Part shown: piece after piece, positions 1 to 46,899 of the stretch | Position numbering within the stretch: position 1 is the first letter of the stretch | Layout of the letters: each line of letters opens with the position of its first letter | Source of the DNA: Candidatus Pacearchaeota archaeon | GTDB lineage: Archaea > Nanobdellota > Nanobdellia > Pacearchaeales > GW2011-AR1 | NCBI GenBank assembly: GCA_018304985.1 | Contig: JAGVWP010000012.1 | Location: 1 to 46,899 of the forward strand | Length of the DNA: 46,899 nucleotides | Reading direction: 5' to 3' | The notes under the pieces: generated by a model | What the model saw: only the letters and a program-made list of their open reading frames with translations | Database searches by the model: none | Told to the model about the DNA's origin: nothing | Made by a program: the position numbers and the translations under genes

Positions 1-267
1 ATAGGAGTATGTCGTAATGTTTTTCATCACAATAAAACTTAAAAACTTTAAAAATGTAATAAATTAGTCCAATTAAAGAATTCTCATAGGAGTTACTGAT
101 ACTTATATTAAACAAAGATTGTTTTTATTTTTATAAGTTATATGCCAAAATTTATACATAATTTATTTGCAAGAGTTGTTGATTTATTTTAATTAATCTA
201 AATTATAGTCAAGAATATTAACAGTTACCCTGTGAAGGAAGACGCAAAAAAAGCAACCACCTAATAT

Positions 268-786
268 TTACTGTGTAGAAAGTATATTTTGAGCTTTTCT
301 CACAAACTCTAATGTTTTCAAACGCAGATCTTCAACATTATTTTTATCAAAAATAATTTGGCTTGAATAAGACGCCTTCTCTCGTTCATCTTTAGTTTTT
401 ACATAAAAGAGAATATCTTCATTATCCAAATAGATTTTATTCAATAACTCGATGTCGGAACCCGAGAGTTCTGTATTGTAATATTCCTTTATGAGAATAC
501 ATAGCGTAGCGTCGTGATTTTTTGAATAATATCCTCTCTTAAGTATTAATGCCAAAGCCATGTGATAAGCGGCATAGTAACAACCCACTATTGCCCAATC
601 AGAATAACCATCATCCAAAGTATCTTTTACAAATTGCGCGTTGTGTTCTGCTTTTGTGACGTGTCCGTTAATCTCTGTTTGTTCTCCTTTTTGTTTCACT
701 AGAATTTTTTGTTTGAGATAATTTGCTATTCGCTTATCAAGCGCTTCTTTTTTATTTAGGACTCCTTTGAGTTGTTCTTCATTCAT
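268..786 (-). CDS. HEPN-domain protein, putative toxin of a HEPN/MNT pair
   Basis: 172-aa ORF with an R-x6-H motif (RGYYSKNH). It overlaps the upstream nucleotidyltransferase gene by 8 nt, the usual MNT-HEPN operon layout. Confidence 0.6.
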   Translation of the reverse strand: MNEEQLKGVLNKKEALDKRIANYLKQKILVKQKGEQTEINGHVTKAEHNAQFVKDTLDDGYSDWAIVGCYYAAYHMALALILKRGYYSKNHDATLCILIKEYYNTELSGSDIELLNKIYLDNEDILFYVKTKDEREKASYSSQIIFDKNNVEDLRLKTLEFVRKAQNILSTQ

Positions 787-1372
787 TTGCTATTGCCCCA
801 TAATAATACTTAGCATTGAATACAGGGAAACCTGTTGTTAATGCAGACTGAACAACATAGTCTTCCTTCATTTTTAATTCTTTTCTAAACTCTTCTTCTG
901 TTAAATTAAAGACTTGCAGCTTTAATCCTGTTTGTGCCTCAACATACTTAACAGTTTTTTTATCTTCATTTTTAACAGAATTTATTTGAAGAATGTCAAT
1001 ATCTGAATCTTTTCTAAAGGTTTCTTTTGCTGTGGAGCCGAACACAATAACTAATAATGGCTTTTTCTCAAGTTTCTCGATGTAAATCTTTATAGCGTCT
1101 CTTCTTAGCAGAGGTAGACCTTCTAATTTCTCTTCATCAAATAAAGGGAATATATTCGGTATTTGTTTCTTTACTACACAAAATTTCTTTAAGTTTGCTT
1201 CTTTGGAAGCCTTTAAGACTCCTTGTTTGACTAGATTATTTAAGTGCCTTGAGATGCTACTTTCATTCATCTTTGTCCCTCGTGCAATTTCCCGCAGATG
1301 TAAAGAAGAATTATGATTATTGTAAAATAATTTTAATGTCTTCCAAACCGCAGGCTTTATTATTGTTTGCAT
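779..1372 (-). CDS. Minimal nucleotidyltransferase (MNT) with an N-terminal winged-helix segment
   Basis: NTase signature GSTAKETFRKDSDIDIL. N-terminal HTH-like LHLREIARGTKMNESSISRHLNNLVKQGVL. Overlaps the HEPN gene. Confidence 0.7.
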   Translation of the reverse strand: MQTIIKPAVWKTLKLFYNNHNSSLHLREIARGTKMNESSISRHLNNLVKQGVLKASKEANLKKFCVVKKQIPNIFPLFDEEKLEGLPLLRRDAIKIYIEKLEKKPLLVIVFGSTAKETFRKDSDIDILQINSVKNEDKKTVKYVEAQTGLKLQVFNLTEEEFRKELKMKEDYVVQSALTTGFPVFNAKYYYGAIANE

Positions 1373-1519
1373 ATTGTAAACAATTGTTTGAATTAAGCAA
1401 ACATTATAAATCTTTCGGTTGGCTTGAATTCAGGATATCAATGCAAAGCTACAATAGAAATAAGTTGCGGATACTTTAAATCTAAATTACTCAATACCCA
1501 TTAATCTAAACTTGCTTAA

Positions 1520-1610
1520 CTAAAATATTTCTCAGTGGAGCTTGATTTGGTAAAAGAAAAGATAATTGCTCTTGAATCATACCATCTCTTTGCATAATTT
1601 ATTAGCTGGA
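1520..1610 (+). repeat. Intergenic composite repeat, partial copy (degenerate hairpin plus B/T module)
   Basis: cttgaatcataccatctctttgcataattta at 1571-1601 matches the B module of the family described in the findings. Confidence 0.5.
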
Positions 1611-1740
1611 TTAATTATGTATAGATTGTTTTAATTGATATTTAACCAATTTTATTTAATATAAATCTATAATTGGTCTTCATTAATTCAAACCAGATAA
1701 TTACGAAATCAACGAACTCTGAGTTGATTGAGCGAACTAA

Positions 1741-1761
1741 CTCGCGAGCGTAGCGAGCGAG
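1741..1761 (-). terminator. GC-rich hairpin: 5-bp stem, 11-nt loop
   Basis: ctcgc-gagcgtagcga-gcgag lies just downstream of the small minus-strand ORF. A homologous hairpin sits at 29078-29098. Confidence 0.35.
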
Positions 1762-1772
1762 ATCATCTAGGA

Positions 1773-1892
1773 CTAATTTTCCTTTTCACTATCTCTAAAT
1801 CGTCCGCCCTTTTTATAAACCCTGAATTTCCTCTTTCTCCTTAAGTCCTTTTTGCTTGTTCTCTTGCCTGAAAATGCATAATCGTCGCTCAT
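1773..1892 (-). CDS. Small basic protein (39 aa), hypothetical
   Basis: Hand-translated ORF MSDDYAFSGKRTSKKDLRRKRKFRVYKKGGRFRDSEKEN. It is below the ORF-track cutoff and is followed by a GC hairpin. No family recognised. Confidence 0.3.
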   Translation of the reverse strand: MSDDYAFSGKRTSKKDLRRKRKFRVYKKGGRFRDSEKEN

Positions 1893-1938
1893 AGTAATAT
1901 TAATTAAAAGAAATATTTAAAGGTTGGGAAAAAGAAAA

Positions 1939-2499
1939 TTAGACACTTCCAACACAACAAAATTTTCCCTTATATTGAACAACCTCTGTTTTATCAGTAA
2001 CTTGCAATGTAACATCGCCAGTAGTGCATGTATCTTGCCATGAACCATCAAAATCAGCACCACATTTTTTGCCATTATTTAATAAAGGATTGCAATCAAG
2101 ATCATTAACTTTTACTCCTTTAAATTTTGGATCAGCCCTTAATCTAGCACACTCATCTTTTACAGGATCACCGCTACAAGTTAAAGGAGTTGCTTTAGCA
2201 GAAATACTAGCCTGAGCTCCTGAATACTGGCAATTTATCCTTCTTGCAGTACTCTCATCAGAAACCTTAGCATCTTTAAAAGTAGTGCAATAATCTGAAT
2301 AAAAATTTCCTTGTGCAGCAAGAACGCATCCTTGTGCCACACTTTCTACATCTTGAAGAGGTGCAGCTTTAAAAAACTTACTTATAAATCCAAAAGTTCC
2401 ACTATACCAAAGAACAACAAAAAGTAAAGCGATAATTGCGAGAACTAATGATATAACCCAAAAATTAGCATCTGCCTTTTTATTATTCAATATTATCAT
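1939..2499 (-). CDS. Cys-rich pilin-like secreted protein, last gene of the pilus operon
   Basis: N-terminus NNKKA followed by a hydrophobic helix (FWVISLVLAIIALLFVVLW). 12 Cys in the mature part. Confidence 0.6.
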   Translation of the reverse strand: MIILNNKKADANFWVISLVLAIIALLFVVLWYSGTFGFISKFFKAAPLQDVESVAQGCVLAAQGNFYSDYCTTFKDAKVSDESTARRINCQYSGAQASISAKATPLTCSGDPVKDECARLRADPKFKGVKVNDLDCNPLLNNGKKCGADFDGSWQDTCTTGDVTLQVTDKTEVVQYKGKFCCVGSV

Positions 2500-2584
2500 T
2501 CTCTTCCTCTTATTTATATTGTATCAACTATTTAAGGATTTATAAACATTTCGAGACTTATAAAAACGAATTTTAATCTTTATA

Positions 2585-3097
2585 TTAAATATCTGAAGTA
2601 AAAGTTTTTGTATAAGTATAATTAATACTAATGGGTTTCTTAATTTTCCCTTTATCATTTATTTCTCTGTAAACTGAAAGGTCAAATATAACAGAAAACT
2701 CTTTGCCATTATCTTTATCCCGAATAATAACTTTATCTTGAATTAATCTATTTTCAATTTGTGCTAATTCCCCAAAAAGAAACTGCCCATTTTCAAGTTT
2801 ATATTTAGTAAGTTCATTATTAAAATTATTAATAAACTTTTCCGGATTAACTTCTCCAGAAATAATTGTTTTTTTGGCAGCTTTATCCATTACTTCCTGG
2901 ATATAAAAATCAAGCAACATGGACTTTGAGTTAACTTCCTCTGAAATCCCATTAGAATAAATTCTCTTATCATTTATTGTGCTTTTTTTAGCAAAATAAA
3001 CAAGAGAAAAGCTAGTGAGTAATAAAGTTGCTAAAACTAAAAGAGTTATCGCTATAGGAACTCCACCTTTCTTATTATATTGTTTAATCAATCTCAT
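2585..3097 (-). CDS. Pilin-like protein with a class III signal peptide
   Basis: YNKKG followed by VPIAITLLVLATLLLTSF. ATGA overlap with the upstream gene. Confidence 0.6.
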   Translation of the reverse strand: MRLIKQYNKKGGVPIAITLLVLATLLLTSFSLVYFAKKSTINDKRIYSNGISEEVNSKSMLLDFYIQEVMDKAAKKTIISGEVNPEKFINNFNNELTKYKLENGQFLFGELAQIENRLIQDKVIIRDKDNGKEFSVIFDLSVYREINDKGKIKKPISINYTYTKTFTSDI

Positions 3098-3738
3098 TTT
3101 ATTTCAAGCACTTTGCTTTTATCATAAAAAATTATTTTTATCAAATTATCTTTATCTGAATAAAGATAAATAATCTGGGCATAATTTGGATCAAGAACTA
3201 ATTGATTTGGCTTTAAAGAATATTTAAAGTAATCATCCGGAGGATTAATTGAAAATGAACACTGTGAATTATCCATGCCTTGCTCAATTGCTGTGGAATC
3301 AACTTCCATCTCATTTCTTTCAGTTCTTATGTAAAAATAAGTATTAGTAAAACCGGCAGATTTTACAAATTTAACATATTTAATGCATAAACTATTATAA
3401 TTTATGTAGTTGCCAGTTAAAGGAGTATTTGGATCAGCAAAAACTTTAGTTAATTCTTCGGTTGTAAGAACATCTCCATCAGCCCATTGATAAATAGCCT
3501 CCTTATTATCATTGATAAATGCAAGTAAAGAAGTAGTAGTTTCAGTATCAAGGGCATTTTCTTGTCCTTTTAAAGTAATTTCCGGCTTAAAAAACCAATT
3601 CTTCGCTAAAAAACCAACACCTAAAAAATAGATAAACAAAATAAAAAGAATTATGAATGTTGCAACAATCCACGTTGCAGTTGTTCCAATAGTAATAGCT
3701 TTCTTTCCATGAAGTTTATTTAGCTTAAATTTACTCAT
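3094..3738 (-). CDS. Pilin-like protein with a class III signal peptide
   Basis: HGKKA followed by ITIGTTATWIVATFIILFILFIYF. Abuts or overlaps the neighbouring operon genes. Confidence 0.55.
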   Translation of the reverse strand: MSKFKLNKLHGKKAITIGTTATWIVATFIILFILFIYFLGVGFLAKNWFFKPEITLKGQENALDTETTTSLLAFINDNKEAIYQWADGDVLTTEELTKVFADPNTPLTGNYINYNSLCIKYVKFVKSAGFTNTYFYIRTERNEMEVDSTAIEQGMDNSQCSFSINPPDDYFKYSLKPNQLVLDPNYAQIIYLYSDKDNLIKIIFYDKSKVLEIK

Positions 3739-4293
3739 TTAAAAAACACCGCCTAAAACATTTGAACCTGTAAAAATATCAATAATTGCTTTTTTATTCT
3801 CAAGCTTATTGCTCTGAGGATTAATAGTTTTATAAAGGATATAAATTTCTTTAGAAGCACAAACAGCATATTCATCCCTTACTTCAGCGTTTTCTCTTAA
3901 TCCGCATTGTATTTCAAAATCTTTCTCTCCCGCAATTATTAATTCTCTTATTTCCTGTCCAGAATCAACATCCTTAAATGAAACCTTTAAAAAAAATTCT
4001 CTTTTATCTTCTATGATATTTTTATTAAGATTGCATTCAGAAAAAACATCAAAATTTTCTTCTAAAACTTTTGTTTTAATAAATCCGTCTTCTGTTAAAC
4101 ATCCAATTAAGTTATTTGCCAGTGATTCTGATTGAATATTTCTTATATCTAATCTAGCTGAATAAAAAATATAAACTCCGCCAACAATTGCCAATGCAAT
4201 TATAATCCATACAATAAACATATAAAAAGAAAGTATTTTTTCGTCAGCTCTCTTTCCAGATATTTTAATAAACCTAGAACTCATTTTAGCCAT
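3739..4293 (-). CDS. Pilin-like protein
   Basis: SGKRA followed by DEKILSFYMFIVWIIIALAIVGG. Abuts or overlaps its neighbours. Confidence 0.5.
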   Translation of the reverse strand: MAKMSSRFIKISGKRADEKILSFYMFIVWIIIALAIVGGVYIFYSARLDIRNIQSESLANNLIGCLTEDGFIKTKVLEENFDVFSECNLNKNIIEDKREFFLKVSFKDVDSGQEIRELIIAGEKDFEIQCGLRENAEVRDEYAVCASKEIYILYKTINPQSNKLENKKAIIDIFTGSNVLGGVF

Positions 4294-4705
4294 CTCCAGC
4301 TCCTTTCTTATTTATGCTTAATTTTAAAATTAGATTATCATTCTCTTGTTCAAAACCCTTGACAACTTCGTAATTGCTGAAATAATCAAAAATATATCCT
4401 TTAGAACCTTGAGTTAATTTTACTATCACTTTTCCATTTTGGAGGTTAATTATCTGATCAAGAGATAGTTTATTTTCTTCAATAAAAGATTTCATTTCAT
4501 TAAGATTAATAGATATTACCATTCCTGGTTTTGCAGAATCAATAAGCAAAGCAATTTGCTTTGAATATACTTGCTCATAAAGCCCAGCATTTGTTCCAGA
4601 CCTTGCAACAAAAGCAAACATTGCTCCAAAAAAAAGCAGATTTAAAACAATAAACATAATAATTTCATAAAGTGAATCACTCCCTTTTTTATTTTTAAAT
4701 AACAT
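4286..4705 (-). CDS. Pilin-like protein
   Basis: KNKKG followed by SDSLYEIIMFIVLNLLFFGAMFAFV. Confidence 0.55.
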   Translation of the reverse strand: MLFKNKKGSDSLYEIIMFIVLNLLFFGAMFAFVARSGTNAGLYEQVYSKQIALLIDSAKPGMVISINLNEMKSFIEENKLSLDQIINLQNGKVIVKLTQGSKGYIFDYFSNYEVVKGFEQENDNLILKLSINKKGAGDG

Positions 4706-4774
4706 AATAAAAGGTTAAAGTCAAGACAATTAATAAATCTAACTAATCTAAATTAAATTTCATCTAAAGAATAA

Positions 4775-5797
4775 TTAAGGCAAATTCTCAAAGCTCTGAC
4801 ATTTTAATCCTGAAATTTCATTAATTTCATTCGGAATAATTCTTGGCCCATAATAAACAAGCCCTGTTTCAGGATAAGCAGCAACATAGGTTAAAGTACC
4901 AGTTGTTATAGCTCCACTGCCACCAACAACAAGAGTAACGCCTACCCAAACAAGTGAAATACCCCCGGTAAACGGAGCTACAACAAGCCCTGTTCCTGCA
5001 AGAACAGCAGCAGCAGCACCGCCAGCAATTAATTTAGTTGCAGCTGTTCCTTTATTAGTCTCCATAGAAGCAATAACAATTTGAGCTTTATTAACATCTA
5101 TCATCCAATCATTACTATTAACATTAATGCTCTTTACTTCATTCTTTTCATTTTTAACATTGCTAAAATCAGTATTCATTAAAGGGTCTATAATTTCCTT
5201 AGGGCTTTTTGTCTTATAAATTGATTGAAGATAAGTTTCCTCTTCTCCTTCGGGCTTATTTATTGACATATAATTGTAAAGATCAAGTAAAGCTATACCT
5301 TCTGGAAATAGCGCTTTAGCTTTATCATCAAAAACAATTCTCGAACAAATTATACAATAATTATATTTAAATTCTTTAGTCGGAAGAAAATTCAACTGGC
5401 CTTCACCAAGCATTTTATTGCAGTTATACATAGCATTAGAAAGAGTTTTGAAAGTCTCTTCTTTTGCTTTCTCCCCATCATTAGAAAGTTTTATTAGAGT
5501 AATCTTATTGTCTGTATTTGCCTTACCAAACTCTTCTTCACAGCTTTTATCAGAATTTTCCAAGCAAATTTTTTCAGTCTTGCATTCTAAAGGAATAGTA
5601 TTCTTTCCAGCTTCAACCGGACCAATGTTAAAAGTATTTCTATAAAAAACTGATTGCTGACAAATTTTATAATCAATCTTGCTTGTATCTCCAAAAAGAT
5701 TATTATAAACCACCAAAGCCATTGCTAAAGTAATTAATGAAATAATCACTACAAAAATTACCACATAAGCTAAAATACCTCTTTTATTCGTAAACAT
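4775..5797 (-). CDS. Large pilin-like or pilus-associated protein with a C-terminal Gly/Ala/Thr-rich membrane region
   Basis: TNKRG followed by ILAYVVIFVVIISLITLAMALVV. C-terminal stretch GTAATKLIAGGAAAAVLAGTGLVVAPFTGGISLVWVGVTLVVGGSGAITTG. Confidence 0.55.
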   Translation of the reverse strand: MFTNKRGILAYVVIFVVIISLITLAMALVVYNNLFGDTSKIDYKICQQSVFYRNTFNIGPVEAGKNTIPLECKTEKICLENSDKSCEEEFGKANTDNKITLIKLSNDGEKAKEETFKTLSNAMYNCNKMLGEGQLNFLPTKEFKYNYCIICSRIVFDDKAKALFPEGIALLDLYNYMSINKPEGEEETYLQSIYKTKSPKEIIDPLMNTDFSNVKNEKNEVKSINVNSNDWMIDVNKAQIVIASMETNKGTAATKLIAGGAAAAVLAGTGLVVAPFTGGISLVWVGVTLVVGGSGAITTGTLTYVAAYPETGLVYYGPRIIPNEINEISGLKCQSFENLP

Positions 5798-5836
5798 TTT
5801 ATATTAATATAAAAAGAAAGGCATTTATATTCTTTA

Positions 5837-5965
5837 TCATGCACCTAGTCCTCTAATAATAAAAAATAAAATAGTTGCAGCAATTAAGAAAAATATTATC
5901 CATAAGATTATTTTTATAAGATTTTCAAATTCATCAAACTCGGCTTTTTTATTTTTAAATATCAT
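5837..5965 (-). CDS. Small pilin-like protein (42 aa), missing from the ORF track
   Basis: Hand translation MIFKNKKAEFDEFENLIKIILWIIFFLIAATILFFIIRGLGA. Its ATG overlaps the stop of 5962..6591 (ATGA). Confidence 0.5.
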   Translation of the reverse strand: MIFKNKKAEFDEFENLIKIILWIIFFLIAATILFFIIRGLGA

Positions 5966-6591
5966 TTATTAGAGGTAATTTTTAATATATTATCCTTTAA
6001 TGAGATTTTAAGGTCTTTATTTTCAGATATTTGCTTATCTATAGGGATATATAATCTTTCATCAGATGAATCTTGATTAACAATTAATTTTATTTTTGAG
6101 TCAACCTGTTTACAAACCCCTAAGACATTACAATCAGTTAAAACATCAAAACTTCCGGCATATGAAGATTGAGCAGAAAATTTGCAAATACAGAAACATT
6201 GTTCCCACCCAGAAGCTTTACAGAGTTTAGGGATCTCATTTGTAGCTGAAAAAGGAATTGCACCTCCGCTAGGACTAGAACCACTACCATAAAAAACCTT
6301 TCCATTATCACTAGGCCACCCAACCAAAAACCATTCATTAGGAGAATAGAGAAAATAGTTTTTTTCGCCTTCTCCAGTTTTTTGAAGTCCTTCAAGTATT
6401 ATATTTATTTCATTTAAATGGCCCTCAGCTTTTTTTAAATCATTCTGATCCGAAAAGAAAGAAAATAATCTCGCCCCAACATAAACCAAGATAACAATAC
6501 AAAGGGCAGTAATTACAAGTTTTATTGTAAATTCTAATGCTAAAAATCCTTTTTTATTATGCCTCTGTATTTTACTTTTCATTTTAAACAT
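5962..6591 (-). CDS. Type IV prepilin-like protein
   Basis: Textbook prepilin motif KKG|FLALEFTIKLVITALCIVILV, with Phe at +1 and Glu at +5. Confidence 0.7.
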   Translation of the reverse strand: MFKMKSKIQRHNKKGFLALEFTIKLVITALCIVILVYVGARLFSFFSDQNDLKKAEGHLNEINIILEGLQKTGEGEKNYFLYSPNEWFLVGWPSDNGKVFYGSGSSPSGGAIPFSATNEIPKLCKASGWEQCFCICKFSAQSSYAGSFDVLTDCNVLGVCKQVDSKIKLIVNQDSSDERLYIPIDKQISENKDLKISLKDNILKITSNK

Positions 6592-7219
6592 TAATTGTCA
6601 AATCCCAGTTAACTTTGTTAATTAATCCTTGATTATCTTTCTCAATTTTAAGAATTTTAAATAAATTATTATTAATGAGATAACTATTACCAACATTAAC
6701 TTCATTTAAATTATCAATATTAGCATCCCTAAAAATTGTTTCTGAAAGTTCCCCATTAGTGGTTATATAAACTTGATTTATACTCCCAGCATCATGTTCA
6801 AATATAATCATTTCGCTATTTGGATTTATTAAAAGATAGTTATAATATACCTCGGTCAACTTATCAATTGTTTGGTCAGAAAGTTCAGCAAGACTCATGC
6901 AATCAGGCATTTTTACAGGAGTATCACAAAATTTCTTACCTATTTTAATGCCTGCCTGAAAAAGTTTATCCCTTACATCTCTTTCTCTTCCAAAAGCTAA
7001 ATTTGAAAGTTCAATATCAGATTGATCCTCTGGCAAATTTTTATTTCGGCTTCCACTTGACATATTAAAATTGGGAATGATATTTTTAATTTTCTCAATA
7101 AGCCCAAATTTAGATATTAAAACCCCAACAGATATAACAACAATAACCATTAAGATTATTGCAACTATATAAGTTATGCCAATATCCTCTCCCTTTTTAT
7201 TATAAATTGGCCTAATCAT
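6584..7219 (-). CDS. Pilin-like protein
   Basis: YNKKG followed by EDIGITYIVAIILMVIVVISVGVLI. Overlaps both neighbours. Confidence 0.55.
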   Translation of the reverse strand: MIRPIYNKKGEDIGITYIVAIILMVIVVISVGVLISKFGLIEKIKNIIPNFNMSSGSRNKNLPEDQSDIELSNLAFGRERDVRDKLFQAGIKIGKKFCDTPVKMPDCMSLAELSDQTIDKLTEVYYNYLLINPNSEMIIFEHDAGSINQVYITTNGELSETIFRDANIDNLNEVNVGNSYLINNNLFKILKIEKDNQGLINKVNWDLTINV

Positions 7220-7380
7220 TTTTTAAGTGAAAACAAGGAATTTATATAATCCGAAATCACATCCCATTTAACCCACAAAACAGCTATTACAGCAATGACT
7301 ACAATGAATGCAAGTAATGCTAATAAAGCAGAACCCAAATTATCCACGGCAAAAACTCCTTTTTTAAACCTCTTTACCAT
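7216..7380 (-). CDS. Short Flp-like pilin (54 aa), candidate major subunit, missing from the ORF track
   Basis: Hand translation MVKRFKKGVFAVDNLGSALLALLAFIVVIAVIAVLWVKWDVISDYINSLFSLKK. ATGA overlap with 6584..7219. Lies directly downstream of the platform gene. Confidence 0.55.
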   Translation of the reverse strand: MVKRFKKGVFAVDNLGSALLALLAFIVVIAVIAVLWVKWDVISDYINSLFSLKK

Positions 7381-7428
7381 ATTAATCATGTAAAAAAATA
7401 CTTATTTATTAATAAATGTTGCTAAAGA

Positions 7429-9609
7429 TTAACTTCCCAAACCCTGAAGCACAATCGCTGCCAGCAATGACAATGCAAGAACAGAGAACAAAGTAACAAT
7501 TAAATAAAGCCACACTCCTGCTTTTAAATTCTTTCCAATCTCATAAGTCTTCTTCAACTTATCCTCTCCAGAATTAATAATAACTAGAACATTTGTTAAA
7601 ATAAAAATAATCTCAATAATATACAGGCCGATAGCTACCTGCAGATAATAAGGGGGAATTATTTTATTAATATCAATAAACCCGGCAATACTGTTAATAT
7701 CAAATCCAAGAGTTGCTCCTCCGCCACCAATATCATGTAATATAGCATCTAGCTTATTTATTATAAAAGTAATCATTCCAGCCAAGCCAACAACAATTCC
7801 AGATAATAATGGAGCAAGGAAAACCATGTTGCTTTTCATATCACTCACAACTTCTGCCAAAAGGTCATTAAGCCTCTGTGTAACTTTTTGTATATTTTTA
7901 ATATATTCAGAAATGCTCATTAAACTTTGAGCAGCAATTTTCAGTCCTTTCTTAGCGCTCTCAAGCAAAATCCTCATGCTTGTAGCAATTAGCGAAGATG
8001 GGAAAAATATTATAGCTCCTCTCCTTTGATCAAATATAGCATTTTCCAAAGACATTCCAGCTTGCTGTAGATTTAAATTAACCCTTCTAAAAAAATTTTC
8101 GGTCCTCTGTCCTCTTGTTGACTCTGCAACTCTTGCAAAAGCAATTTCCGCAGGCAATCCGTCTCCTAATCTATTTCCCAGCTGAAAAAGGGAGTTAACA
8201 AATTCCTGTTCTAATTGTTTTGTATCATCTCTTGATTTAATTAATTGTTTTGTCTTTATTTTATAGGCAATTGAAAAAAACAAAGCAATACTTAGCGGAA
8301 TAAACAAACTTAGCACTAAAGCCACAATTCCAAACGGTCCTACAATAATACCATTTCCAATCTCTTTAAAATCAAAAAACTTTATGCCTGACAAAAAATT
8401 AATTCCAATCTGTGAAAAATCATAATCTTTCTGCAGATTTAAAGTATCAACAAACCAACTCTGCTGAAATAAAAATGGAATTAAGCCAATGATAAATAAT
8501 GGCAGTGCAATTAATCCTGATAAAATATAAGGTTTCTTGCTTTTATATTTATAATATTCCGGATTTAGCTCTAAAATCTCTGCTTCTCCATAACCTCCAG
8601 GACGTTTCAGCATTATCTGTGTTGTAAGATAAAAAACAAAAAATGGAATTATTAAGTTAAATAAAATAAAAACATGATAAGCTTTCAAAGCGCCTTGTAA
8701 AAGTGTTGAAGCTAGAGGCAATAAAGCTAAAGCCAGAGTTGGCAGAACAATTCCAAGCATATATAAATTTGTTAAAGGTGATCTGACATCTCTTGAAAAA
8801 ACAAGCATTTTTTCATAAACACCATCAAGAATTACTTGAAGCGCTTTTTCTAATATCTGAATTCTTCTTGCCTCAGATGGCTCATATAAACTGCTTTCTA
8901 TTAAGTGAAAAGACTCAACAAACTCTAAACTATCTTCCTGCCATGATTCTAAATAATGGTCTAAACTTTCTTTAATAGTTGAGTATTTTCCGGTTTCAAC
9001 ATCCCAGAATATTTTTCTAAGATCTAATGCAAGAGGAGCCTGTAAATGCTGTGATGCAAAAGCAATTGCCCTTTCCAAATTGCTTGTATGCTTCATATAA
9101 ACAACAATATAAAGAATGCACGGAACCATTTGCGAACCCGCTTTCAATCTCCATAACTTAGACATTCTCAAAGGAGAGCTGTAAATATAATAAAAAACAA
9201 ACATAGATGCAATCAACACCATAAACAAAAATAATCCAGCAGGGCCAAAACTATAACTGATAAAATCACTTCCAACATAAAAAAACACTCCCAAAAATAT
9301 TATTAATCCAATAAAAAAAGTAATGAAAGCTCCAAAGAACGAAAAAGAAATAACTTCTGAAGGGGTAATATCTAAATGAGCAATCCCTAAATTCTTTCCC
9401 AGCCTAAGCTCGTCTTTTTTAGAAGGCTTTACTTTTAATAAACCTCCAAAACTTCTTGCCATTTTTTCATATCTGGAAAGATTTGGCATCATATCCTGTT
9501 TAAACTGCAGATATTCTCGGCTTACATCACCAACTCTATACTCATTTCCAGGTATTTTCTTAGCAAGCGAACTGCTGTATTTTTTCAGAATATCATCTAC
9601 ATTAACCAT
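7429..9609 (-). CDS. Polytopic membrane platform protein, TadC/FlaJ/GspF-like
   Basis: 726 aa with many TM helices alternating with soluble helical domains. Sits between the secretion ATPase and the pilin genes. Confidence 0.65.
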   Translation of the reverse strand: MVNVDDILKKYSSSLAKKIPGNEYRVGDVSREYLQFKQDMMPNLSRYEKMARSFGGLLKVKPSKKDELRLGKNLGIAHLDITPSEVISFSFFGAFITFFIGLIIFLGVFFYVGSDFISYSFGPAGLFLFMVLIASMFVFYYIYSSPLRMSKLWRLKAGSQMVPCILYIVVYMKHTSNLERAIAFASQHLQAPLALDLRKIFWDVETGKYSTIKESLDHYLESWQEDSLEFVESFHLIESSLYEPSEARRIQILEKALQVILDGVYEKMLVFSRDVRSPLTNLYMLGIVLPTLALALLPLASTLLQGALKAYHVFILFNLIIPFFVFYLTTQIMLKRPGGYGEAEILELNPEYYKYKSKKPYILSGLIALPLFIIGLIPFLFQQSWFVDTLNLQKDYDFSQIGINFLSGIKFFDFKEIGNGIIVGPFGIVALVLSLFIPLSIALFFSIAYKIKTKQLIKSRDDTKQLEQEFVNSLFQLGNRLGDGLPAEIAFARVAESTRGQRTENFFRRVNLNLQQAGMSLENAIFDQRRGAIIFFPSSLIATSMRILLESAKKGLKIAAQSLMSISEYIKNIQKVTQRLNDLLAEVVSDMKSNMVFLAPLLSGIVVGLAGMITFIINKLDAILHDIGGGGATLGFDINSIAGFIDINKIIPPYYLQVAIGLYIIEIIFILTNVLVIINSGEDKLKKTYEIGKNLKAGVWLYLIVTLFSVLALSLLAAIVLQGLGS

Positions 9610-9711
9610 TTCCGCCTCTTTTTATAATTGTATTAAAAACTCAAAACCACTTAATAAAACTATTGATAATAAAGGAGTAATTAATCTATTTAATCTATAT
9701 CTAAATCAAGC

Positions 9712-9800
9712 AAAATTTTTCACATAGAAAAATTTTATATTATCTATTTTCAAAAATATTTAGAAATCACACCATAACTTTACATAATTTATAGTATATA
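9712..9800 (+). repeat. Intergenic composite repeat, full copy
   Basis: Hairpin aaaatttttc-acata-gaaaaatttt at 9712-9736. B module gaaatcacaccataactttacataattta at 9763-9791. Confidence 0.8.
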
Positions 9801-9850
9801 AACTATAGAAAAATAAATTAAAGCTTACTAGGTCTAGCGAATAAAGCAGG

Positions 9851-9923
9851 GAAAAGTATTATGATATTTCAAAAATTATTCTTGAATCTATACAATACTA
9901 AATTTCTCATTTGAGAGAAATTT
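9851..9923 (-). repeat. Intergenic composite repeat, inverted copy (hairpin plus L module)
   Basis: Hairpin aaatttctc-atttga-gagaaattt at 9900-9923. The left flank is the reverse complement of agtattgtatagattcaagaa. Confidence 0.75.
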
Positions 9924-10046
9924 AACCTAATTTGAAGTAGGTAATAATTATTTAAATTAAAAAAATATTTATGAGTTATCATTAGTAGTTTGTTTTGTAA
10001 CTTGTTAGAGTAAGCTGCAGATATTTTAATTTAAGCGAATTTCTTA

Positions 10047-10454
10047 TTATCCCTTTAGCAACAATAATGCTTCTTCAGGACTAACAATCTTTATTCCCCG
10101 ATACTGTTTTAATTTTAATAAATGTTTATCTTGACTTATAACTAAATCCACATTTCCACTTATTCCAGCTTCAAGAAATTTATTATCATCTGGGTCATCT
10201 TTTATGGCATCAAGCTTTATTGTTGGCTCAACCATAATTGAATTTTCTATTATCAAATTTCTCCATTCTTCAATCATTTCATCGGGCATTTGGATTTTGA
10301 AATTCTTTAATGTTTCTACAAATTCATCTATAATCTCTACAGAACTGACTAACTCAAATTTTTTATTTTTCCACTCGTCTATGATTTGAGAACAAAAATT
10401 TCCTTCCCAAAAGATTCCGGAGACAAAAATATTAGTGTCAATTATTGCCATCAT
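10047..10454 (-). CDS. PIN-domain toxin
   Basis: N-terminal IIDTNIFVSGIF and C-terminal DDNKFLE..VISQDKHLL, typical of PIN_3-type toxins. 4-nt overlap with the antitoxin gene. Confidence 0.7.
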   Translation of the reverse strand: MMAIIDTNIFVSGIFWEGNFCSQIIDEWKNKKFELVSSVEIIDEFVETLKNFKIQMPDEMIEEWRNLIIENSIMVEPTIKLDAIKDDPDDNKFLEAGISGNVDLVISQDKHLLKLKQYRGIKIVSPEEALLLLKG

Positions 10455-10723
10455 TTTTTCCGAGCATGTTTGATTGCATCTTCTACATCAGACTCTTTTA
10501 TTCCTCTCTTTTTAGCAAAATCTCTTGTTTTTTTGAGCAGTTTATCAATTCCGCTAAAAGAAGGTATTTCCAACTTTTTTAATACAATTGTATTATCTTC
10601 TCCAATAACAACAAACTTTTCTCCGGTTTGAATCTTCATTCTGTCTCTCAAACTTTGAGGAATAACTACTTGCCCTCTTGAACTTACGCTCGTTATTTCA
10701 ACATTTTCCATTTTAACCTCCAA
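10451..10723 (-). CDS. AbrB/SpoVT-type antitoxin
   Basis: SSRGQVVIPQSLRDRMKIQTGEKFVV matches the swapped-hairpin AbrB/MazE motif. Confidence 0.7.
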   Translation of the reverse strand: MEVKMENVEITSVSSRGQVVIPQSLRDRMKIQTGEKFVVIGEDNTIVLKKLEIPSFSGIDKLLKKTRDFAKKRGIKESDVEDAIKHARKK

Positions 10724-10822
10724 ATAAGTTTATACGATTAGTAAGATTATCTTATTTATAAACCTTTCGTTTTGTATGCTCTTTTTTAGAAAAAAGAAGT
10801 AAAAATAAACTTCAAAAAACTT

Positions 10823-13084
10823 CTACAATTTTGACGCAGAAAATTTATTTGCCTCTTTATCAACTCTCTTAACCCATTCTGGAAAAACTCTTTCAGAATC
10901 CGGAATTCCCACTTCTTTTGTTACCTCATCACTTACTTCATGAAAGATACTATTTGCTACCGAGCAGAATTCAGCCTCAAGAAGTTCAGGCCTATTCAAC
11001 TTTTCCGCTAAATCGACAATATACTGTTTTGTCTTTCCTCTTAAAAGTATATTATCATAAACAGCATCCCAGTTTCCAGCCCATCCTTTTACTTGAGACG
11101 CAATTTCTTTTATAATCTCAGAATCTCCGTTAATTAATTCATCACTAGGTTCCAACTCGTCTTTCTCAACATTATATTTTAATAAATCAATAAATCCTCC
11201 CTCTTCAAGCGGATCTTTAGTCCAGTGTTTTCTGACTTCAGATAATTGCATTAATCTCCTAACACTATGTAACCCGTCAGGAGTTTTTACAGGATTTGCA
11301 ACCATCACAAGATCAGTTGCTTTAAAACTTGTTATCGGAACATTAAGGTCATTAACAATTCTGTCAAATACAGCATAAGGCGAACTCCCATGAACAGTTC
11401 CTGCAACAACATTTGCCAAAGCTCCAACTCTCATTGCTTCATACAATGCTTTTGCCTCAGTGCTTCTAATCTCGCCAACAATTAAAGAACTATCTCCCAA
11501 TCTTAAACTGGCCCTTATACCTTCTTCAGCAGCAAGTTCATTGCTTGTTTCAACAAGGGATGAACGAACTTTCATTGATAAAATATCATATCCTAGTTTT
11601 CTTAAATAATCGCTCGGCAATTCCGGAGTGTCTTCAATTAAAATAACTCTATATTTTGATTTTATCTCAAGCATTAAAGCTCCAAGCAGGCTTGTTTTTC
11701 CAGAACTTCTAGTTCCAGCAACTAAAAGCGTTCTCGAACCGTCAATTAAAAAACTTAACAATCCTGCTGAAAAACTATTAATCATCTTATTTTTAATAAA
11801 TAAAGGAAGTGTCCACGGATAATCTCTATGCCTTCTTATAGCATATGACAATCCATGATGAGATAACGGCCTTTGCACAATTGCAATTCTTGCTCGTGTA
11901 TTTTCCAAAATTAAATCTGTATCCAATATAGGATTTGCTTCATCCAAAGGCCTTCCAGAAATCATCCTGAATTTTGCAGCCCACGAATCAGCATCCTCCT
12001 GGCTTAGGAGAATATTTGTCTCACATTCATCATATTTGCTATGCCTTAAAAAAATAGGATTCAAAGTTATTGGAGCATTTAAAACAATATCCTGCAACTC
12101 CTTATCCTGTAACAGCACTTCCAACAATCCAAAACCAATTGTATGCCTGACAAGAATATTTGAAAGCTTATTAAGATCAGTGTAGGAAACATAAATCTTT
12201 CTGTTTTGGGACAATTCCTGCAATAAATCCCTTGCAACATTAAAAAATACCTGTCTCGTCCTGGCAGGATCAACAAACTCCTCTGCTTTAGGCTGATGCT
12301 CAATTAAAACATTCCTTGCCAGATTCAACAGCATCTGGAAATCCTCGTTAAGAAAATATTCAGGAGGCATCAAATGATAAAAATATTTCAACTCATTTGG
12401 TTTTTTTAATATTGTTATTGTACTTTTATCCTCTTCAATTCCAATTTCATACTGATCAACAATTTTTGCTCCTTCAGGCAGGGCAGAAGCAAGTCTTGCA
12501 AAAGCAAAATTAGGAATTATATCTGGAGCAAATATTTCAGAATAAGCAACCCGACCATTAGCGCTCTCTTCTCTCTCAATTAATTTTTTAATTAATTTTG
12601 TCTCACCAAGCAGCTTAATTATCTTATCTAAAAGTCTTATATAGCTTTTATCTTGCTGTTCTAATTGAAAAGATTTTTGTTCAGTTAATTTATCTCTAAT
12701 TCTCTGATAAGCTAAAAAAGCATCAAATTTAAGGCCTTGTAAAAAATTAGTCAAAAAATCATATTTTTCAGCAGTATTTAAATTTCCAAGTTTCTCCGGA
12801 GAGAGAATTTTATCCTGTTTTAATAAAAAAGTGTATAAATTAGCTATCTCAGCAAGCATCGAGACTTGTTCAAAATTATAATTATAATTTCTCTGTTGAA
12901 CAAGAATAATTCTTGAGATATTTGGAGATTCTATAAGCAAATCAACATTTCTTGCCATTACTTCCTGCAAACTAGCAATGCTTGGAATAAATGAAGCCCC
13001 AAGATAATTAACATACGCAACATTCTCTCCAGCCTCATTTCTTACTTCATATGCATATAGTTTCGTTCCTCTTTCAAATATCAT
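10823..13084 (-). CDS. FlaI/VirB11/TadA-family secretion ATPase with a long N-terminal extension
   Basis: Walker A GTRSSGKTSLLGAL, Walker B VILIEDTPEL, IVGEIRSTEA and GTVHG boxes. 753 aa, with about 430 aa N-terminal to the P-loop. Confidence 0.85.
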   Translation of the reverse strand: MIFERGTKLYAYEVRNEAGENVAYVNYLGASFIPSIASLQEVMARNVDLLIESPNISRIILVQQRNYNYNFEQVSMLAEIANLYTFLLKQDKILSPEKLGNLNTAEKYDFLTNFLQGLKFDAFLAYQRIRDKLTEQKSFQLEQQDKSYIRLLDKIIKLLGETKLIKKLIEREESANGRVAYSEIFAPDIIPNFAFARLASALPEGAKIVDQYEIGIEEDKSTITILKKPNELKYFYHLMPPEYFLNEDFQMLLNLARNVLIEHQPKAEEFVDPARTRQVFFNVARDLLQELSQNRKIYVSYTDLNKLSNILVRHTIGFGLLEVLLQDKELQDIVLNAPITLNPIFLRHSKYDECETNILLSQEDADSWAAKFRMISGRPLDEANPILDTDLILENTRARIAIVQRPLSHHGLSYAIRRHRDYPWTLPLFIKNKMINSFSAGLLSFLIDGSRTLLVAGTRSSGKTSLLGALMLEIKSKYRVILIEDTPELPSDYLRKLGYDILSMKVRSSLVETSNELAAEEGIRASLRLGDSSLIVGEIRSTEAKALYEAMRVGALANVVAGTVHGSSPYAVFDRIVNDLNVPITSFKATDLVMVANPVKTPDGLHSVRRLMQLSEVRKHWTKDPLEEGGFIDLLKYNVEKDELEPSDELINGDSEIIKEIASQVKGWAGNWDAVYDNILLRGKTKQYIVDLAEKLNRPELLEAEFCSVANSIFHEVSDEVTKEVGIPDSERVFPEWVKRVDKEANKFSASKL

Positions 13085-13096
13085 TTTCTTTATGGT

Positions 13097-13174
13097 TTGG
13101 GAACCTTTTTTAAAGGTTGTTTTGTAACTTTTACAAAAGTTACTTTTGGGAACCTTTTTGTTCTTAAAAGGTTC
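13097..13174. promoter_or_regulatory. Three consecutive palindromes plus a 14-nt direct repeat upstream of the ATPase gene
   Basis: Palindromes: aacctttt/ttaaaggtt (13102-13118), gtaactttt-ac-aaaagttac (13124-13143), gaacctttt-tgttctt-aaaaggttc (13150-13174). ttgggaaccttttt occurs at 13097 and 13146. Confidence 0.5.
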
Positions 13175-13396
13175 ATTTCAACTATCCTTTTATTCTCTTT
13201 TTTAACTTATTATCTCCTTAAGAAATTAAGACGATTAAAATAGTTTTCTATGCTGTCAAAATGCAGGTTATGATGCTATTATTAATTTAAGTAAAATTAA
13301 TGGTATCTTTGCCCATTTATACAAGAGAGTTATTAAGTCTTTATTTATTTTAAAATTATTGAACAAGTTACCAAAACCCAATATTAAAACCCTAGT

Positions 13397-13515
13397 TTAA
13401 ATAGCTACCAAATCATGTTAAATTTCTCCCAAATGAGAAATTTAGTATTATATGGATTCAAGAACATTTTGAAATCATACCACATCTTCACCTAATTTAA
13501 ATGTGAAAGTTTCTG
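13397..13515 (+). repeat. Intergenic composite repeat, archetypal full copy (U-H-L-B-T)
   Basis: ttaaatagctaccaaatcatgtt, then hairpin aaatttctc-ccaaat-gagaaattt (13420-13443), then agtattatatggattcaagaacatttt, gaaatcataccacatcttcacctaattta and aatgtgaaagtttctg. Confidence 0.85.
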
Positions 13516-13659
13516 ATTTTTATTATTTATCATTTAGAGATTAGAAGATTCTATAAGTTATATACTATAAATTAATATGTCAAGAAACAACAACAATTTT
13601 AAACCCTATTAACATATAATATAAATAAGGAATATAAATAAGGAATAAAAAAGAGGAAA

Positions 13660-14118
13660 ATGGCGCAAGAACAATACCCGGCTCAAGAAGCAATATCTTA
13701 CGAACTCGGATTAAAATTAAGAGATTTGGAAGAAAATCAAAGATTAATGAAAGAAAGAATTCTTCTTGTAGGCCAGAACTTAATAGATTTTGAAGATAAA
13801 ACGTCAAAAGAAATATCAGAAGTAAAAAAATCAATATATGAGTTAAAATCAGATGTGGAAAGAATCAAAGGAATTATACAGTCTCTGTCAGAAGAAATTG
13901 AAAAATCAGCAAGAAGAGAAGAGCTGGCTATTTTATCCCGCCAATTTAAGATGTTTGAGCCGTTAAAATTTGCAAGAATTGAGGACATTGACAAAATAAT
14001 TGAAGAAAAATTAAATGATAAAATTGATAAACACCAATTACATAATAAAGATAATCAAAAAGAAGAGGGAAAAGAAAAAGAATCTCATCCTCATGCTTTT
14101 TGGATGGGAAAAACCTAA
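13660..14118 (+). CDS. Coiled-coil protein, hypothetical
   Basis: 152 aa, heptad-like and E/K/L/I-rich. Shares the leader aaaaaagaggaaaa-ATG with the next gene. Confidence 0.5.
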   Translation: MAQEQYPAQEAISYELGLKLRDLEENQRLMKERILLVGQNLIDFEDKTSKEISEVKKSIYELKSDVERIKGIIQSLSEEIEKSARREELAILSRQFKMFEPLKFARIEDIDKIIEEKLNDKIDKHQLHNKDNQKEEGKEKESHPHAFWMGKT

Positions 14119-14141
14119 ACATTAAATAAAAAAGAGGAAAA

Positions 14142-14945
14142 ATGCCACTATTGGAAAGAGTAAGACAAATGAAGCAGTCTGGAATGAATGAAAATGAAAT
14201 AGTAAAAGGGCTTCAGGAACAGGGAATCTCTCCAAGAGAAATTAATGATGCTGTTGCTCAGTCTAGGATAAAAGATGTTATTTCAAACCAGCCAATTTCA
14301 GGCATACCCTCACAAAATACAATGCAAGAATCATCTTATCCTGGAACAGAAGAGGCAGATGGTTATTCTATAGAAGGAATGCAGCCATCATTAATAAATC
14401 AGCAAGAACAGGCACCAAATATACCTATTTATGCAGAAGAATTAGGACAGTACCCTCAACCTCAGCAATATCCTGGTTATGAAGAATACTCTCAAGAGCA
14501 AACCAGCTACCCGCAACAAACACAAGAAGGGCAAGATTATCAGTCCTATTACGGAGCAGGATATGGCAGCAGCACTGAAACAATAAGTGAAATTGCAAGC
14601 CAGATGATTGATGAAAAACTTTCAAAAACAAATAAAATCCTTAGTAATTTAACTGAATTTAAAATAATTTTAGATGCAAAAGTTGATAAAATAGACCAAA
14701 GACTGCAAAGAATTGAGTTAATTATTGATCAGCTGCAAACTAATTTAATAAGAAAATCGTCTTCTCAAATTCAGGATATTGAAGATATAAAAAATGAAAT
14801 GAGGGGTATGCAAGAAGGCTTCAGTAAAGTCCTTAATCCTCTAACAGACAACATAAGAGAAATTGAAAGAATAAAAAGCAGAACAGAAAAATCAGGTATA
14901 AGCAAGCCAATTAAACAGATAAAATCAAAAATCAAGAAAAAATAA
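14142..14945 (+). CDS. Hypothetical protein: small helical N-domain, Q/P/Y-rich low-complexity linker, C-terminal coiled coil
   Basis: 267 aa. Linker sequence GQYPQPQQYPGYEEYSQEQTSYPQQTQEGQDYQSYYGAGYGSS. Confidence 0.5.
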   Translation: MPLLERVRQMKQSGMNENEIVKGLQEQGISPREINDAVAQSRIKDVISNQPISGIPSQNTMQESSYPGTEEADGYSIEGMQPSLINQQEQAPNIPIYAEELGQYPQPQQYPGYEEYSQEQTSYPQQTQEGQDYQSYYGAGYGSSTETISEIASQMIDEKLSKTNKILSNLTEFKIILDAKVDKIDQRLQRIELIIDQLQTNLIRKSSSQIQDIEDIKNEMRGMQEGFSKVLNPLTDNIREIERIKSRTEKSGISKPIKQIKSKIKKK

Positions 14946-14947
14946 TT

Positions 14948-15586
14948 TTATTTCTCAAACTTTTTTGAAGCTTTAAAAAACATAATAATTTCAACAATAT
15001 AAGCTGCAAGTAAAACAAATATCCCTATAAAAATAATTAAAGTTGCTCCGCCAATAATTTCTAATATTCCGGCAGTTTCAGCCAAAGAAACCTTACCTTT
15101 TAATTTTAGCAAAGCAACTCCATTTAAGATTGAAAGAACAGAGATTAAAATAACTATGATTATCAGCACAATAAATATGCCTAAAATTATTCCAAGAAAA
15201 CCTGAGCCTAAAGATTGTTGCAGCTCATATGATGAAGAAAAATTGCCAGTGAGATTTGTTGTGAAATTTTCAGGACTTAAAGACGGTTGAGAAAATCCGA
15301 TAATAGAAAAAATAGTTCCGAATAGAAAAAGTATAGAGAGCAATATAGAAATGGCGATTCCAATCCATGCTAAGACAACTAAAAGCTTATTATTGAACTT
15401 CTTGCCTAAGGCAACAAAACCATATGCAAAAAATATAGCTAAAATAGAAGTTATAAGATATATAGGAGAGGTAATTAAATTCAAAATTCTTGTATTTTTA
15501 ATTAAATATGGTGGAATATTTACAATAATTGACAGGATAATAAGAAATAATCCGGACCATGCCGCAACTTTTAATGGTTTTTTCAT
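14948..15586 (-). CDS. Polytopic membrane protein, hypothetical
   Basis: 212 aa with about six hydrophobic helices. Confidence 0.5.
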   Translation of the reverse strand: MKKPLKVAAWSGLFLIILSIIVNIPPYLIKNTRILNLITSPIYLITSILAIFFAYGFVALGKKFNNKLLVVLAWIGIAISILLSILFLFGTIFSIIGFSQPSLSPENFTTNLTGNFSSSYELQQSLGSGFLGIILGIFIVLIIIVILISVLSILNGVALLKLKGKVSLAETAGILEIIGGATLIIFIGIFVLLAAYIVEIIMFFKASKKFEK

Positions 15587-15614
15587 TTTATTGTATAATT
15601 TATTTAATATAACT

Positions 15615-16136
15615 TTATTTTGCCTTCTTAGTTATAACCCAAGAGGCAATTAGAGCAATAATTAAAAGCAAAGCTCCTCCTAGAAACCTGTCAGAATAAG
15701 CAAACTTTGCCACTTTCAGTAATGTGGGGTCAGCGCCATCTCCAGATGCTCCTGGCAGATACGGACCTAAGACCGGATTAAATACTTTTATGGCAGCAAC
15801 AAGGAAGATTATTAAAAGCAGAACTATGAAAACCCAGGCAATCCACGGCTTCATGAATTTATCAATATCCTTCTGCGAAAAGCCTACTATAACTAAAAAG
15901 AAAAATAAGCTTACAATTAAAATAGCAAACCACGGAGTAATTGCTCCAAGATACTCCACACCAGGCGCAAAAGTAATAAATATAATTGCCAGAATAAATG
16001 CTGTGATTGAATTAACAAAAGCATTTTCACCAAGTATCTTAGTCTTTGTAAGAATTGCATAGACAACAACATAAACTAAAAGAAATCCGAATATTGCCAA
16101 AAAATAACTTAGCCACGAAAAATCTAAAACTGCCAT
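15615..16136 (-). CDS. Membrane protein, paralog 1 of 3
   Basis: Shares the N-terminal architecture and motif AILTKTKILGE with the next two genes. Confidence 0.55.
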   Translation of the reverse strand: MAVLDFSWLSYFLAIFGFLLVYVVVYAILTKTKILGENAFVNSITAFILAIIFITFAPGVEYLGAITPWFAILIVSLFFFLVIVGFSQKDIDKFMKPWIAWVFIVLLLIIFLVAAIKVFNPVLGPYLPGASGDGADPTLLKVAKFAYSDRFLGGALLLIIALIASWVITKKAK

Positions 16137-16145
16137 TTTATCTCA

Positions 16146-16697
16146 TTATTTGCCGCCAGCCCGTATTGGTGTCCACATTGTTCCAGCAGCCTCTTGTGGA
16201 TCCTTCGCTTTAGCATTATTCACTATTAAAAATACAAAAACAATTAAAATTACTCCAGCAACTAAAGCAGAAGTATTTTCTCTGGTAAGCCAAAAACTTC
16301 CAGTCCACCACGAGAAATCCTGCAATGAATTTAAAAGAATTACAGCTCCAACAATTCCCCCAATAATCATAAAAATATATGCCTGCCCTTTAAAAGATTT
16401 ATAATCAACAAACAAACCCAGCATTATCAAAGCTAATAAAAGTATGCCAATGCCAATTCCAACTCTAGGAAATAAAACTGCAAAAAACGTTGAAACATAA
16501 TCAAACTGCAAAGCCATTAAACCAACAGCAAGAGCAACAATTGCATTAATCCATCTGTTTTCTTCACTCTCGCCTGCAATTTTTATTTTTTGCATAATTG
16601 CAAAAACCAAGGCAAATATCAGCAAAAATGGAAGCACATAATCAAAAATTCCTAAATTCGCCCAGTCTTGCAGTATAACACTAATTGGAACAGCCAT
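16146..16697 (-). CDS. Membrane protein, paralog 2 of 3
   Basis: Motif AIMQKIKIAGE and NAIVALAVGLMAL. Confidence 0.55.
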   Translation of the reverse strand: MAVPISVILQDWANLGIFDYVLPFLLIFALVFAIMQKIKIAGESEENRWINAIVALAVGLMALQFDYVSTFFAVLFPRVGIGIGILLLALIMLGLFVDYKSFKGQAYIFMIIGGIVGAVILLNSLQDFSWWTGSFWLTRENTSALVAGVILIVFVFLIVNNAKAKDPQEAAGTMWTPIRAGGK

Positions 16698-16813
16698 GAT
16701 TATAAAACATAAACTCCATTTAAATATCTTTCGCAGCGAAATATTTAGAAGTTATTAAAAATCAGTAAATATCATAATCTAAAACCAACTTAAACAGACA
16801 ATAAATAAGGCAT

Positions 16814-16907
16814 AAATTTTCTTCAAATGAAAATTTATTTATGATGTGTTTTCAAAAAATGTACCATGATAATAATACAATCCCCCACTTATTTTAAGGT
16901 GAAATCT
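16814..16907 (+). repeat. Intergenic composite repeat, diverged copy
   Basis: Hairpin aaattttc-ttcaaat-gaaaattt at 16814-16836, followed by diverged L and B modules. Confidence 0.6.
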
Positions 16908-16985
16908 AATTATATTTTATTAATTATCCCCTGAATATTCTAATGTTATATAAGTTTTATGTAATAAATTAAAATAAAAAGAAAA

Positions 16986-17495
16986 TTAACTTGTCGCCTT
17001 TTTTTTCGCGCCAAATATAACAACAGCCAAAGCTCCAAGAATTATCGCAATCATTAAAATATTTGAAGCCAAGCTTGAAAAGCTCCCTCCGCCAAATAGT
17101 GCATTGTAAGCTTTATCCCATTGCCCTGTTGCAACAATTACTGCAATAATCAAAGCAATTCCTGCTAAAATACCGATGCCATATTGCAGTTGTTTAGGTA
17201 ATTTAAGACCCTCCCTCATATCACTTGCTACAAAACCATATAAGATCATAAATACCAAAAGAATAACAACAGAAACAGCTAGAAATGGCATTAAGCCGGC
17301 AATAATATTTGTAGCCCATGAAAAAGCAACAACAATTAAACCAACAGCAAGAGCAACAAGAGCGTCAATCTGTCTTTTATCCTCTCCTAAAATCTTTGAT
17401 TTCTGAAGAATCGCAAAAACTAAAGTGAACACCAGCAAAAAGGGATAAATAATCTTCACAGCAAAGTCACTTGATAAAATAGTTTCTAAAGCCAT
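16986..17495 (-). CDS. Membrane protein, paralog 3 of 3
   Basis: Motif AILQKSKILGE and DALVALAVGLIVV. Confidence 0.55.
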   Translation of the reverse strand: MALETILSSDFAVKIIYPFLLVFTLVFAILQKSKILGEDKRQIDALVALAVGLIVVAFSWATNIIAGLMPFLAVSVVILLVFMILYGFVASDMREGLKLPKQLQYGIGILAGIALIIAVIVATGQWDKAYNALFGGGSFSSLASNILMIAIILGALAVVIFGAKKKATS

Positions 17496-17516
17496 ATCAA
17501 GTTAAATGAAGAGGAG

Positions 17517-17610
17517 TTTAAAAACTATTCGCTCATGCAAAATAGTTTTTAAAATAATGTTCTTGAATCACTACTATATCTATACCTAATTTAAATGAGT
17601 AAATTACTAT
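17517..17610 (+). repeat. Intergenic composite repeat with a different 13-bp hairpin
   Basis: tttaaaaactatt (17517-17529) pairs with aatagtttttaaa (17541-17553). It is followed by cttgaatcactactatatctatacctaatttaaatgagtaaattact. Confidence 0.65.
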
Positions 17611-17642
17611 ATCTTGCCAGTTTTAATCAACCAATTATAAAA

Positions 17643-17764
17643 ATAAATCATGCAAAATTTTTCACATAGAAAAATTTAGAATTATATATTTTTCAAAACC
17701 TTATTTTAAAATCACACCATAATTCTACTTAATTTATACATCTTAAGTTACTTATCATTAAATC
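17643..17764 (+). repeat. Intergenic composite repeat, full copy
   Basis: Hairpin aaaatttttc-acata-gaaaaattt at 17654-17677. B module 17707-17736. Tail acatcttaagttacttatcattaaat recurs exactly at 38486-38511. Confidence 0.85.
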
Positions 17765-17813
17765 AATAATGTTGGTTATTGCAAAGATTCAAATTTTAGA
17801 AATTTACTAAAGT

Positions 17814-18086
17814 TTATTCACTCGGCATATCAGGCAATTCTTCCTGCCTTTGCACGGGCATTGCCAATTGGCTTATCACAAAAACATCCCCAATAGACCT
17901 TACATAACTATGCGGAATTATAACCCCTCTTGCTCCACTGAAGATATTATTTGCCTTAACCCTTATTCTCCATCCTTCAATTTTATTATTGACTAAATTA
18001 ACCTCTTCAACTTCGCCGAAGAAATTACCCTCATCAGTAAATACCTTTTTTCCGATTATTTCACTTATCTTTTTTATTTTAAGCAT
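17814..18086 (-). CDS. PRC-barrel domain protein
   Basis: 90 aa. GKKVFTDEGNFFGEVEEVNLVNNKIEGWRI is typical of stand-alone PRC barrels. Confidence 0.6.
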   Translation of the reverse strand: MLKIKKISEIIGKKVFTDEGNFFGEVEEVNLVNNKIEGWRIRVKANNIFSGARGVIIPHSYVRSIGDVFVISQLAMPVQRQEELPDMPSE

Positions 18087-18178
18087 AAATTAATTTAAAG
18101 GGGTGCTATTTATATACTTTTCTATAGTTCAGCAAATAAAACAGGAAAAAGGTTGCTGGATGCACGAAAAAGGAGAGG

Positions 18179-18300
18179 TCATAAAGAAAAACCTTGAATA
18201 AAAGGGGATGTCATAAGAAAAACCTTGGCACTTAAAAGGAAAGTTTAATAAAGAAAACCTTGGCACTTAAAAGGAAAGTTTAATAAAGAAAACCTTGGTT
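18179..18300 (+). repeat. Tandem repeat directly upstream of the 18309 ATG
   Basis: Perfect 35-bp unit aaccttggcacttaaaaggaaagtttaataaagaa at 18221-18255 and 18256-18290, with partial copies on both sides. A related motif lies at 19699-19726. Confidence 0.8.
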
Positions 18301-18308
18301 GTCTTTAT

Positions 18309-18965
18309 ATGTTTACACAAAAAGAGATAGGGCATATACTTCTTGCCCTTATAGTGCTTGGATTTTCTATCAGTCTTGCAGGAATTATAAAGAACGGGAT
18401 TGATTATTTAGCTATTTTAACCGGTTTCCTGCTTATCCTAATAGTTATGCTTGTAAATATTCTGGCCAAAAAAGCAACTGCTTATTATTATGAAGCAAAA
18501 ATAGAGCATAATATCTGGATGTGGGAAAGGTTTGGATTTAAAAGAGAAGAAAGATTTTCAAAGCCAATGCCTGCAGGAATAATTGTCCCGGTTATTTTCT
18601 CAATAACCTCGTATGGAAAAGCATTTTGGCTGGCAGCACTAGAATTTGACGTTTATACAACTAGTGCCAGAGCTTCAAAAAGGCATGGGGAACATAGGTA
18701 TACTGAGATGACAGAAATCCATATAGGCTTAATTGCAGCAGCAGGCATTATTGCTAATTTAATTGCAGGCATTATTGGATATCTAGTAGGATTTCCAGAA
18801 TTCTCAAAACTAAATATTTATTATGCAATTTATTCAATGATCCCGTTTGGAAACCTTGACGGCAGCAAAATCTTCTTTGGAAGCCGCCTTGTATGGTATA
18901 CTTTAGGAATAATATGCTTGATTTTCTTAAGTTATACTTTTGCTTTCCATCAAGGAATAATGTAA
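18309..18965 (+). CDS. M50 (site-2 protease)-like membrane protein with a degenerate HExxH
   Basis: KEIGH stands where HExxH is expected in TM1. C-terminal PFGNLDGSKIF resembles the S2P NxxPxxxLDG motif. Confidence 0.5.
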   Translation: MFTQKEIGHILLALIVLGFSISLAGIIKNGIDYLAILTGFLLILIVMLVNILAKKATAYYYEAKIEHNIWMWERFGFKREERFSKPMPAGIIVPVIFSITSYGKAFWLAALEFDVYTTSARASKRHGEHRYTEMTEIHIGLIAAAGIIANLIAGIIGYLVGFPEFSKLNIYYAIYSMIPFGNLDGSKIFFGSRLVWYTLGIICLIFLSYTFAFHQGIM

Positions 18966-18994
18966 TAAAAAAGAAAAGAAGAAAGAGAAAAAAT
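18964..18994 (-). terminator. Conserved pyrimidine-rich tract (minus strand) downstream of a minus-strand gene
   Basis: The minus strand reads tttttctctttcttcttttctttttt. Near-identical tracts lie at 23041-23066 and 23951-23976. Confidence 0.4.
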
Positions 18995-19017
18995 AGATTA
19001 AAAATTAAAATAAGTAA

Positions 19018-19527
19018 TTATACACAAGGAGTTTCTTTTCTAAATATCTCTCCAAAATTATTTATGCATGCATAAGCATCATCCTGATCATAAGGAAAAG
19101 CACCATCACTTCCTTTTAATGAAGAAACAGATATATTACCTTTATCTACATGAAGTCCGTCATAAAAATTTGTTTTTGCATCTACCTGCAATCTCCCTAT
19201 TCCTCCATAAGTATAAGATATATCAATCACCGGCCTATATGTTCCCTCAAAGGCAGGATATCCCCCTATACGAATAGAAGAGGGCTCAACAATTAATAAT
19301 CCATTACTAACATTTAATGTATTATATACTTCAACTGAATTACTTTTTAAATTTGTAAATTTAGCATCAATCTCTGCCTTAGTATAAACTTCTTGTGCAA
19401 GCGGCCCATATCCTCTAGCCGCCTTAAATCCTATAACATTCCCAGTTATATTAGCCGTAATCAAACTCGCAGCAACTGCAACAACAAGAACAACAGCAAT
19501 AATTACCATCCATTCTTTATTTTTCAT
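19018..19527 (-). CDS. Secreted or anchored protein, hypothetical (full-length paralog)
   Basis: Signal anchor MKNKEWMVIIAVVLVVAVAASLITANITGNV. GGAGG-like box 17 nt upstream of the ATG. Confidence 0.6.
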   Translation of the reverse strand: MKNKEWMVIIAVVLVVAVAASLITANITGNVIGFKAARGYGPLAQEVYTKAEIDAKFTNLKSNSVEVYNTLNVSNGLLIVEPSSIRIGGYPAFEGTYRPVIDISYTYGGIGRLQVDAKTNFYDGLHVDKGNISVSSLKGSDGAFPYDQDDAYACINNFGEIFRKETPCV

Positions 19528-19562
19528 ATTATCTAAATTTTAAAACCTCCTTTCAATTACAC

Positions 19563-19626
19563 TAATTATAAAATTAATAAAGAAAAATGATATATATATT
19601 TCGGTCTTAAAAATTGCATGAAATTA
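19563..19626. repeat. Conserved 5' flank (promoter-like, TATA-rich) shared with 24362-24425
   Basis: The 64-nt taattataaaattaataaagaaaaatgatatatatatttcggtcttaaaaattgcatgaaatta has about 5 mismatches to the second copy. Confidence 0.7.
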
Positions 19627-19654
19627 GAACTTTACTCTATAACTAACTGCGAAA

Positions 19655-19690
19655 AAGCTAATAAATCATTTTAAATTTCTCCTAATAAAA
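19655..19690 (+). repeat. Intergenic composite repeat, degenerate fragment (U module plus left hairpin arm)
   Basis: aagctaataaatcattttaaatttctcc. The right hairpin arm is missing. Confidence 0.4.
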
Positions 19691-19872
19691 GAAAAACTCA
19701 TAAAGAAAACCTTTGGTTGTCTTTATTATTTAGTTTTGTGATGATTCAAACATATATTGAAATGCCATAATACTTTTCTCCACTTTATCAGCTAAAAATA
19801 GTAGACTCCTTAAGTTAATTGGTAAATTAATTTTATCTAAAATCTTATATATACGCATTAATTTCAAGCTTA

Positions 19873-22800
19873 ATGGAAAAAATCTTAAAATTTCTCTTAA
19901 ATATCTCTCCAAGAGACTATCAAAAAGAAATTGTGAAAAAATGCATTGAAAAAAATTGTCTTGTTGTTCTTCCAACAGGAATTGGTAAAACTCTCATCGC
20001 TTTAATGCTGGCAATAAGCAGAATGCAAAGCCATCCTACTGAAAAAATTCTTTTCCTCGCTCCTACAAGGCCACTAGCCCAACAGCATTTTACATATTTC
20101 CAAGAACATCTTCCAGAATTATTTGCTCAAATGGATTTGTTCACAGGAAAAATAGAGGCAAATAAAAGAAAGGGTTTATGGGAAAGAGCAGATATTGTTT
20201 TTTCAACACCCCAATGCATTGGCGGGGAAACGAGTATTTTTACAGAAGATGGTCCAATCAAAATCAAAGACTTTTTTGAGCAATTTAACTTTAAACAAAA
20301 AAATCCCAATAAAAAATTATATACTGCAGAAATAAGCAAAAAAGTTTTGGGATATAAAAATAAAAAAATTAGTTTTGTAAATGCTACAAAAGCTATTAAA
20401 TTAGAAGTTGATAAAACACTTAAAATAAACACTGAAATTGGAAATTTCTTAGAGTGTACTCCAGAACATCCACTATTAACAATAGACTCTTTCGGAAACA
20501 TTATATGGAAAAAAGCTGAAAATTTAAGGCAAGGAGATTACATAGCAAGTATAAAAGAAATAAGTATGGAAGAAGAAGAAATTGATATATGGAAATTAAT
20601 AGAAAACTCGAAGTTAAAAGTATCAAATAAAGAAGATACACTAAACGTTTTACATTATTTAAAACTAAAAAATAATGTTCTCAAACTTCCTTTAAAAGAT
20701 TATTCAAGATTTAAATATAATCTTATCCCAACAAAGATATTTTTTGATTTAACAAAAAAATTAAATCTTCCTTATCCTAAAAATATGGAGTTTAGTGATT
20801 GGACAGGAAAAAGTAAGCCGATAACCCTGCCAAGATATCTTAATAGAGATTTAAGTTATGTGATTGGAGCGATGTTGGGAGATGGGCATTTAGGAAATAG
20901 AAAAGGGCATGGTTGTGAGGTGGTTTTTTCAGACCTAGACCGCGAGGAAATTTCTGCTGAATTTAAAAAAGTAATCTTAAATCTATTTGGAGAAGATATG
21001 AAAAAAGACATTAAGAAAGGATTAGTCTCTTATAACTCTGCTCTTTCAGAAGTATTTTTAAATTTAGGGGTTCCGAGAGGCAGAAAAGCATCAAGAATAA
21101 GGGTTCCTAAATTTATATTTTTCAGCCCAATTGAGTGTGTTGCAGGATTTATAAAGGGAATTTTTGATACAGATGGAAATGCTGGGAAGTATTCCGTTAG
21201 TATTTCAAGTGTTAGTAAAGATTTCATAACAGACTTAAAATGGCTTTTTTTAAAAATAGGGATTTTAGGCAATATCTCAAAAAGAAAAAATTTAGGAAGT
21301 ATAGGTAAAAGAAAAATTAAAGAATCGATAATATATACTTTTAGATTTTCTGGCCGAAGGCAACTCGAAAAATTTCTAGAAATTTGCAATCCAGATTACT
21401 CAAAATGCCGAAAATTGATAGAAAGTATTAAAAATACAAAAAGACCTTTTACAAGATCTAAAGAAATATTGCCAATTAAAGGGTTGCTTAATAAAGTTTA
21501 CCTTAATAATCAAGGTAAATTTGCAAGATACTTGATTTCCTACTTATCCGGAGAAAATTTACAAAAAATAAGTTTATTATCAAAAGGAAAAGAGGCTGAA
21601 AAACTTAAAGAACTCCTATCAAATTCGATAAGATGGACAAAGATAAAAAAAATAGAAGAATCAAAAGAAAAAATGATAGTGTATGATTTTACAATAGAAA
21701 AAGAACATAATTTTATAACTAATTATATAATAAGCCATAACTGCATTGCAAATGATGTAAAAGAAAAATTATATAATTTATCTCAGGTTTCTCTGTTAAT
21801 AGAAGACGAAGCTCATAGATGCGTTAAAAATTATTCATATACTTATGTTGCAAAAAAATACCTAGAACAAAAAGAAAATAACAAGGAAAACACCCGTATT
21901 CTTGGCCTCACAGCCTCTCCAGGAACTAATAAAGAGGCAATTAAAACAATTTGTAAAAACTTATCCATTGAAGAAGTTGAAATTCGAACTAGAGAGAGCG
22001 AAGATGTGAAAGAATATCTTCAAGAGCTGGAAATCAAGGTAATAAAGTTGGAATTCCCAAAAGAATTTGCTGAAATTCGCAATTTGCTTAAGAAAATTTA
22101 TGATAAAAAAACAGAAGAGCTGAAAAGCAGGCATTTGCTATTCGGACCAATTAACAAAGTAACCCTTCTCGAAGCACAAGGAAAAATAATGCGTTCACTT
22201 GCAACAGGTAATAAAAACTTTAATTTATTTGCAGGAGCTTCTGCAGCAGCACAGGCATTAAAAGTTCAGCATGCTCTGGAATTAATAGAAACACAAACAC
22301 TTTATGCCTTGGATAACTATTTCCAGACTTTATTTGAACAGGCTAGAAAAGAGCAGAGCAAAGCTGTTAAAAATCTTGTTGCAAATGCGGAATTTAATAA
22401 TGCTTACATACAAACAAAAAATCTTATTTCTCAAAATTTAGAACATCCAAAACTGCTTCAGTTAAAAGACCTTATTGAAAATAAAGTTGCTGAAAACCCT
22501 AAAGCAAAAATAATTGTTTTCTCGCAATACAGGGACAGCGTTACAAAAATCTGCAGAGAATTAAATTCTTTAAATAATGTTACTGCAAAGGTTTTTGTTG
22601 GCCAGGCAAAAAAAACTTTAAGTAATAAACCTGATAATAAAGAAAATACAACAGGATTAAGCCAAAAAGAACAGCAGCAAATAATTCAGGAATTTTCAAG
22701 AGGAGAATTTAATGTTCTTTGCGCAACATCAATTGCAGAAGAGGGTTTGGATATTCCAGAAGTGAATGCAGTTATTTTCTACGAGCCAGTTCCGAGCGCA

Positions 22801-23025
22801 ATTCGTAAAATACAGCGAGCAGGCAGAACAGCAAGGTTAATGCCAGGAGAGGTTATAATGCTTGTTACAAAAGCTACAAGAGACGAATCCTATTACTGGG
22901 CAGCTCATCACAAGGAAAAAAGCATGCACAAAGCCATATCTGCAATAAAGCAGGATTTAGAAAACGAAAAACTAAATTTTACAATTAATGAAAATGAGGA
23001 AACTGAACAGAAGAAGTTATTTTAA
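19873..23025 (+). CDS. hef: Hef/FANCM-type SF2 helicase (helicase part only), interrupted by an intein
   Basis: Motif I LPTGIGKT, Ia LAPTRPLAQQ, TPQ, DEAH (IEDEAHR), TASPG, QRAGRTAR. N-extein 19873-20214, C-extein 21742-23025, together 541 aa. Confidence 0.85.
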   Translation: MEKILKFLLNISPRDYQKEIVKKCIEKNCLVVLPTGIGKTLIALMLAISRMQSHPTEKILFLAPTRPLAQQHFTYFQEHLPELFAQMDLFTGKIEANKRKGLWERADIVFSTPQCIGGETSIFTEDGPIKIKDFFEQFNFKQKNPNKKLYTAEISKKVLGYKNKKISFVNATKAIKLEVDKTLKINTEIGNFLECTPEHPLLTIDSFGNIIWKKAENLRQGDYIASIKEISMEEEEIDIWKLIENSKLKVSNKEDTLNVLHYLKLKNNVLKLPLKDYSRFKYNLIPTKIFFDLTKKLNLPYPKNMEFSDWTGKSKPITLPRYLNRDLSYVIGAMLGDGHLGNRKGHGCEVVFSDLDREEISAEFKKVILNLFGEDMKKDIKKGLVSYNSALSEVFLNLGVPRGRKASRIRVPKFIFFSPIECVAGFIKGIFDTDGNAGKYSVSISSVSKDFITDLKWLFLKIGILGNISKRKNLGSIGKRKIKESIIYTFRFSGRRQLEKFLEICNPDYSKCRKLIESIKNTKRPFTRSKEILPIKGLLNKVYLNNQGKFARYLISYLSGENLQKISLLSKGKEAEKLKELLSNSIRWTKIKKIEESKEKMIVYDFTIEKEHNFITNYIISHNCIANDVKEKLYNLSQVSLLIEDEAHRCVKNYSYTYVAKKYLEQKENNKENTRILGLTASPGTNKEAIKTICKNLSIEEVEIRTRESEDVKEYLQELEIKVIKLEFPKEFAEIRNLLKKIYDKKTEELKSRHLLFGPINKVTLLEAQGKIMRSLATGNKNFNLFAGASAAAQALKVQHALELIETQTLYALDNYFQTLFEQARKEQSKAVKNLVANAEFNNAYIQTKNLISQNLEHPKLLQLKDLIENKVAENPKAKIIVFSQYRDSVTKICRELNSLNNVTAKVFVGQAKKTLSNKPDNKENTTGLSQKEQQQIIQEFSRGEFNVLCATSIAEEGLDIPEVNAVIFYEPVPSAIRKIQRAGRTARLMPGEVIMLVTKATRDESYYWAAHHKEKSMHKAISAIKQDLENEKLNFTINENEETEQKKLF
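20215..21741 (+). mobile_element. Intein (509 aa) with a LAGLIDADG homing endonuclease domain
   Basis: Starts Cys (STPQ|CIGGETSIF) and ends SHN, followed by +1 Cys (CIANDV). Block B TPEHPLL. LAGLIDADG motifs LSYVIGAMLGDGHLG and VAGFIKGIFDTDGNAG. Confidence 0.85.
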
Positions 23026-23066
23026 ACGATAAAAAACAAAATAAAAAAGAAGAAAGAGAAAATAAT
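22976..23066 (+). repeat. Direct repeat copy 1: hef 3' end plus the A/G-rich spacer
   Basis: ctgaacagaagaagttattttaa...ataaaaaagaagaaagagaaaataat recurs at 23892-23976. Confidence 0.8.
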
Positions 23067-23072
23067 CGCTTA

Positions 23073-23450
23073 TTAATTATTATAGGAGGAGTATTCTATT
23101 AACGGGCTAACATATCTATTTTTTTGAATGGGGGGTAATTGCTGATATATTTGCTTATCTTCTGAATAAAGAATTATTGCAATAAACCAGTTATTTCTAT
23201 AATCTGCCTGCACCAGCTCTACCTTCTTTAATTTTTTAAAAAAATTTTTATCTACATCATTATTTAATACACTTAAAAATTTGCTGACATCAAATATCTC
23301 TAAACCGACAATTTCTCCATTTTTTCCCAAATCAATATTTAAATACTCATTAAATTCTATTGACTCTTTAATAGGTTTATTAAAATCAAAGATGCTTAAA
23401 ACGTCGCTAATACCATCATATTCAAAATCAAATCTAATATATTTATTCAT
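23073..23450 (-). CDS. DUF2283-like protein, putative antitoxin
   Basis: YDGISDVLSIFDF...GEIVGLEIFDVSKFL matches the DUF2283 pattern. 4-nt overlap with the upstream gene. Confidence 0.55.
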   Translation of the reverse strand: MNKYIRFDFEYDGISDVLSIFDFNKPIKESIEFNEYLNIDLGKNGEIVGLEIFDVSKFLSVLNNDVDKNFFKKLKKVELVQADYRNNWFIAIILYSEDKQIYQQLPPIQKNRYVSPLIEYSSYNN

Positions 23451-23794
23451 TCTTTTACTAAATTATTTTTGTTTATAAACCTTTTGAAGTATTTTTTAAG
23501 AGTTTTTCTTCCTAAAGGAAATGCTGTTATTATTCTTATCTTGTCCCTGAATGTTAATACATAAGCTCTTCCATGATTTTTGTTATATATGAAATAAAGG
23601 GTGTACCTAATCTCTCCATCAACTTTCTTTTTATGAGTATAACCTAATCTTTTACATTCATTTAATTCATCTTCTACTTCTTTTATAGACAGGCTAATTC
23701 TATGGGACAAATATCTTTCAGACTTGCCGAATTCAAAGCCCTTATTTTTATATTCTTTTATTTTCTCTTTTACTTCCATGGAATAATTTTCCAT
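23447..23794 (-). CDS. DUF4258/BrnT-like small protein, putative toxin
   Basis: 115 aa. The C-terminal beta-rich RYTLYFIYNKNHGRAYVLTFRDKIRIITAFP resembles RelE/BrnT-fold toxins. Paired with a DUF2283-like gene. Confidence 0.4.
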   Translation of the reverse strand: MENYSMEVKEKIKEYKNKGFEFGKSERYLSHRISLSIKEVEDELNECKRLGYTHKKKVDGEIRYTLYFIYNKNHGRAYVLTFRDKIRIITAFPLGRKTLKKYFKRFINKNNLVKE

Positions 23795-23891
23795 TAAAGG
23801 AGGTAATAGTTCCTTATTAATAAAATTATCTAAATAATTTCGGTTAGTTGCTATAAAAAGAAAAAATAACCTTTACAAATAAAAAGCTGAA

Positions 23892-23976
23892 TTTTACAAC
23901 TAATGAAGATGCTGAACAGAAGAAGTTATTTTAATCTGAAAAAAAGAAAAATAAAAAAGAAGAAAGAGAAAATAAT
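23892..23976 (+). repeat. Direct repeat copy 2: relic of the hef 3' end plus the spacer
   Basis: Translates FTTNEDAEQKKLF*, compared with the hef C-terminus FTINENEETEQKKLF*. Confidence 0.8.
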
Positions 23977-23993
23977 AATTAATTAAACTAAAA

Positions 23994-24350
23994 TTAAGGA
24001 GAACAACAAATATACTCTACTCCCTCATATTCATTTGGACTTTTATGACCTACGTTCGTATCACAAGTAACCAATTCTATATGTTGAGGTTTAGAGTTAT
24101 CCTCAAGAGTCGTTATCTTTAAACCAAATAGACATCTACGACTACCATCAATATGAGAATTGCATATTTCATCACCATTAAAACCATCATTATCATCAGG
24201 AAAACTATTAGATCCATAGAATGGTGAGCGAACACACTTATTTAACATATTCAAAACATCATTTGTATTAGCTACTTGAACCTGTCTTCCAAATCCCTGC
24301 CTTATAACAACATTTCCAGTAATATTAGCAGTTATCAGCGAAACAGCCAC
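23994..24350 (-). pseudogene. 5'-truncated paralog of 19018..19527 with an unrelated Cys-rich C-terminal part
   Basis: Shares SLITANITGNV and the 5' flank with the paralog. An ~80-nt deletion removes the ATG, the GGAGG box and most of the signal anchor. Only a GTG start remains. Confidence 0.5.
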
Positions 24351-24361
24351 TGCAACATTCT

Positions 24362-24425
24362 TAATTATAAAATCAATAAGGAAAAATGATATATATATTT
24401 CGGTTTTAAAAATTACATGAAATTA
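24362..24425. repeat. Second copy of the conserved promoter-like 5' flank
   Basis: See 19563-19626. Confidence 0.7.
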
Positions 24426-24486
24426 TTTAAAGTTCTCTTTAAAGGTTTACCGAAATCTTTAAATAAGTGAGCTCACTTACTAGAGC

Positions 24487-24717
24487 ATGACAAATATAAC
24501 CCTTTCAATAGAAGATGAAGTATATAAAAAAATGAGAAAGTATTCTGAAATAAAGTGGAGCGAGTTTGTAAGAAAAATTATACAAAAACGGATAGAAGAG
24601 CTGGAAAGCTTGGATAAAAATCCGGATAAGGAAGGAATTTTAACAATGCTTGCTTCTGAAAAAGTATTAAAAAAGGATTGGGATAATGAATTAGACGAGA
24701 GGTGGAACAATGTATAA
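24487..24717 (+). CDS. Antitoxin, partner of a MazF/PemK-like toxin
   Basis: 76 aa and acidic. Overlaps the toxin gene by 8 nt. Confidence 0.55.
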   Translation: MTNITLSIEDEVYKKMRKYSEIKWSEFVRKIIQKRIEELESLDKNPDKEGILTMLASEKVLKKDWDNELDERWNNV

Positions 24718-25042
24718 TCAAATGGACATAGTGCTTATTCCTTTTCCATATTCTAACTTAACTGGCTCTAAAAGAAGGCCTGCAATTATAATATCCAATG
24801 AAAAATTAAATAAAATGCAAGACAGAATTTGCTGCCTTGTAACAACCAAAGCGCATAAAGATGATTTAGAAATAACAAAAAACTCATTTGTTTCAGGAAG
24901 CCTGCCTTTCAAAAGTTTTGTAAAACCCCATAGGATATTTACAATTAATGAAGAAATAGTAATAAAGAAACTCTGTACAATTTCCAGCGATTTTCATGAT
25001 AAGATAATAGCAAGATTAAATGATTATGTTAAAAGAAATTAA
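24710..25042 (+). CDS. MazF/PemK-family toxin
   Basis: DIVLIPFPYSNLTGSKRRPAIIIS matches the PemK signature. Confidence 0.7.
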   Translation: MYNQMDIVLIPFPYSNLTGSKRRPAIIISNEKLNKMQDRICCLVTTKAHKDDLEITKNSFVSGSLPFKSFVKPHRIFTINEEIVIKKLCTISSDFHDKIIARLNDYVKRN

Positions 25043-25046
25043 TACT

Positions 25047-25391
25047 TTAAGCAACAACTTTTCTCTTAGGAATAATTATCTCATCAAAAAGCTCTATCAT
25101 TTTTTTAACAAATGGATTTGCTAAATTTAACCTGTATAACTGGGCATTTCCTATCTGTCTTGTAAATACAATTATTTTCGCTTTCAGCAGATCACCCCAT
25201 ATTCTGAATAAAGTAGTTCTTCCTATTTCAGCCCCTTCGGCAATATCAGAAATACTGTAATCTAATTCTCTTCCTTCAATAAGAAATTCCAGCACGCTTA
25301 TTTTCGGGGTGTCTCCTAATGCTTTCCTGAATAAAGTCTCCATAATTAAATTAAATTCAATGAACTTATAAATGTTTCTATTTTGAAACAC
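25047..25391 (-). CDS. Winged-helix transcriptional regulator
   Basis: DYSISDIAEGAEIGRTTLFRIWGDLLKAKIIVFTRQIGNAQLYRLN. Confidence 0.6.
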   Translation of the reverse strand: MFQNRNIYKFIEFNLIMETLFRKALGDTPKISVLEFLIEGRELDYSISDIAEGAEIGRTTLFRIWGDLLKAKIIVFTRQIGNAQLYRLNLANPFVKKMIELFDEIIIPKRKVVA

Positions 25392-25447
25392 TAGTGTTCC
25401 ATATTTAAAATAAAAACAATTAAATAAGAAAAAATATTAAAATAATT

Positions 25448-25697
25448 ATGGATTTGCAAAAAGCCATTATGAAAAGATTTCTTAGAAAACTGGTCAATTT
25501 GAATATTTGGGGGTGGAAGGCATACTGAAATAAGAAACTTGCAAAAATCACTTCCAGCGCATCTTAGAGGAACTAAAGAAATGAAACTTGCTATAAAAGA
25601 ACTAATTAATAGAGAATTTTTGTTAATAAAAATGTCAACAGGAGAAAAGCATGTCTCTCTTAATAGCCATAAACAGCAGGAAATATACAATTTTTAA
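25448..25697 (+). pseudogene. Small helical or winged-helix-like protein split by a frameshift at a G5 run
   Basis: Frame A gives MDLQKAIMKRFLRKLVNLNIWGWKAY*. From 25509 the next frame gives GGGRHTEIRNLQKSLPAHLRGTKEMKLAIKELINREFLLIKMSTGEKHVSLNSHKQQEIYNF*. The G5 run is at 25509-25513. Confidence 0.4.
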
Positions 25698-25710
25698 TAC
25701 CGAAGATGAA

Positions 25711-26457
25711 CTAATTTAAATCAGCATAAATCAATCTATGATCAGATCTTCCTTCTAAATATCCTTTATCTTTAACATTAAATCCTCTTGCAAAAATATG
25801 ATCGCAATCTTTCCAAAAAAACCATTTCATGATTGGAGTTAAACTGCATGTTTTTATCTGGTCTGAAAATAAACTAAAATCACCAAAATTATCCTTTAAA
25901 CTTAGATATGTTGAATTAAAATCTCCAGCTAGAACTACTCTTCCATTCAATTCTTCAATATACTCTTCTAAAAAAGCTATTTGTTCTAAATATAGGTGCT
26001 GTTTTTTTGGATTTGCTAGATGAACATTAATCATATTAAAGTCCAATTTAGGAAAATAACAATGAACAATTCCTCCGCCCCCACTCATCTCATCTTTAAC
26101 AGGAAAATCCAAAGTATGAACTTTAGAAACTTGTTTACAAGGAACTTTAGAAGCAATAGCCACTCTAACTTTTAGTTTACTGGATTTTGTTCTATGCCCA
26201 TTACCAAAGAAAACATAATCATATCCTGTTTCTCTTAAACCCTTCCCTAATTCAACTTCCTGACCTTCAAGTACCTCGCAGATACCAACAACATCTGCGT
26301 TAGACCTTGAAACTAAATCAAGAGTTCTAGAAATTTTTGCAGATTTATAAACAGATTTAGAGTTTCTCATGTAATGAATAGAATAATGCCCCGCTAAATT
26401 TGAAAATAAATTTCTGCCATTTAGCCCAAACATCTGATTGTAAACAGCTACCCTCAT
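25711..26457 (-). CDS. Endonuclease/exonuclease/phosphatase (EEP) family protein
   Basis: N-terminal ADVVGICEV, GDFNS, and C-terminal SDHRLIYADL. Confidence 0.65.
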   Translation of the reverse strand: MRVAVYNQMFGLNGRNLFSNLAGHYSIHYMRNSKSVYKSAKISRTLDLVSRSNADVVGICEVLEGQEVELGKGLRETGYDYVFFGNGHRTKSSKLKVRVAIASKVPCKQVSKVHTLDFPVKDEMSGGGGIVHCYFPKLDFNMINVHLANPKKQHLYLEQIAFLEEYIEELNGRVVLAGDFNSTYLSLKDNFGDFSLFSDQIKTCSLTPIMKWFFWKDCDHIFARGFNVKDKGYLEGRSDHRLIYADLN

Positions 26458-26507
26458 GTCAATTCTTAAAAGAAAGGCTATTTAAATATTAATACAATTA
26501 AAAATTC

Positions 26508-27209
26508 ATGAAATCCATCCTAGACATATTCTCAAAATCAGAAAAAGAAGAAAGACAGAGTGTTAAAGAAATTAATTTAGTTAAACCAAAGATTATTGTA
26601 GATCTTCACGAAAAAAACTCTTTAGTTGCCAGCGAACTTGCCAGCCTTGGCTGTAATGTCGAATTTAAGCATCTTCATATTGGAGATTATATAGTAAAAG
26701 ATGTTGTAATTGAAAGAAAAACAGTTTCAGACTTTATCGGTTCAATGATAAACCGAAGATTAATCAATCAATTACAACAAATGCAGCAAGTACAAAACAA
26801 ATTACTAATAATTGAAGGTATTGAAGAGCAGGAATTATATTCAAGTGATAAAGAAAATAACAAAGTTAATGAAAATGCAATTCGCGGAATGATGCTTTCA
26901 ATTGTTTTAAGTTTCCAAGTTCCAATTATCTTAACAAAAAACTACGAAGACACTGCTTCTTTTCTAAGCGTTCTTGCAAAAAAGCGTGAGAAAGAATTAA
27001 ACCTTAATTTTAAGAAAAAATCCCGCAATGTTAAAGAACAAATCCAGTATATTATTGAAGGTTTTCCCGGAATTGGCCCAAAAACTGCCAAAAAACTTCT
27101 GAAAGAGTTTAAGACAATTAAAAATATAATTAATGCAAGTGAAGAAGACTTGCAAAAAACCATTGGCAAAAAAGCAGATATTTTTAAGTTAATAGATAAA
27201 AACTATTGA
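26508..27209 (+). CDS. ERCC4-type nuclease (XPF/Hef nuclease domain plus HhH2)
   Basis: GDYIV...VIERKTVSDF (ERKxxxD signature). C-terminal GFPGIGPKTAKKLLKEFKTIKNIINASEEDL (tandem helix-hairpin-helix). Confidence 0.8.
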   Translation: MKSILDIFSKSEKEERQSVKEINLVKPKIIVDLHEKNSLVASELASLGCNVEFKHLHIGDYIVKDVVIERKTVSDFIGSMINRRLINQLQQMQQVQNKLLIIEGIEEQELYSSDKENNKVNENAIRGMMLSIVLSFQVPIILTKNYEDTASFLSVLAKKREKELNLNFKKKSRNVKEQIQYIIEGFPGIGPKTAKKLLKEFKTIKNIINASEEDLQKTIGKKADIFKLIDKNY

Positions 27210-27263
27210 AATACTAAAACCGCAAAACTTATATACTATATAATTATATAATTATATACTTAT

Positions 27264-27467
27264 ATGCCAACAACAATACAAATAGATGGGCAAACATTAA
27301 AACTGCTCAAAAAAATGAAAGAGGAATTAAATACTAAGTCATATAACGAAACAATTATAAAAATAGTTGTTAATTCTTCAAAAAAAGAGTCTTTAGCCGG
27401 ATTTCTAGGAAAAAAGTCTAGAAAAGAAATACTAAAGGACTTAAGAGATAAAAATGACAGATTCTAA
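27264..27467 (+). CDS. VapB-like antitoxin
   Basis: 67 aa. Overlaps the PIN gene by 14 nt. Confidence 0.55.
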   Translation: MPTTIQIDGQTLKLLKKMKEELNTKSYNETIIKIVVNSSKKESLAGFLGKKSRKEILKDLRDKNDRF

Positions 27468-27822
27468 ACTTTTAGATTCCTCTACTTGGTTAGGATATTT
27501 TCATAATAGAACATATTCTGAAACAATAGAATCTGAAGAAATGCTTCTGCTTTCTTCTCTTTCTTTATTTGAAATAAAAAAGAAGCTGATAAAAAACAAA
27601 CAAGAAAGCAACAAAATAATTAGAGCATTAGAATTTATTAAAAAAAGAAGTCTTATCATTGACGCAAATTCTGAAATTGCTGAAAGGGCTGTTGAAATAT
27701 CCATAAATAATAATCTATCTGCCGTGGATTCATTAATTTACTCAAGTGCTGTTGTTAACAATGCAATTTTAGTAACTCTTGATAATGATTTCAGAAATTT
27801 AAAGGGAATTATTGTATTGTAA
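27454..27822 (+). CDS. VapC-like PIN-domain toxin
   Basis: LLDSSTWLGYF (first acidic residue), SAVDSLIYSSA, VTLDNDF. Confidence 0.65.
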   Translation: MTDSKLLDSSTWLGYFHNRTYSETIESEEMLLLSSLSLFEIKKKLIKNKQESNKIIRALEFIKKRSLIIDANSEIAERAVEISINNNLSAVDSLIYSSAVVNNAILVTLDNDFRNLKGIIVL

Positions 27823-28206
27823 TTAGTTAAAATTATCTTCATAAGGCACAAACCAGCCATTATTAATAAACCAACCAACATCAATCCCATAATGCCTTCC
27901 TTTTTCTTGAGTTAATGGTATAGATTCTCTATCTAAGTCATTTGGAAATAATAAAACAGGAATATCAATATCATGTTGTGAAAACTGCCTTAACATTTCA
28001 GCTTTTATTTTTTCTAATAAATCAATATCAGGATAATTATAAAGAAAAATCTCATTGTATTTGCCATTACTAGGGTTATGAGATAATTTACGATTGCAAC
28101 AAGCAACAATTTCCTCAACTAAATTTCTCGAAAAATCATCTACTCTTGTATAAACTGGATAATTTTTTCTTTTTTCCTCTTTTCCCATCAAAATCCATGA
28201 AATCAT
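27823..28206 (-). CDS. Hypothetical protein
   Basis: 127-aa ORF with ordinary composition. No family recognised. Confidence 0.4.
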   Translation of the reverse strand: MISWILMGKEEKRKNYPVYTRVDDFSRNLVEEIVACCNRKLSHNPSNGKYNEIFLYNYPDIDLLEKIKAEMLRQFSQHDIDIPVLLFPNDLDRESIPLTQEKGRHYGIDVGWFINNGWFVPYEDNFN

Positions 28207-28314
28207 TAATTGCTTTTAAGCAATTCTATAAATCAAAATATACTTTATAAAACAAAAGAACTATAAAGCCTGAAATTCTTTATTGAGTATATTTTTCAAA
28301 ACCCTACAAGAGTT

Positions 28315-28851
28315 TTACATCCCCCTTACCATAAGCAAATCAGAATATTTTGCCCCTTGCTTTGTCAGCTCTGATTCTTTCAAAGAAATATTATCAACTT
28401 TAAACTTCATCTTCTCAAAACTAATCTTCTTAAGTTCATTGATAAAAACCTGTTTGTCCTCAACAAATTTTGGTCTTGCTAAAGTTACATGAGCCATAAA
28501 TCTGTTTTCAGGAGGAAAAATATCTTCTAACATTTTATCAACCTGTTTTTGAATTTCAAACATTTCCTTTCCATTTAATCCAATCCAGACAATTCTTATA
28601 AAATCCTCTGAAAACACTCCCAATTCTCCAAGCTCTGCTTCAAAAGGATCAAATTTTATGCTTCCCAATCTCTCTTTAACAGCTTCCAGTTCAGATCTGG
28701 AAATCTCTCCAAGAAACTTCAGAGTTAAATGTAAATTCTCAAATTCAGTAAACTTTCCTTTAATCAAGGCTAATTTATCTATCTCCTTCTGAATCTTAGT
28801 CAATTCTTGTTTAACATTTTCCGGCATTTCAATTGCAATAAAAGCTCTCAT
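28315..28851 (-). CDS. 2H phosphoesterase (LigT/ThpR-like 2'-5' RNA ligase family)
   Basis: Two HxTx motifs, HLTLKFLG and HVTLAR, in a 178-aa protein. Confidence 0.8.
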   Translation of the reverse strand: MRAFIAIEMPENVKQELTKIQKEIDKLALIKGKFTEFENLHLTLKFLGEISRSELEAVKERLGSIKFDPFEAELGELGVFSEDFIRIVWIGLNGKEMFEIQKQVDKMLEDIFPPENRFMAHVTLARPKFVEDKQVFINELKKISFEKMKFKVDNISLKESELTKQGAKYSDLLMVRGM

Positions 28852-28919
28852 ATCTAAATCTCTAATAATATATATTAAACTTATATTTAAACTTTGGGAA
28901 TTTAAATATTAAGAATATT

Positions 28920-28968
28920 CTGAAATCATACTATACTTTTACCTAATTTATTCGAGAAAGTTACTATG
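28920..28968 (+). repeat. Intergenic composite repeat, B/T module only
   Basis: ctgaaatcatactatacttttacctaatttattcgagaaagttactatg. Confidence 0.7.
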
Positions 28969-29077
28969 TTTTAAATTTAAGCTATTCAATATTCAATTAA
29001 TTTTTTTATATTTTCAAAACTTAAAAGAATAACTGCGTAATGCTTGAGCAAAAAGAAAGAATGAAGCAGACAAATTA

Positions 29078-29098
29078 CACGCGAACGAAGTGAGCGTG
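29078..29098 (-). terminator. GC-rich hairpin immediately after the stop of 29100..29921
   Basis: cacgc-gaacgaagtga-gcgtg. Homologous to 1741-1761, with a compensatory stem change and 8 of 11 loop identities. Confidence 0.4.
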
Positions 29099-29099
29099 T

Positions 29100-29921
29100 T
29101 CAAACAATAACTTCCTCAACAATCTTTGCTCCTAATTTAACACAATTATTGTTTATATCTCTTTCTGTATTTATCTCAGTAACATCAATAACTCTCAAGT
29201 TCTTTAATAAATTCAATCTTTGCAGAAAATAAATCAATTGTCTTGTAGTCAGACCAGCAGCTTCAGGTCTTGCAACTCCTGGCACAAAAATACTGTCAAC
29301 AACATCAATATCAATAGAAATATACAACTGATTGTCTTTATCAGCATTAGCCAATTCCATAATAATATCACACATTTCTTCAATTTCAATTAAATCTCTC
29401 ATATTGTATATTTTTACATTATTTTTTTTCAAAAAAGCATTTTCTTCATTGCTGCTTTTTCTCAAACCAATTAAAATTACCTTGTTTCCAGGAAAACCAT
29501 CTTCTATAAGTTTTCTCAGCCAGTTTCTGCTGTTTATATAATCTTCATTTAACTCGTCATTTTCGCAATCAGCATGAGCATCAAAAACAATTAAAAATGC
29601 CTCTTTATCCTCTTCCTTACATATCTCTCTAAAAGCTTTAATAGTGCTATAACTCGCTGAATGATCTCCTCCAATAAAGATTATTCTTTCATTACTCTCT
29701 ATTTCCTCTAAAGAATTTTCATAAATTAAAGAGTGTGCTTCAGGAAGATCATTATTATCTAAATGAATCTCTTCTAATATTAAATTATCTTTCTCTATTT
29801 TCCTTCCATTTTCAGTTGTAATTGTCTTAGGAAGCTCTGCAATTACAGCGTTACCACTTGATTTAGAGCCTTTACTTTCTGGCAGACTTTCAATCGGAAT
29901 TTTTATCAGCATCATTTTCAA
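29100..29921 (-). CDS. Arginase/agmatinase-family ureohydrolase
   Basis: Metal-binding motifs GGDHSASY, FDAHADC, SIDIDVVD. Confidence 0.7.
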   Translation of the reverse strand: MKMMLIKIPIESLPESKGSKSSGNAVIAELPKTITTENGRKIEKDNLILEEIHLDNNDLPEAHSLIYENSLEEIESNERIIFIGGDHSASYSTIKAFREICKEEDKEAFLIVFDAHADCENDELNEDYINSRNWLRKLIEDGFPGNKVILIGLRKSSNEENAFLKKNNVKIYNMRDLIEIEEMCDIIMELANADKDNQLYISIDIDVVDSIFVPGVARPEAAGLTTRQLIYFLQRLNLLKNLRVIDVTEINTERDINNNCVKLGAKIVEEVIV

Positions 29922-30059
29922 AACAAAGAAAACGCCTTTTTATAGTTTTATTTACCAAATTGAAAATAATAAAAACAAAGGATTTATAAATATGTAAGTA
30001 CATGTTAGAACATAATATTAATGTTATAAAATAGGTAAAATATGCAATAAAAATATAAA

Positions 30060-30284
30060 ATGAAAGACAAAAAACACATGGTTAAAATAAGAAAGAAAAG
30101 AATAAAAGCTCTTAAAAAGCAGATAGAAAAGCATGAAGACAAAATTAAAACAGAAAAAGGCAGATTGGACACCACTAAAGATTATTGGAGAAAGGAAATA
30201 GATAGCAAATTTTTAAGGAGAATTGAAGAAGATGAAGATTTTTTGGATGATTTGGACAATGAAAACTATTCAGAGGAAAAATAA
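30060..30284 (+). CDS. Small charged coiled-coil protein
   Basis: 74 aa, K/E-rich. Its stop overlaps the next start (ATAATG). Confidence 0.4.
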   Translation: MKDKKHMVKIRKKRIKALKKQIEKHEDKIKTEKGRLDTTKDYWRKEIDSKFLRRIEEDEDFLDDLDNENYSEEK

Positions 30285-31066
30285 TGGAAATTCAAATAAA
30301 AAAAACAGTCAAGGCAGGTAATTCTTCAGCAGTAATACTTCCAAGAGCATGGCTTGACAAAGAAGTCAGGGTTGAAATTATTAAAAAAACTCGCCAAGCT
30401 ATGTTGTTAGATATAATAAATATTTTAAATCAACATATACCTTTAGAAAACATAATTGGAATTTATCTGACAGGAAGCTATGCAAGAAGAGATGAAGGAA
30501 AGAACAGCGACATAGATATACTAATTATAACAAATAATATTGATAAAGATATAATTAAAGAAGGAATTTACAATATCTTAATAATTTCATCAAAGTTATT
30601 GGATCAAAAATTAAAAGAAGACCTGCTGCCAATAGGCCAAATGATAAGAGAGGCCAGGCCCATCCTAAATTCAACTTATATTGCTTCAATTTCAATAAAA
30701 GCAACAAAAAAGAATATAGATTGGTACATGAAAACAACTGAAGATAAGCTAAAAATAATAAAAAAAGCTATTGATAAATTAAAAAGCCAAAATAAGAAGT
30801 ATATAAGTGATCTTGTAGCCTACACACTTATTTTAAGAATAAGAACATTATTTATAATTAATAAAATAATAAAAAATGAGGAATATTCAAAAAAAGAATT
30901 TATTAAGCTAATTAGAAAAATTTCAGGCGGAACAAACACTTATGAAGGCTATTTAGCTATAAAAAACAATTATGAAAGAAAAACAGGAATTAAAATAGAC
31001 GAAGCCAGTAGCTTATATATCTATTTAGAAAAACAATTATCAGAATTGAAAAAGACTTTCAAATAA
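30284..31066 (+). CDS. AbrB-like domain fused to a minimal nucleotidyltransferase and a helical C-domain
   Basis: VKAGNSSAVILPRAWLDKEVRVEI (AbrB/SpoVT-like). GSYARRDEGKNSDIDILIIT (NTase). Confidence 0.6.
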   Translation: MEIQIKKTVKAGNSSAVILPRAWLDKEVRVEIIKKTRQAMLLDIINILNQHIPLENIIGIYLTGSYARRDEGKNSDIDILIITNNIDKDIIKEGIYNILIISSKLLDQKLKEDLLPIGQMIREARPILNSTYIASISIKATKKNIDWYMKTTEDKLKIIKKAIDKLKSQNKKYISDLVAYTLILRIRTLFIINKIIKNEEYSKKEFIKLIRKISGGTNTYEGYLAIKNNYERKTGIKIDEASSLYIYLEKQLSELKKTFK

Positions 31067-31096
31067 ATTTATAAATACTGATCATATTAATATTTC

Positions 31097-31465
31097 ATGA
31101 AAAGCGAAACAGGAGCATTGCTTACAAAAATAGCGGCAATAATTGATTTTGTAGCAGCAGGCATAATTCTATTAGTTGGAATAGTTGCAGCTATTTTAAT
31201 CGGTTCGGGAGTTGGAACAATAGAAAATAATATTCCAAGGGATTTCTTAGCTATATTGATCTTCTTGGTTCTTTTGCTTGCCTCAGTAGTTGTTTTAATT
31301 ATAGGCTTATTGCTTTACAAAGCATCTAAGAAAATGCTTAATCCAAAGACAACAAGAAACGGTGCGATTTGGACAATTATTCTGGGAGTAATAACTTTAG
31401 GAAATATCTCTGGAATTCTTGCATTAATCGGTGGAATAATCGGATTGAGTGATGCTAATAAGTGA
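31097..31465 (+). CDS. Small membrane protein
   Basis: 122 aa with four hydrophobic helices. Overlaps the next gene. Confidence 0.5.
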   Translation: MKSETGALLTKIAAIIDFVAAGIILLVGIVAAILIGSGVGTIENNIPRDFLAILIFLVLLLASVVVLIIGLLLYKASKKMLNPKTTRNGAIWTIILGVITLGNISGILALIGGIIGLSDANK

Positions 31466-31716
31466 TCAAAATGGACAATCAAAAAACAGGAATTAAAATA
31501 ATATTAATAATCATAACAATAGTCATCCCAATAATGTTGATTATTATGTGGCTAGGATTTGGAACAATAACAAATTCATCAGGAGAAAAAGTAGAAATGA
31601 CTTTGTTTCCAAAAACAATAATAAGTATCGGAGGATTAATTATAATAATACTTGGTTGGATTCAATTTAAACACCAGCAGAATAGAGATATAAAAAATGC
31701 ACCAAGAAATAACTGA
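31462..31716 (+). CDS. Small membrane protein
   Basis: 84 aa with two TM helices. Overlapping gene boundaries. Confidence 0.45.
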   Translation: MIKMDNQKTGIKIILIIITIVIPIMLIIMWLGFGTITNSSGEKVEMTLFPKTIISIGGLIIIILGWIQFKHQQNRDIKNAPRNN

Positions 31717-31993
31717 AAATCAGCAAAAGGAAAATGTTGGAAATAGATTACTTTCCACAGGATATAAATTAAGTGGATGGTATCTTAGATTAAGGATAAT
31801 AGGACCAATAGTTATAGCTGTAATTGGATTATTAATTGTAATATTTGGAATATATTCTTTAATTACTAATTTAGAAGCTGTAAAAAGTGGACAGGTTATA
31901 ATTCTTGGAATAATACTTTTAGTTTTAGGAATTTTAGTAGCTTGGCTTTATTGGTGGAGATCAAAATCTCTTGTTAAAGGAAGATTTTATTAA
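31697..31993 (+). CDS. Small membrane protein
   Basis: 98 aa with two TM helices. Confidence 0.45.
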   Translation: MHQEITENQQKENVGNRLLSTGYKLSGWYLRLRIIGPIVIAVIGLLIVIFGIYSLITNLEAVKSGQVIILGIILLVLGILVAWLYWWRSKSLVKGRFY

Positions 31994-32050
31994 TTCTGCC
32001 ATTACCATAAGCTTAAAAGAGCATTTATTTTATAATTATTGAATTGAAAT

Positions 32051-33454
32051 ATGAAAAGTTTTAAAGAATTAGGATTAAGCCACGCTTTTTTAAAAAATCT
32101 TGAAGAATTTAAGTTTGGAGAACCAACTGAAATTCAGGAAAAAGTCATTCCTCTGGCACTTCAAGGAAAAGATATTATAGGAGCAAGCGCAACAGGCTCT
32201 GGAAAAACTCTGGCATTTGGCGCTCCAATAATTGAAAATTTAAAAAAGAAAGGTTTTTTGCAGGCATTAATAGTCGTGCCAACAAGAGAGTTAGCGGAGC
32301 AAGTATCCCGAAGCCTTAGAGCTTTTTCAAAACAACACTCTCTAAAAGTATTGTCAATTTACGGAGGCGTTTCCCTAAACCCTCAAATTGAAGATTTAAG
32401 ATATGCAGATATTGTTGTTGGCACTCCTGGAAGAATTCTAGATCATATTTCAAGGCGAACAATTGATTTATCAAAAATTAACTTTTTAGTACTGGATGAA
32501 GCAGATAGAATGCTGGATATGGGATTTATTGATGATGTTTTTACAATAATTGAGCACTGTCCTGCTAAAAGGCAGACCATGCTGTTTTCTGCAACTATTT
32601 CTCAGGAAATTGCAGTAATTGCAAAAAGATATATGAATCATCCTGTTGAAATTCATGTTGAATCTTATGTTGATGCCTCAAAATTAGAGCAGGTTTTTTA
32701 TGATGTGCCGCAAAATGAAAAATTTTCCCTGCTAGTTCACTTACTTAAAGATGAAAAATCAAATCTTGTAATGGTTTTCTGCAGCACAAAGAGAAATGCA
32801 GATTTTATAGGCAAGAACTTAAGAAAACTAAGCTTTGATGCAATGGCTTTACATGGAGACTTAAGCCAGAATAAAAGAAATAAAATCCTGGAATATTTTC
32901 ATAAAAGCAGCAAGTTTGTGCTTGTCTGCACAGATGTTGCTGCCAGAGGACTAGATATTAAAAATGTATCTCATGTTTACAATTATGACTCTCCAAAAAA
33001 CAACACAGAATATATTCATAGAGTTGGAAGAACTGCAAGAGCAGGCAAAGAAGGAAAGGCAATTACAATTCTAGGAAGAATGGATTATGATAATTTCAGG
33101 CGAGTTCTTCAAGACGGCTCTTTAAAAATAACAAAACTTCCAACTCCTGAATTTGAAAGAATTCAAATTAAAATGTCAGATCACAGAAGAGAAAGTGGAA
33201 GAGCTTATGGAAGAAGTTATGGAAAAGAAAGGCGAGATGAAAGAAAATATTTTGGCAGATCAAGAAGTGATGAGGAAAGCGATAGAGTTAAAAGATCAAG
33301 TAGTTCTAATTTCAGGCACAATGGAAGAAGTTTTGGCAGGAGCGATAGCAGATCAAGAAGTAGATTTGGAAGTAGTAGAGGCAGAGATAACAAGCATTCC
33401 TCAAGAAGCCATGATTCAAGATCTCATAATCATAATAGAAGCAGATTTAGATAA
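32051..33454 (+). CDS. DEAD-box RNA helicase with an R/S/G-rich C-terminal tail
   Basis: Q motif (F..PTEIQ), ATGSGKT, PTRELA, DEAD, SAT, HRVGRTARAG. The tail from about 33173 is RS/RG-rich. Confidence 0.9.
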   Translation: MKSFKELGLSHAFLKNLEEFKFGEPTEIQEKVIPLALQGKDIIGASATGSGKTLAFGAPIIENLKKKGFLQALIVVPTRELAEQVSRSLRAFSKQHSLKVLSIYGGVSLNPQIEDLRYADIVVGTPGRILDHISRRTIDLSKINFLVLDEADRMLDMGFIDDVFTIIEHCPAKRQTMLFSATISQEIAVIAKRYMNHPVEIHVESYVDASKLEQVFYDVPQNEKFSLLVHLLKDEKSNLVMVFCSTKRNADFIGKNLRKLSFDAMALHGDLSQNKRNKILEYFHKSSKFVLVCTDVAARGLDIKNVSHVYNYDSPKNNTEYIHRVGRTARAGKEGKAITILGRMDYDNFRRVLQDGSLKITKLPTPEFERIQIKMSDHRRESGRAYGRSYGKERRDERKYFGRSRSDEESDRVKRSSSSNFRHNGRSFGRSDSRSRSRFGSSRGRDNKHSSRSHDSRSHNHNRSRFR

Positions 33455-33488
33455 ACGAAACATTTATAAATATATAACAACTATATAA

Positions 33489-33710
33489 TTGACTATGGAA
33501 ACTACAATACAAATAAGCAAGGAGTTGCTTAACAAACTTGCTGAAATGAAAATGCACGAAAAAGAAAGTTATGAAAGTATAGTATGGGATTTAATAGAAG
33601 ATAGGCTTGAGTTTTCAGAAGAAACAAAAAATAATATTAAGGCCTCTGAAAAGGAAATAAAAGCCGGAAAGACAATTTCCCTTAATTTAATAAAACAAAA
33701 AATGAGGTAA
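33489..33710 (+). CDS. Antitoxin, partner of a RelE/ParE-like toxin
   Basis: 73 aa, 1 nt upstream of the toxin gene. TTG start in the ORF track. Confidence 0.5.
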   Translation: MTMETTIQISKELLNKLAEMKMHEKESYESIVWDLIEDRLEFSEETKNNIKASEKEIKAGKTISLNLIKQKMR

Positions 33711-33711
33711 A

Positions 33712-33960
33712 ATGTATTCTGTTGAATTTTCAGAAACAGCAGAAAAGGAATTTAATAAGCTTGAGGAGAATGTTCAATTTAGGGTTGTAAATGTTATGGA
33801 AAGAATAAGAATCAGGCCTTATCATTTTATAAAAAGAAAAGAAGGAACAAGCTATTTTATAGCAAGAATAGGGGGACATAGGGCAATTCTGAGCATAGAT
33901 GATGTAAGAAAAACAATTTTTGTTCTTGAAGTTGGCCACAGAAAAAATATTTATGATTAA
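33712..33960 (+). CDS. RelE/ParE-family toxin
   Basis: FIARIGGHRAILSIDDVRKTIFVLEVGHRKNIYD is a typical RelE C-terminus. Confidence 0.7.
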   Translation: MYSVEFSETAEKEFNKLEENVQFRVVNVMERIRIRPYHFIKRKEGTSYFIARIGGHRAILSIDDVRKTIFVLEVGHRKNIYD

Positions 33961-34032
33961 TGCCCTATGATTCGGAAATACTAAAGATTAACTTCATATA
34001 TTCTTTCTTTAATTAAAATAGTATTATATTAC

Positions 34033-34350
34033 TTAAAAATAAAGATTATATGCTATTAAGAAAATAAAAGCTATGAGAGTTATTAAGAATAGTATTCCAA
34101 TAGTGTAGCTTAATAATAAAATTGCTTCTCTCTTTTTTCCATCCATATATAGCATTATAGACTTTCCAAAAACCAAAAATCCGGTGATAGCTGCTGAAGA
34201 CACAAAGAGTAAAAGCATGGCAATTGGGATGATTACTATATCTTCTTTTGGAGCTAAAACTTGAAGAGAAAATATAAAGGATACTACTAAAATGATATAG
34301 GCAGCAGTTCCAACCGAATCAATAAAAGCTCTTTTTATAATTTTGCTCAT
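34033..34350 (-). CDS. Small membrane protein
   Basis: 105 aa with three TM helices. Confidence 0.45.
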   Translation of the reverse strand: MSKIIKRAFIDSVGTAAYIILVVSFIFSLQVLAPKEDIVIIPIAMLLLFVSSAAITGFLVFGKSIMLYMDGKKREAILLLSYTIGILFLITLIAFIFLIAYNLYF

Positions 34351-34442
34351 AAAAATAAATATATTTACTTCTTTTAAAGATTTGTATTGATTGTCAGAAA
34401 TTAATCGTAGAGATTAACTCCCCAACATTTTCCTCGATGAAA

Positions 34443-35693
34443 TTATTCCAAGAGCCATTTCCATAGGGGAATAAATTTTATGACTGCTTTATTGCCAAAC
34501 CACTCTACTTTTTCTTCTTTGTCAGTATCTTCAGTTATAATTAAGAGATTATTACATTTTAATTCTTTTCCTGCCTTAATAATTGCTCTTATTTCTCTAT
34601 TTTTAGTTTGTAAATCTTTTATATTAAAACAAACCTGTATCAATTGCTTAACTTTCAAGCCTTCTTTAATTACAAAATCAACTTCTTCCTGCTGTTGATT
34701 TTTCCAATAGTAAAACCTTAATTTTCCATCAACTTCGTCTTTCTTCAATTTACAAGCAACAAGGTTTTCATAAAGTTTTCCTAAATCCGGGCTTGTTTTA
34801 AACGATTTGGCATGAATAAATCCATTATCTATACAATAAATTTTCTTATTTGAAGACAATTGCTCTTTGACTTTATAAGAAAATCTGCTTACACTAAATA
34901 AAATGAAAGATTCTTCTAAAAAACCAAGATATTTTTCAATTGTATGCGAGCTTTTAATCTTTCCAATTTTTGCTAGTGAATTATAAGAATATTCATTTGC
35001 AATATTTGAAATAAGATATGTTGCTAAATCTTCAATTTGTTTGGGATTTCTTATGTTGTATCTTTTTATAATATCTTTATATAATATTGAATTAAATAAA
35101 AGCGAGAGATATTCTTTTAATTCTACTTCTTTTGATAATATTTCTGGGTAACCCCCATTAAACAAATATTTTGATAGTTTTTCTTTTGTTTCAGTATTTG
35201 TTAATTCTTTATTTTCAAATTTAAGATATTCTTTAAATGAAAATGGAAAAATATTAGTTAGTAAATGCCTTCCAGTTAAATGTGTTGCTAATTCTTTACT
35301 TAAAAGATTTGAATTGCTTCCAGTAATAATTAGTTTATAACCCTGCCTTTGTAGTCTATTGGCAAATAATTCCCATTTAGGAAGATTTTGAATTTCATCA
35401 AAAAGAACAAGTTTCGGATTATTATAAATAGAGTTCATAGCAGTGACTATTTCATTATAATTATCTACTTCAGCCAGCTTTTCATCATCAAAATTAACAT
35501 AACCAAATTTCTCCTGTTTATTCAAGAAGTGTATGGCAAAAAATGATTTTCCCGCTCTTCTTGGTCCAACTATCACTTTTATCAAGTCATTATCTAATTT
35601 TAAATTTTGATTTCTTTCAATATACTTTTCATTGAGTTTTGCTTCAATCTCTCGTTTCTGCAAAGTTAAAATCTCTTTTATTTCTTGCAACAT
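34443..35693 (-). CDS. AAA ATPase with a DUF4143-like C-terminal domain (paralog 1)
   Basis: Walker A GPRRAGKS, Walker B VLFDEIQ. C-terminal EEVDFVIKEG (nuclease-like E-x-D..K). Confidence 0.75.
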   Translation of the reverse strand: MLQEIKEILTLQKREIEAKLNEKYIERNQNLKLDNDLIKVIVGPRRAGKSFFAIHFLNKQEKFGYVNFDDEKLAEVDNYNEIVTAMNSIYNNPKLVLFDEIQNLPKWELFANRLQRQGYKLIITGSNSNLLSKELATHLTGRHLLTNIFPFSFKEYLKFENKELTNTETKEKLSKYLFNGGYPEILSKEVELKEYLSLLFNSILYKDIIKRYNIRNPKQIEDLATYLISNIANEYSYNSLAKIGKIKSSHTIEKYLGFLEESFILFSVSRFSYKVKEQLSSNKKIYCIDNGFIHAKSFKTSPDLGKLYENLVACKLKKDEVDGKLRFYYWKNQQQEEVDFVIKEGLKVKQLIQVCFNIKDLQTKNREIRAIIKAGKELKCNNLLIITEDTDKEEKVEWFGNKAVIKFIPLWKWLLE

Positions 35694-35746
35694 AATATTT
35701 ATATTACAATATAGTTTATAAATATTTGTATTATGATTATCTTAAT

Positions 35747-35778
35747 TTATTCGGTTTATGTAGGAGATTTAATCCTAA
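35747..35778. repeat. 32-nt exact direct repeat, copy 1
   Basis: ttattcggtttatgtaggagatttaatcctaa. Overlaps the stop codon of 35775..36995. Confidence 0.9.
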
Positions 35779-36995
35779 AATACACCTTCACCCAACCATT
35801 TCCAAACAGACAATACTTTTATTTTTTTATTATTAATACTAAGCTCATCATCTTGTTTATAAGTTAAAATTAGTCCATCTTTTAAATTAAATTTTTCTAA
35901 CGCTTCTAATAATCCTCCTATCTCTCTATCTCTATTGTCTTCATTTAAATCAAAGCATACTTGGACAGCTTTTGTAATTTTTGCCCCTTCTTTTATAACG
36001 AAATCACATTCTCCTTTTTCTTGAAAGTAAAAAATGTCTCTATACCTTTTTCTTAAGTTAACAAAAACCAGATTTTCAAGCATTTTACCTTTGTCTTGAG
36101 AAAAAGAAGAAGAATTGGTGTTGGTTAATCCATTGTCAATTGAATATACTTTTTTTGGGTTAACCAATTGTTTTTTCAATGAATAATCAAACTTGGGAAT
36201 TGTAAAAAGCAAGTAACTATCTTCAAAATAAGAAACAAAAGATATAGCGCTATTAGTTGAACCCAAATTAAATGTTTTTTTAAGATTATTATATGAAAAT
36301 TCTTTCCCAACATTAGTAAGCAAATACAATGCCATTTCTCTTAAAGACTTTAAGTTTCTTAATTTATGCCTAATTGCAATATCCCGGTTTAGAACATCAT
36401 TTAATAATTCTTGTAAAATTGTAGATTTCTTATACTTCAAGTATTCTGGAAAACCTCCATTAGTAAAGTATTCTTCAAATGATTCAATATTATGTTTTTT
36501 ATTCATTAACAATAAAAATTCATTAAATGAAAATGGAAATAATTCAAATCTCAAATGCCTCCCAGTTAATCTTGTTCCCAGTTCTTTACTTAATAGAGAA
36601 GCATTTGAGCCTGTTATGACAACATATTTTTTCTTATCAAGTAAAGTTCTCACAAAAAGTTCCCATTTTGGAATGTTTTGTATCTCATCAAAAAAATAAT
36701 AATTCTTTTTTCCATATTCTTCTAAAAATATTTCATCGAGTCTTTGGAAGTCCTCAACTTCAAAATTAACTGTCCTTATGTCATCAAAACTAAAATAATA
36801 AAAATCTTTGGCTTTTTTCATAAGCTGTTTTAGTAAGGTGCTTTTTCCGCATCTTCTTACTCCTGAAAGAACTATTGTAAAGGGTATTTCTACATTGATT
36901 TGTTTAATAGCTTCTCTTTCAATGTTAGCTTCTGCTAAATCTAGACTTTCTCTCTGCGTTCTAATTATATTTCTTAAAGTTTCTTTTAATATCAT
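35775..36995 (-). CDS. AAA ATPase with a DUF4143-like C-terminal domain (paralog 2)
   Basis: Walker A GVRRCGKST, Walker B YFFDEIQ. C-terminal GECDFVIKEG. Confidence 0.75.
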   Translation of the reverse strand: MILKETLRNIIRTQRESLDLAEANIEREAIKQINVEIPFTIVLSGVRRCGKSTLLKQLMKKAKDFYYFSFDDIRTVNFEVEDFQRLDEIFLEEYGKKNYYFFDEIQNIPKWELFVRTLLDKKKYVVITGSNASLLSKELGTRLTGRHLRFELFPFSFNEFLLLMNKKHNIESFEEYFTNGGFPEYLKYKKSTILQELLNDVLNRDIAIRHKLRNLKSLREMALYLLTNVGKEFSYNNLKKTFNLGSTNSAISFVSYFEDSYLLFTIPKFDYSLKKQLVNPKKVYSIDNGLTNTNSSSFSQDKGKMLENLVFVNLRKRYRDIFYFQEKGECDFVIKEGAKITKAVQVCFDLNEDNRDREIGGLLEALEKFNLKDGLILTYKQDDELSINNKKIKVLSVWKWLGEGVF

Positions 36996-37150
36996 GAAAA
37001 ATATAAGAAAACATTATTTTTAAATGTTTTCATTATTAATGCACACTATTGTATTTTAGTAATGAACACTATTTAGTTCAACGCTTTGTTAAGGAGTTAA
37101 ACTTTTTGATGTAACTTCCTGTTGCTTCTTTGAACCAAAAATAGTCGCAG

Positions 37151-37182
37151 TTATTCGGTTTATGTAGGAGATTTAATCCTAA
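37151..37182. repeat. 32-nt exact direct repeat, copy 2
   Basis: Identical to 35747-35778. Confidence 0.9.
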
Positions 37183-37211
37183 GGATAAAAGAACCCACGA
37201 ATCCTTAAACT

Positions 37212-38405
37212 CTATTCTGGAATTAAAGCAAAAAAACTATAATCTTTTATTTTTGCAAGCTTCTTGACATCCTCTAGCTTTACAGCTTTTACATTATCTA
37301 CAACTTTTTCCATGTTATGTGCATCTCCTTCAATTTCAGAAGTTAAAAGCATTAGCAAAATATTATGGGAATCTTCAAGAGAAATAAGATAATTTCCAAT
37401 TATCTGTTCCTTAACCTGCTTTAATTCATCTTCTTTTAATTCCTTGCTTACTTTTTCAAACTCTTCTAAAATAAGTTTCTTGACTTTTTCAACATTTTCA
37501 GGAGTTGTTCCAATGTAAATCTGGTTGTAAGCATAATTTCCTTCACTAGCTGTATCGCCTTTAACAGCATAAGCCATATTTCTTTTTTCTCTTATCTCAC
37601 TAAAAAGCCTTGAAGACATTCCTCCAGCCATTAAAGTATTCAGAACTTGAGCAGCATAATGCATTTTTTCATCACTTGGAAGCGGAATATGATATGCAAA
37701 AACAACATTTGCCTGATCAATATTCTTTCTTTTCTCAATTTCAGTATTATTCCTTAGCTCTATTTTAGGATAACTTGCTTTTTGGCCTGACTTCTTGAAA
37801 TTCAGCTCAACGAAGGCACATAATTTATTAAAATCCGTATCTCCAACAACACATAAAATCATATTTTCCGGAACATATATTTGGTCAAACAATTTTTTCA
37901 GTTCGTCTCTTGTATTCCTAATCATAGAATCTTCAGTTCCGATAATTGGCATTGCAAAATCTCTCTTATACAAATTATTTTTAATTTTCTCAAAAACATG
38001 CATTCTAGGATTGTCTTTATACATTTTCATTTCTTCAAAAATAACTTGCCTTTCTTTATCCAGTTCTTTAGGATCAAATTTAGGATTGCTAACCATATCT
38101 CCTAAAACTTCTAAAGCAATATTAATATGCTTGCTTGGCATCCTACACCAATAAGCTGTTACTTGTTCAGCTGTAAATCCATTTAATTCTCCTCCATTTC
38201 TCTCAATTTCAATAGAAATTTGCTGGGCATTTCGAGAAGGCGTGCCTTTATACAGCATGTGTTCAATAAAATGGGCAATTCCTTTATTCTCTTTTGTTTC
38301 ATTCATCGCTCCGAATCTGACTGCAAAAGCCACGCTTATCACCTCATTTTTTCTCTGCTTGAATACAACAGTCATTCCATTTTTTAGAACTTTTCTTTGT
38401 ATCAT
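37212..38405 (-). CDS. M16 (pitrilysin-family) zinc peptidase
   Basis: Inverted zinc motif HFIEH (HxxEH), plus downstream EIERNGGELNGFT. Confidence 0.85.
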   Translation of the reverse strand: MIQRKVLKNGMTVVFKQRKNEVISVAFAVRFGAMNETKENKGIAHFIEHMLYKGTPSRNAQQISIEIERNGGELNGFTAEQVTAYWCRMPSKHINIALEVLGDMVSNPKFDPKELDKERQVIFEEMKMYKDNPRMHVFEKIKNNLYKRDFAMPIIGTEDSMIRNTRDELKKLFDQIYVPENMILCVVGDTDFNKLCAFVELNFKKSGQKASYPKIELRNNTEIEKRKNIDQANVVFAYHIPLPSDEKMHYAAQVLNTLMAGGMSSRLFSEIREKRNMAYAVKGDTASEGNYAYNQIYIGTTPENVEKVKKLILEEFEKVSKELKEDELKQVKEQIIGNYLISLEDSHNILLMLLTSEIEGDAHNMEKVVDNVKAVKLEDVKKLAKIKDYSFFALIPE

Positions 38406-38453
38406 CTCACTCTAAAATATACGGAATTTTTAAACATAACTATTGTTAAAAAT

Positions 38454-38512
38454 CTTGAATCACATAATAACTCTGCCTAATTTACACATCTTAAGTTACT
38501 TATCATTAAATT
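38454..38512 (+). repeat. Intergenic composite repeat, B/T module
   Basis: cttgaatcacataataactctgcctaatttacacatcttaagttacttatcattaaatt. Confidence 0.8.
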
Positions 38513-38544
38513 ATCATAAATATATCTAAACCTAATTGATGCTT

Positions 38545-38604
38545 AAAAACCAGGTTAAATTTCTCTAAACGAGAAATTTTATATTATAATGATTCAAAAC
38601 ATCG
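38545..38604 (+). repeat. Intergenic composite repeat, U/H/L modules
   Basis: Hairpin aaatttctc-taaac-gagaaattt at 38557-38579, followed by tatattataatgattcaaaac. Confidence 0.8.
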
Positions 38605-38686
38605 TTCTTTAGAGTGGGAGGTAAGGCGAGCGAAGGAGCGAGGCGAAAGAGTTATAAACTATTCTCAATTAATAATTAAGAAAAAA

Positions 38687-39725
38687 GTGGTGATTAAAAT
38701 TCCAAGCAAAAAAAAAACATATTCTAATTGCTATTATTATTGCTTCTTCTATATTAATAATTATTGCAAGTTCAATTAACCTTATTTTCTTCAAAGAAAT
38801 TCCAAAATCAGAAATACAATTAAGCCCGACTGATCCGCCGGCAGCATATTTATCAATAAATGGGGTTGGAAAATTATCCTCACAAACATTATGGCTAGCT
38901 AGCCAGGGAGAAGTTTATAGCTTTCATGTAATAGGAGAAAATGTGGATAGAACTGAAATGATTCTCCAGGGAGAAAATTATGGTTCATATTTGACAGTAA
39001 AAGAAAATCAAATGGATTTTAGATTTTTAGGTTCTGCTGGACCATATCGATCTTTAACAATTAATGGGAAGAAAAATGGAGTTAAAGTCCCCTTAGCATA
39101 TTTTGGCATAGAAACAGATACTGAAGGGCTTGTCTATCCTTATGAAGTAATAGAGACATATACTAGTAAGACTGAATCAATGAATGATCAAGAAGCTACT
39201 TATTACCCTTGTATGAAATTTAAAGATATACCGGGAACAGCTATTTATAAAGAGTTAAAGCGCAAAGATTGGTATGGTGAAGAGAATATAGTTGACATAG
39301 AACAAACAAGTAAATATGATACTCCTCCTGAGGAATATCCTTCAACAACCGAATGTGAGATTAGAAAACCGGGAACAGAACTGCCCGATAAACATTTTCT
39401 CTGTAGGGGTTACCTTGTTAAAGAAGGAAATATGTTTGATAGGACACTGGGGTGTTTTAAACTCGATAGCATATCTGCATTGTTCGTAAAAACCTTTTGT
39501 TATGAAGCACCTACCTCAGACAAAGATATATTAAGGCAAGAAGCAGTAGATATAACTAGCTGGACTCAATATGACATAAACAATTTTATTGCCTCTTCAA
39601 CAGGGTGCAGCGGAATAACAGAATTATATGACTGGAGACCTAAAGAACCTCCTGCAGAACCAATTATAACCGCTTCTAGTGAAGAAGAATGTTCTCGACT
39701 TCTTGATCCAGGTTGTGAAGGATAA
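38687..39725 (+). pseudogene. Secreted Cys-containing protein whose start and signal anchor are out of frame at an A10 tract
   Basis: GTGGTG ATT AAA ATT CCA AGC, then A10 (38708-38717). The 38943..39725 frame continues upstream as KKKHILIAIIIASSILIIIASS. Deleting one A would fuse the two frames. Confidence 0.5.
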
Positions 39726-39728
39726 TTT

Positions 39729-39780
39729 CTTGAATCATGCCATAACCCTGCCTAATTTATCAATGTAAGTTGCTAAGCTT
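39729..39780 (+). repeat. Intergenic composite repeat, B/T module
   Basis: cttgaatcatgccataaccctgcctaatttatcaatgtaagttgctaagc. Confidence 0.8.
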
Positions 39781-39795
39781 ACCAGTTTAATTTAA

Positions 39796-39862
39796 TTAAA
39801 TAGCTATAAAATCATGCTAAAATTTTCCTAAATGGAAAATTTAATATTATATGATTTCAAAT
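39796..39862 (+). repeat. Intergenic composite repeat, U/H/L modules
   Basis: ttaaatagctataaaatcatgct, then hairpin aaattttcc-taaat-ggaaaattt at 39820-39842. Confidence 0.8.
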
Positions 39863-39902
39863 AAATAGATAATAATTTAAATTGGTTTTAATATAAAGAT
39901 TC

Positions 39903-40820
39903 ATGGCCAGCACAAACCAATCCCCATTTTACAAAAAAGCAGAAGAGAAGTTTCTTAATGCGAAAGATGATGAAGAAAGGCTATTCTATTTAGATGAAAT
40001 GATTAGAGAATGTCCAAAACATAAATCATCTGAAGCAATGCTTGCAAACCTGAAAACCCGCAGGATTAAATTAATTGAAAAAATTGAAAGAATTAAAAAA
40101 ACAAAAAAATCCTCTGGCAAACCAGGAATTAGAAAAGCAGATATGCAGGCAGTTCTTATTGGCTTTACAAATAGCGGAAAATCAGCTATCCTAACCAAAC
40201 TGACAAATGCCCATCCTCCAATTTCTCCGTATCCATTTACAACTCAAAGAGAAGAAATAGGAACAATGAGCTATCAAGGCATCCAAGTTCAGATAATTGA
40301 TCAGCCAAGCCTGAAAAACGAGAATTTTGACATCGGCTTAATTAATAATACCGATTTAGTTTTAATTGTTGTAACAAAAATAGAAGAAATAAAAGAAGTT
40401 GAGCCTTATTTATTGCACTCCCGAGCAAAAAAACTTATTGTTTTTAATAAAACTGATCTTCTTAATGAAGCTGAAAAGAGAAAAATTGGGGCAAGTTTGC
40501 AATCTAAAAAATATAATTTTGTAATGACTTCTGCCATGGATAAAAACGAAGGTATTGATGAATTAAAGGAAAAAATTCTTTCAAGCTTTAACTTTCTGAG
40601 AATTTATCTAAAAGAACCCGGAAAGCCTGCAAGCCAAATACCCATGATTATGCCAGTAGGTTCTGTAATAAAAAACGTTGCTAATAAAATAAGCAAGCAA
40701 TTGTTAGCTTCTATCAGTGAAATTCATATTTGGGGGCCTTCATCTAAATTCCCAAATCAAAAGATTGGTTTATTACATGAGTTAAAAGACAAAGACATTG
40801 TAGAATTCAAGACGAGATAA
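39903..40820 (+). CDS. DRG/Obg-like GTPase with a C-terminal TGS-like domain
   Basis: G1 GFTNSGKSAIL, G2 FTT, G4 NKTD. G3 is degenerate (IIDQPS). C-terminal LRIYLKEPGK...DIVEF. Confidence 0.7.
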   Translation: MASTNQSPFYKKAEEKFLNAKDDEERLFYLDEMIRECPKHKSSEAMLANLKTRRIKLIEKIERIKKTKKSSGKPGIRKADMQAVLIGFTNSGKSAILTKLTNAHPPISPYPFTTQREEIGTMSYQGIQVQIIDQPSLKNENFDIGLINNTDLVLIVVTKIEEIKEVEPYLLHSRAKKLIVFNKTDLLNEAEKRKIGASLQSKKYNFVMTSAMDKNEGIDELKEKILSSFNFLRIYLKEPGKPASQIPMIMPVGSVIKNVANKISKQLLASISEIHIWGPSSKFPNQKIGLLHELKDKDIVEFKTR

Positions 40821-40860
40821 ATTTATTATAATAAACCTAACTAAACCTTATCTAACCTGC

Positions 40861-40955
40861 TTTAAATCGGGCAAAATTTCTCTAAACGAGAAATTTTTTT
40901 ATTATGTGATTAAAATACTTTTTGAAAACATGCTATACCTCTGCCTAATTTTTTA
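40861..40955 (+). repeat. Intergenic composite repeat, U/H/L/B modules
   Basis: Hairpin aaatttctc-taaac-gagaaattt at 40874-40896. B module ttgaaaacatgctatacctctgcctaattt. Confidence 0.8.
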
Positions 40956-41069
40956 TACTTATATGCTAAAGTTTAAATTATCTTAGTAAGCCACACAAAA
41001 AGATAATAAAAACAAAGCATATTTCTCACAATAATCATATTTATAATATTAAATAACTATTTACATAAA

Positions 41070-41837
41070 ATGCCAAAATTAATTAAATTAGTTGCCCTGC
41101 CATTAATTGCGCTTTCTTCATATTTTCCCCTGCCTCTAAACGAAGTAGCATTTGCAGAACAAGCCCAAAAAACAGGGACAATTCAACAGAATACTAAAGA
41201 TGAAAATGAAGAAGAAACAGCATTTCAGAAAAACTTGCAGATGCTTAATAGAAACATTGCGGGAAATTTAGTAAAAAGGATTGAATCAGGAGAAAAGAAA
41301 GAGTATCGGTTAAATAGAAAATTTTCAAATGGCGGGGAAATTTTCCAGGTTTCTTTTTTTTACAGAACTTCAGATAAATCATTTCAAATTAAAATAAAGT
41401 CTGCTTTGAAAGAAAGTTTGCTTACTACTCTATTATCAAATACTTTAGAGATAACTGATTCTCCAGATCCTCAAGGAAATTACGGAGCAATAGATTCTAT
41501 AAAATTAATTCATAAAAATAATGAAAACAAAGATAAGCCAATATCTGATTCTTTTTACTTAGAATATCCTTTTACACCCGCGATGAAAGCTGAATTAAAT
41601 CAGAGATACGCAATGGTTTTATCATGGGTTGGATTAAATAAAAGCCCGTCTATTACTTATTTATGCCAATTCGACAAGATTTACGAACTTGCTGGAAAAG
41701 AAAAAACGGAAGAATTATCAATATACAACCCAGATAAAGAATTTCAGGAAAAAACAGGCAAAGAAGCAAAGCAAAGATTAAAAGATTTATTCAGAGACAG
41801 GCAAAACTTAGAGTTAATGCTCTATTTATTTCAGTAA
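41070..41837 (+). CDS. Secreted hypothetical protein
   Basis: Sec-type signal MPKLIKLVALPLIALSSYFPLPLNEVAFA. Confidence 0.5.
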   Translation: MPKLIKLVALPLIALSSYFPLPLNEVAFAEQAQKTGTIQQNTKDENEEETAFQKNLQMLNRNIAGNLVKRIESGEKKEYRLNRKFSNGGEIFQVSFFYRTSDKSFQIKIKSALKESLLTTLLSNTLEITDSPDPQGNYGAIDSIKLIHKNNENKDKPISDSFYLEYPFTPAMKAELNQRYAMVLSWVGLNKSPSITYLCQFDKIYELAGKEKTEELSIYNPDKEFQEKTGKEAKQRLKDLFRDRQNLELMLYLFQ

Positions 41838-41864
41838 TCTTTTAATAAAAATATCAAAAACTAT

Positions 41865-41914
41865 TCCGAAATCATGCCGTAACTTTACCAGATTTATACA
41901 CAAAGGTTGCTATG
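41865..41914 (+). repeat. Intergenic composite repeat, B/T module
   Basis: ccgaaatcatgccgtaactttaccagatttatacacaaaggttgctatgc. Confidence 0.75.
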
Positions 41915-41950
41915 CTTTATTATTTATTTAATGCGATAACAATATTAATT

Positions 41951-42054
41951 AATAGATAAATAAAGCTAAATTTTCCTAAATGGAAAATTTTATATTACAT
42001 TATTTTCTAAACATACCATATCTCTCCCTAATTTTCACGCGAGAGCAACTATTC
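41951..42054 (+). repeat. Intergenic composite repeat, full copy
   Basis: Hairpin aaattttcc-taaat-ggaaaattt at 41968-41990. B module ctaaacataccatatctctccctaatttt, then cacgcgagagcaactattc. Confidence 0.8.
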
Positions 42055-42276
42055 TTAAATAGATTAATTTAACTAGCGAGTTAATTTAGTATAACCAATA
42101 TGTTTTTCTTCATTTTCAAAATTGATATAATCTCTGAATTCACTACTAAAGCTCAATTCTACGGCGTTATCACTACTCATTTCAAATGCCATAGATTTAT
42201 AAGTTTCAAACTCTGATAAAAGTAATTGCCATTAGAAGTGAACAATGAGTGAAAGGAGGTTAGTAAAAAAGAAAAA

Positions 42277-42720
42277 ATGGACGGAATTTATAAAACTATT
42301 GCAAGTTATTTAGCTCTTGGTACAATGGCTCTTTATTCAGGATGCGCAACAACAGGGCCAAATATTGCAAAAACAGTTGGAAATGCTTTATTAATCCCGG
42401 GAAGAATGATTGAATCAACTGTAAAAGAACTTGATCCTACCAAAGGATTAAGAAGAGGAATTGTAAATACAGGAGAAGCAGTTTACGATACTGTTAGGGG
42501 TGGAGAAGCAGTTGATCCAGCAGAACTTGGAAGAACCAATGGAACAATTGAAGACAGGCCGGTATTAGAAGCAATAGTTGATATTAGCGCTTCTGCAGGA
42601 TTAGGAGCAGGAATCACAAGAATAAAGCCAAACACTTGGACAAAAGCAGGACAAGTTGCAACAAGTGCTGCTATCGGTGAAACTGTAATAAAAGCTGGAA
42701 ACGCTCACAAAAACAAATAA
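42277..42720 (+). CDS. Putative lipoprotein
   Basis: Lipobox-like LYSGC after a hydrophobic N-terminus. Gly/Ala/Thr-rich mature part. Confidence 0.5.
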   Translation: MDGIYKTIASYLALGTMALYSGCATTGPNIAKTVGNALLIPGRMIESTVKELDPTKGLRRGIVNTGEAVYDTVRGGEAVDPAELGRTNGTIEDRPVLEAIVDISASAGLGAGITRIKPNTWTKAGQVATSAAIGETVIKAGNAHKNK

Positions 42721-42728
42721 GAATTAAT

Positions 42729-42775
42729 TTTTATTTTTCGTTCTTCTTTTTGTTTTTTTATTTTCCTTTTATTAC
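42729..42775. terminator. T-rich tract between convergent genes
   Basis: tttttatttttcgttcttctttttgtttttttattttcc carries oligo-T runs of the kind used for archaeal termination. Confidence 0.4.
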
Positions 42776-42792
42776 TTAGAAAATTACCAGAA

Positions 42793-43815
42793 TTAATTAT
42801 AAGCCTCTTTAGACAATTTTTCCAATTTGGCCTTATTTTTTCTAAAGCCTTTTAACAAATTATTAATCTCAACAGCTAAAGCATTCTTCAAATCCAAAGG
42901 ATGCAATTTTTTCTCCTTAAACCGCTTCTCAATTTCAGCATAATTATTAAAATGTAGATCTCCTCCGAACTTTTTATCTCTCTTAACAATAAATCTTTCT
43001 TTATTATCCTGCTTAATTGGCATAATAACACATTTCAAAAAGGCTAATACGCCATTATCAACATCTCCTTCAGCACATTCAACTCTTGAAATTTTATCAA
43101 TTACAGATTTCTCATCATCAAGCAAATCAACCTTAGATCTTGAATCACTAGCAGACATTTTCTTTCCAATTAATCCAGGAATTAATGGAGTCATTATCTC
43201 AACTCTTGCATCATAACCAATTACAGGTAGATTTTCCCTTGCAAACATAAAAATTTTCCTTTGATCTACTCCGCCATACTGCACATCCACTTTTAAATAT
43301 TCTTCATCTAAAGCCTGCATTATCGGATATATTAATCCAGCAAGTTTAGGATTATCCCCAAACTTAACAACCTCTGCTGCAGCTCTCTGACAGTCATTAA
43401 TAGAATTATGAGTAGCCATCTGCAGCACATCATACATATACTCTGGTTTTAACTGAAATTCGCTGCCCTTAACAAATTCCAGATTCTTAGTATTAACCCC
43501 AATTGCCTCAAACATTAAAGGAATAAGCGCCTTATAATAATCATATCTCATTTCTAAAATTTCCCAAGGAGTGTTATCTAAAGCCCCATGTAAATCTGCT
43601 AATAACAATTTAACTTTAAATCCAGCTCTTAGAAAATCACCTAGTTTTAATGCCCAGACAAAATAACCTATATGTGGCCTTCCAGTAATTGCTGTTCCAA
43701 GATAAACAACAGGCTGTTTCTTAGTTTTAAGTAGTTTTCTCAGCTCATCCTCTGTAACAATTTCCTGCGTATTTCTCTTAATCAGCTCAAGCTTCTTTTC
43801 AATGTCCATAGACAA
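42793..43815 (-). CDS. tyrS: Tyrosyl-tRNA synthetase, archaeal type
   Basis: Collinear by eye with archaeal TyrRS: IKRNTQEI, HIGY (HIGH variant), LLADLH, GSEFQL, IYPIMQ, GGVDQRKI, KMSAS (KMSKS variant), KFGGDL, LHPLDLKNA. Confidence 0.9.
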   Translation of the reverse strand: MSMDIEKKLELIKRNTQEIVTEDELRKLLKTKKQPVVYLGTAITGRPHIGYFVWALKLGDFLRAGFKVKLLLADLHGALDNTPWEILEMRYDYYKALIPLMFEAIGVNTKNLEFVKGSEFQLKPEYMYDVLQMATHNSINDCQRAAAEVVKFGDNPKLAGLIYPIMQALDEEYLKVDVQYGGVDQRKIFMFARENLPVIGYDARVEIMTPLIPGLIGKKMSASDSRSKVDLLDDEKSVIDKISRVECAEGDVDNGVLAFLKCVIMPIKQDNKERFIVKRDKKFGGDLHFNNYAEIEKRFKEKKLHPLDLKNALAVEINNLLKGFRKNKAKLEKLSKEAYN

Positions 43816-43884
43816 ATAAGAAAAAGTTTAATTATAAAGTTTGCTATCATATGTATAATTAACATAAATCTAATTTAAGCAGTT

Positions 43885-43980
43885 AATAAAGTATGTTAAA
43901 TTTCTCCTAAAAAGAGAAATTTAGTATTGTGAAAATTCAAAAACAGTATTTGAAATAATATCTCACCCTACTTTGTAGTC
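43885..43980 (+). repeat. Intergenic composite repeat, diverged full copy
   Basis: Hairpin aaatttctc-ctaaaaa-gagaaattt at 43898-43922. agtattgtgaaaattcaaaaacagtatttgaaataatatctcaccctactttg. Confidence 0.7.
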
Positions 43981-44021
43981 TTGATCTAGTTCATTCCATA
44001 ATATACCTTTATTAAATATCA

Positions 44022-44393
44022 TTGCTTAATATTAATATGATCAAATATAATCTTAAAATAATCTCCCTGATTATCTCAGTTATTGGTATTTTGATTCTTC
44101 TCATTTATCTTAACATTTCAGAGCAAAAAATAACAAAAATATCTTCAATAAACGAAAAAATGGCAAACAAACAAGTAAAAATTCAAGGCACACTAATAAG
44201 AACTAGCACACTAAAAGATGACTTTACAGCATTAATAATAAAAGACCTTGAAAAAGAAGGAAAAATAGAAGCTGTATGTAATTGCCCTAATTTAAAGGCT
44301 TATATTAATCAGAACCTCTCTATTAATGGAAAAATTTCTGAATATAATAATAAACTGCAAATTCGCGCTGATAAAATAACTCTACTAAAATGA
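44022..44393 (+). CDS. Membrane-anchored OB-fold protein
   Basis: N-terminal TM helix, then KQVKIQGTLI...KISEYNNKLQIRADKITLL, which resembles tRNA_anti-type OB folds. Confidence 0.45.
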   Translation: MLNINMIKYNLKIISLIISVIGILILLIYLNISEQKITKISSINEKMANKQVKIQGTLIRTSTLKDDFTALIIKDLEKEGKIEAVCNCPNLKAYINQNLSINGKISEYNNKLQIRADKITLLK

Positions 44394-44406
44394 AAATAAT
44401 GTAAGT

Positions 44407-44721
44407 CTAATTTAATCTCTCAATAATTTCATCTTTCACTATTCTTTTTTTCTCTTCAGATACCTTAAAAATATATTTTTTAATCATTTGTTCAGATATA
44501 GTAAAAATATAATTTAGTTTAATAACACTATCTCTAACAGCCCCGTCTTTTTTGCTTAATAAAATGCCCTTCATTTTAGGATTGCTTGTAATGCCTGCAA
44601 CTACCACATTGCCAAAATCTTCAAAAAGAACCAAAACAGGCCTTGTTTTAATTTCAAAAGTATCTGTATACTGAACTTCTGCTAAAAGAATATCTCCAAA
44701 ATTATAAGATTTATTTATCAT
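44407..44721 (-). CDS. MazF/PemK-like toxin
   Basis: GDILLAEVQYTDTFEIKTRPVLVL. 4-nt overlap with the antitoxin gene. Confidence 0.6.
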   Translation of the reverse strand: MINKSYNFGDILLAEVQYTDTFEIKTRPVLVLFEDFGNVVVAGITSNPKMKGILLSKKDGAVRDSVIKLNYIFTISEQMIKKYIFKVSEEKKRIVKDEIIERLN

Positions 44722-44945
44722 GCTTTCTCCCAGGCTTCATCTTCTTTATTGTTCCAAAGTTCTTTCATTTTAGGTTGTTGAATCTTATGGAGAAACTCGT
44801 CATATTGGTTTCTTTCTTTAAGCTTAATGAATATATTGGCCATTTTCTCAAGTAACTCGTTGTAAGTCTGTCTTTGATCATCCTTAGCTTTCTTAAGTAA
44901 TTCAATAACTTTCTTATCGATCATGATTGTTGATTGTTCTGCCAT
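44718..44945 (-). CDS. Antitoxin (helical), partner of 44407..44721
   Basis: 75 aa and acidic. In an operon with the toxin. Confidence 0.5.
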   Translation of the reverse strand: MAEQSTIMIDKKVIELLKKAKDDQRQTYNELLEKMANIFIKLKERNQYDEFLHKIQQPKMKELWNNKEDEAWEKA

Positions 44946-45042
44946 TTTTTCTATATATAATTTATTATATAACCATTATATATTAGTATATAAATATTTC
45001 CATTTCAAGAATATATTTAAATCTCTTTTTCCTTTGCTGATT

Positions 45043-46173
45043 ATGAATAAAAAGATGCTTGTAATTCCGATTATTATTTTAGTGGCAATTATAATTATTT
45101 CTATTATTTCAGTAATTTTATTGAATAAAGGCTCTCTTTCTCCGTCGGCAAGCTCTGGAAATTCTATTTTAGAAACCTGCAATACTTTAAAATATAATAG
45201 TGAAAGCGCAGTAAACCTTGTTTTCTTCTCGCCAAAAGAGCAAGCTCAGGAATATACTGATTTCTTTCTGCAAACCTCTCCTTTTAATCAAAACCAGGAT
45301 GCATTTAATTTTTATTATATTGATGATTACCAGCCGGAATGCGAATTATACAAAGGAATAGCAATTTTATGCTATTCAAAATCCTTGATTAAGATAGCAT
45401 CTTCATGCCCAAATGATTATGTTATAGTTCTACAAAACAAGCCAGGAAACATAAGAAGCTCTGCTTACATGAATGTTTTAAGCATTAACACAGCTCTCCC
45501 ATTAACTGTTCTAACTCACGAATTTGGCCACACATTTGCAAATTTTGCAGAAGAATACACCCCAGCTTCAATTCCAAGAGGCTCTAAAAACTGCCAGTCA
45601 GGCTGTGATAAGTTTGATATTAAAGATAGCTGCAGTCAAGGATGCTCTAAAACAGATTATTATCGTTCAATAGAAGCCGGTGTGATGAGAACTTTAAGCT
45701 CTAATGAATACGGAATATTTAATCAACAAATAATAACTGAAAAACTAAACAAAGAAACAAAAATGGCAACAGCAGGAAAAGCAATAAGTGAAATAAATAC
45801 CGGCTGCCAGGATAAAAATTATTATCTTATTGAAGGCCTGTATAATCAGGCTGAAAATTCAATAAATACAATAGACAAAACAATAGAAACCGGTTGTATT
45901 GGAATGGGTGGAAGCGGGAGTTTCACTTATAACCTTATTTTAAATGATAATTCAGTAATTCCAGGCAGCGAGTTTAACCCAGAATTTATTTTTACCGACG
46001 GGCAATTAGAAGAAGAAACTATAATAAATGGCGAAACATTCCAGTCAGATAAGCCATTTTTGCTGAAAATTCCAGTTATTTCAAACGCTAAAACACTTGA
46101 AATAAAAAAAGATGCTGAAAAAATAGCTGAAATAAACCTAAATGATATTGGAGCAAGGCCTTGCTTGATTTAA
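45043..46173 (+). CDS. Secreted zinc metalloprotease, M64-like
   Basis: HEFGHTFANFAEEY (HExxH plus downstream acidic EEY). Signal anchor MNKKMLVIPIIILVAIIIISIISVILL. The start was moved from the track's 44923 to the ATG at 45043. Confidence 0.6.
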   Translation: MNKKMLVIPIIILVAIIIISIISVILLNKGSLSPSASSGNSILETCNTLKYNSESAVNLVFFSPKEQAQEYTDFFLQTSPFNQNQDAFNFYYIDDYQPECELYKGIAILCYSKSLIKIASSCPNDYVIVLQNKPGNIRSSAYMNVLSINTALPLTVLTHEFGHTFANFAEEYTPASIPRGSKNCQSGCDKFDIKDSCSQGCSKTDYYRSIEAGVMRTLSSNEYGIFNQQIITEKLNKETKMATAGKAISEINTGCQDKNYYLIEGLYNQAENSINTIDKTIETGCIGMGGSGSFTYNLILNDNSVIPGSEFNPEFIFTDGQLEEETIINGETFQSDKPFLLKIPVISNAKTLEIKKDAEKIAEINLNDIGARPCLI

Positions 46174-46179
46174 ACTTAA

Positions 46180-46632
46180 ATGAAAATAAAAAATAAAAAA
46201 GCAGTTTCACAAGTAGTTACAACAATGTTAATAATAATGCTAACTATTTCAGCAGTAGCAATAATAGGTTTTGCAATAAATAATTCAATAAAAAACCAGC
46301 TGGCGTTATCTCCTAAAACCTCCTGTTTGGAAATGCAGTTTTCTCCCCCAATAAAAATTGAAAAGGCTTGTTATAACCTTAATACAAATGATACTGAACT
46401 AACTATAAAAAGAAATGCTGATGATAAAATACAGATAAATACTCTTGTTTTTATATTAAACTCGGGATCTGGAAGCGATAGTTTTACCTGCGGGAATTCT
46501 TGCGGGAACTGCCAGATACTGAAAATAGCCGAGAGAAAAATCTATTACCTTAACATAGATGAAAAACCAACAGAAACATCAGTAAAGCTCAATAATTGCT
46601 TGATAGAAACAAAGAATATTGTTGACTGTTAA
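46180..46632 (+). CDS. Archaeal type IV pilin-like protein (DUF361-type N-terminus)
   Basis: KNKKA|VSQVVTTMLIIMLTISAVAIIGF. Cys-rich C-terminus FTCGNSCGNCQ. Confidence 0.65.
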   Translation: MKIKNKKAVSQVVTTMLIIMLTISAVAIIGFAINNSIKNQLALSPKTSCLEMQFSPPIKIEKACYNLNTNDTELTIKRNADDKIQINTLVFILNSGSGSDSFTCGNSCGNCQILKIAERKIYYLNIDEKPTETSVKLNNCLIETKNIVDC

Positions 46633-46680
46633 AAAAATAGCATAAATGATCATATCCTGAATTAAATTAAATAATAAAAT

Positions 46681-46801
46681 TAGCAACTTTCTCATATAAA
46701 TAAGGTAAAATTATGGTATGATTTCAAAAATATTTTATGAATCTATATAATACTAAATTTTTCTCTAAGAAAAATTTAACTTGATTTATAGTTAGTTAAA
46801 T
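46681..46801 (-). repeat. Intergenic composite repeat, full inverted copy
   Basis: Hairpin aaatttttc-tctaa-gaaaaattt at 46755-46777. The reverse complement reads agtattatatagattcataaaatatttttgaaatcataccataattttaccttatttatatgagaaagttgcta. Confidence 0.8.
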
Positions 46802-46804
46802 ACA

Positions 46805-46899
46805 CTAAACCATAATACTTCCCTCCTTTTCAAAATAGTTTGAAATTCTATCCATCGCTTCTCTTACTGTTTTAAAATTGCTATTTTGCAAAACATCTC
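46805..46899 (-). CDS. 3' end of a minus-strand gene that runs off the window
   Basis: Open frame ...DVLQNSNFKTVREAMDRISNYFEKEGSIMV*. Function unknown. Confidence 0.3.
   Translation of the reverse strand, partial: DVLQNSNFKTVREAMDRISNYFEKEGSIMV

Follow-up and report, generated by a model that had tools for sequence, protein, structure and literature searches.

Repeats in the spacers of groundwater Pacearchaeota: a probable family of MITE-like elements

What is it that occupies spacer after spacer in the 46,899 nucleotides of DNA analysed here (the window)? The genomes of DPANN archaea are small and densely packed with genes, and the forces that shape the DNA between those genes are poorly understood. 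A first-pass annotation, made from the letters of the window alone, saw a composite repeat of five modules, U-H-L-B-T, and offered three readings: a MITE/REP-like element, a family of small structured RNA genes, and a reiterated protein-binding module. I propose, with somewhat more belief than doubt, that the family is a lineage-specific, non-autonomous, orphan MITE-like mobile element. On the last of the three readings the evidence is neutral.

The host is a DPANN archaeon, as judged by the closest relatives of the window's ATPase in a species-level genome collection, all from MAGs labelled Pacearchaeota, Woesearchaeota or Nanoarchaeota. At the protein level the two nearest reach 93% (L001) and 91% identity (L002, from genome JACPLR01, 'NC_groundwater'). 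The window has a G+C content of about 30%, and its genes include those for a Hef helicase/nuclease with an intein and a FlaI/T2SSE-type ATPase; no tRNA genes were found in it. These archaeal genes, together with the Pacearchaeota relatives, are the ground for rejecting the idea that the B box of the repeat is a bacterial promoter, whether of the -35/-10 or the extended -10 kind. The native promoters of the window look like cGAAAG-N-TTTATAAAT, some 30-40 nt upstream of start codons. The same sequence has been assembled from several samples: 12 of the 14 contigs of this population that were compared (L178-L184, L189-L192, L194-L195, plus L193) either are the window or differ from it by a single 24-nt indel, and L193 has in addition a few clustered small changes beside one repeat copy. 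The indel, at window position 1521, is the sole difference from most of these assemblies and lies within the decayed hairpin of the repeat copy at 1488-1615.

There is little room for doubt that the repeat family is real. With up to 3 mismatches, the B core TGAAATCATRCCATAWCT occurs 10 times in the window against 0.36 times expected from shuffled sequence, and the palindrome of the hairpin, AAATTTYTC-N4-8-GARAAATTT, occurs 8 times against 0.00. Repeat finding on the window recovers the families directly. An nhmmer profile built from 7 seed copies gives 17 hits in the window at E<0.01, and a profile of 195 positions gives 15 at E<1e-3. In an alignment of 37-40 copies, conservation by position is strong. 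Eighteen of the 19 segments listed by the first-pass annotation reappear where it had put them, and the nineteenth (1520-1610) is a decayed copy. It was right, too, that the repeats are never inside genes and code for nothing: no hit of the 195-position profile falls within an ORF of at least 70 aa, and the unit of about 200 bp contains no ORF. Its statement that they fill most of the larger spacers is only just true: of the 24 spacers that reach 150 nt, 13 hold a copy, or 14 if the decayed one is included. The copies, 13 on the plus strand and two on the minus (9782-9942 and 46669-46800), are set out below with the decayed copy, short forms and flanking repeats.

1488-1615, plus: decayed copy with a U box, a remnant of H1 and a B box (1572-1589), below the profile threshold
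9676-9795, plus: U-H1-L-B copy, ending in the B 3' box, where the next copy truncates it (profile hit 9700-9795)
9782-9958, minus: full copy (profile hit 9782-9942, E=5.6e-28), its X end overlapping the B 3' box of the previous copy
13350-13360: left flanking direct repeat TTAAAATTATT, a possible target-site duplication read from the sequence, weak alone
13362-13565, plus: the archetype, full-length (profile hit 13392-13579, E=2.6e-45)
13362-13391, 13392-13419, 13420-13443 and 13444-13466: its left end, U, H1 and L
13467-13502, 13503-13516, 13517-13549 and 13550-13565: its B, T, T-rich linker and X (..TCTATAAGTTATATAC)
13566-13576: right flanking direct repeat TATAAATTAAT, partner of 13350-13360 and identical to it at 8 of 11 positions
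16785-16973, plus: full copy, old, with its ortholog present at L002 6467-6635 (profile hit)
17517-17609, plus: short form, a different hairpin (AAAAACTATT..AATAGTTTTT) followed by B-T (profile hit 17551-17609, E=0.005)
17643-17775, plus: U-H1-L-B-T copy (profile hit)
19652-19801, plus: K variant, with one K unit (19686-19726) in place of the H1 loop and right arm, then L-B-T (profile hit)
28885-28973, plus: short form, a U1-like box joined to B-T (profile hit)
38428-38512, plus: short form, the left-end box CATAACTATTGTT fused directly to B-T (found by the 7-seed profile)
38542-38600, plus: partial copy, U-H1-L only (profile hit)
39724-39781, plus: B-T unit that begins at the stop codon of gene 38943-39725 (profile hit)
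39796-39860, plus: partial copy, U-H1-L only (profile hit)
40852-40973, plus: U-H1-L-B-T copy, old, about 68% identical to its ortholog at L177 1541-1698 (profile hit)
41854-41930, plus: short form, a U-like box and B-T, orthologous in L177 (profile hit)
41957-42101, plus: U-H1-L-B-T copy, missing from the orthologous spacer of L177 (profile hit)
43870-44022, plus: U-H1-L and a decayed B-T (profile hit)
46669-46800, minus: copy with an IS630-type insertion sequence in its U box (profile hit)

The full element is larger than first supposed. The archetype had been drawn at 13397-13515 and the unit put at about 100-130 nt; the copy is real, but its homology runs from about 13362 to 13565, and the complete unit of about 200 bp consists of a variable left end, U, the hairpin H1, L, B, T, a linker and X. 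The five modules had thus been placed in the correct order, with the left-end segment and X missed. Young copies and one clean empty site place the left end 30-45 nt upstream of U as originally drawn; it is made of about 10 variable G/C-rich nucleotides followed by the box CATAACTAT. H1 is an A/T-rich hairpin of 9-10 bp. The linker after T is T-rich, with an oligo-T (T5) tract on the top strand only, and many copies continue through it to X, the conserved right end (..TTCTATAAGTTATATAC), which reads ..TATAAGTTATATAC. The right end ..CTATAAGTTATATAC is a weak inverted match to the left box, so that the terminal match is imperfect and spans about 9-12 bp, (G)CATAACTAT.. near the left end against ..ATAAGTTATATAC at the right, with the left box inset by about 10 nt. 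In most full copies the motif TAWAAWTTAA follows directly after X. Occupancy and information content are highest in B-T, and U and B have the direct repeat AAATCATGC in common. The supposedly free-standing B/T modules in fact carry left-end or U1 sequence fused to B, and so they and the other short forms are read as internal deletions of the full unit.

How much of this is structure? H1 is paired in 97.6% of cells of the alignment, and at one of its pairs 24 copies have UA, 12 have CG and one is mismatched. The old copy at 40852-40973 and its L177 ortholog show a compensatory switch between CTC/GAG and TTC/GAA. An extension of the H1 stem is only partly kept across copies, a proposed helix between L and B is paired in only 66% of cells, and no base-pair covariation beyond H1 was found in the consensus fold of the aligned copies.

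A second repeat family, K, is built of units some 34 nt long (AAAAGGARAGnTCATAAAGAAAAACCTTGG). In at least five copies of the main family a K unit replaces the H1 loop and right arm, with the constant junction AAATTTCTCC/TAAT...TTTATT/ATTTAG. Four tandem K units end 1 nt before the ATG of the gene at 18309, and the last of them (GGAAAGTTTAATAAAG..) is BRE/TATA-like and 30 nt upstream of that ATG. The K sites are:

Window 18160-18308: the four tandem units
Window 19686-19726: the unit within the K variant
L002 9555-9648, L140 3780-3900, L129 3208-3362, L142 4974-5160 and L178 18440-18540: further K sites

The family has a narrow distribution. Three or four related groundwater Pacearchaeota together hold 123 profile copies in 347 kb, or 4.1% of the DNA, a density of about 350 copies per Mb that is probably an overestimate, since the DNA was sampled around known copies. 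The carriers are the population of the window (where copies beyond the window lie in L178, L189 and L190), genome JACPLR01, and JGI and Hainich groundwater contigs 78-89% identical to JACPLR01. Of the 80 loci (1.3 Mb in all) that surround the ATPase gene in archaea related to this one, L002 alone has copies; the profile found none in the 78 loci from other Pacearchaeota and Woesearchaeota (L003-L080). A pattern scan of 185,579 species genomes returned at least 97 stretches, of which 20, among the matches listed, come from JACPLR01; among the matches listed, those from JACPLR01 were the only ones that the profile confirmed. A stricter pattern applied to JGI metagenomes returned 20 stretches, all from groundwater and all confirmed by the profile, 9 of them matching JACPLR01 loci at 78-89% identity. 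No copies were present in the collections of viruses, plasmids and phages that were searched. The family is specific to a small clade of groundwater Pacearchaeota.

Then there is the evidence that its members have moved. A copy of 199 nt at L140 6034-6232 has TTAAATTTTA on both sides, and the orthologous site in L199 is exactly empty, with only the two 11-mers in tandem. Spacers holding window copies 41957-42101 and 13362-13565, and one holding L002 4642-4809, are likewise filled in one genome only. Of 28 sites that could be compared, most hold a copy in both genomes; the insertions there are thus old, and the orthologous copies in them are 65-75% identical as against about 82-88% for the flanking genes. 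Young copies exist as well. The archetype, from 13362 to about 13568, is about 97% identical to L140 3643-3960, at non-orthologous loci of two genomes, and it is 86-88% identical over 183 nt to copies in L147 and L140. At 9676-9958 copies are nested or overlapping, tail to tail. Between species an inversion and several indels are bounded by copies, and strain assemblies fork at a copy. Among the near-identical assemblies of the window's population no differences in presence or absence were seen: that population has no recent activity. About 336 nt to the left of window position 1, L189 11560-11860 and L190 7729-8029 are identical up to a reverse-oriented B/T unit and wholly different thereafter: either the strains differ by a rearrangement here or the assembly has forked at the repeat.

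Several copies are flanked by AT-rich direct repeats of 10-12 nt, each specific to its copy (L140_6020, L166_7050, L142_4974 and L212_11163, with a weaker case at window 13362-13565):

L166: CAAAAAGTTAAC, twice
L142: ACTATAAGTTAT and ACTATAAATTAT
L212: AAAAAGTTAAT and AAAAACTTAAAT

When the flanks of each copy were compared with those of other copies, the mean best match was 7.95 against 7.79, which is not significant, because the flanks of all copies share the AT-rich motif TAWAAWTTAA. Target duplication is therefore supported by individual cases only, and even at the L199 empty site the tandem 11-mers could have been there beforehand, in which case the element was inserted without duplication.

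From these cases I infer the following chemistry. The element would insert into AT-rich sequence resembling TAWAAWTTAA, as is found at stop codons and TATA boxes, and 10-12 bp of the target are probably duplicated in the process. Duplication of this kind would point to a transposase of DDE type acting in trans, for example one of the IS4/ISH8 type. After insertion, copies would decay in place, and internal deletions, some of them between the AAATCATGC boxes of U and B, may together with nested insertions have produced what looked at first like separable modules. There could also be a side effect. The right arm of H1 with L (GAGAAATTTAGTATTATAT), and also X, resemble the BRE/TATA consensus of the native promoters, and oligo-T, a termination signal in archaea, stands on one strand of the element, so copies could donate portable promoters or polar terminators to their neighbours.

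A MITE of the ordinary sort ought to have a transposase somewhere that recognizes its ends. In size, lack of coding capacity, copy number, dispersal, intergenic location and insertion polymorphism the family is what one expects of MITEs; a cognate transposase with matching ends was not found. In 223 kb there is no multi-copy protein family, and in 150 further ORFs no family with two or more members was a transposase. The only insertion sequence seen is one of IS630/Tc1 type, about 1.29 kb long, at window 46795-46899 and continuing in L178 16893-18178. Its HTH_32 and DDE_3 ORFs are split, and it has inverted repeats of 13 bp (GTTAAATACACTA) as well as a TA duplication. It sits in the TTAA of the U box of copy 46669-46800, and its ends (AATACACTA..) are unrelated to those of the element: it simply inserted into a copy. 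One candidate account was that this IS630-type element moves the repeats by TTAATTTAWA inverted repeats with a TA duplication. It was rejected, because the filled and empty pair shows TAWAAWTTAA beside X to be target sequence; the true left end also lies some 30-45 nt further out than TTAATTTAWA would place it. Nor is the missing transposase to be found in the genes bracketed by half-elements, since ORFs 38943-39725 and 41070-41837 are unrelated to each other and match no family; the corresponding insert in L207 encodes a TrmB regulator.

The terminal inverted repeats, moreover, are short, imperfect and asymmetric, and copies tend to face the same way. Of 60 pairs of adjacent copies separated by more than 500 nt, 46 have both members on one strand (p=4e-5), and one-strand runs extend over contigs of 47-83 kb: to the 13 plus and two minus copies of the window may be added 14 plus and one minus on JACPLR010000007, a contig of 70 kb, and 10 minus and one plus on JACPLR010000011. 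Gene strand persists at 65%, and relative to adjacent tandem genes 40 copies are antisense and 29 sense. The strand bias is stronger than its coupling to gene direction, and it is not expected under cut-and-paste DDE transposition.

Could the element instead move as single-stranded DNA? An HUH-type enzyme (as in IS200/IS605-like 'PATE' elements or IS91-like rolling circles), or some other route linked to replication, would recognize the hairpin and place the element next to a constant target motif, always facing the same way with respect to the replication fork. That would account for the long same-strand runs, a conserved hairpin with compensatory changes, inverted termini that are so weak, and a fixed motif that abuts X in most copies. 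The clean empty site fits as well, for taking out the 199 nt restores it, and no duplication need be assumed should the tandem 11-mers be ancestral; so does one young copy with 30 nt that resemble the flank of another locus, as in one-ended transposition. All the same I consider it unlikely. IS200/IS605 and IS91, to my knowledge, make no flanking direct repeats such as those that accompany several copies here. H1 stands some 55 nt in from the left end, and near the right end there is no second hairpin that convinces. The 223 kb surveyed showed no multi-copy protein family, nor did the families listed for 150 further ORFs include a transposase. Doubtful to the same degree is a broader version, in which hairpin-guided insertion in one orientation relative to replication, by single-stranded DNA or by an undescribed archaeal route, would be joined to the co-option of the boxes for transcription punctuation in a regulator-poor DPANN genome.

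A different view is that the copies are host cis-regulatory cassettes under selection, in which the hairpin would stabilize or end transcripts, the promoter-like boxes would start them and oligo-T would act as a polar terminator, and transposition would have had no part in the spread of the cassettes, which would be due to recombination, gene conversion or duplication. In old orthologous copies the H1 arms are 84-87% conserved where neighbouring segments are 65-73%, a hint of constraint beyond what a merely selfish element should require, and the CTC/GAG to TTC/GAA switch took place in situ. The likeness of H1 and its neighbour L, and of X, to the native promoter consensus is matched by the related K unit before the ATG at 18309; oligo-T is polar; B-T units begin at or just past stop codons; and every copy in the window is in a spacer that contains a gene start. 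Yet copies occur in both orientations relative to the genes beside them. Orthologous copies have drifted to 65-75% identity, many are truncated, and orthologous spacers work with or without one. The native promoters are separate from the copies and lie nearer the genes, between copies and start codons, which makes the copies something added to the spacers and not the promoters themselves. I regard selection for cassettes as quite unlikely to be the explanation.

The evidence for a small non-coding RNA gene family, as the first-pass annotation had also suggested, is poor, and I judge it improbable. The candidate would be a B-T transcript of about 55 nt, begun from the promoter-like box in H1/L and ended at T5. 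B-T is indeed the best retained and best conserved part, with a TATA-like box about 27-33 nt upstream of B and the T5 tract after T, and the plus-strand RNA folds somewhat better than shuffled sequence (z=-2.2). The consensus fold, however, yields H1 alone, which lies outside such a transcript, its 9-bp stem being the only one kept by covariation, and the L/B helix is paired in just 66% of cells. Orthologous copies drift at near-neutral rates. Rfam gave no hits at the gathering threshold over the whole window, which agrees with the first-pass annotation's not having recognized a known RNA family in it, and at a relaxed threshold on the archetype only chance-level hits (E=1.8 and 7.3). No C/D-box or other recognizable RNA motif is present. 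C/D-box sRNA in particular fails for want of a RUGAUGA box, and the CTGA that ends T is not conserved.

Finally, it is highly improbable that the L/B inverted repeat (11-7-11: TATGGATTCAA GAACATT TTGAAATCATA) is a dif- or attC-like site of a tyrosine recombinase, with half-elements bracketing gene cassettes: three complementary pairs of halves (window 38542-38600 with 39724-39781, window 39796-39860 with 41854-41930, and one in L207) do flank 1.1-2 kb of genes and break at model position 72-84 or thereabouts, and the common orientation recalls cassette arrays, but the junctions lack hybrid sites, on which ground the L/B palindrome was rejected as such a site, neither half has a partner arm beside it, the arms are as poorly paired as the L/B helix above, the halves enclose ordinary genes that have no relation to one another (an unknown protein, a GTPase, a TrmB regulator), and the nearest thing to an integrase is a sub-threshold 'Recombinase' match at 14142-14945.

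Other features of the window deserve mention for their own sake. The Hef helicase/nuclease gene (19873-23025) has its intein, with a LAGLIDADG domain, at about 20221-21742, and the intein is missing from the ortholog in L002. Window 10047-10723 encodes a PIN-domain toxin and a MazE-type antitoxin, a pair that the syntenic region of L002 does not have, and in the adjoining spacer the repeat copies are arranged differently in the two genomes. Toxin-antitoxin and other defence-like genes are abundant (268-1372, 33712-33960, 34443-36995 and 44407-44721), and comprise HEPN with nucleotidyltransferase, a ParE-like toxin, two paralogous AAA_14/DUF4143 ATPases and a PemK-like toxin. Upstream of the minus-strand genes 19018-19527 and 23994-24350 stand the two copies (19563-19626 and 24362-24425) of a repeat of 64 nt, which are 94% identical, and a further pair, 22993-23076 and 23902-23986, consists of gene 3' ends with an A-rich tail. 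The leader 5' of gene 42277 (window 42120-42276, L177 2700-2864) is strongly conserved between genomes and holds a promoter-like CCATAGATTTATAAG and a GGAGGT ribosome-binding site; unlike the leader, the repeat copies beside it are poorly conserved.

What follows if the family is MITE-like, as I propose? It marks the points where related genomes differ, by indels, by an inversion and by the presence or absence of a toxin-antitoxin pair, and is likely a driver of rearrangement and of changes in expression in its lineage. It also breaks contigs in metagenome assemblies. If its orientation is truly tied to replication, it offers a handle on the direction of replication, and on an unusual route of transposition, in archaea that have not been cultivated; otherwise it is one more lineage-specific MITE.

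How, then, does the family compare with systems already known? It is not a REP/BIME family, not an Rfam family and not, convincingly, a family of structured RNAs. BIMEs are built of GC-rich REP palindromes, imperfect, 20-40 nt long and often in inverted pairs, that are tied to RAYT transposases; the stem here is A/T-rich, of 9 bp, inside a unit of 200 bp that lies mostly in one orientation. The MITE/REP-like reading of the first-pass annotation is supported by dispersal, lack of coding capacity, narrow lineage, presence and absence at orthologous sites, flanking repeats at some copies and a mixture of ages. Pneumococcal BOX elements and enterobacterial BIMEs resemble the family in having modules of fixed order, present or absent, with stem-loop potential and a place between genes. 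They are bacterial and unrelated in sequence, whereas the 'modules' of the family are apparently deletion products of one 200-bp unit. PATEs derived from IS200/IS605 and the REP/RAYT system share with it a hairpin, poor or absent terminal inverted repeats, a chromosomal bias of orientation and a fixed motif at one end, but the family differs in the 10-12 nt repeats that flank several copies and in its single robust hairpin, which is distant from the end, where a PATE has subterminal hairpins at both ends; the 223 kb surveyed showed neither a Y1 transposase gene nor a multi-copy protein family.

The closest likeness is to the prokaryotic MITEs, such as SM/SMN of Sulfolobus, the Correia elements of Neisseria and the IS231-derived MICs. 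These too are short, non-coding and intergenic only, with tens to hundreds of copies in a narrow lineage; they too have subfamilies that arose by internal deletion, presence and absence at orthologous sites, flanking direct repeats and promoter- or terminator-like sequence. Unlike them, the family has weak, asymmetric terminal inverted repeats, a strong strand bias and no cognate transposase that could be found. High MITE loads in some DPANN genomes are already known, these genomes being among the densest carriers in a census of prokaryotic MITEs, with maxima of 146 per Mb in an Altiarchaeum and 105 per Mb in a Woesearchaeon (PMC11602168). Against those maxima stands the figure of about 350 per Mb given above, probably an overestimate from DNA sampled around copies. 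What is new, then, is this family, notable for how densely it occurs, for the mosaic of its decay products and for a puzzling strand bias; it works like a MITE family and most probably is one.

Follow-up and report, generated by a model that had tools for sequence, protein, structure and literature searches.

The window and its palindromes

The stretch of DNA analysed here, referred to as the window, covers positions 1 to 46,899 (46,899 nucleotides) of contig JAGVWP010000012.1 from a Candidatus Pacearchaeota archaeon (assembly GCA_018304985.1). Its G+C content is 30% and its gene content is archaeal, with an intein-bearing helicase, type IV pilus-like genes and many toxin-antitoxin pairs. Contigs identical to the window occur in Rifle-type groundwater metagenomes, and the same-population contigs L001–L006 match it at 100% identity. 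The intein of the helicase gene (19873–23025) carries a LAGLIDADG homing endonuclease domain. Upstream of the gene at 38943–39725, positions 38688–38942 encode an apparent signal-peptide-like N-terminal extension that is broken by a run of 10 A; the interruption is either a frameshift or a sequencing error. The window ends within an IS630-like element (46794–46899, continuing at 325–1612 of contig L001), which encodes HTH_32 and DDE_3 domains split into two ORFs and whose insertion adjoins the left flank of a repeat unit. No tRNA or tmRNA was found, and the whole window gave no Rfam match at the gathering threshold, with nothing credible in 1300–2000 at E ≤ 1.

One non-coding-looking stretch, 1584–1930, is 87% identical to JACPLR01 (Candidatus Pacearchaeota archaeon NC_groundwater_526), where neighbouring proteins are only 25–40% identical. 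It holds a minus-strand ORF for a very basic peptide of about 38 amino acids (MSDDYAFSGKRTSKKDLRRKRKFRVYKKGGRFRDSEKEN), followed by GC-rich hairpins, and has no Rfam match. A G/C-rich module that follows AATAAC(T)GCG lies at 1690–1760 and 38600–38650 of the window and at 2990–3060, 9850–9930 and 12050–12110 of locus L063. Changes in its hairpin are compensated (ATCAAC/GTTGAT, ATCAGC/GCTGAT, GTAAC/GTTAC), it contains GCGAGCGAAGCGAGCG repeats, and it could be a structured RNA.

The original prediction listed eleven AAATTT..C/G..AAATTT palindromes, and all eleven were present as perfect inverted repeats, starting at 9712, 9899 (minus strand), 13419, 16812, 17655, 38557, 39820, 40873, 41968, 43897 and 46754 (minus strand). 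The palindromic core measures 23–27 nt and occurs 11 times in 47 kb. Perfect stems of at least 9 bp with loops of 3–12 nt number 21 in the window, against 7.0 ± 1.9 in dinucleotide shuffles (an excess of about threefold), and the family hairpins make up 11 of the 21. The arm variants are those that had been described, namely CTC/GAG, TCC/GGA and TTC/GAA together with a paired one-nucleotide deletion, TTTTC/GAAAA; the tenth stem pair also alternates between T-A and A-T. The family palindrome is a real and statistically sound observation. A further stem of 13 bp with an 11-nt loop was confirmed at 17517–17553; the chance expectation for any stem of at least 12 bp in the window is 0.15.

The repeat unit, its placement and nearby promoters

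The family hairpin is the core of a modular, non-coding, intergenic repeat of about 130–190 bp. Its parts run as follows: a left flank with the motifs ..TAATTTAAATAGCTA..AAATCATG, the hairpin, a T/A-rich, BRE/TATA-like flank (TTTAGTATTGTATAGATTCAAGAA directly after the hairpin), a B module with the consensus TTGAAATCATGCCATAACTCT.CCTAATTTA..AAGTT.CTGATTTT, and tail modules, two extra ones being present in the longest copies. Modules also occur solo or recombined with the G-rich module and with a promoter-like module, D12. Searches with nhmmer gave at least 17 matches in the window, amounting to about 4% of its bases when match lengths are summed. A four-way alignment of the longest copies gave a best terminal match of 9–10 nt, AT-rich (AATTTAAATAG / CTATAAATT), and no consistent target-site duplication.

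Two full units lie in opposite orientation at 9669–9829 (plus strand; A core and B; hairpin AAAATTTTTC-ACATA-GAAAAATTTT at 9712–9736 with a perfect 10-bp stem; nhmmer E = 4.7e-24) and 9806–9973 (minus strand; hairpin TAAATTTCTC-loop-GAGAAATTTA at 9899–9924 with a perfect stem; E = 8.7e-29). The longest unit, at 13379–13575 on the plus strand, comprises A, B and two tail modules (hairpin 13419–13444, CTC-CCAAAT-GAG; E = 2.7e-32), and a diverged unit at 16785–16916 (plus) has lost one base from each arm (hairpin ATAAATTTTC-TTCAAAT-GAAAATTTAT, 16812–16838). Further full units on the plus strand lie at 17611–17766 (hairpin AAATTTTTC-ACATA-GAAAAATTT, 17655–17677), 40828–40993 (AAAATTTCTC-TAAAC-GAGAAATTTT, 40873–40897) and 43857–44012 (TAAATTTCTC-CTAAAAA-GAGAAATTTA, 43897–43923); one on the minus strand, at 46667–46817 (hairpin 46754–46778), adjoins the right end of the IS630-like element. 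The order of modules differs in three plus-strand copies: at 38448–38599, B (38448–38508) is followed by the A core and then the G-rich module (hairpin AAATTTCTC-TAAAC-GAGAAATTT, 38557–38579); at 39727–39861, upstream of the GTPase gene, B is followed by an A core (hairpin AAATTTTCC-TAAAT-GGAAAATTT, 39820–39842); and at 41855–42072, B precedes a full unit with the same hairpin (41968–41990). A rearranged unit at 19656–19817 (plus) consists of the left arm and loop, a D12 module whose own hairpin replaces the right arm, the A right flank and B; its junction recurs independently in locus L061 of a sister genome. Solo B modules were found at 1570–1602 (plus; D6 repeat family) and 28910–28983 (plus), the latter within a 248-nt insertion between the arginase and LigT genes.

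All copies are intergenic; none lies inside an ORF. Orientation relative to the upstream and downstream genes divides the copies into four classes of 13, 8, 8 and 7, and this split indicates that the element is neither promoter nor terminator of its neighbours. A general role as terminator was rejected, since copies are spread over divergent, convergent and tandem spacers at random expectation. In the window, 10 of 12 copies are on the plus strand and are co-oriented locally whatever the strand of the genes; in JACPLR01, the copies within each locus are all on one strand. This polarity could stem from local duplication instead of a strand-specific mechanism.

The repeat was found in three genomes with GTPase identities of at least 86%. 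The three MAGs that bear it are the window genome, GCA_016186425.1 and GCA_041643095.1. JACPLR01, with a GTPase 86% identical to that of the window, is the closest named relative, and the third genome with the family, GCA_041643095.1, has a GTPase 90% identical. About 40 further nhmmer matches lie in JACPLR01 loci and several in the third genome. The repeat was not found in 159 kb from relatives whose GTPase is at most 71% identical, nor in locus L064 (74%), and the viral contigs searched gave chance matches only. In more distant relatives, the flanking genes are not syntenic with the window.

Within the three genomes, occupancy of orthologous sites is patchy. Between arginase and LigT, a block of modules 213–248 nt long is present in the window and in JACPLR01; in the window it spans 28852–29099 (248 nt), versus a 4-nt overlap of the two genes in the sister genome (19549–19552 of L061). 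The block carries a new LigT promoter. At the JACPLR01 counterpart of the 41968 site, B is conserved and the hairpin is missing. The copy at 13379–13575 shares 88.5% identity over 183 nt with one in JACPLR01, and a second such pair is 81% identical over 149 nt; in both pairs the similarity spans the element only and not its flanks, and an orthologous 2-kb gene block is 79% identical. The existence of the family is established, as are its strictly intergenic location and its presence at only some of the orthologous sites. An inversion between two copies was also considered to explain how GTPase and TyrRS were rearranged in L061 and was rejected, as the predicted orientation did not match.

The host's own promoters bear on the palindrome at 17517–17553, which the original prediction had treated as a completely different stem of the same repeat hairpin. 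Promoters in this genome follow the consensus CGAAAGG-TTTATAAATA (examples at 10724–10770, 16698–16740 and 23451–23490), and for 14 of 26 genes the TATA 10-mer stops exactly 19 nt short of the ATG, implying that most mRNAs are leaderless. On the minus strand, the right arm of the 17517–17553 stem, preceded by GCG (CGAATAG TTTTTAAACT), gives gene 16986–17495 its best promoter-matrix match; the TATA box stops exactly 19 nt short of the ATG, which is the commonest spacing in the genome. The arm AATAGTTTTTAAA is the BRE/TATA box of that gene, and the other arm is an inverted copy of the box. A B module does lie just 3′ of the palindrome (17543–17612, plus; E = 0.0049; D4 repeat family), but the claim that the stem occupies the same position relative to B holds only approximately: the stem ends 11 nt before the GAATCAC motif of B, versus 26–32 nt for the family hairpin. 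On the strength of the promoter-box arm at 19 nt and the 11-nt distance to B, the 17517–17553 stem is a separate object, a promoter-associated palindrome adjoining a B module, neither homologous to the family hairpin nor a variant of it.

The family repeat itself was rejected as a promoter of its neighbours; the real promoters are separate and no copy sits at the 19-nt spacing. No family copy lies 19–30 nt from an annotated ATG, and promoter-matrix scores of the copies are moderate (1.7–9.5). In one orthologous spacer, the promoter is about 90% conserved versus about 62% for the element.

Several other palindromes and repeats in the window contain TATA boxes or lie upstream of genes. At 28883–28909, ATATTTAAA-CTTTGGGAA-TTTAAATAT forms a pair of TATA boxes set back to back, the loop holding BRE-like bases; one box serves LigT (28315–28851) and the other faces a B module. 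D12 occurs as 35-nt tandem copies at 18199–18308 and reads GGAAAG TTTAATAAA, then 20 nt that contain the palindrome AAAGAAAACC/GGTTGTCTTT, then ATG; it provides the promoter for gene 18309 in the window and for the GTPase gene in JACPLR01. Further D12 sites are 19686–19726, 9960–10000 of L063 and 6346–6617 of L061, where there is a nested insertion in D12's own loop. In two cases D12 takes the place of the family hairpin's right arm, and the junction is the same in both. Several palindromes and AAAAGGTTCCCAAA repeats lie at 13100–13175, upstream of the secretion-ATPase gene (10823–13084), one of the palindromes being centred on a TATA box. Finally, a 64-nt repeat, 94% identical between 19563–19626 and 24362–24425, lies upstream of the minus-strand genes 19018–19527 and 23994–24350 and is probably a shared promoter region.

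Pairing of the arms and stem-loop classes

The pairing of the arms was assessed on copies collected with a position-independent HMM that did not require both arms. This gave 36 non-redundant copies from the window and a related Pacearchaeota genome, 33 of which have perfect stems. Pairing cells in the alignment reached 92.7%, versus 85.6% in shuffles (0 of 500 as high), and sliding the partner column lowered pairing to 69% or less. The covariation score was 0.206, versus 0.096 in shuffles (again 0 of 500 as high), bearing out the covariation that had been predicted. A search of 596 Gb of genomes, designed not to select for pairing, used a pattern for the right arm and right flank only, with no left arm required. 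It returned 15 matches in JACPLR01, of which 12 have a perfect left arm, two share one common A.G mismatch and one has a bulge; the 14 matches in other organisms, with the left arm absent, are chance.

Most of the covariation arises at two places in the stem, the third pair from the loop (T-A 23, C-G 10) and the tenth (T-A 13, A-T 9), with further contributions from the TCC/GGA class and from the class that has lost one base from both arms. Intermediates are rare: ATC/GAG and single A.G mismatches were each seen twice, and an unpaired deletion and a TCC/GAG chimera (L061, 12247) once each, the chimera being the only case of mixed-class arms in about 42 copies. The imperfect copies contain seven mismatched pairs in all (four A.G, one C.A, two T.G). 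Loop length varies among copies from 3 to 8 nt. RNAalifold, run on 25 full units, recovered the family hairpin as the sole conserved hairpin; a second hairpin between A and B, GATTCAAGAA/TTCTTGAATC, is visible by eye and was set aside for want of RNAalifold support.

Contrary to what had been stated, loops do not vary freely. ACATA, TAAAC and TAAAT each occur twice in the window, and each is tied to one stem class: CTC goes with TAAAC or YCAAAT, and TCC with TAAAT. The 23-mer with TTC-ACATA-GAA, found at 17655–17677, is identical in nine copies across the three genomes, and the flanks of these nine are 48–70% identical (48% and 63% over the 12 nt adjoining it at its two ends). The 23-mer acts as one conserved unit that exists in a few discrete stem-and-loop classes; across these classes the arms stay complementary, and the remainder of the element is far less conserved than the core.

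Cores were also compared at orthologous sites. Upstream of the helicase gene, L061 has TTC-ACATA-GAA versus CTC-CCAAAA-GAG in JACPLR01; the central 11–12 nt differ as a block and the immediate flanks are about 85% alike (35 of 42), which points to patch replacement and not to two point mutations. At the copy upstream of the GTPase, the TCC-TAAAT core and flank are identical at 38 of 41 positions between the window and L061, and the remaining spacer is about 45% identical. After the GTPase, at the 40828–40993 unit, the window has CTC-TAAAC versus TTC-ATAAAA-GAA in JACPLR01. Together, these comparisons indicate that the core is maintained in place by selection, patch conversion or both.

Because stem and loop are inherited or patch-copied together as classes, the covariation counts are inflated. 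Most of the apparent co-variation is class descent or patch-copying, in which a handful of events is counted repeatedly; the pattern can be explained with about four that were compensated (two pairs of substitutions, one pair of transversions and one paired deletion). The arms are thus constrained to pair, as the original prediction held, but its contention that co-variation argues against simple descent by copying fails, since the classes are themselves inherited or patch-copied. The prediction had also left the choice between a stem-loop and a symmetric dimer-binding site. Symmetric co-variation, the variable loop length and the scarcity of mixed arms speak for a folded strand rather than for a dimer-bound duplex of fixed spacing.

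Possible roles of the repeat and comparison with known systems

The reading that we prefer, with a probability of roughly 45%, is that this is a REP/MITE-like, lineage-specific repeat that has become dispersed between the genes of a small groundwater clade of Pacearchaeota and whose hairpin is recognised as folded nucleic acid. In such a scheme, the core would act as a folded single strand or cruciform, more likely of DNA than of RNA, and would be recognised by protein machinery that copies, converts or mobilises the element. If the folded core is what is recognised, only self-complementary variants would propagate; copies would be homogenised by short-patch copying, and new classes would arise rarely, via compensated changes. 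A role at the level of DNA and of the element is suggested by the independence of transcription direction, the strand polarity, the narrow distribution and the patchy occupancy of orthologous sites. Evidence for the pairing constraint includes the paired one-nucleotide deletion in both arms, with an uncompensated intermediate seen once. On the other side, a transposase or recombinase tied to the element did not come to light: Pfam scans of 50 of the 55 curated window ORFs found no Y1, TnpB or tyrosine-integrase domain. The 267-residue protein encoded at 14142–14945 has an N-terminal, sub-threshold match to Recombinase (large serine recombinases; 20.9 bits versus a cut-off of 21.1) and is without a catalytic domain; its gene lies about 570 nt downstream of the 13379–13575 unit, with gene 13660–14118 in between.

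Perfect cores beside diverged flanks, at orthologous sites included, fit purifying selection at the level of the host and selection at the level of the element equally. It is conceivable, though in our judgement unlikely, that the hairpin is more than a transposon handle and is a strand-polar signal that the host, with its reduced DPANN genome, retains and keeps perfect in place while the element around it decays. Some process at the level of the chromosome, for example one that sets the polarity of replication or segregation or insulates supercoils, might then recognise it in the form of a cruciform or a single-strand hairpin. In another version of this unlikely reading, the hairpin would control dozens of orphan promoter units that make a family of RNAs of about 55 nt.

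The idea of orphan promoters can be set out more specifically, and we again think it improbable. The right arm and its flank (GAGAAA TTTAGTATT or GAAAAA TTTTATATT) would be a BRE/TATA box driving a short, unstructured RNA of about 50–60 nt, the B module, that ends at the T-run after B, and the left arm would be an inverted BRE forming an operator or cruciform. The right arms do resemble the host's promoter consensus: six of the nine A-core right arms are in the window's top 1% on the promoter matrix (scores from 1.7 to 9.5; 99th percentile 2.95). The predicted start coincides with the conserved start of B (TGAAATCAT), and about 15 of 25 copies have, past B, a run of at least four T in a common column. 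D12, a related module, works as a genuine leaderless promoter, and the palindromes at 17517 and 28883 are likewise made of TATA boxes. However, half of the copies carry TTTAGTATT, which is a poor TATA box, scores fall under those of most real promoters, and the distance from TATA to B varies through indels of up to about 14 nt. Promoter function also offers no reason for the co-variation of the arms.

A hairpin acting in RNA at the level of the host, as a 3′-end stabiliser, terminator or processing site of the kind proposed for many bacterial REPs, seems to us quite improbable. The palindrome folds alike in transcripts of either strand, several copies lie 8–75 nt past a stop codon, and the TTC class has a T5 run on both strands. 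Yet 8 of 36 copies, a random share, sit between divergent gene starts, the stem is weak and AT-rich, T.G accounts for only two of the seven mismatched pairs, and at one orthologous site the hairpin was lost without visible consequence.

It is very doubtful that the palindrome is a symmetric operator in double-stranded DNA bound by a dimeric protein, for example a winged-helix regulator encoded nearby. Its 9-N5-9 geometry is typical of such sites, a BRE-like motif overlaps the core and loop sequence is conserved within a class, but the spacer can be anything between 3 and 8 nt long, variants of the half-sites are hardly ever combined even though a homodimer would tolerate mixing, and copies recur about once per 4 kb regardless of gene orientation, unlike a regulon. 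Mechanical upkeep with no selection, by intrastrand template switching (quasipalindrome correction) or gene conversion between copies, is equally doubtful: it would suit the block replacement at the helicase-upstream site, the chimeric copy in L061 and the identical cores adjoining diverged flanks, but other chance palindromes in the window are no commoner than in shuffles, correction alone leaves within-class loop conservation unexplained, and so does it the core's place in a conserved larger element.

Pacearchaeota genomes are tiny and streamlined, and yet one repeat family takes up about 4% of the window, separates genes that overlap in a sister genome and imports promoter-like sequence. 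The family is a convenient marker of recent genome dynamics in uncultured DPANN archaea, and it offers a clean natural case of a hairpin that stays intact as its surroundings decay. Should a protein that recognises it be found, this would be a rare REP-like system in Archaea.

Several known systems were rejected as the identity or source of the repeat. An attC site needs an imperfect palindrome of 57–141 nt with extrahelical bases, a GTTRRRY core and an integrase, whereas the present stem is perfect and 9–10 bp long; no tyrosine integrase was found in the 50 scanned window ORFs. The copies are not CRISPR repeats, as they lie 0.2–25 kb apart inside larger homologous units and are not regularly spaced. 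C/D-box sRNAs, replication-origin boxes and dif-type sites were excluded because the sequence lacks their defining motifs or arrangement. The IS630-like neighbour was rejected as a parent; its 14-bp perfect terminal repeat, AGTTAAATACACTA, is unrelated to the ends of the element.

Among mobile and repetitive elements, PATEs (derived from IS200/IS605) share a conserved hairpin, the lack of clear terminal inverted repeats and strand-polar copies, as expected of single-strand transposition. Unlike PATEs, the present unit has one conserved hairpin where both ends would be expected to have one, no TnpA or TnpB was seen, and no target tetranucleotide was identified. BOX elements of pneumococci, Correia elements of Neisseria and MITEs are, like this repeat, non-coding units of 100–200 bp built of reusable modules, patchy at orthologous sites and able to carry promoter-like sequence. 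High MITE densities have been reported for DPANN genomes (PMC11602168). In contrast to MITEs, the repeat has no convincing terminal inverted repeats or target-site duplication, and its conserved inverted repeat is internal and tiny.

Surveys of REPs in prokaryotes describe a GTAG or CGTC tag at the end of the palindrome (PMC3733652); here the foot of the stem is preceded by a variable (C/T/A)A(T/A/G)G(Y)(W), without GTAG or CGTC. The present hairpin is AT-rich and not GC-rich, and the repeat is not depleted from divergent spacers. Unlike in REPINs, there is a single inverted pair (9712/9899), and other copies are single or tandem and co-oriented. The host is an archaeon; no RAYT was found in the sequence covered, about 47 kb plus scattered loci of each genome, and no Y1_Tnp domain in the 50 of 55 curated window ORFs that were scanned. 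Like REPs, BIMEs and REPINs, however, the repeat is a short (20–40 nt) palindrome of high copy number, restricted to intergenic DNA, with lineage-specific classes, mosaic modular arrays and a stem kept by paired changes. Our literature searches found no description of this repeat family; the family is new, the kind of element known.
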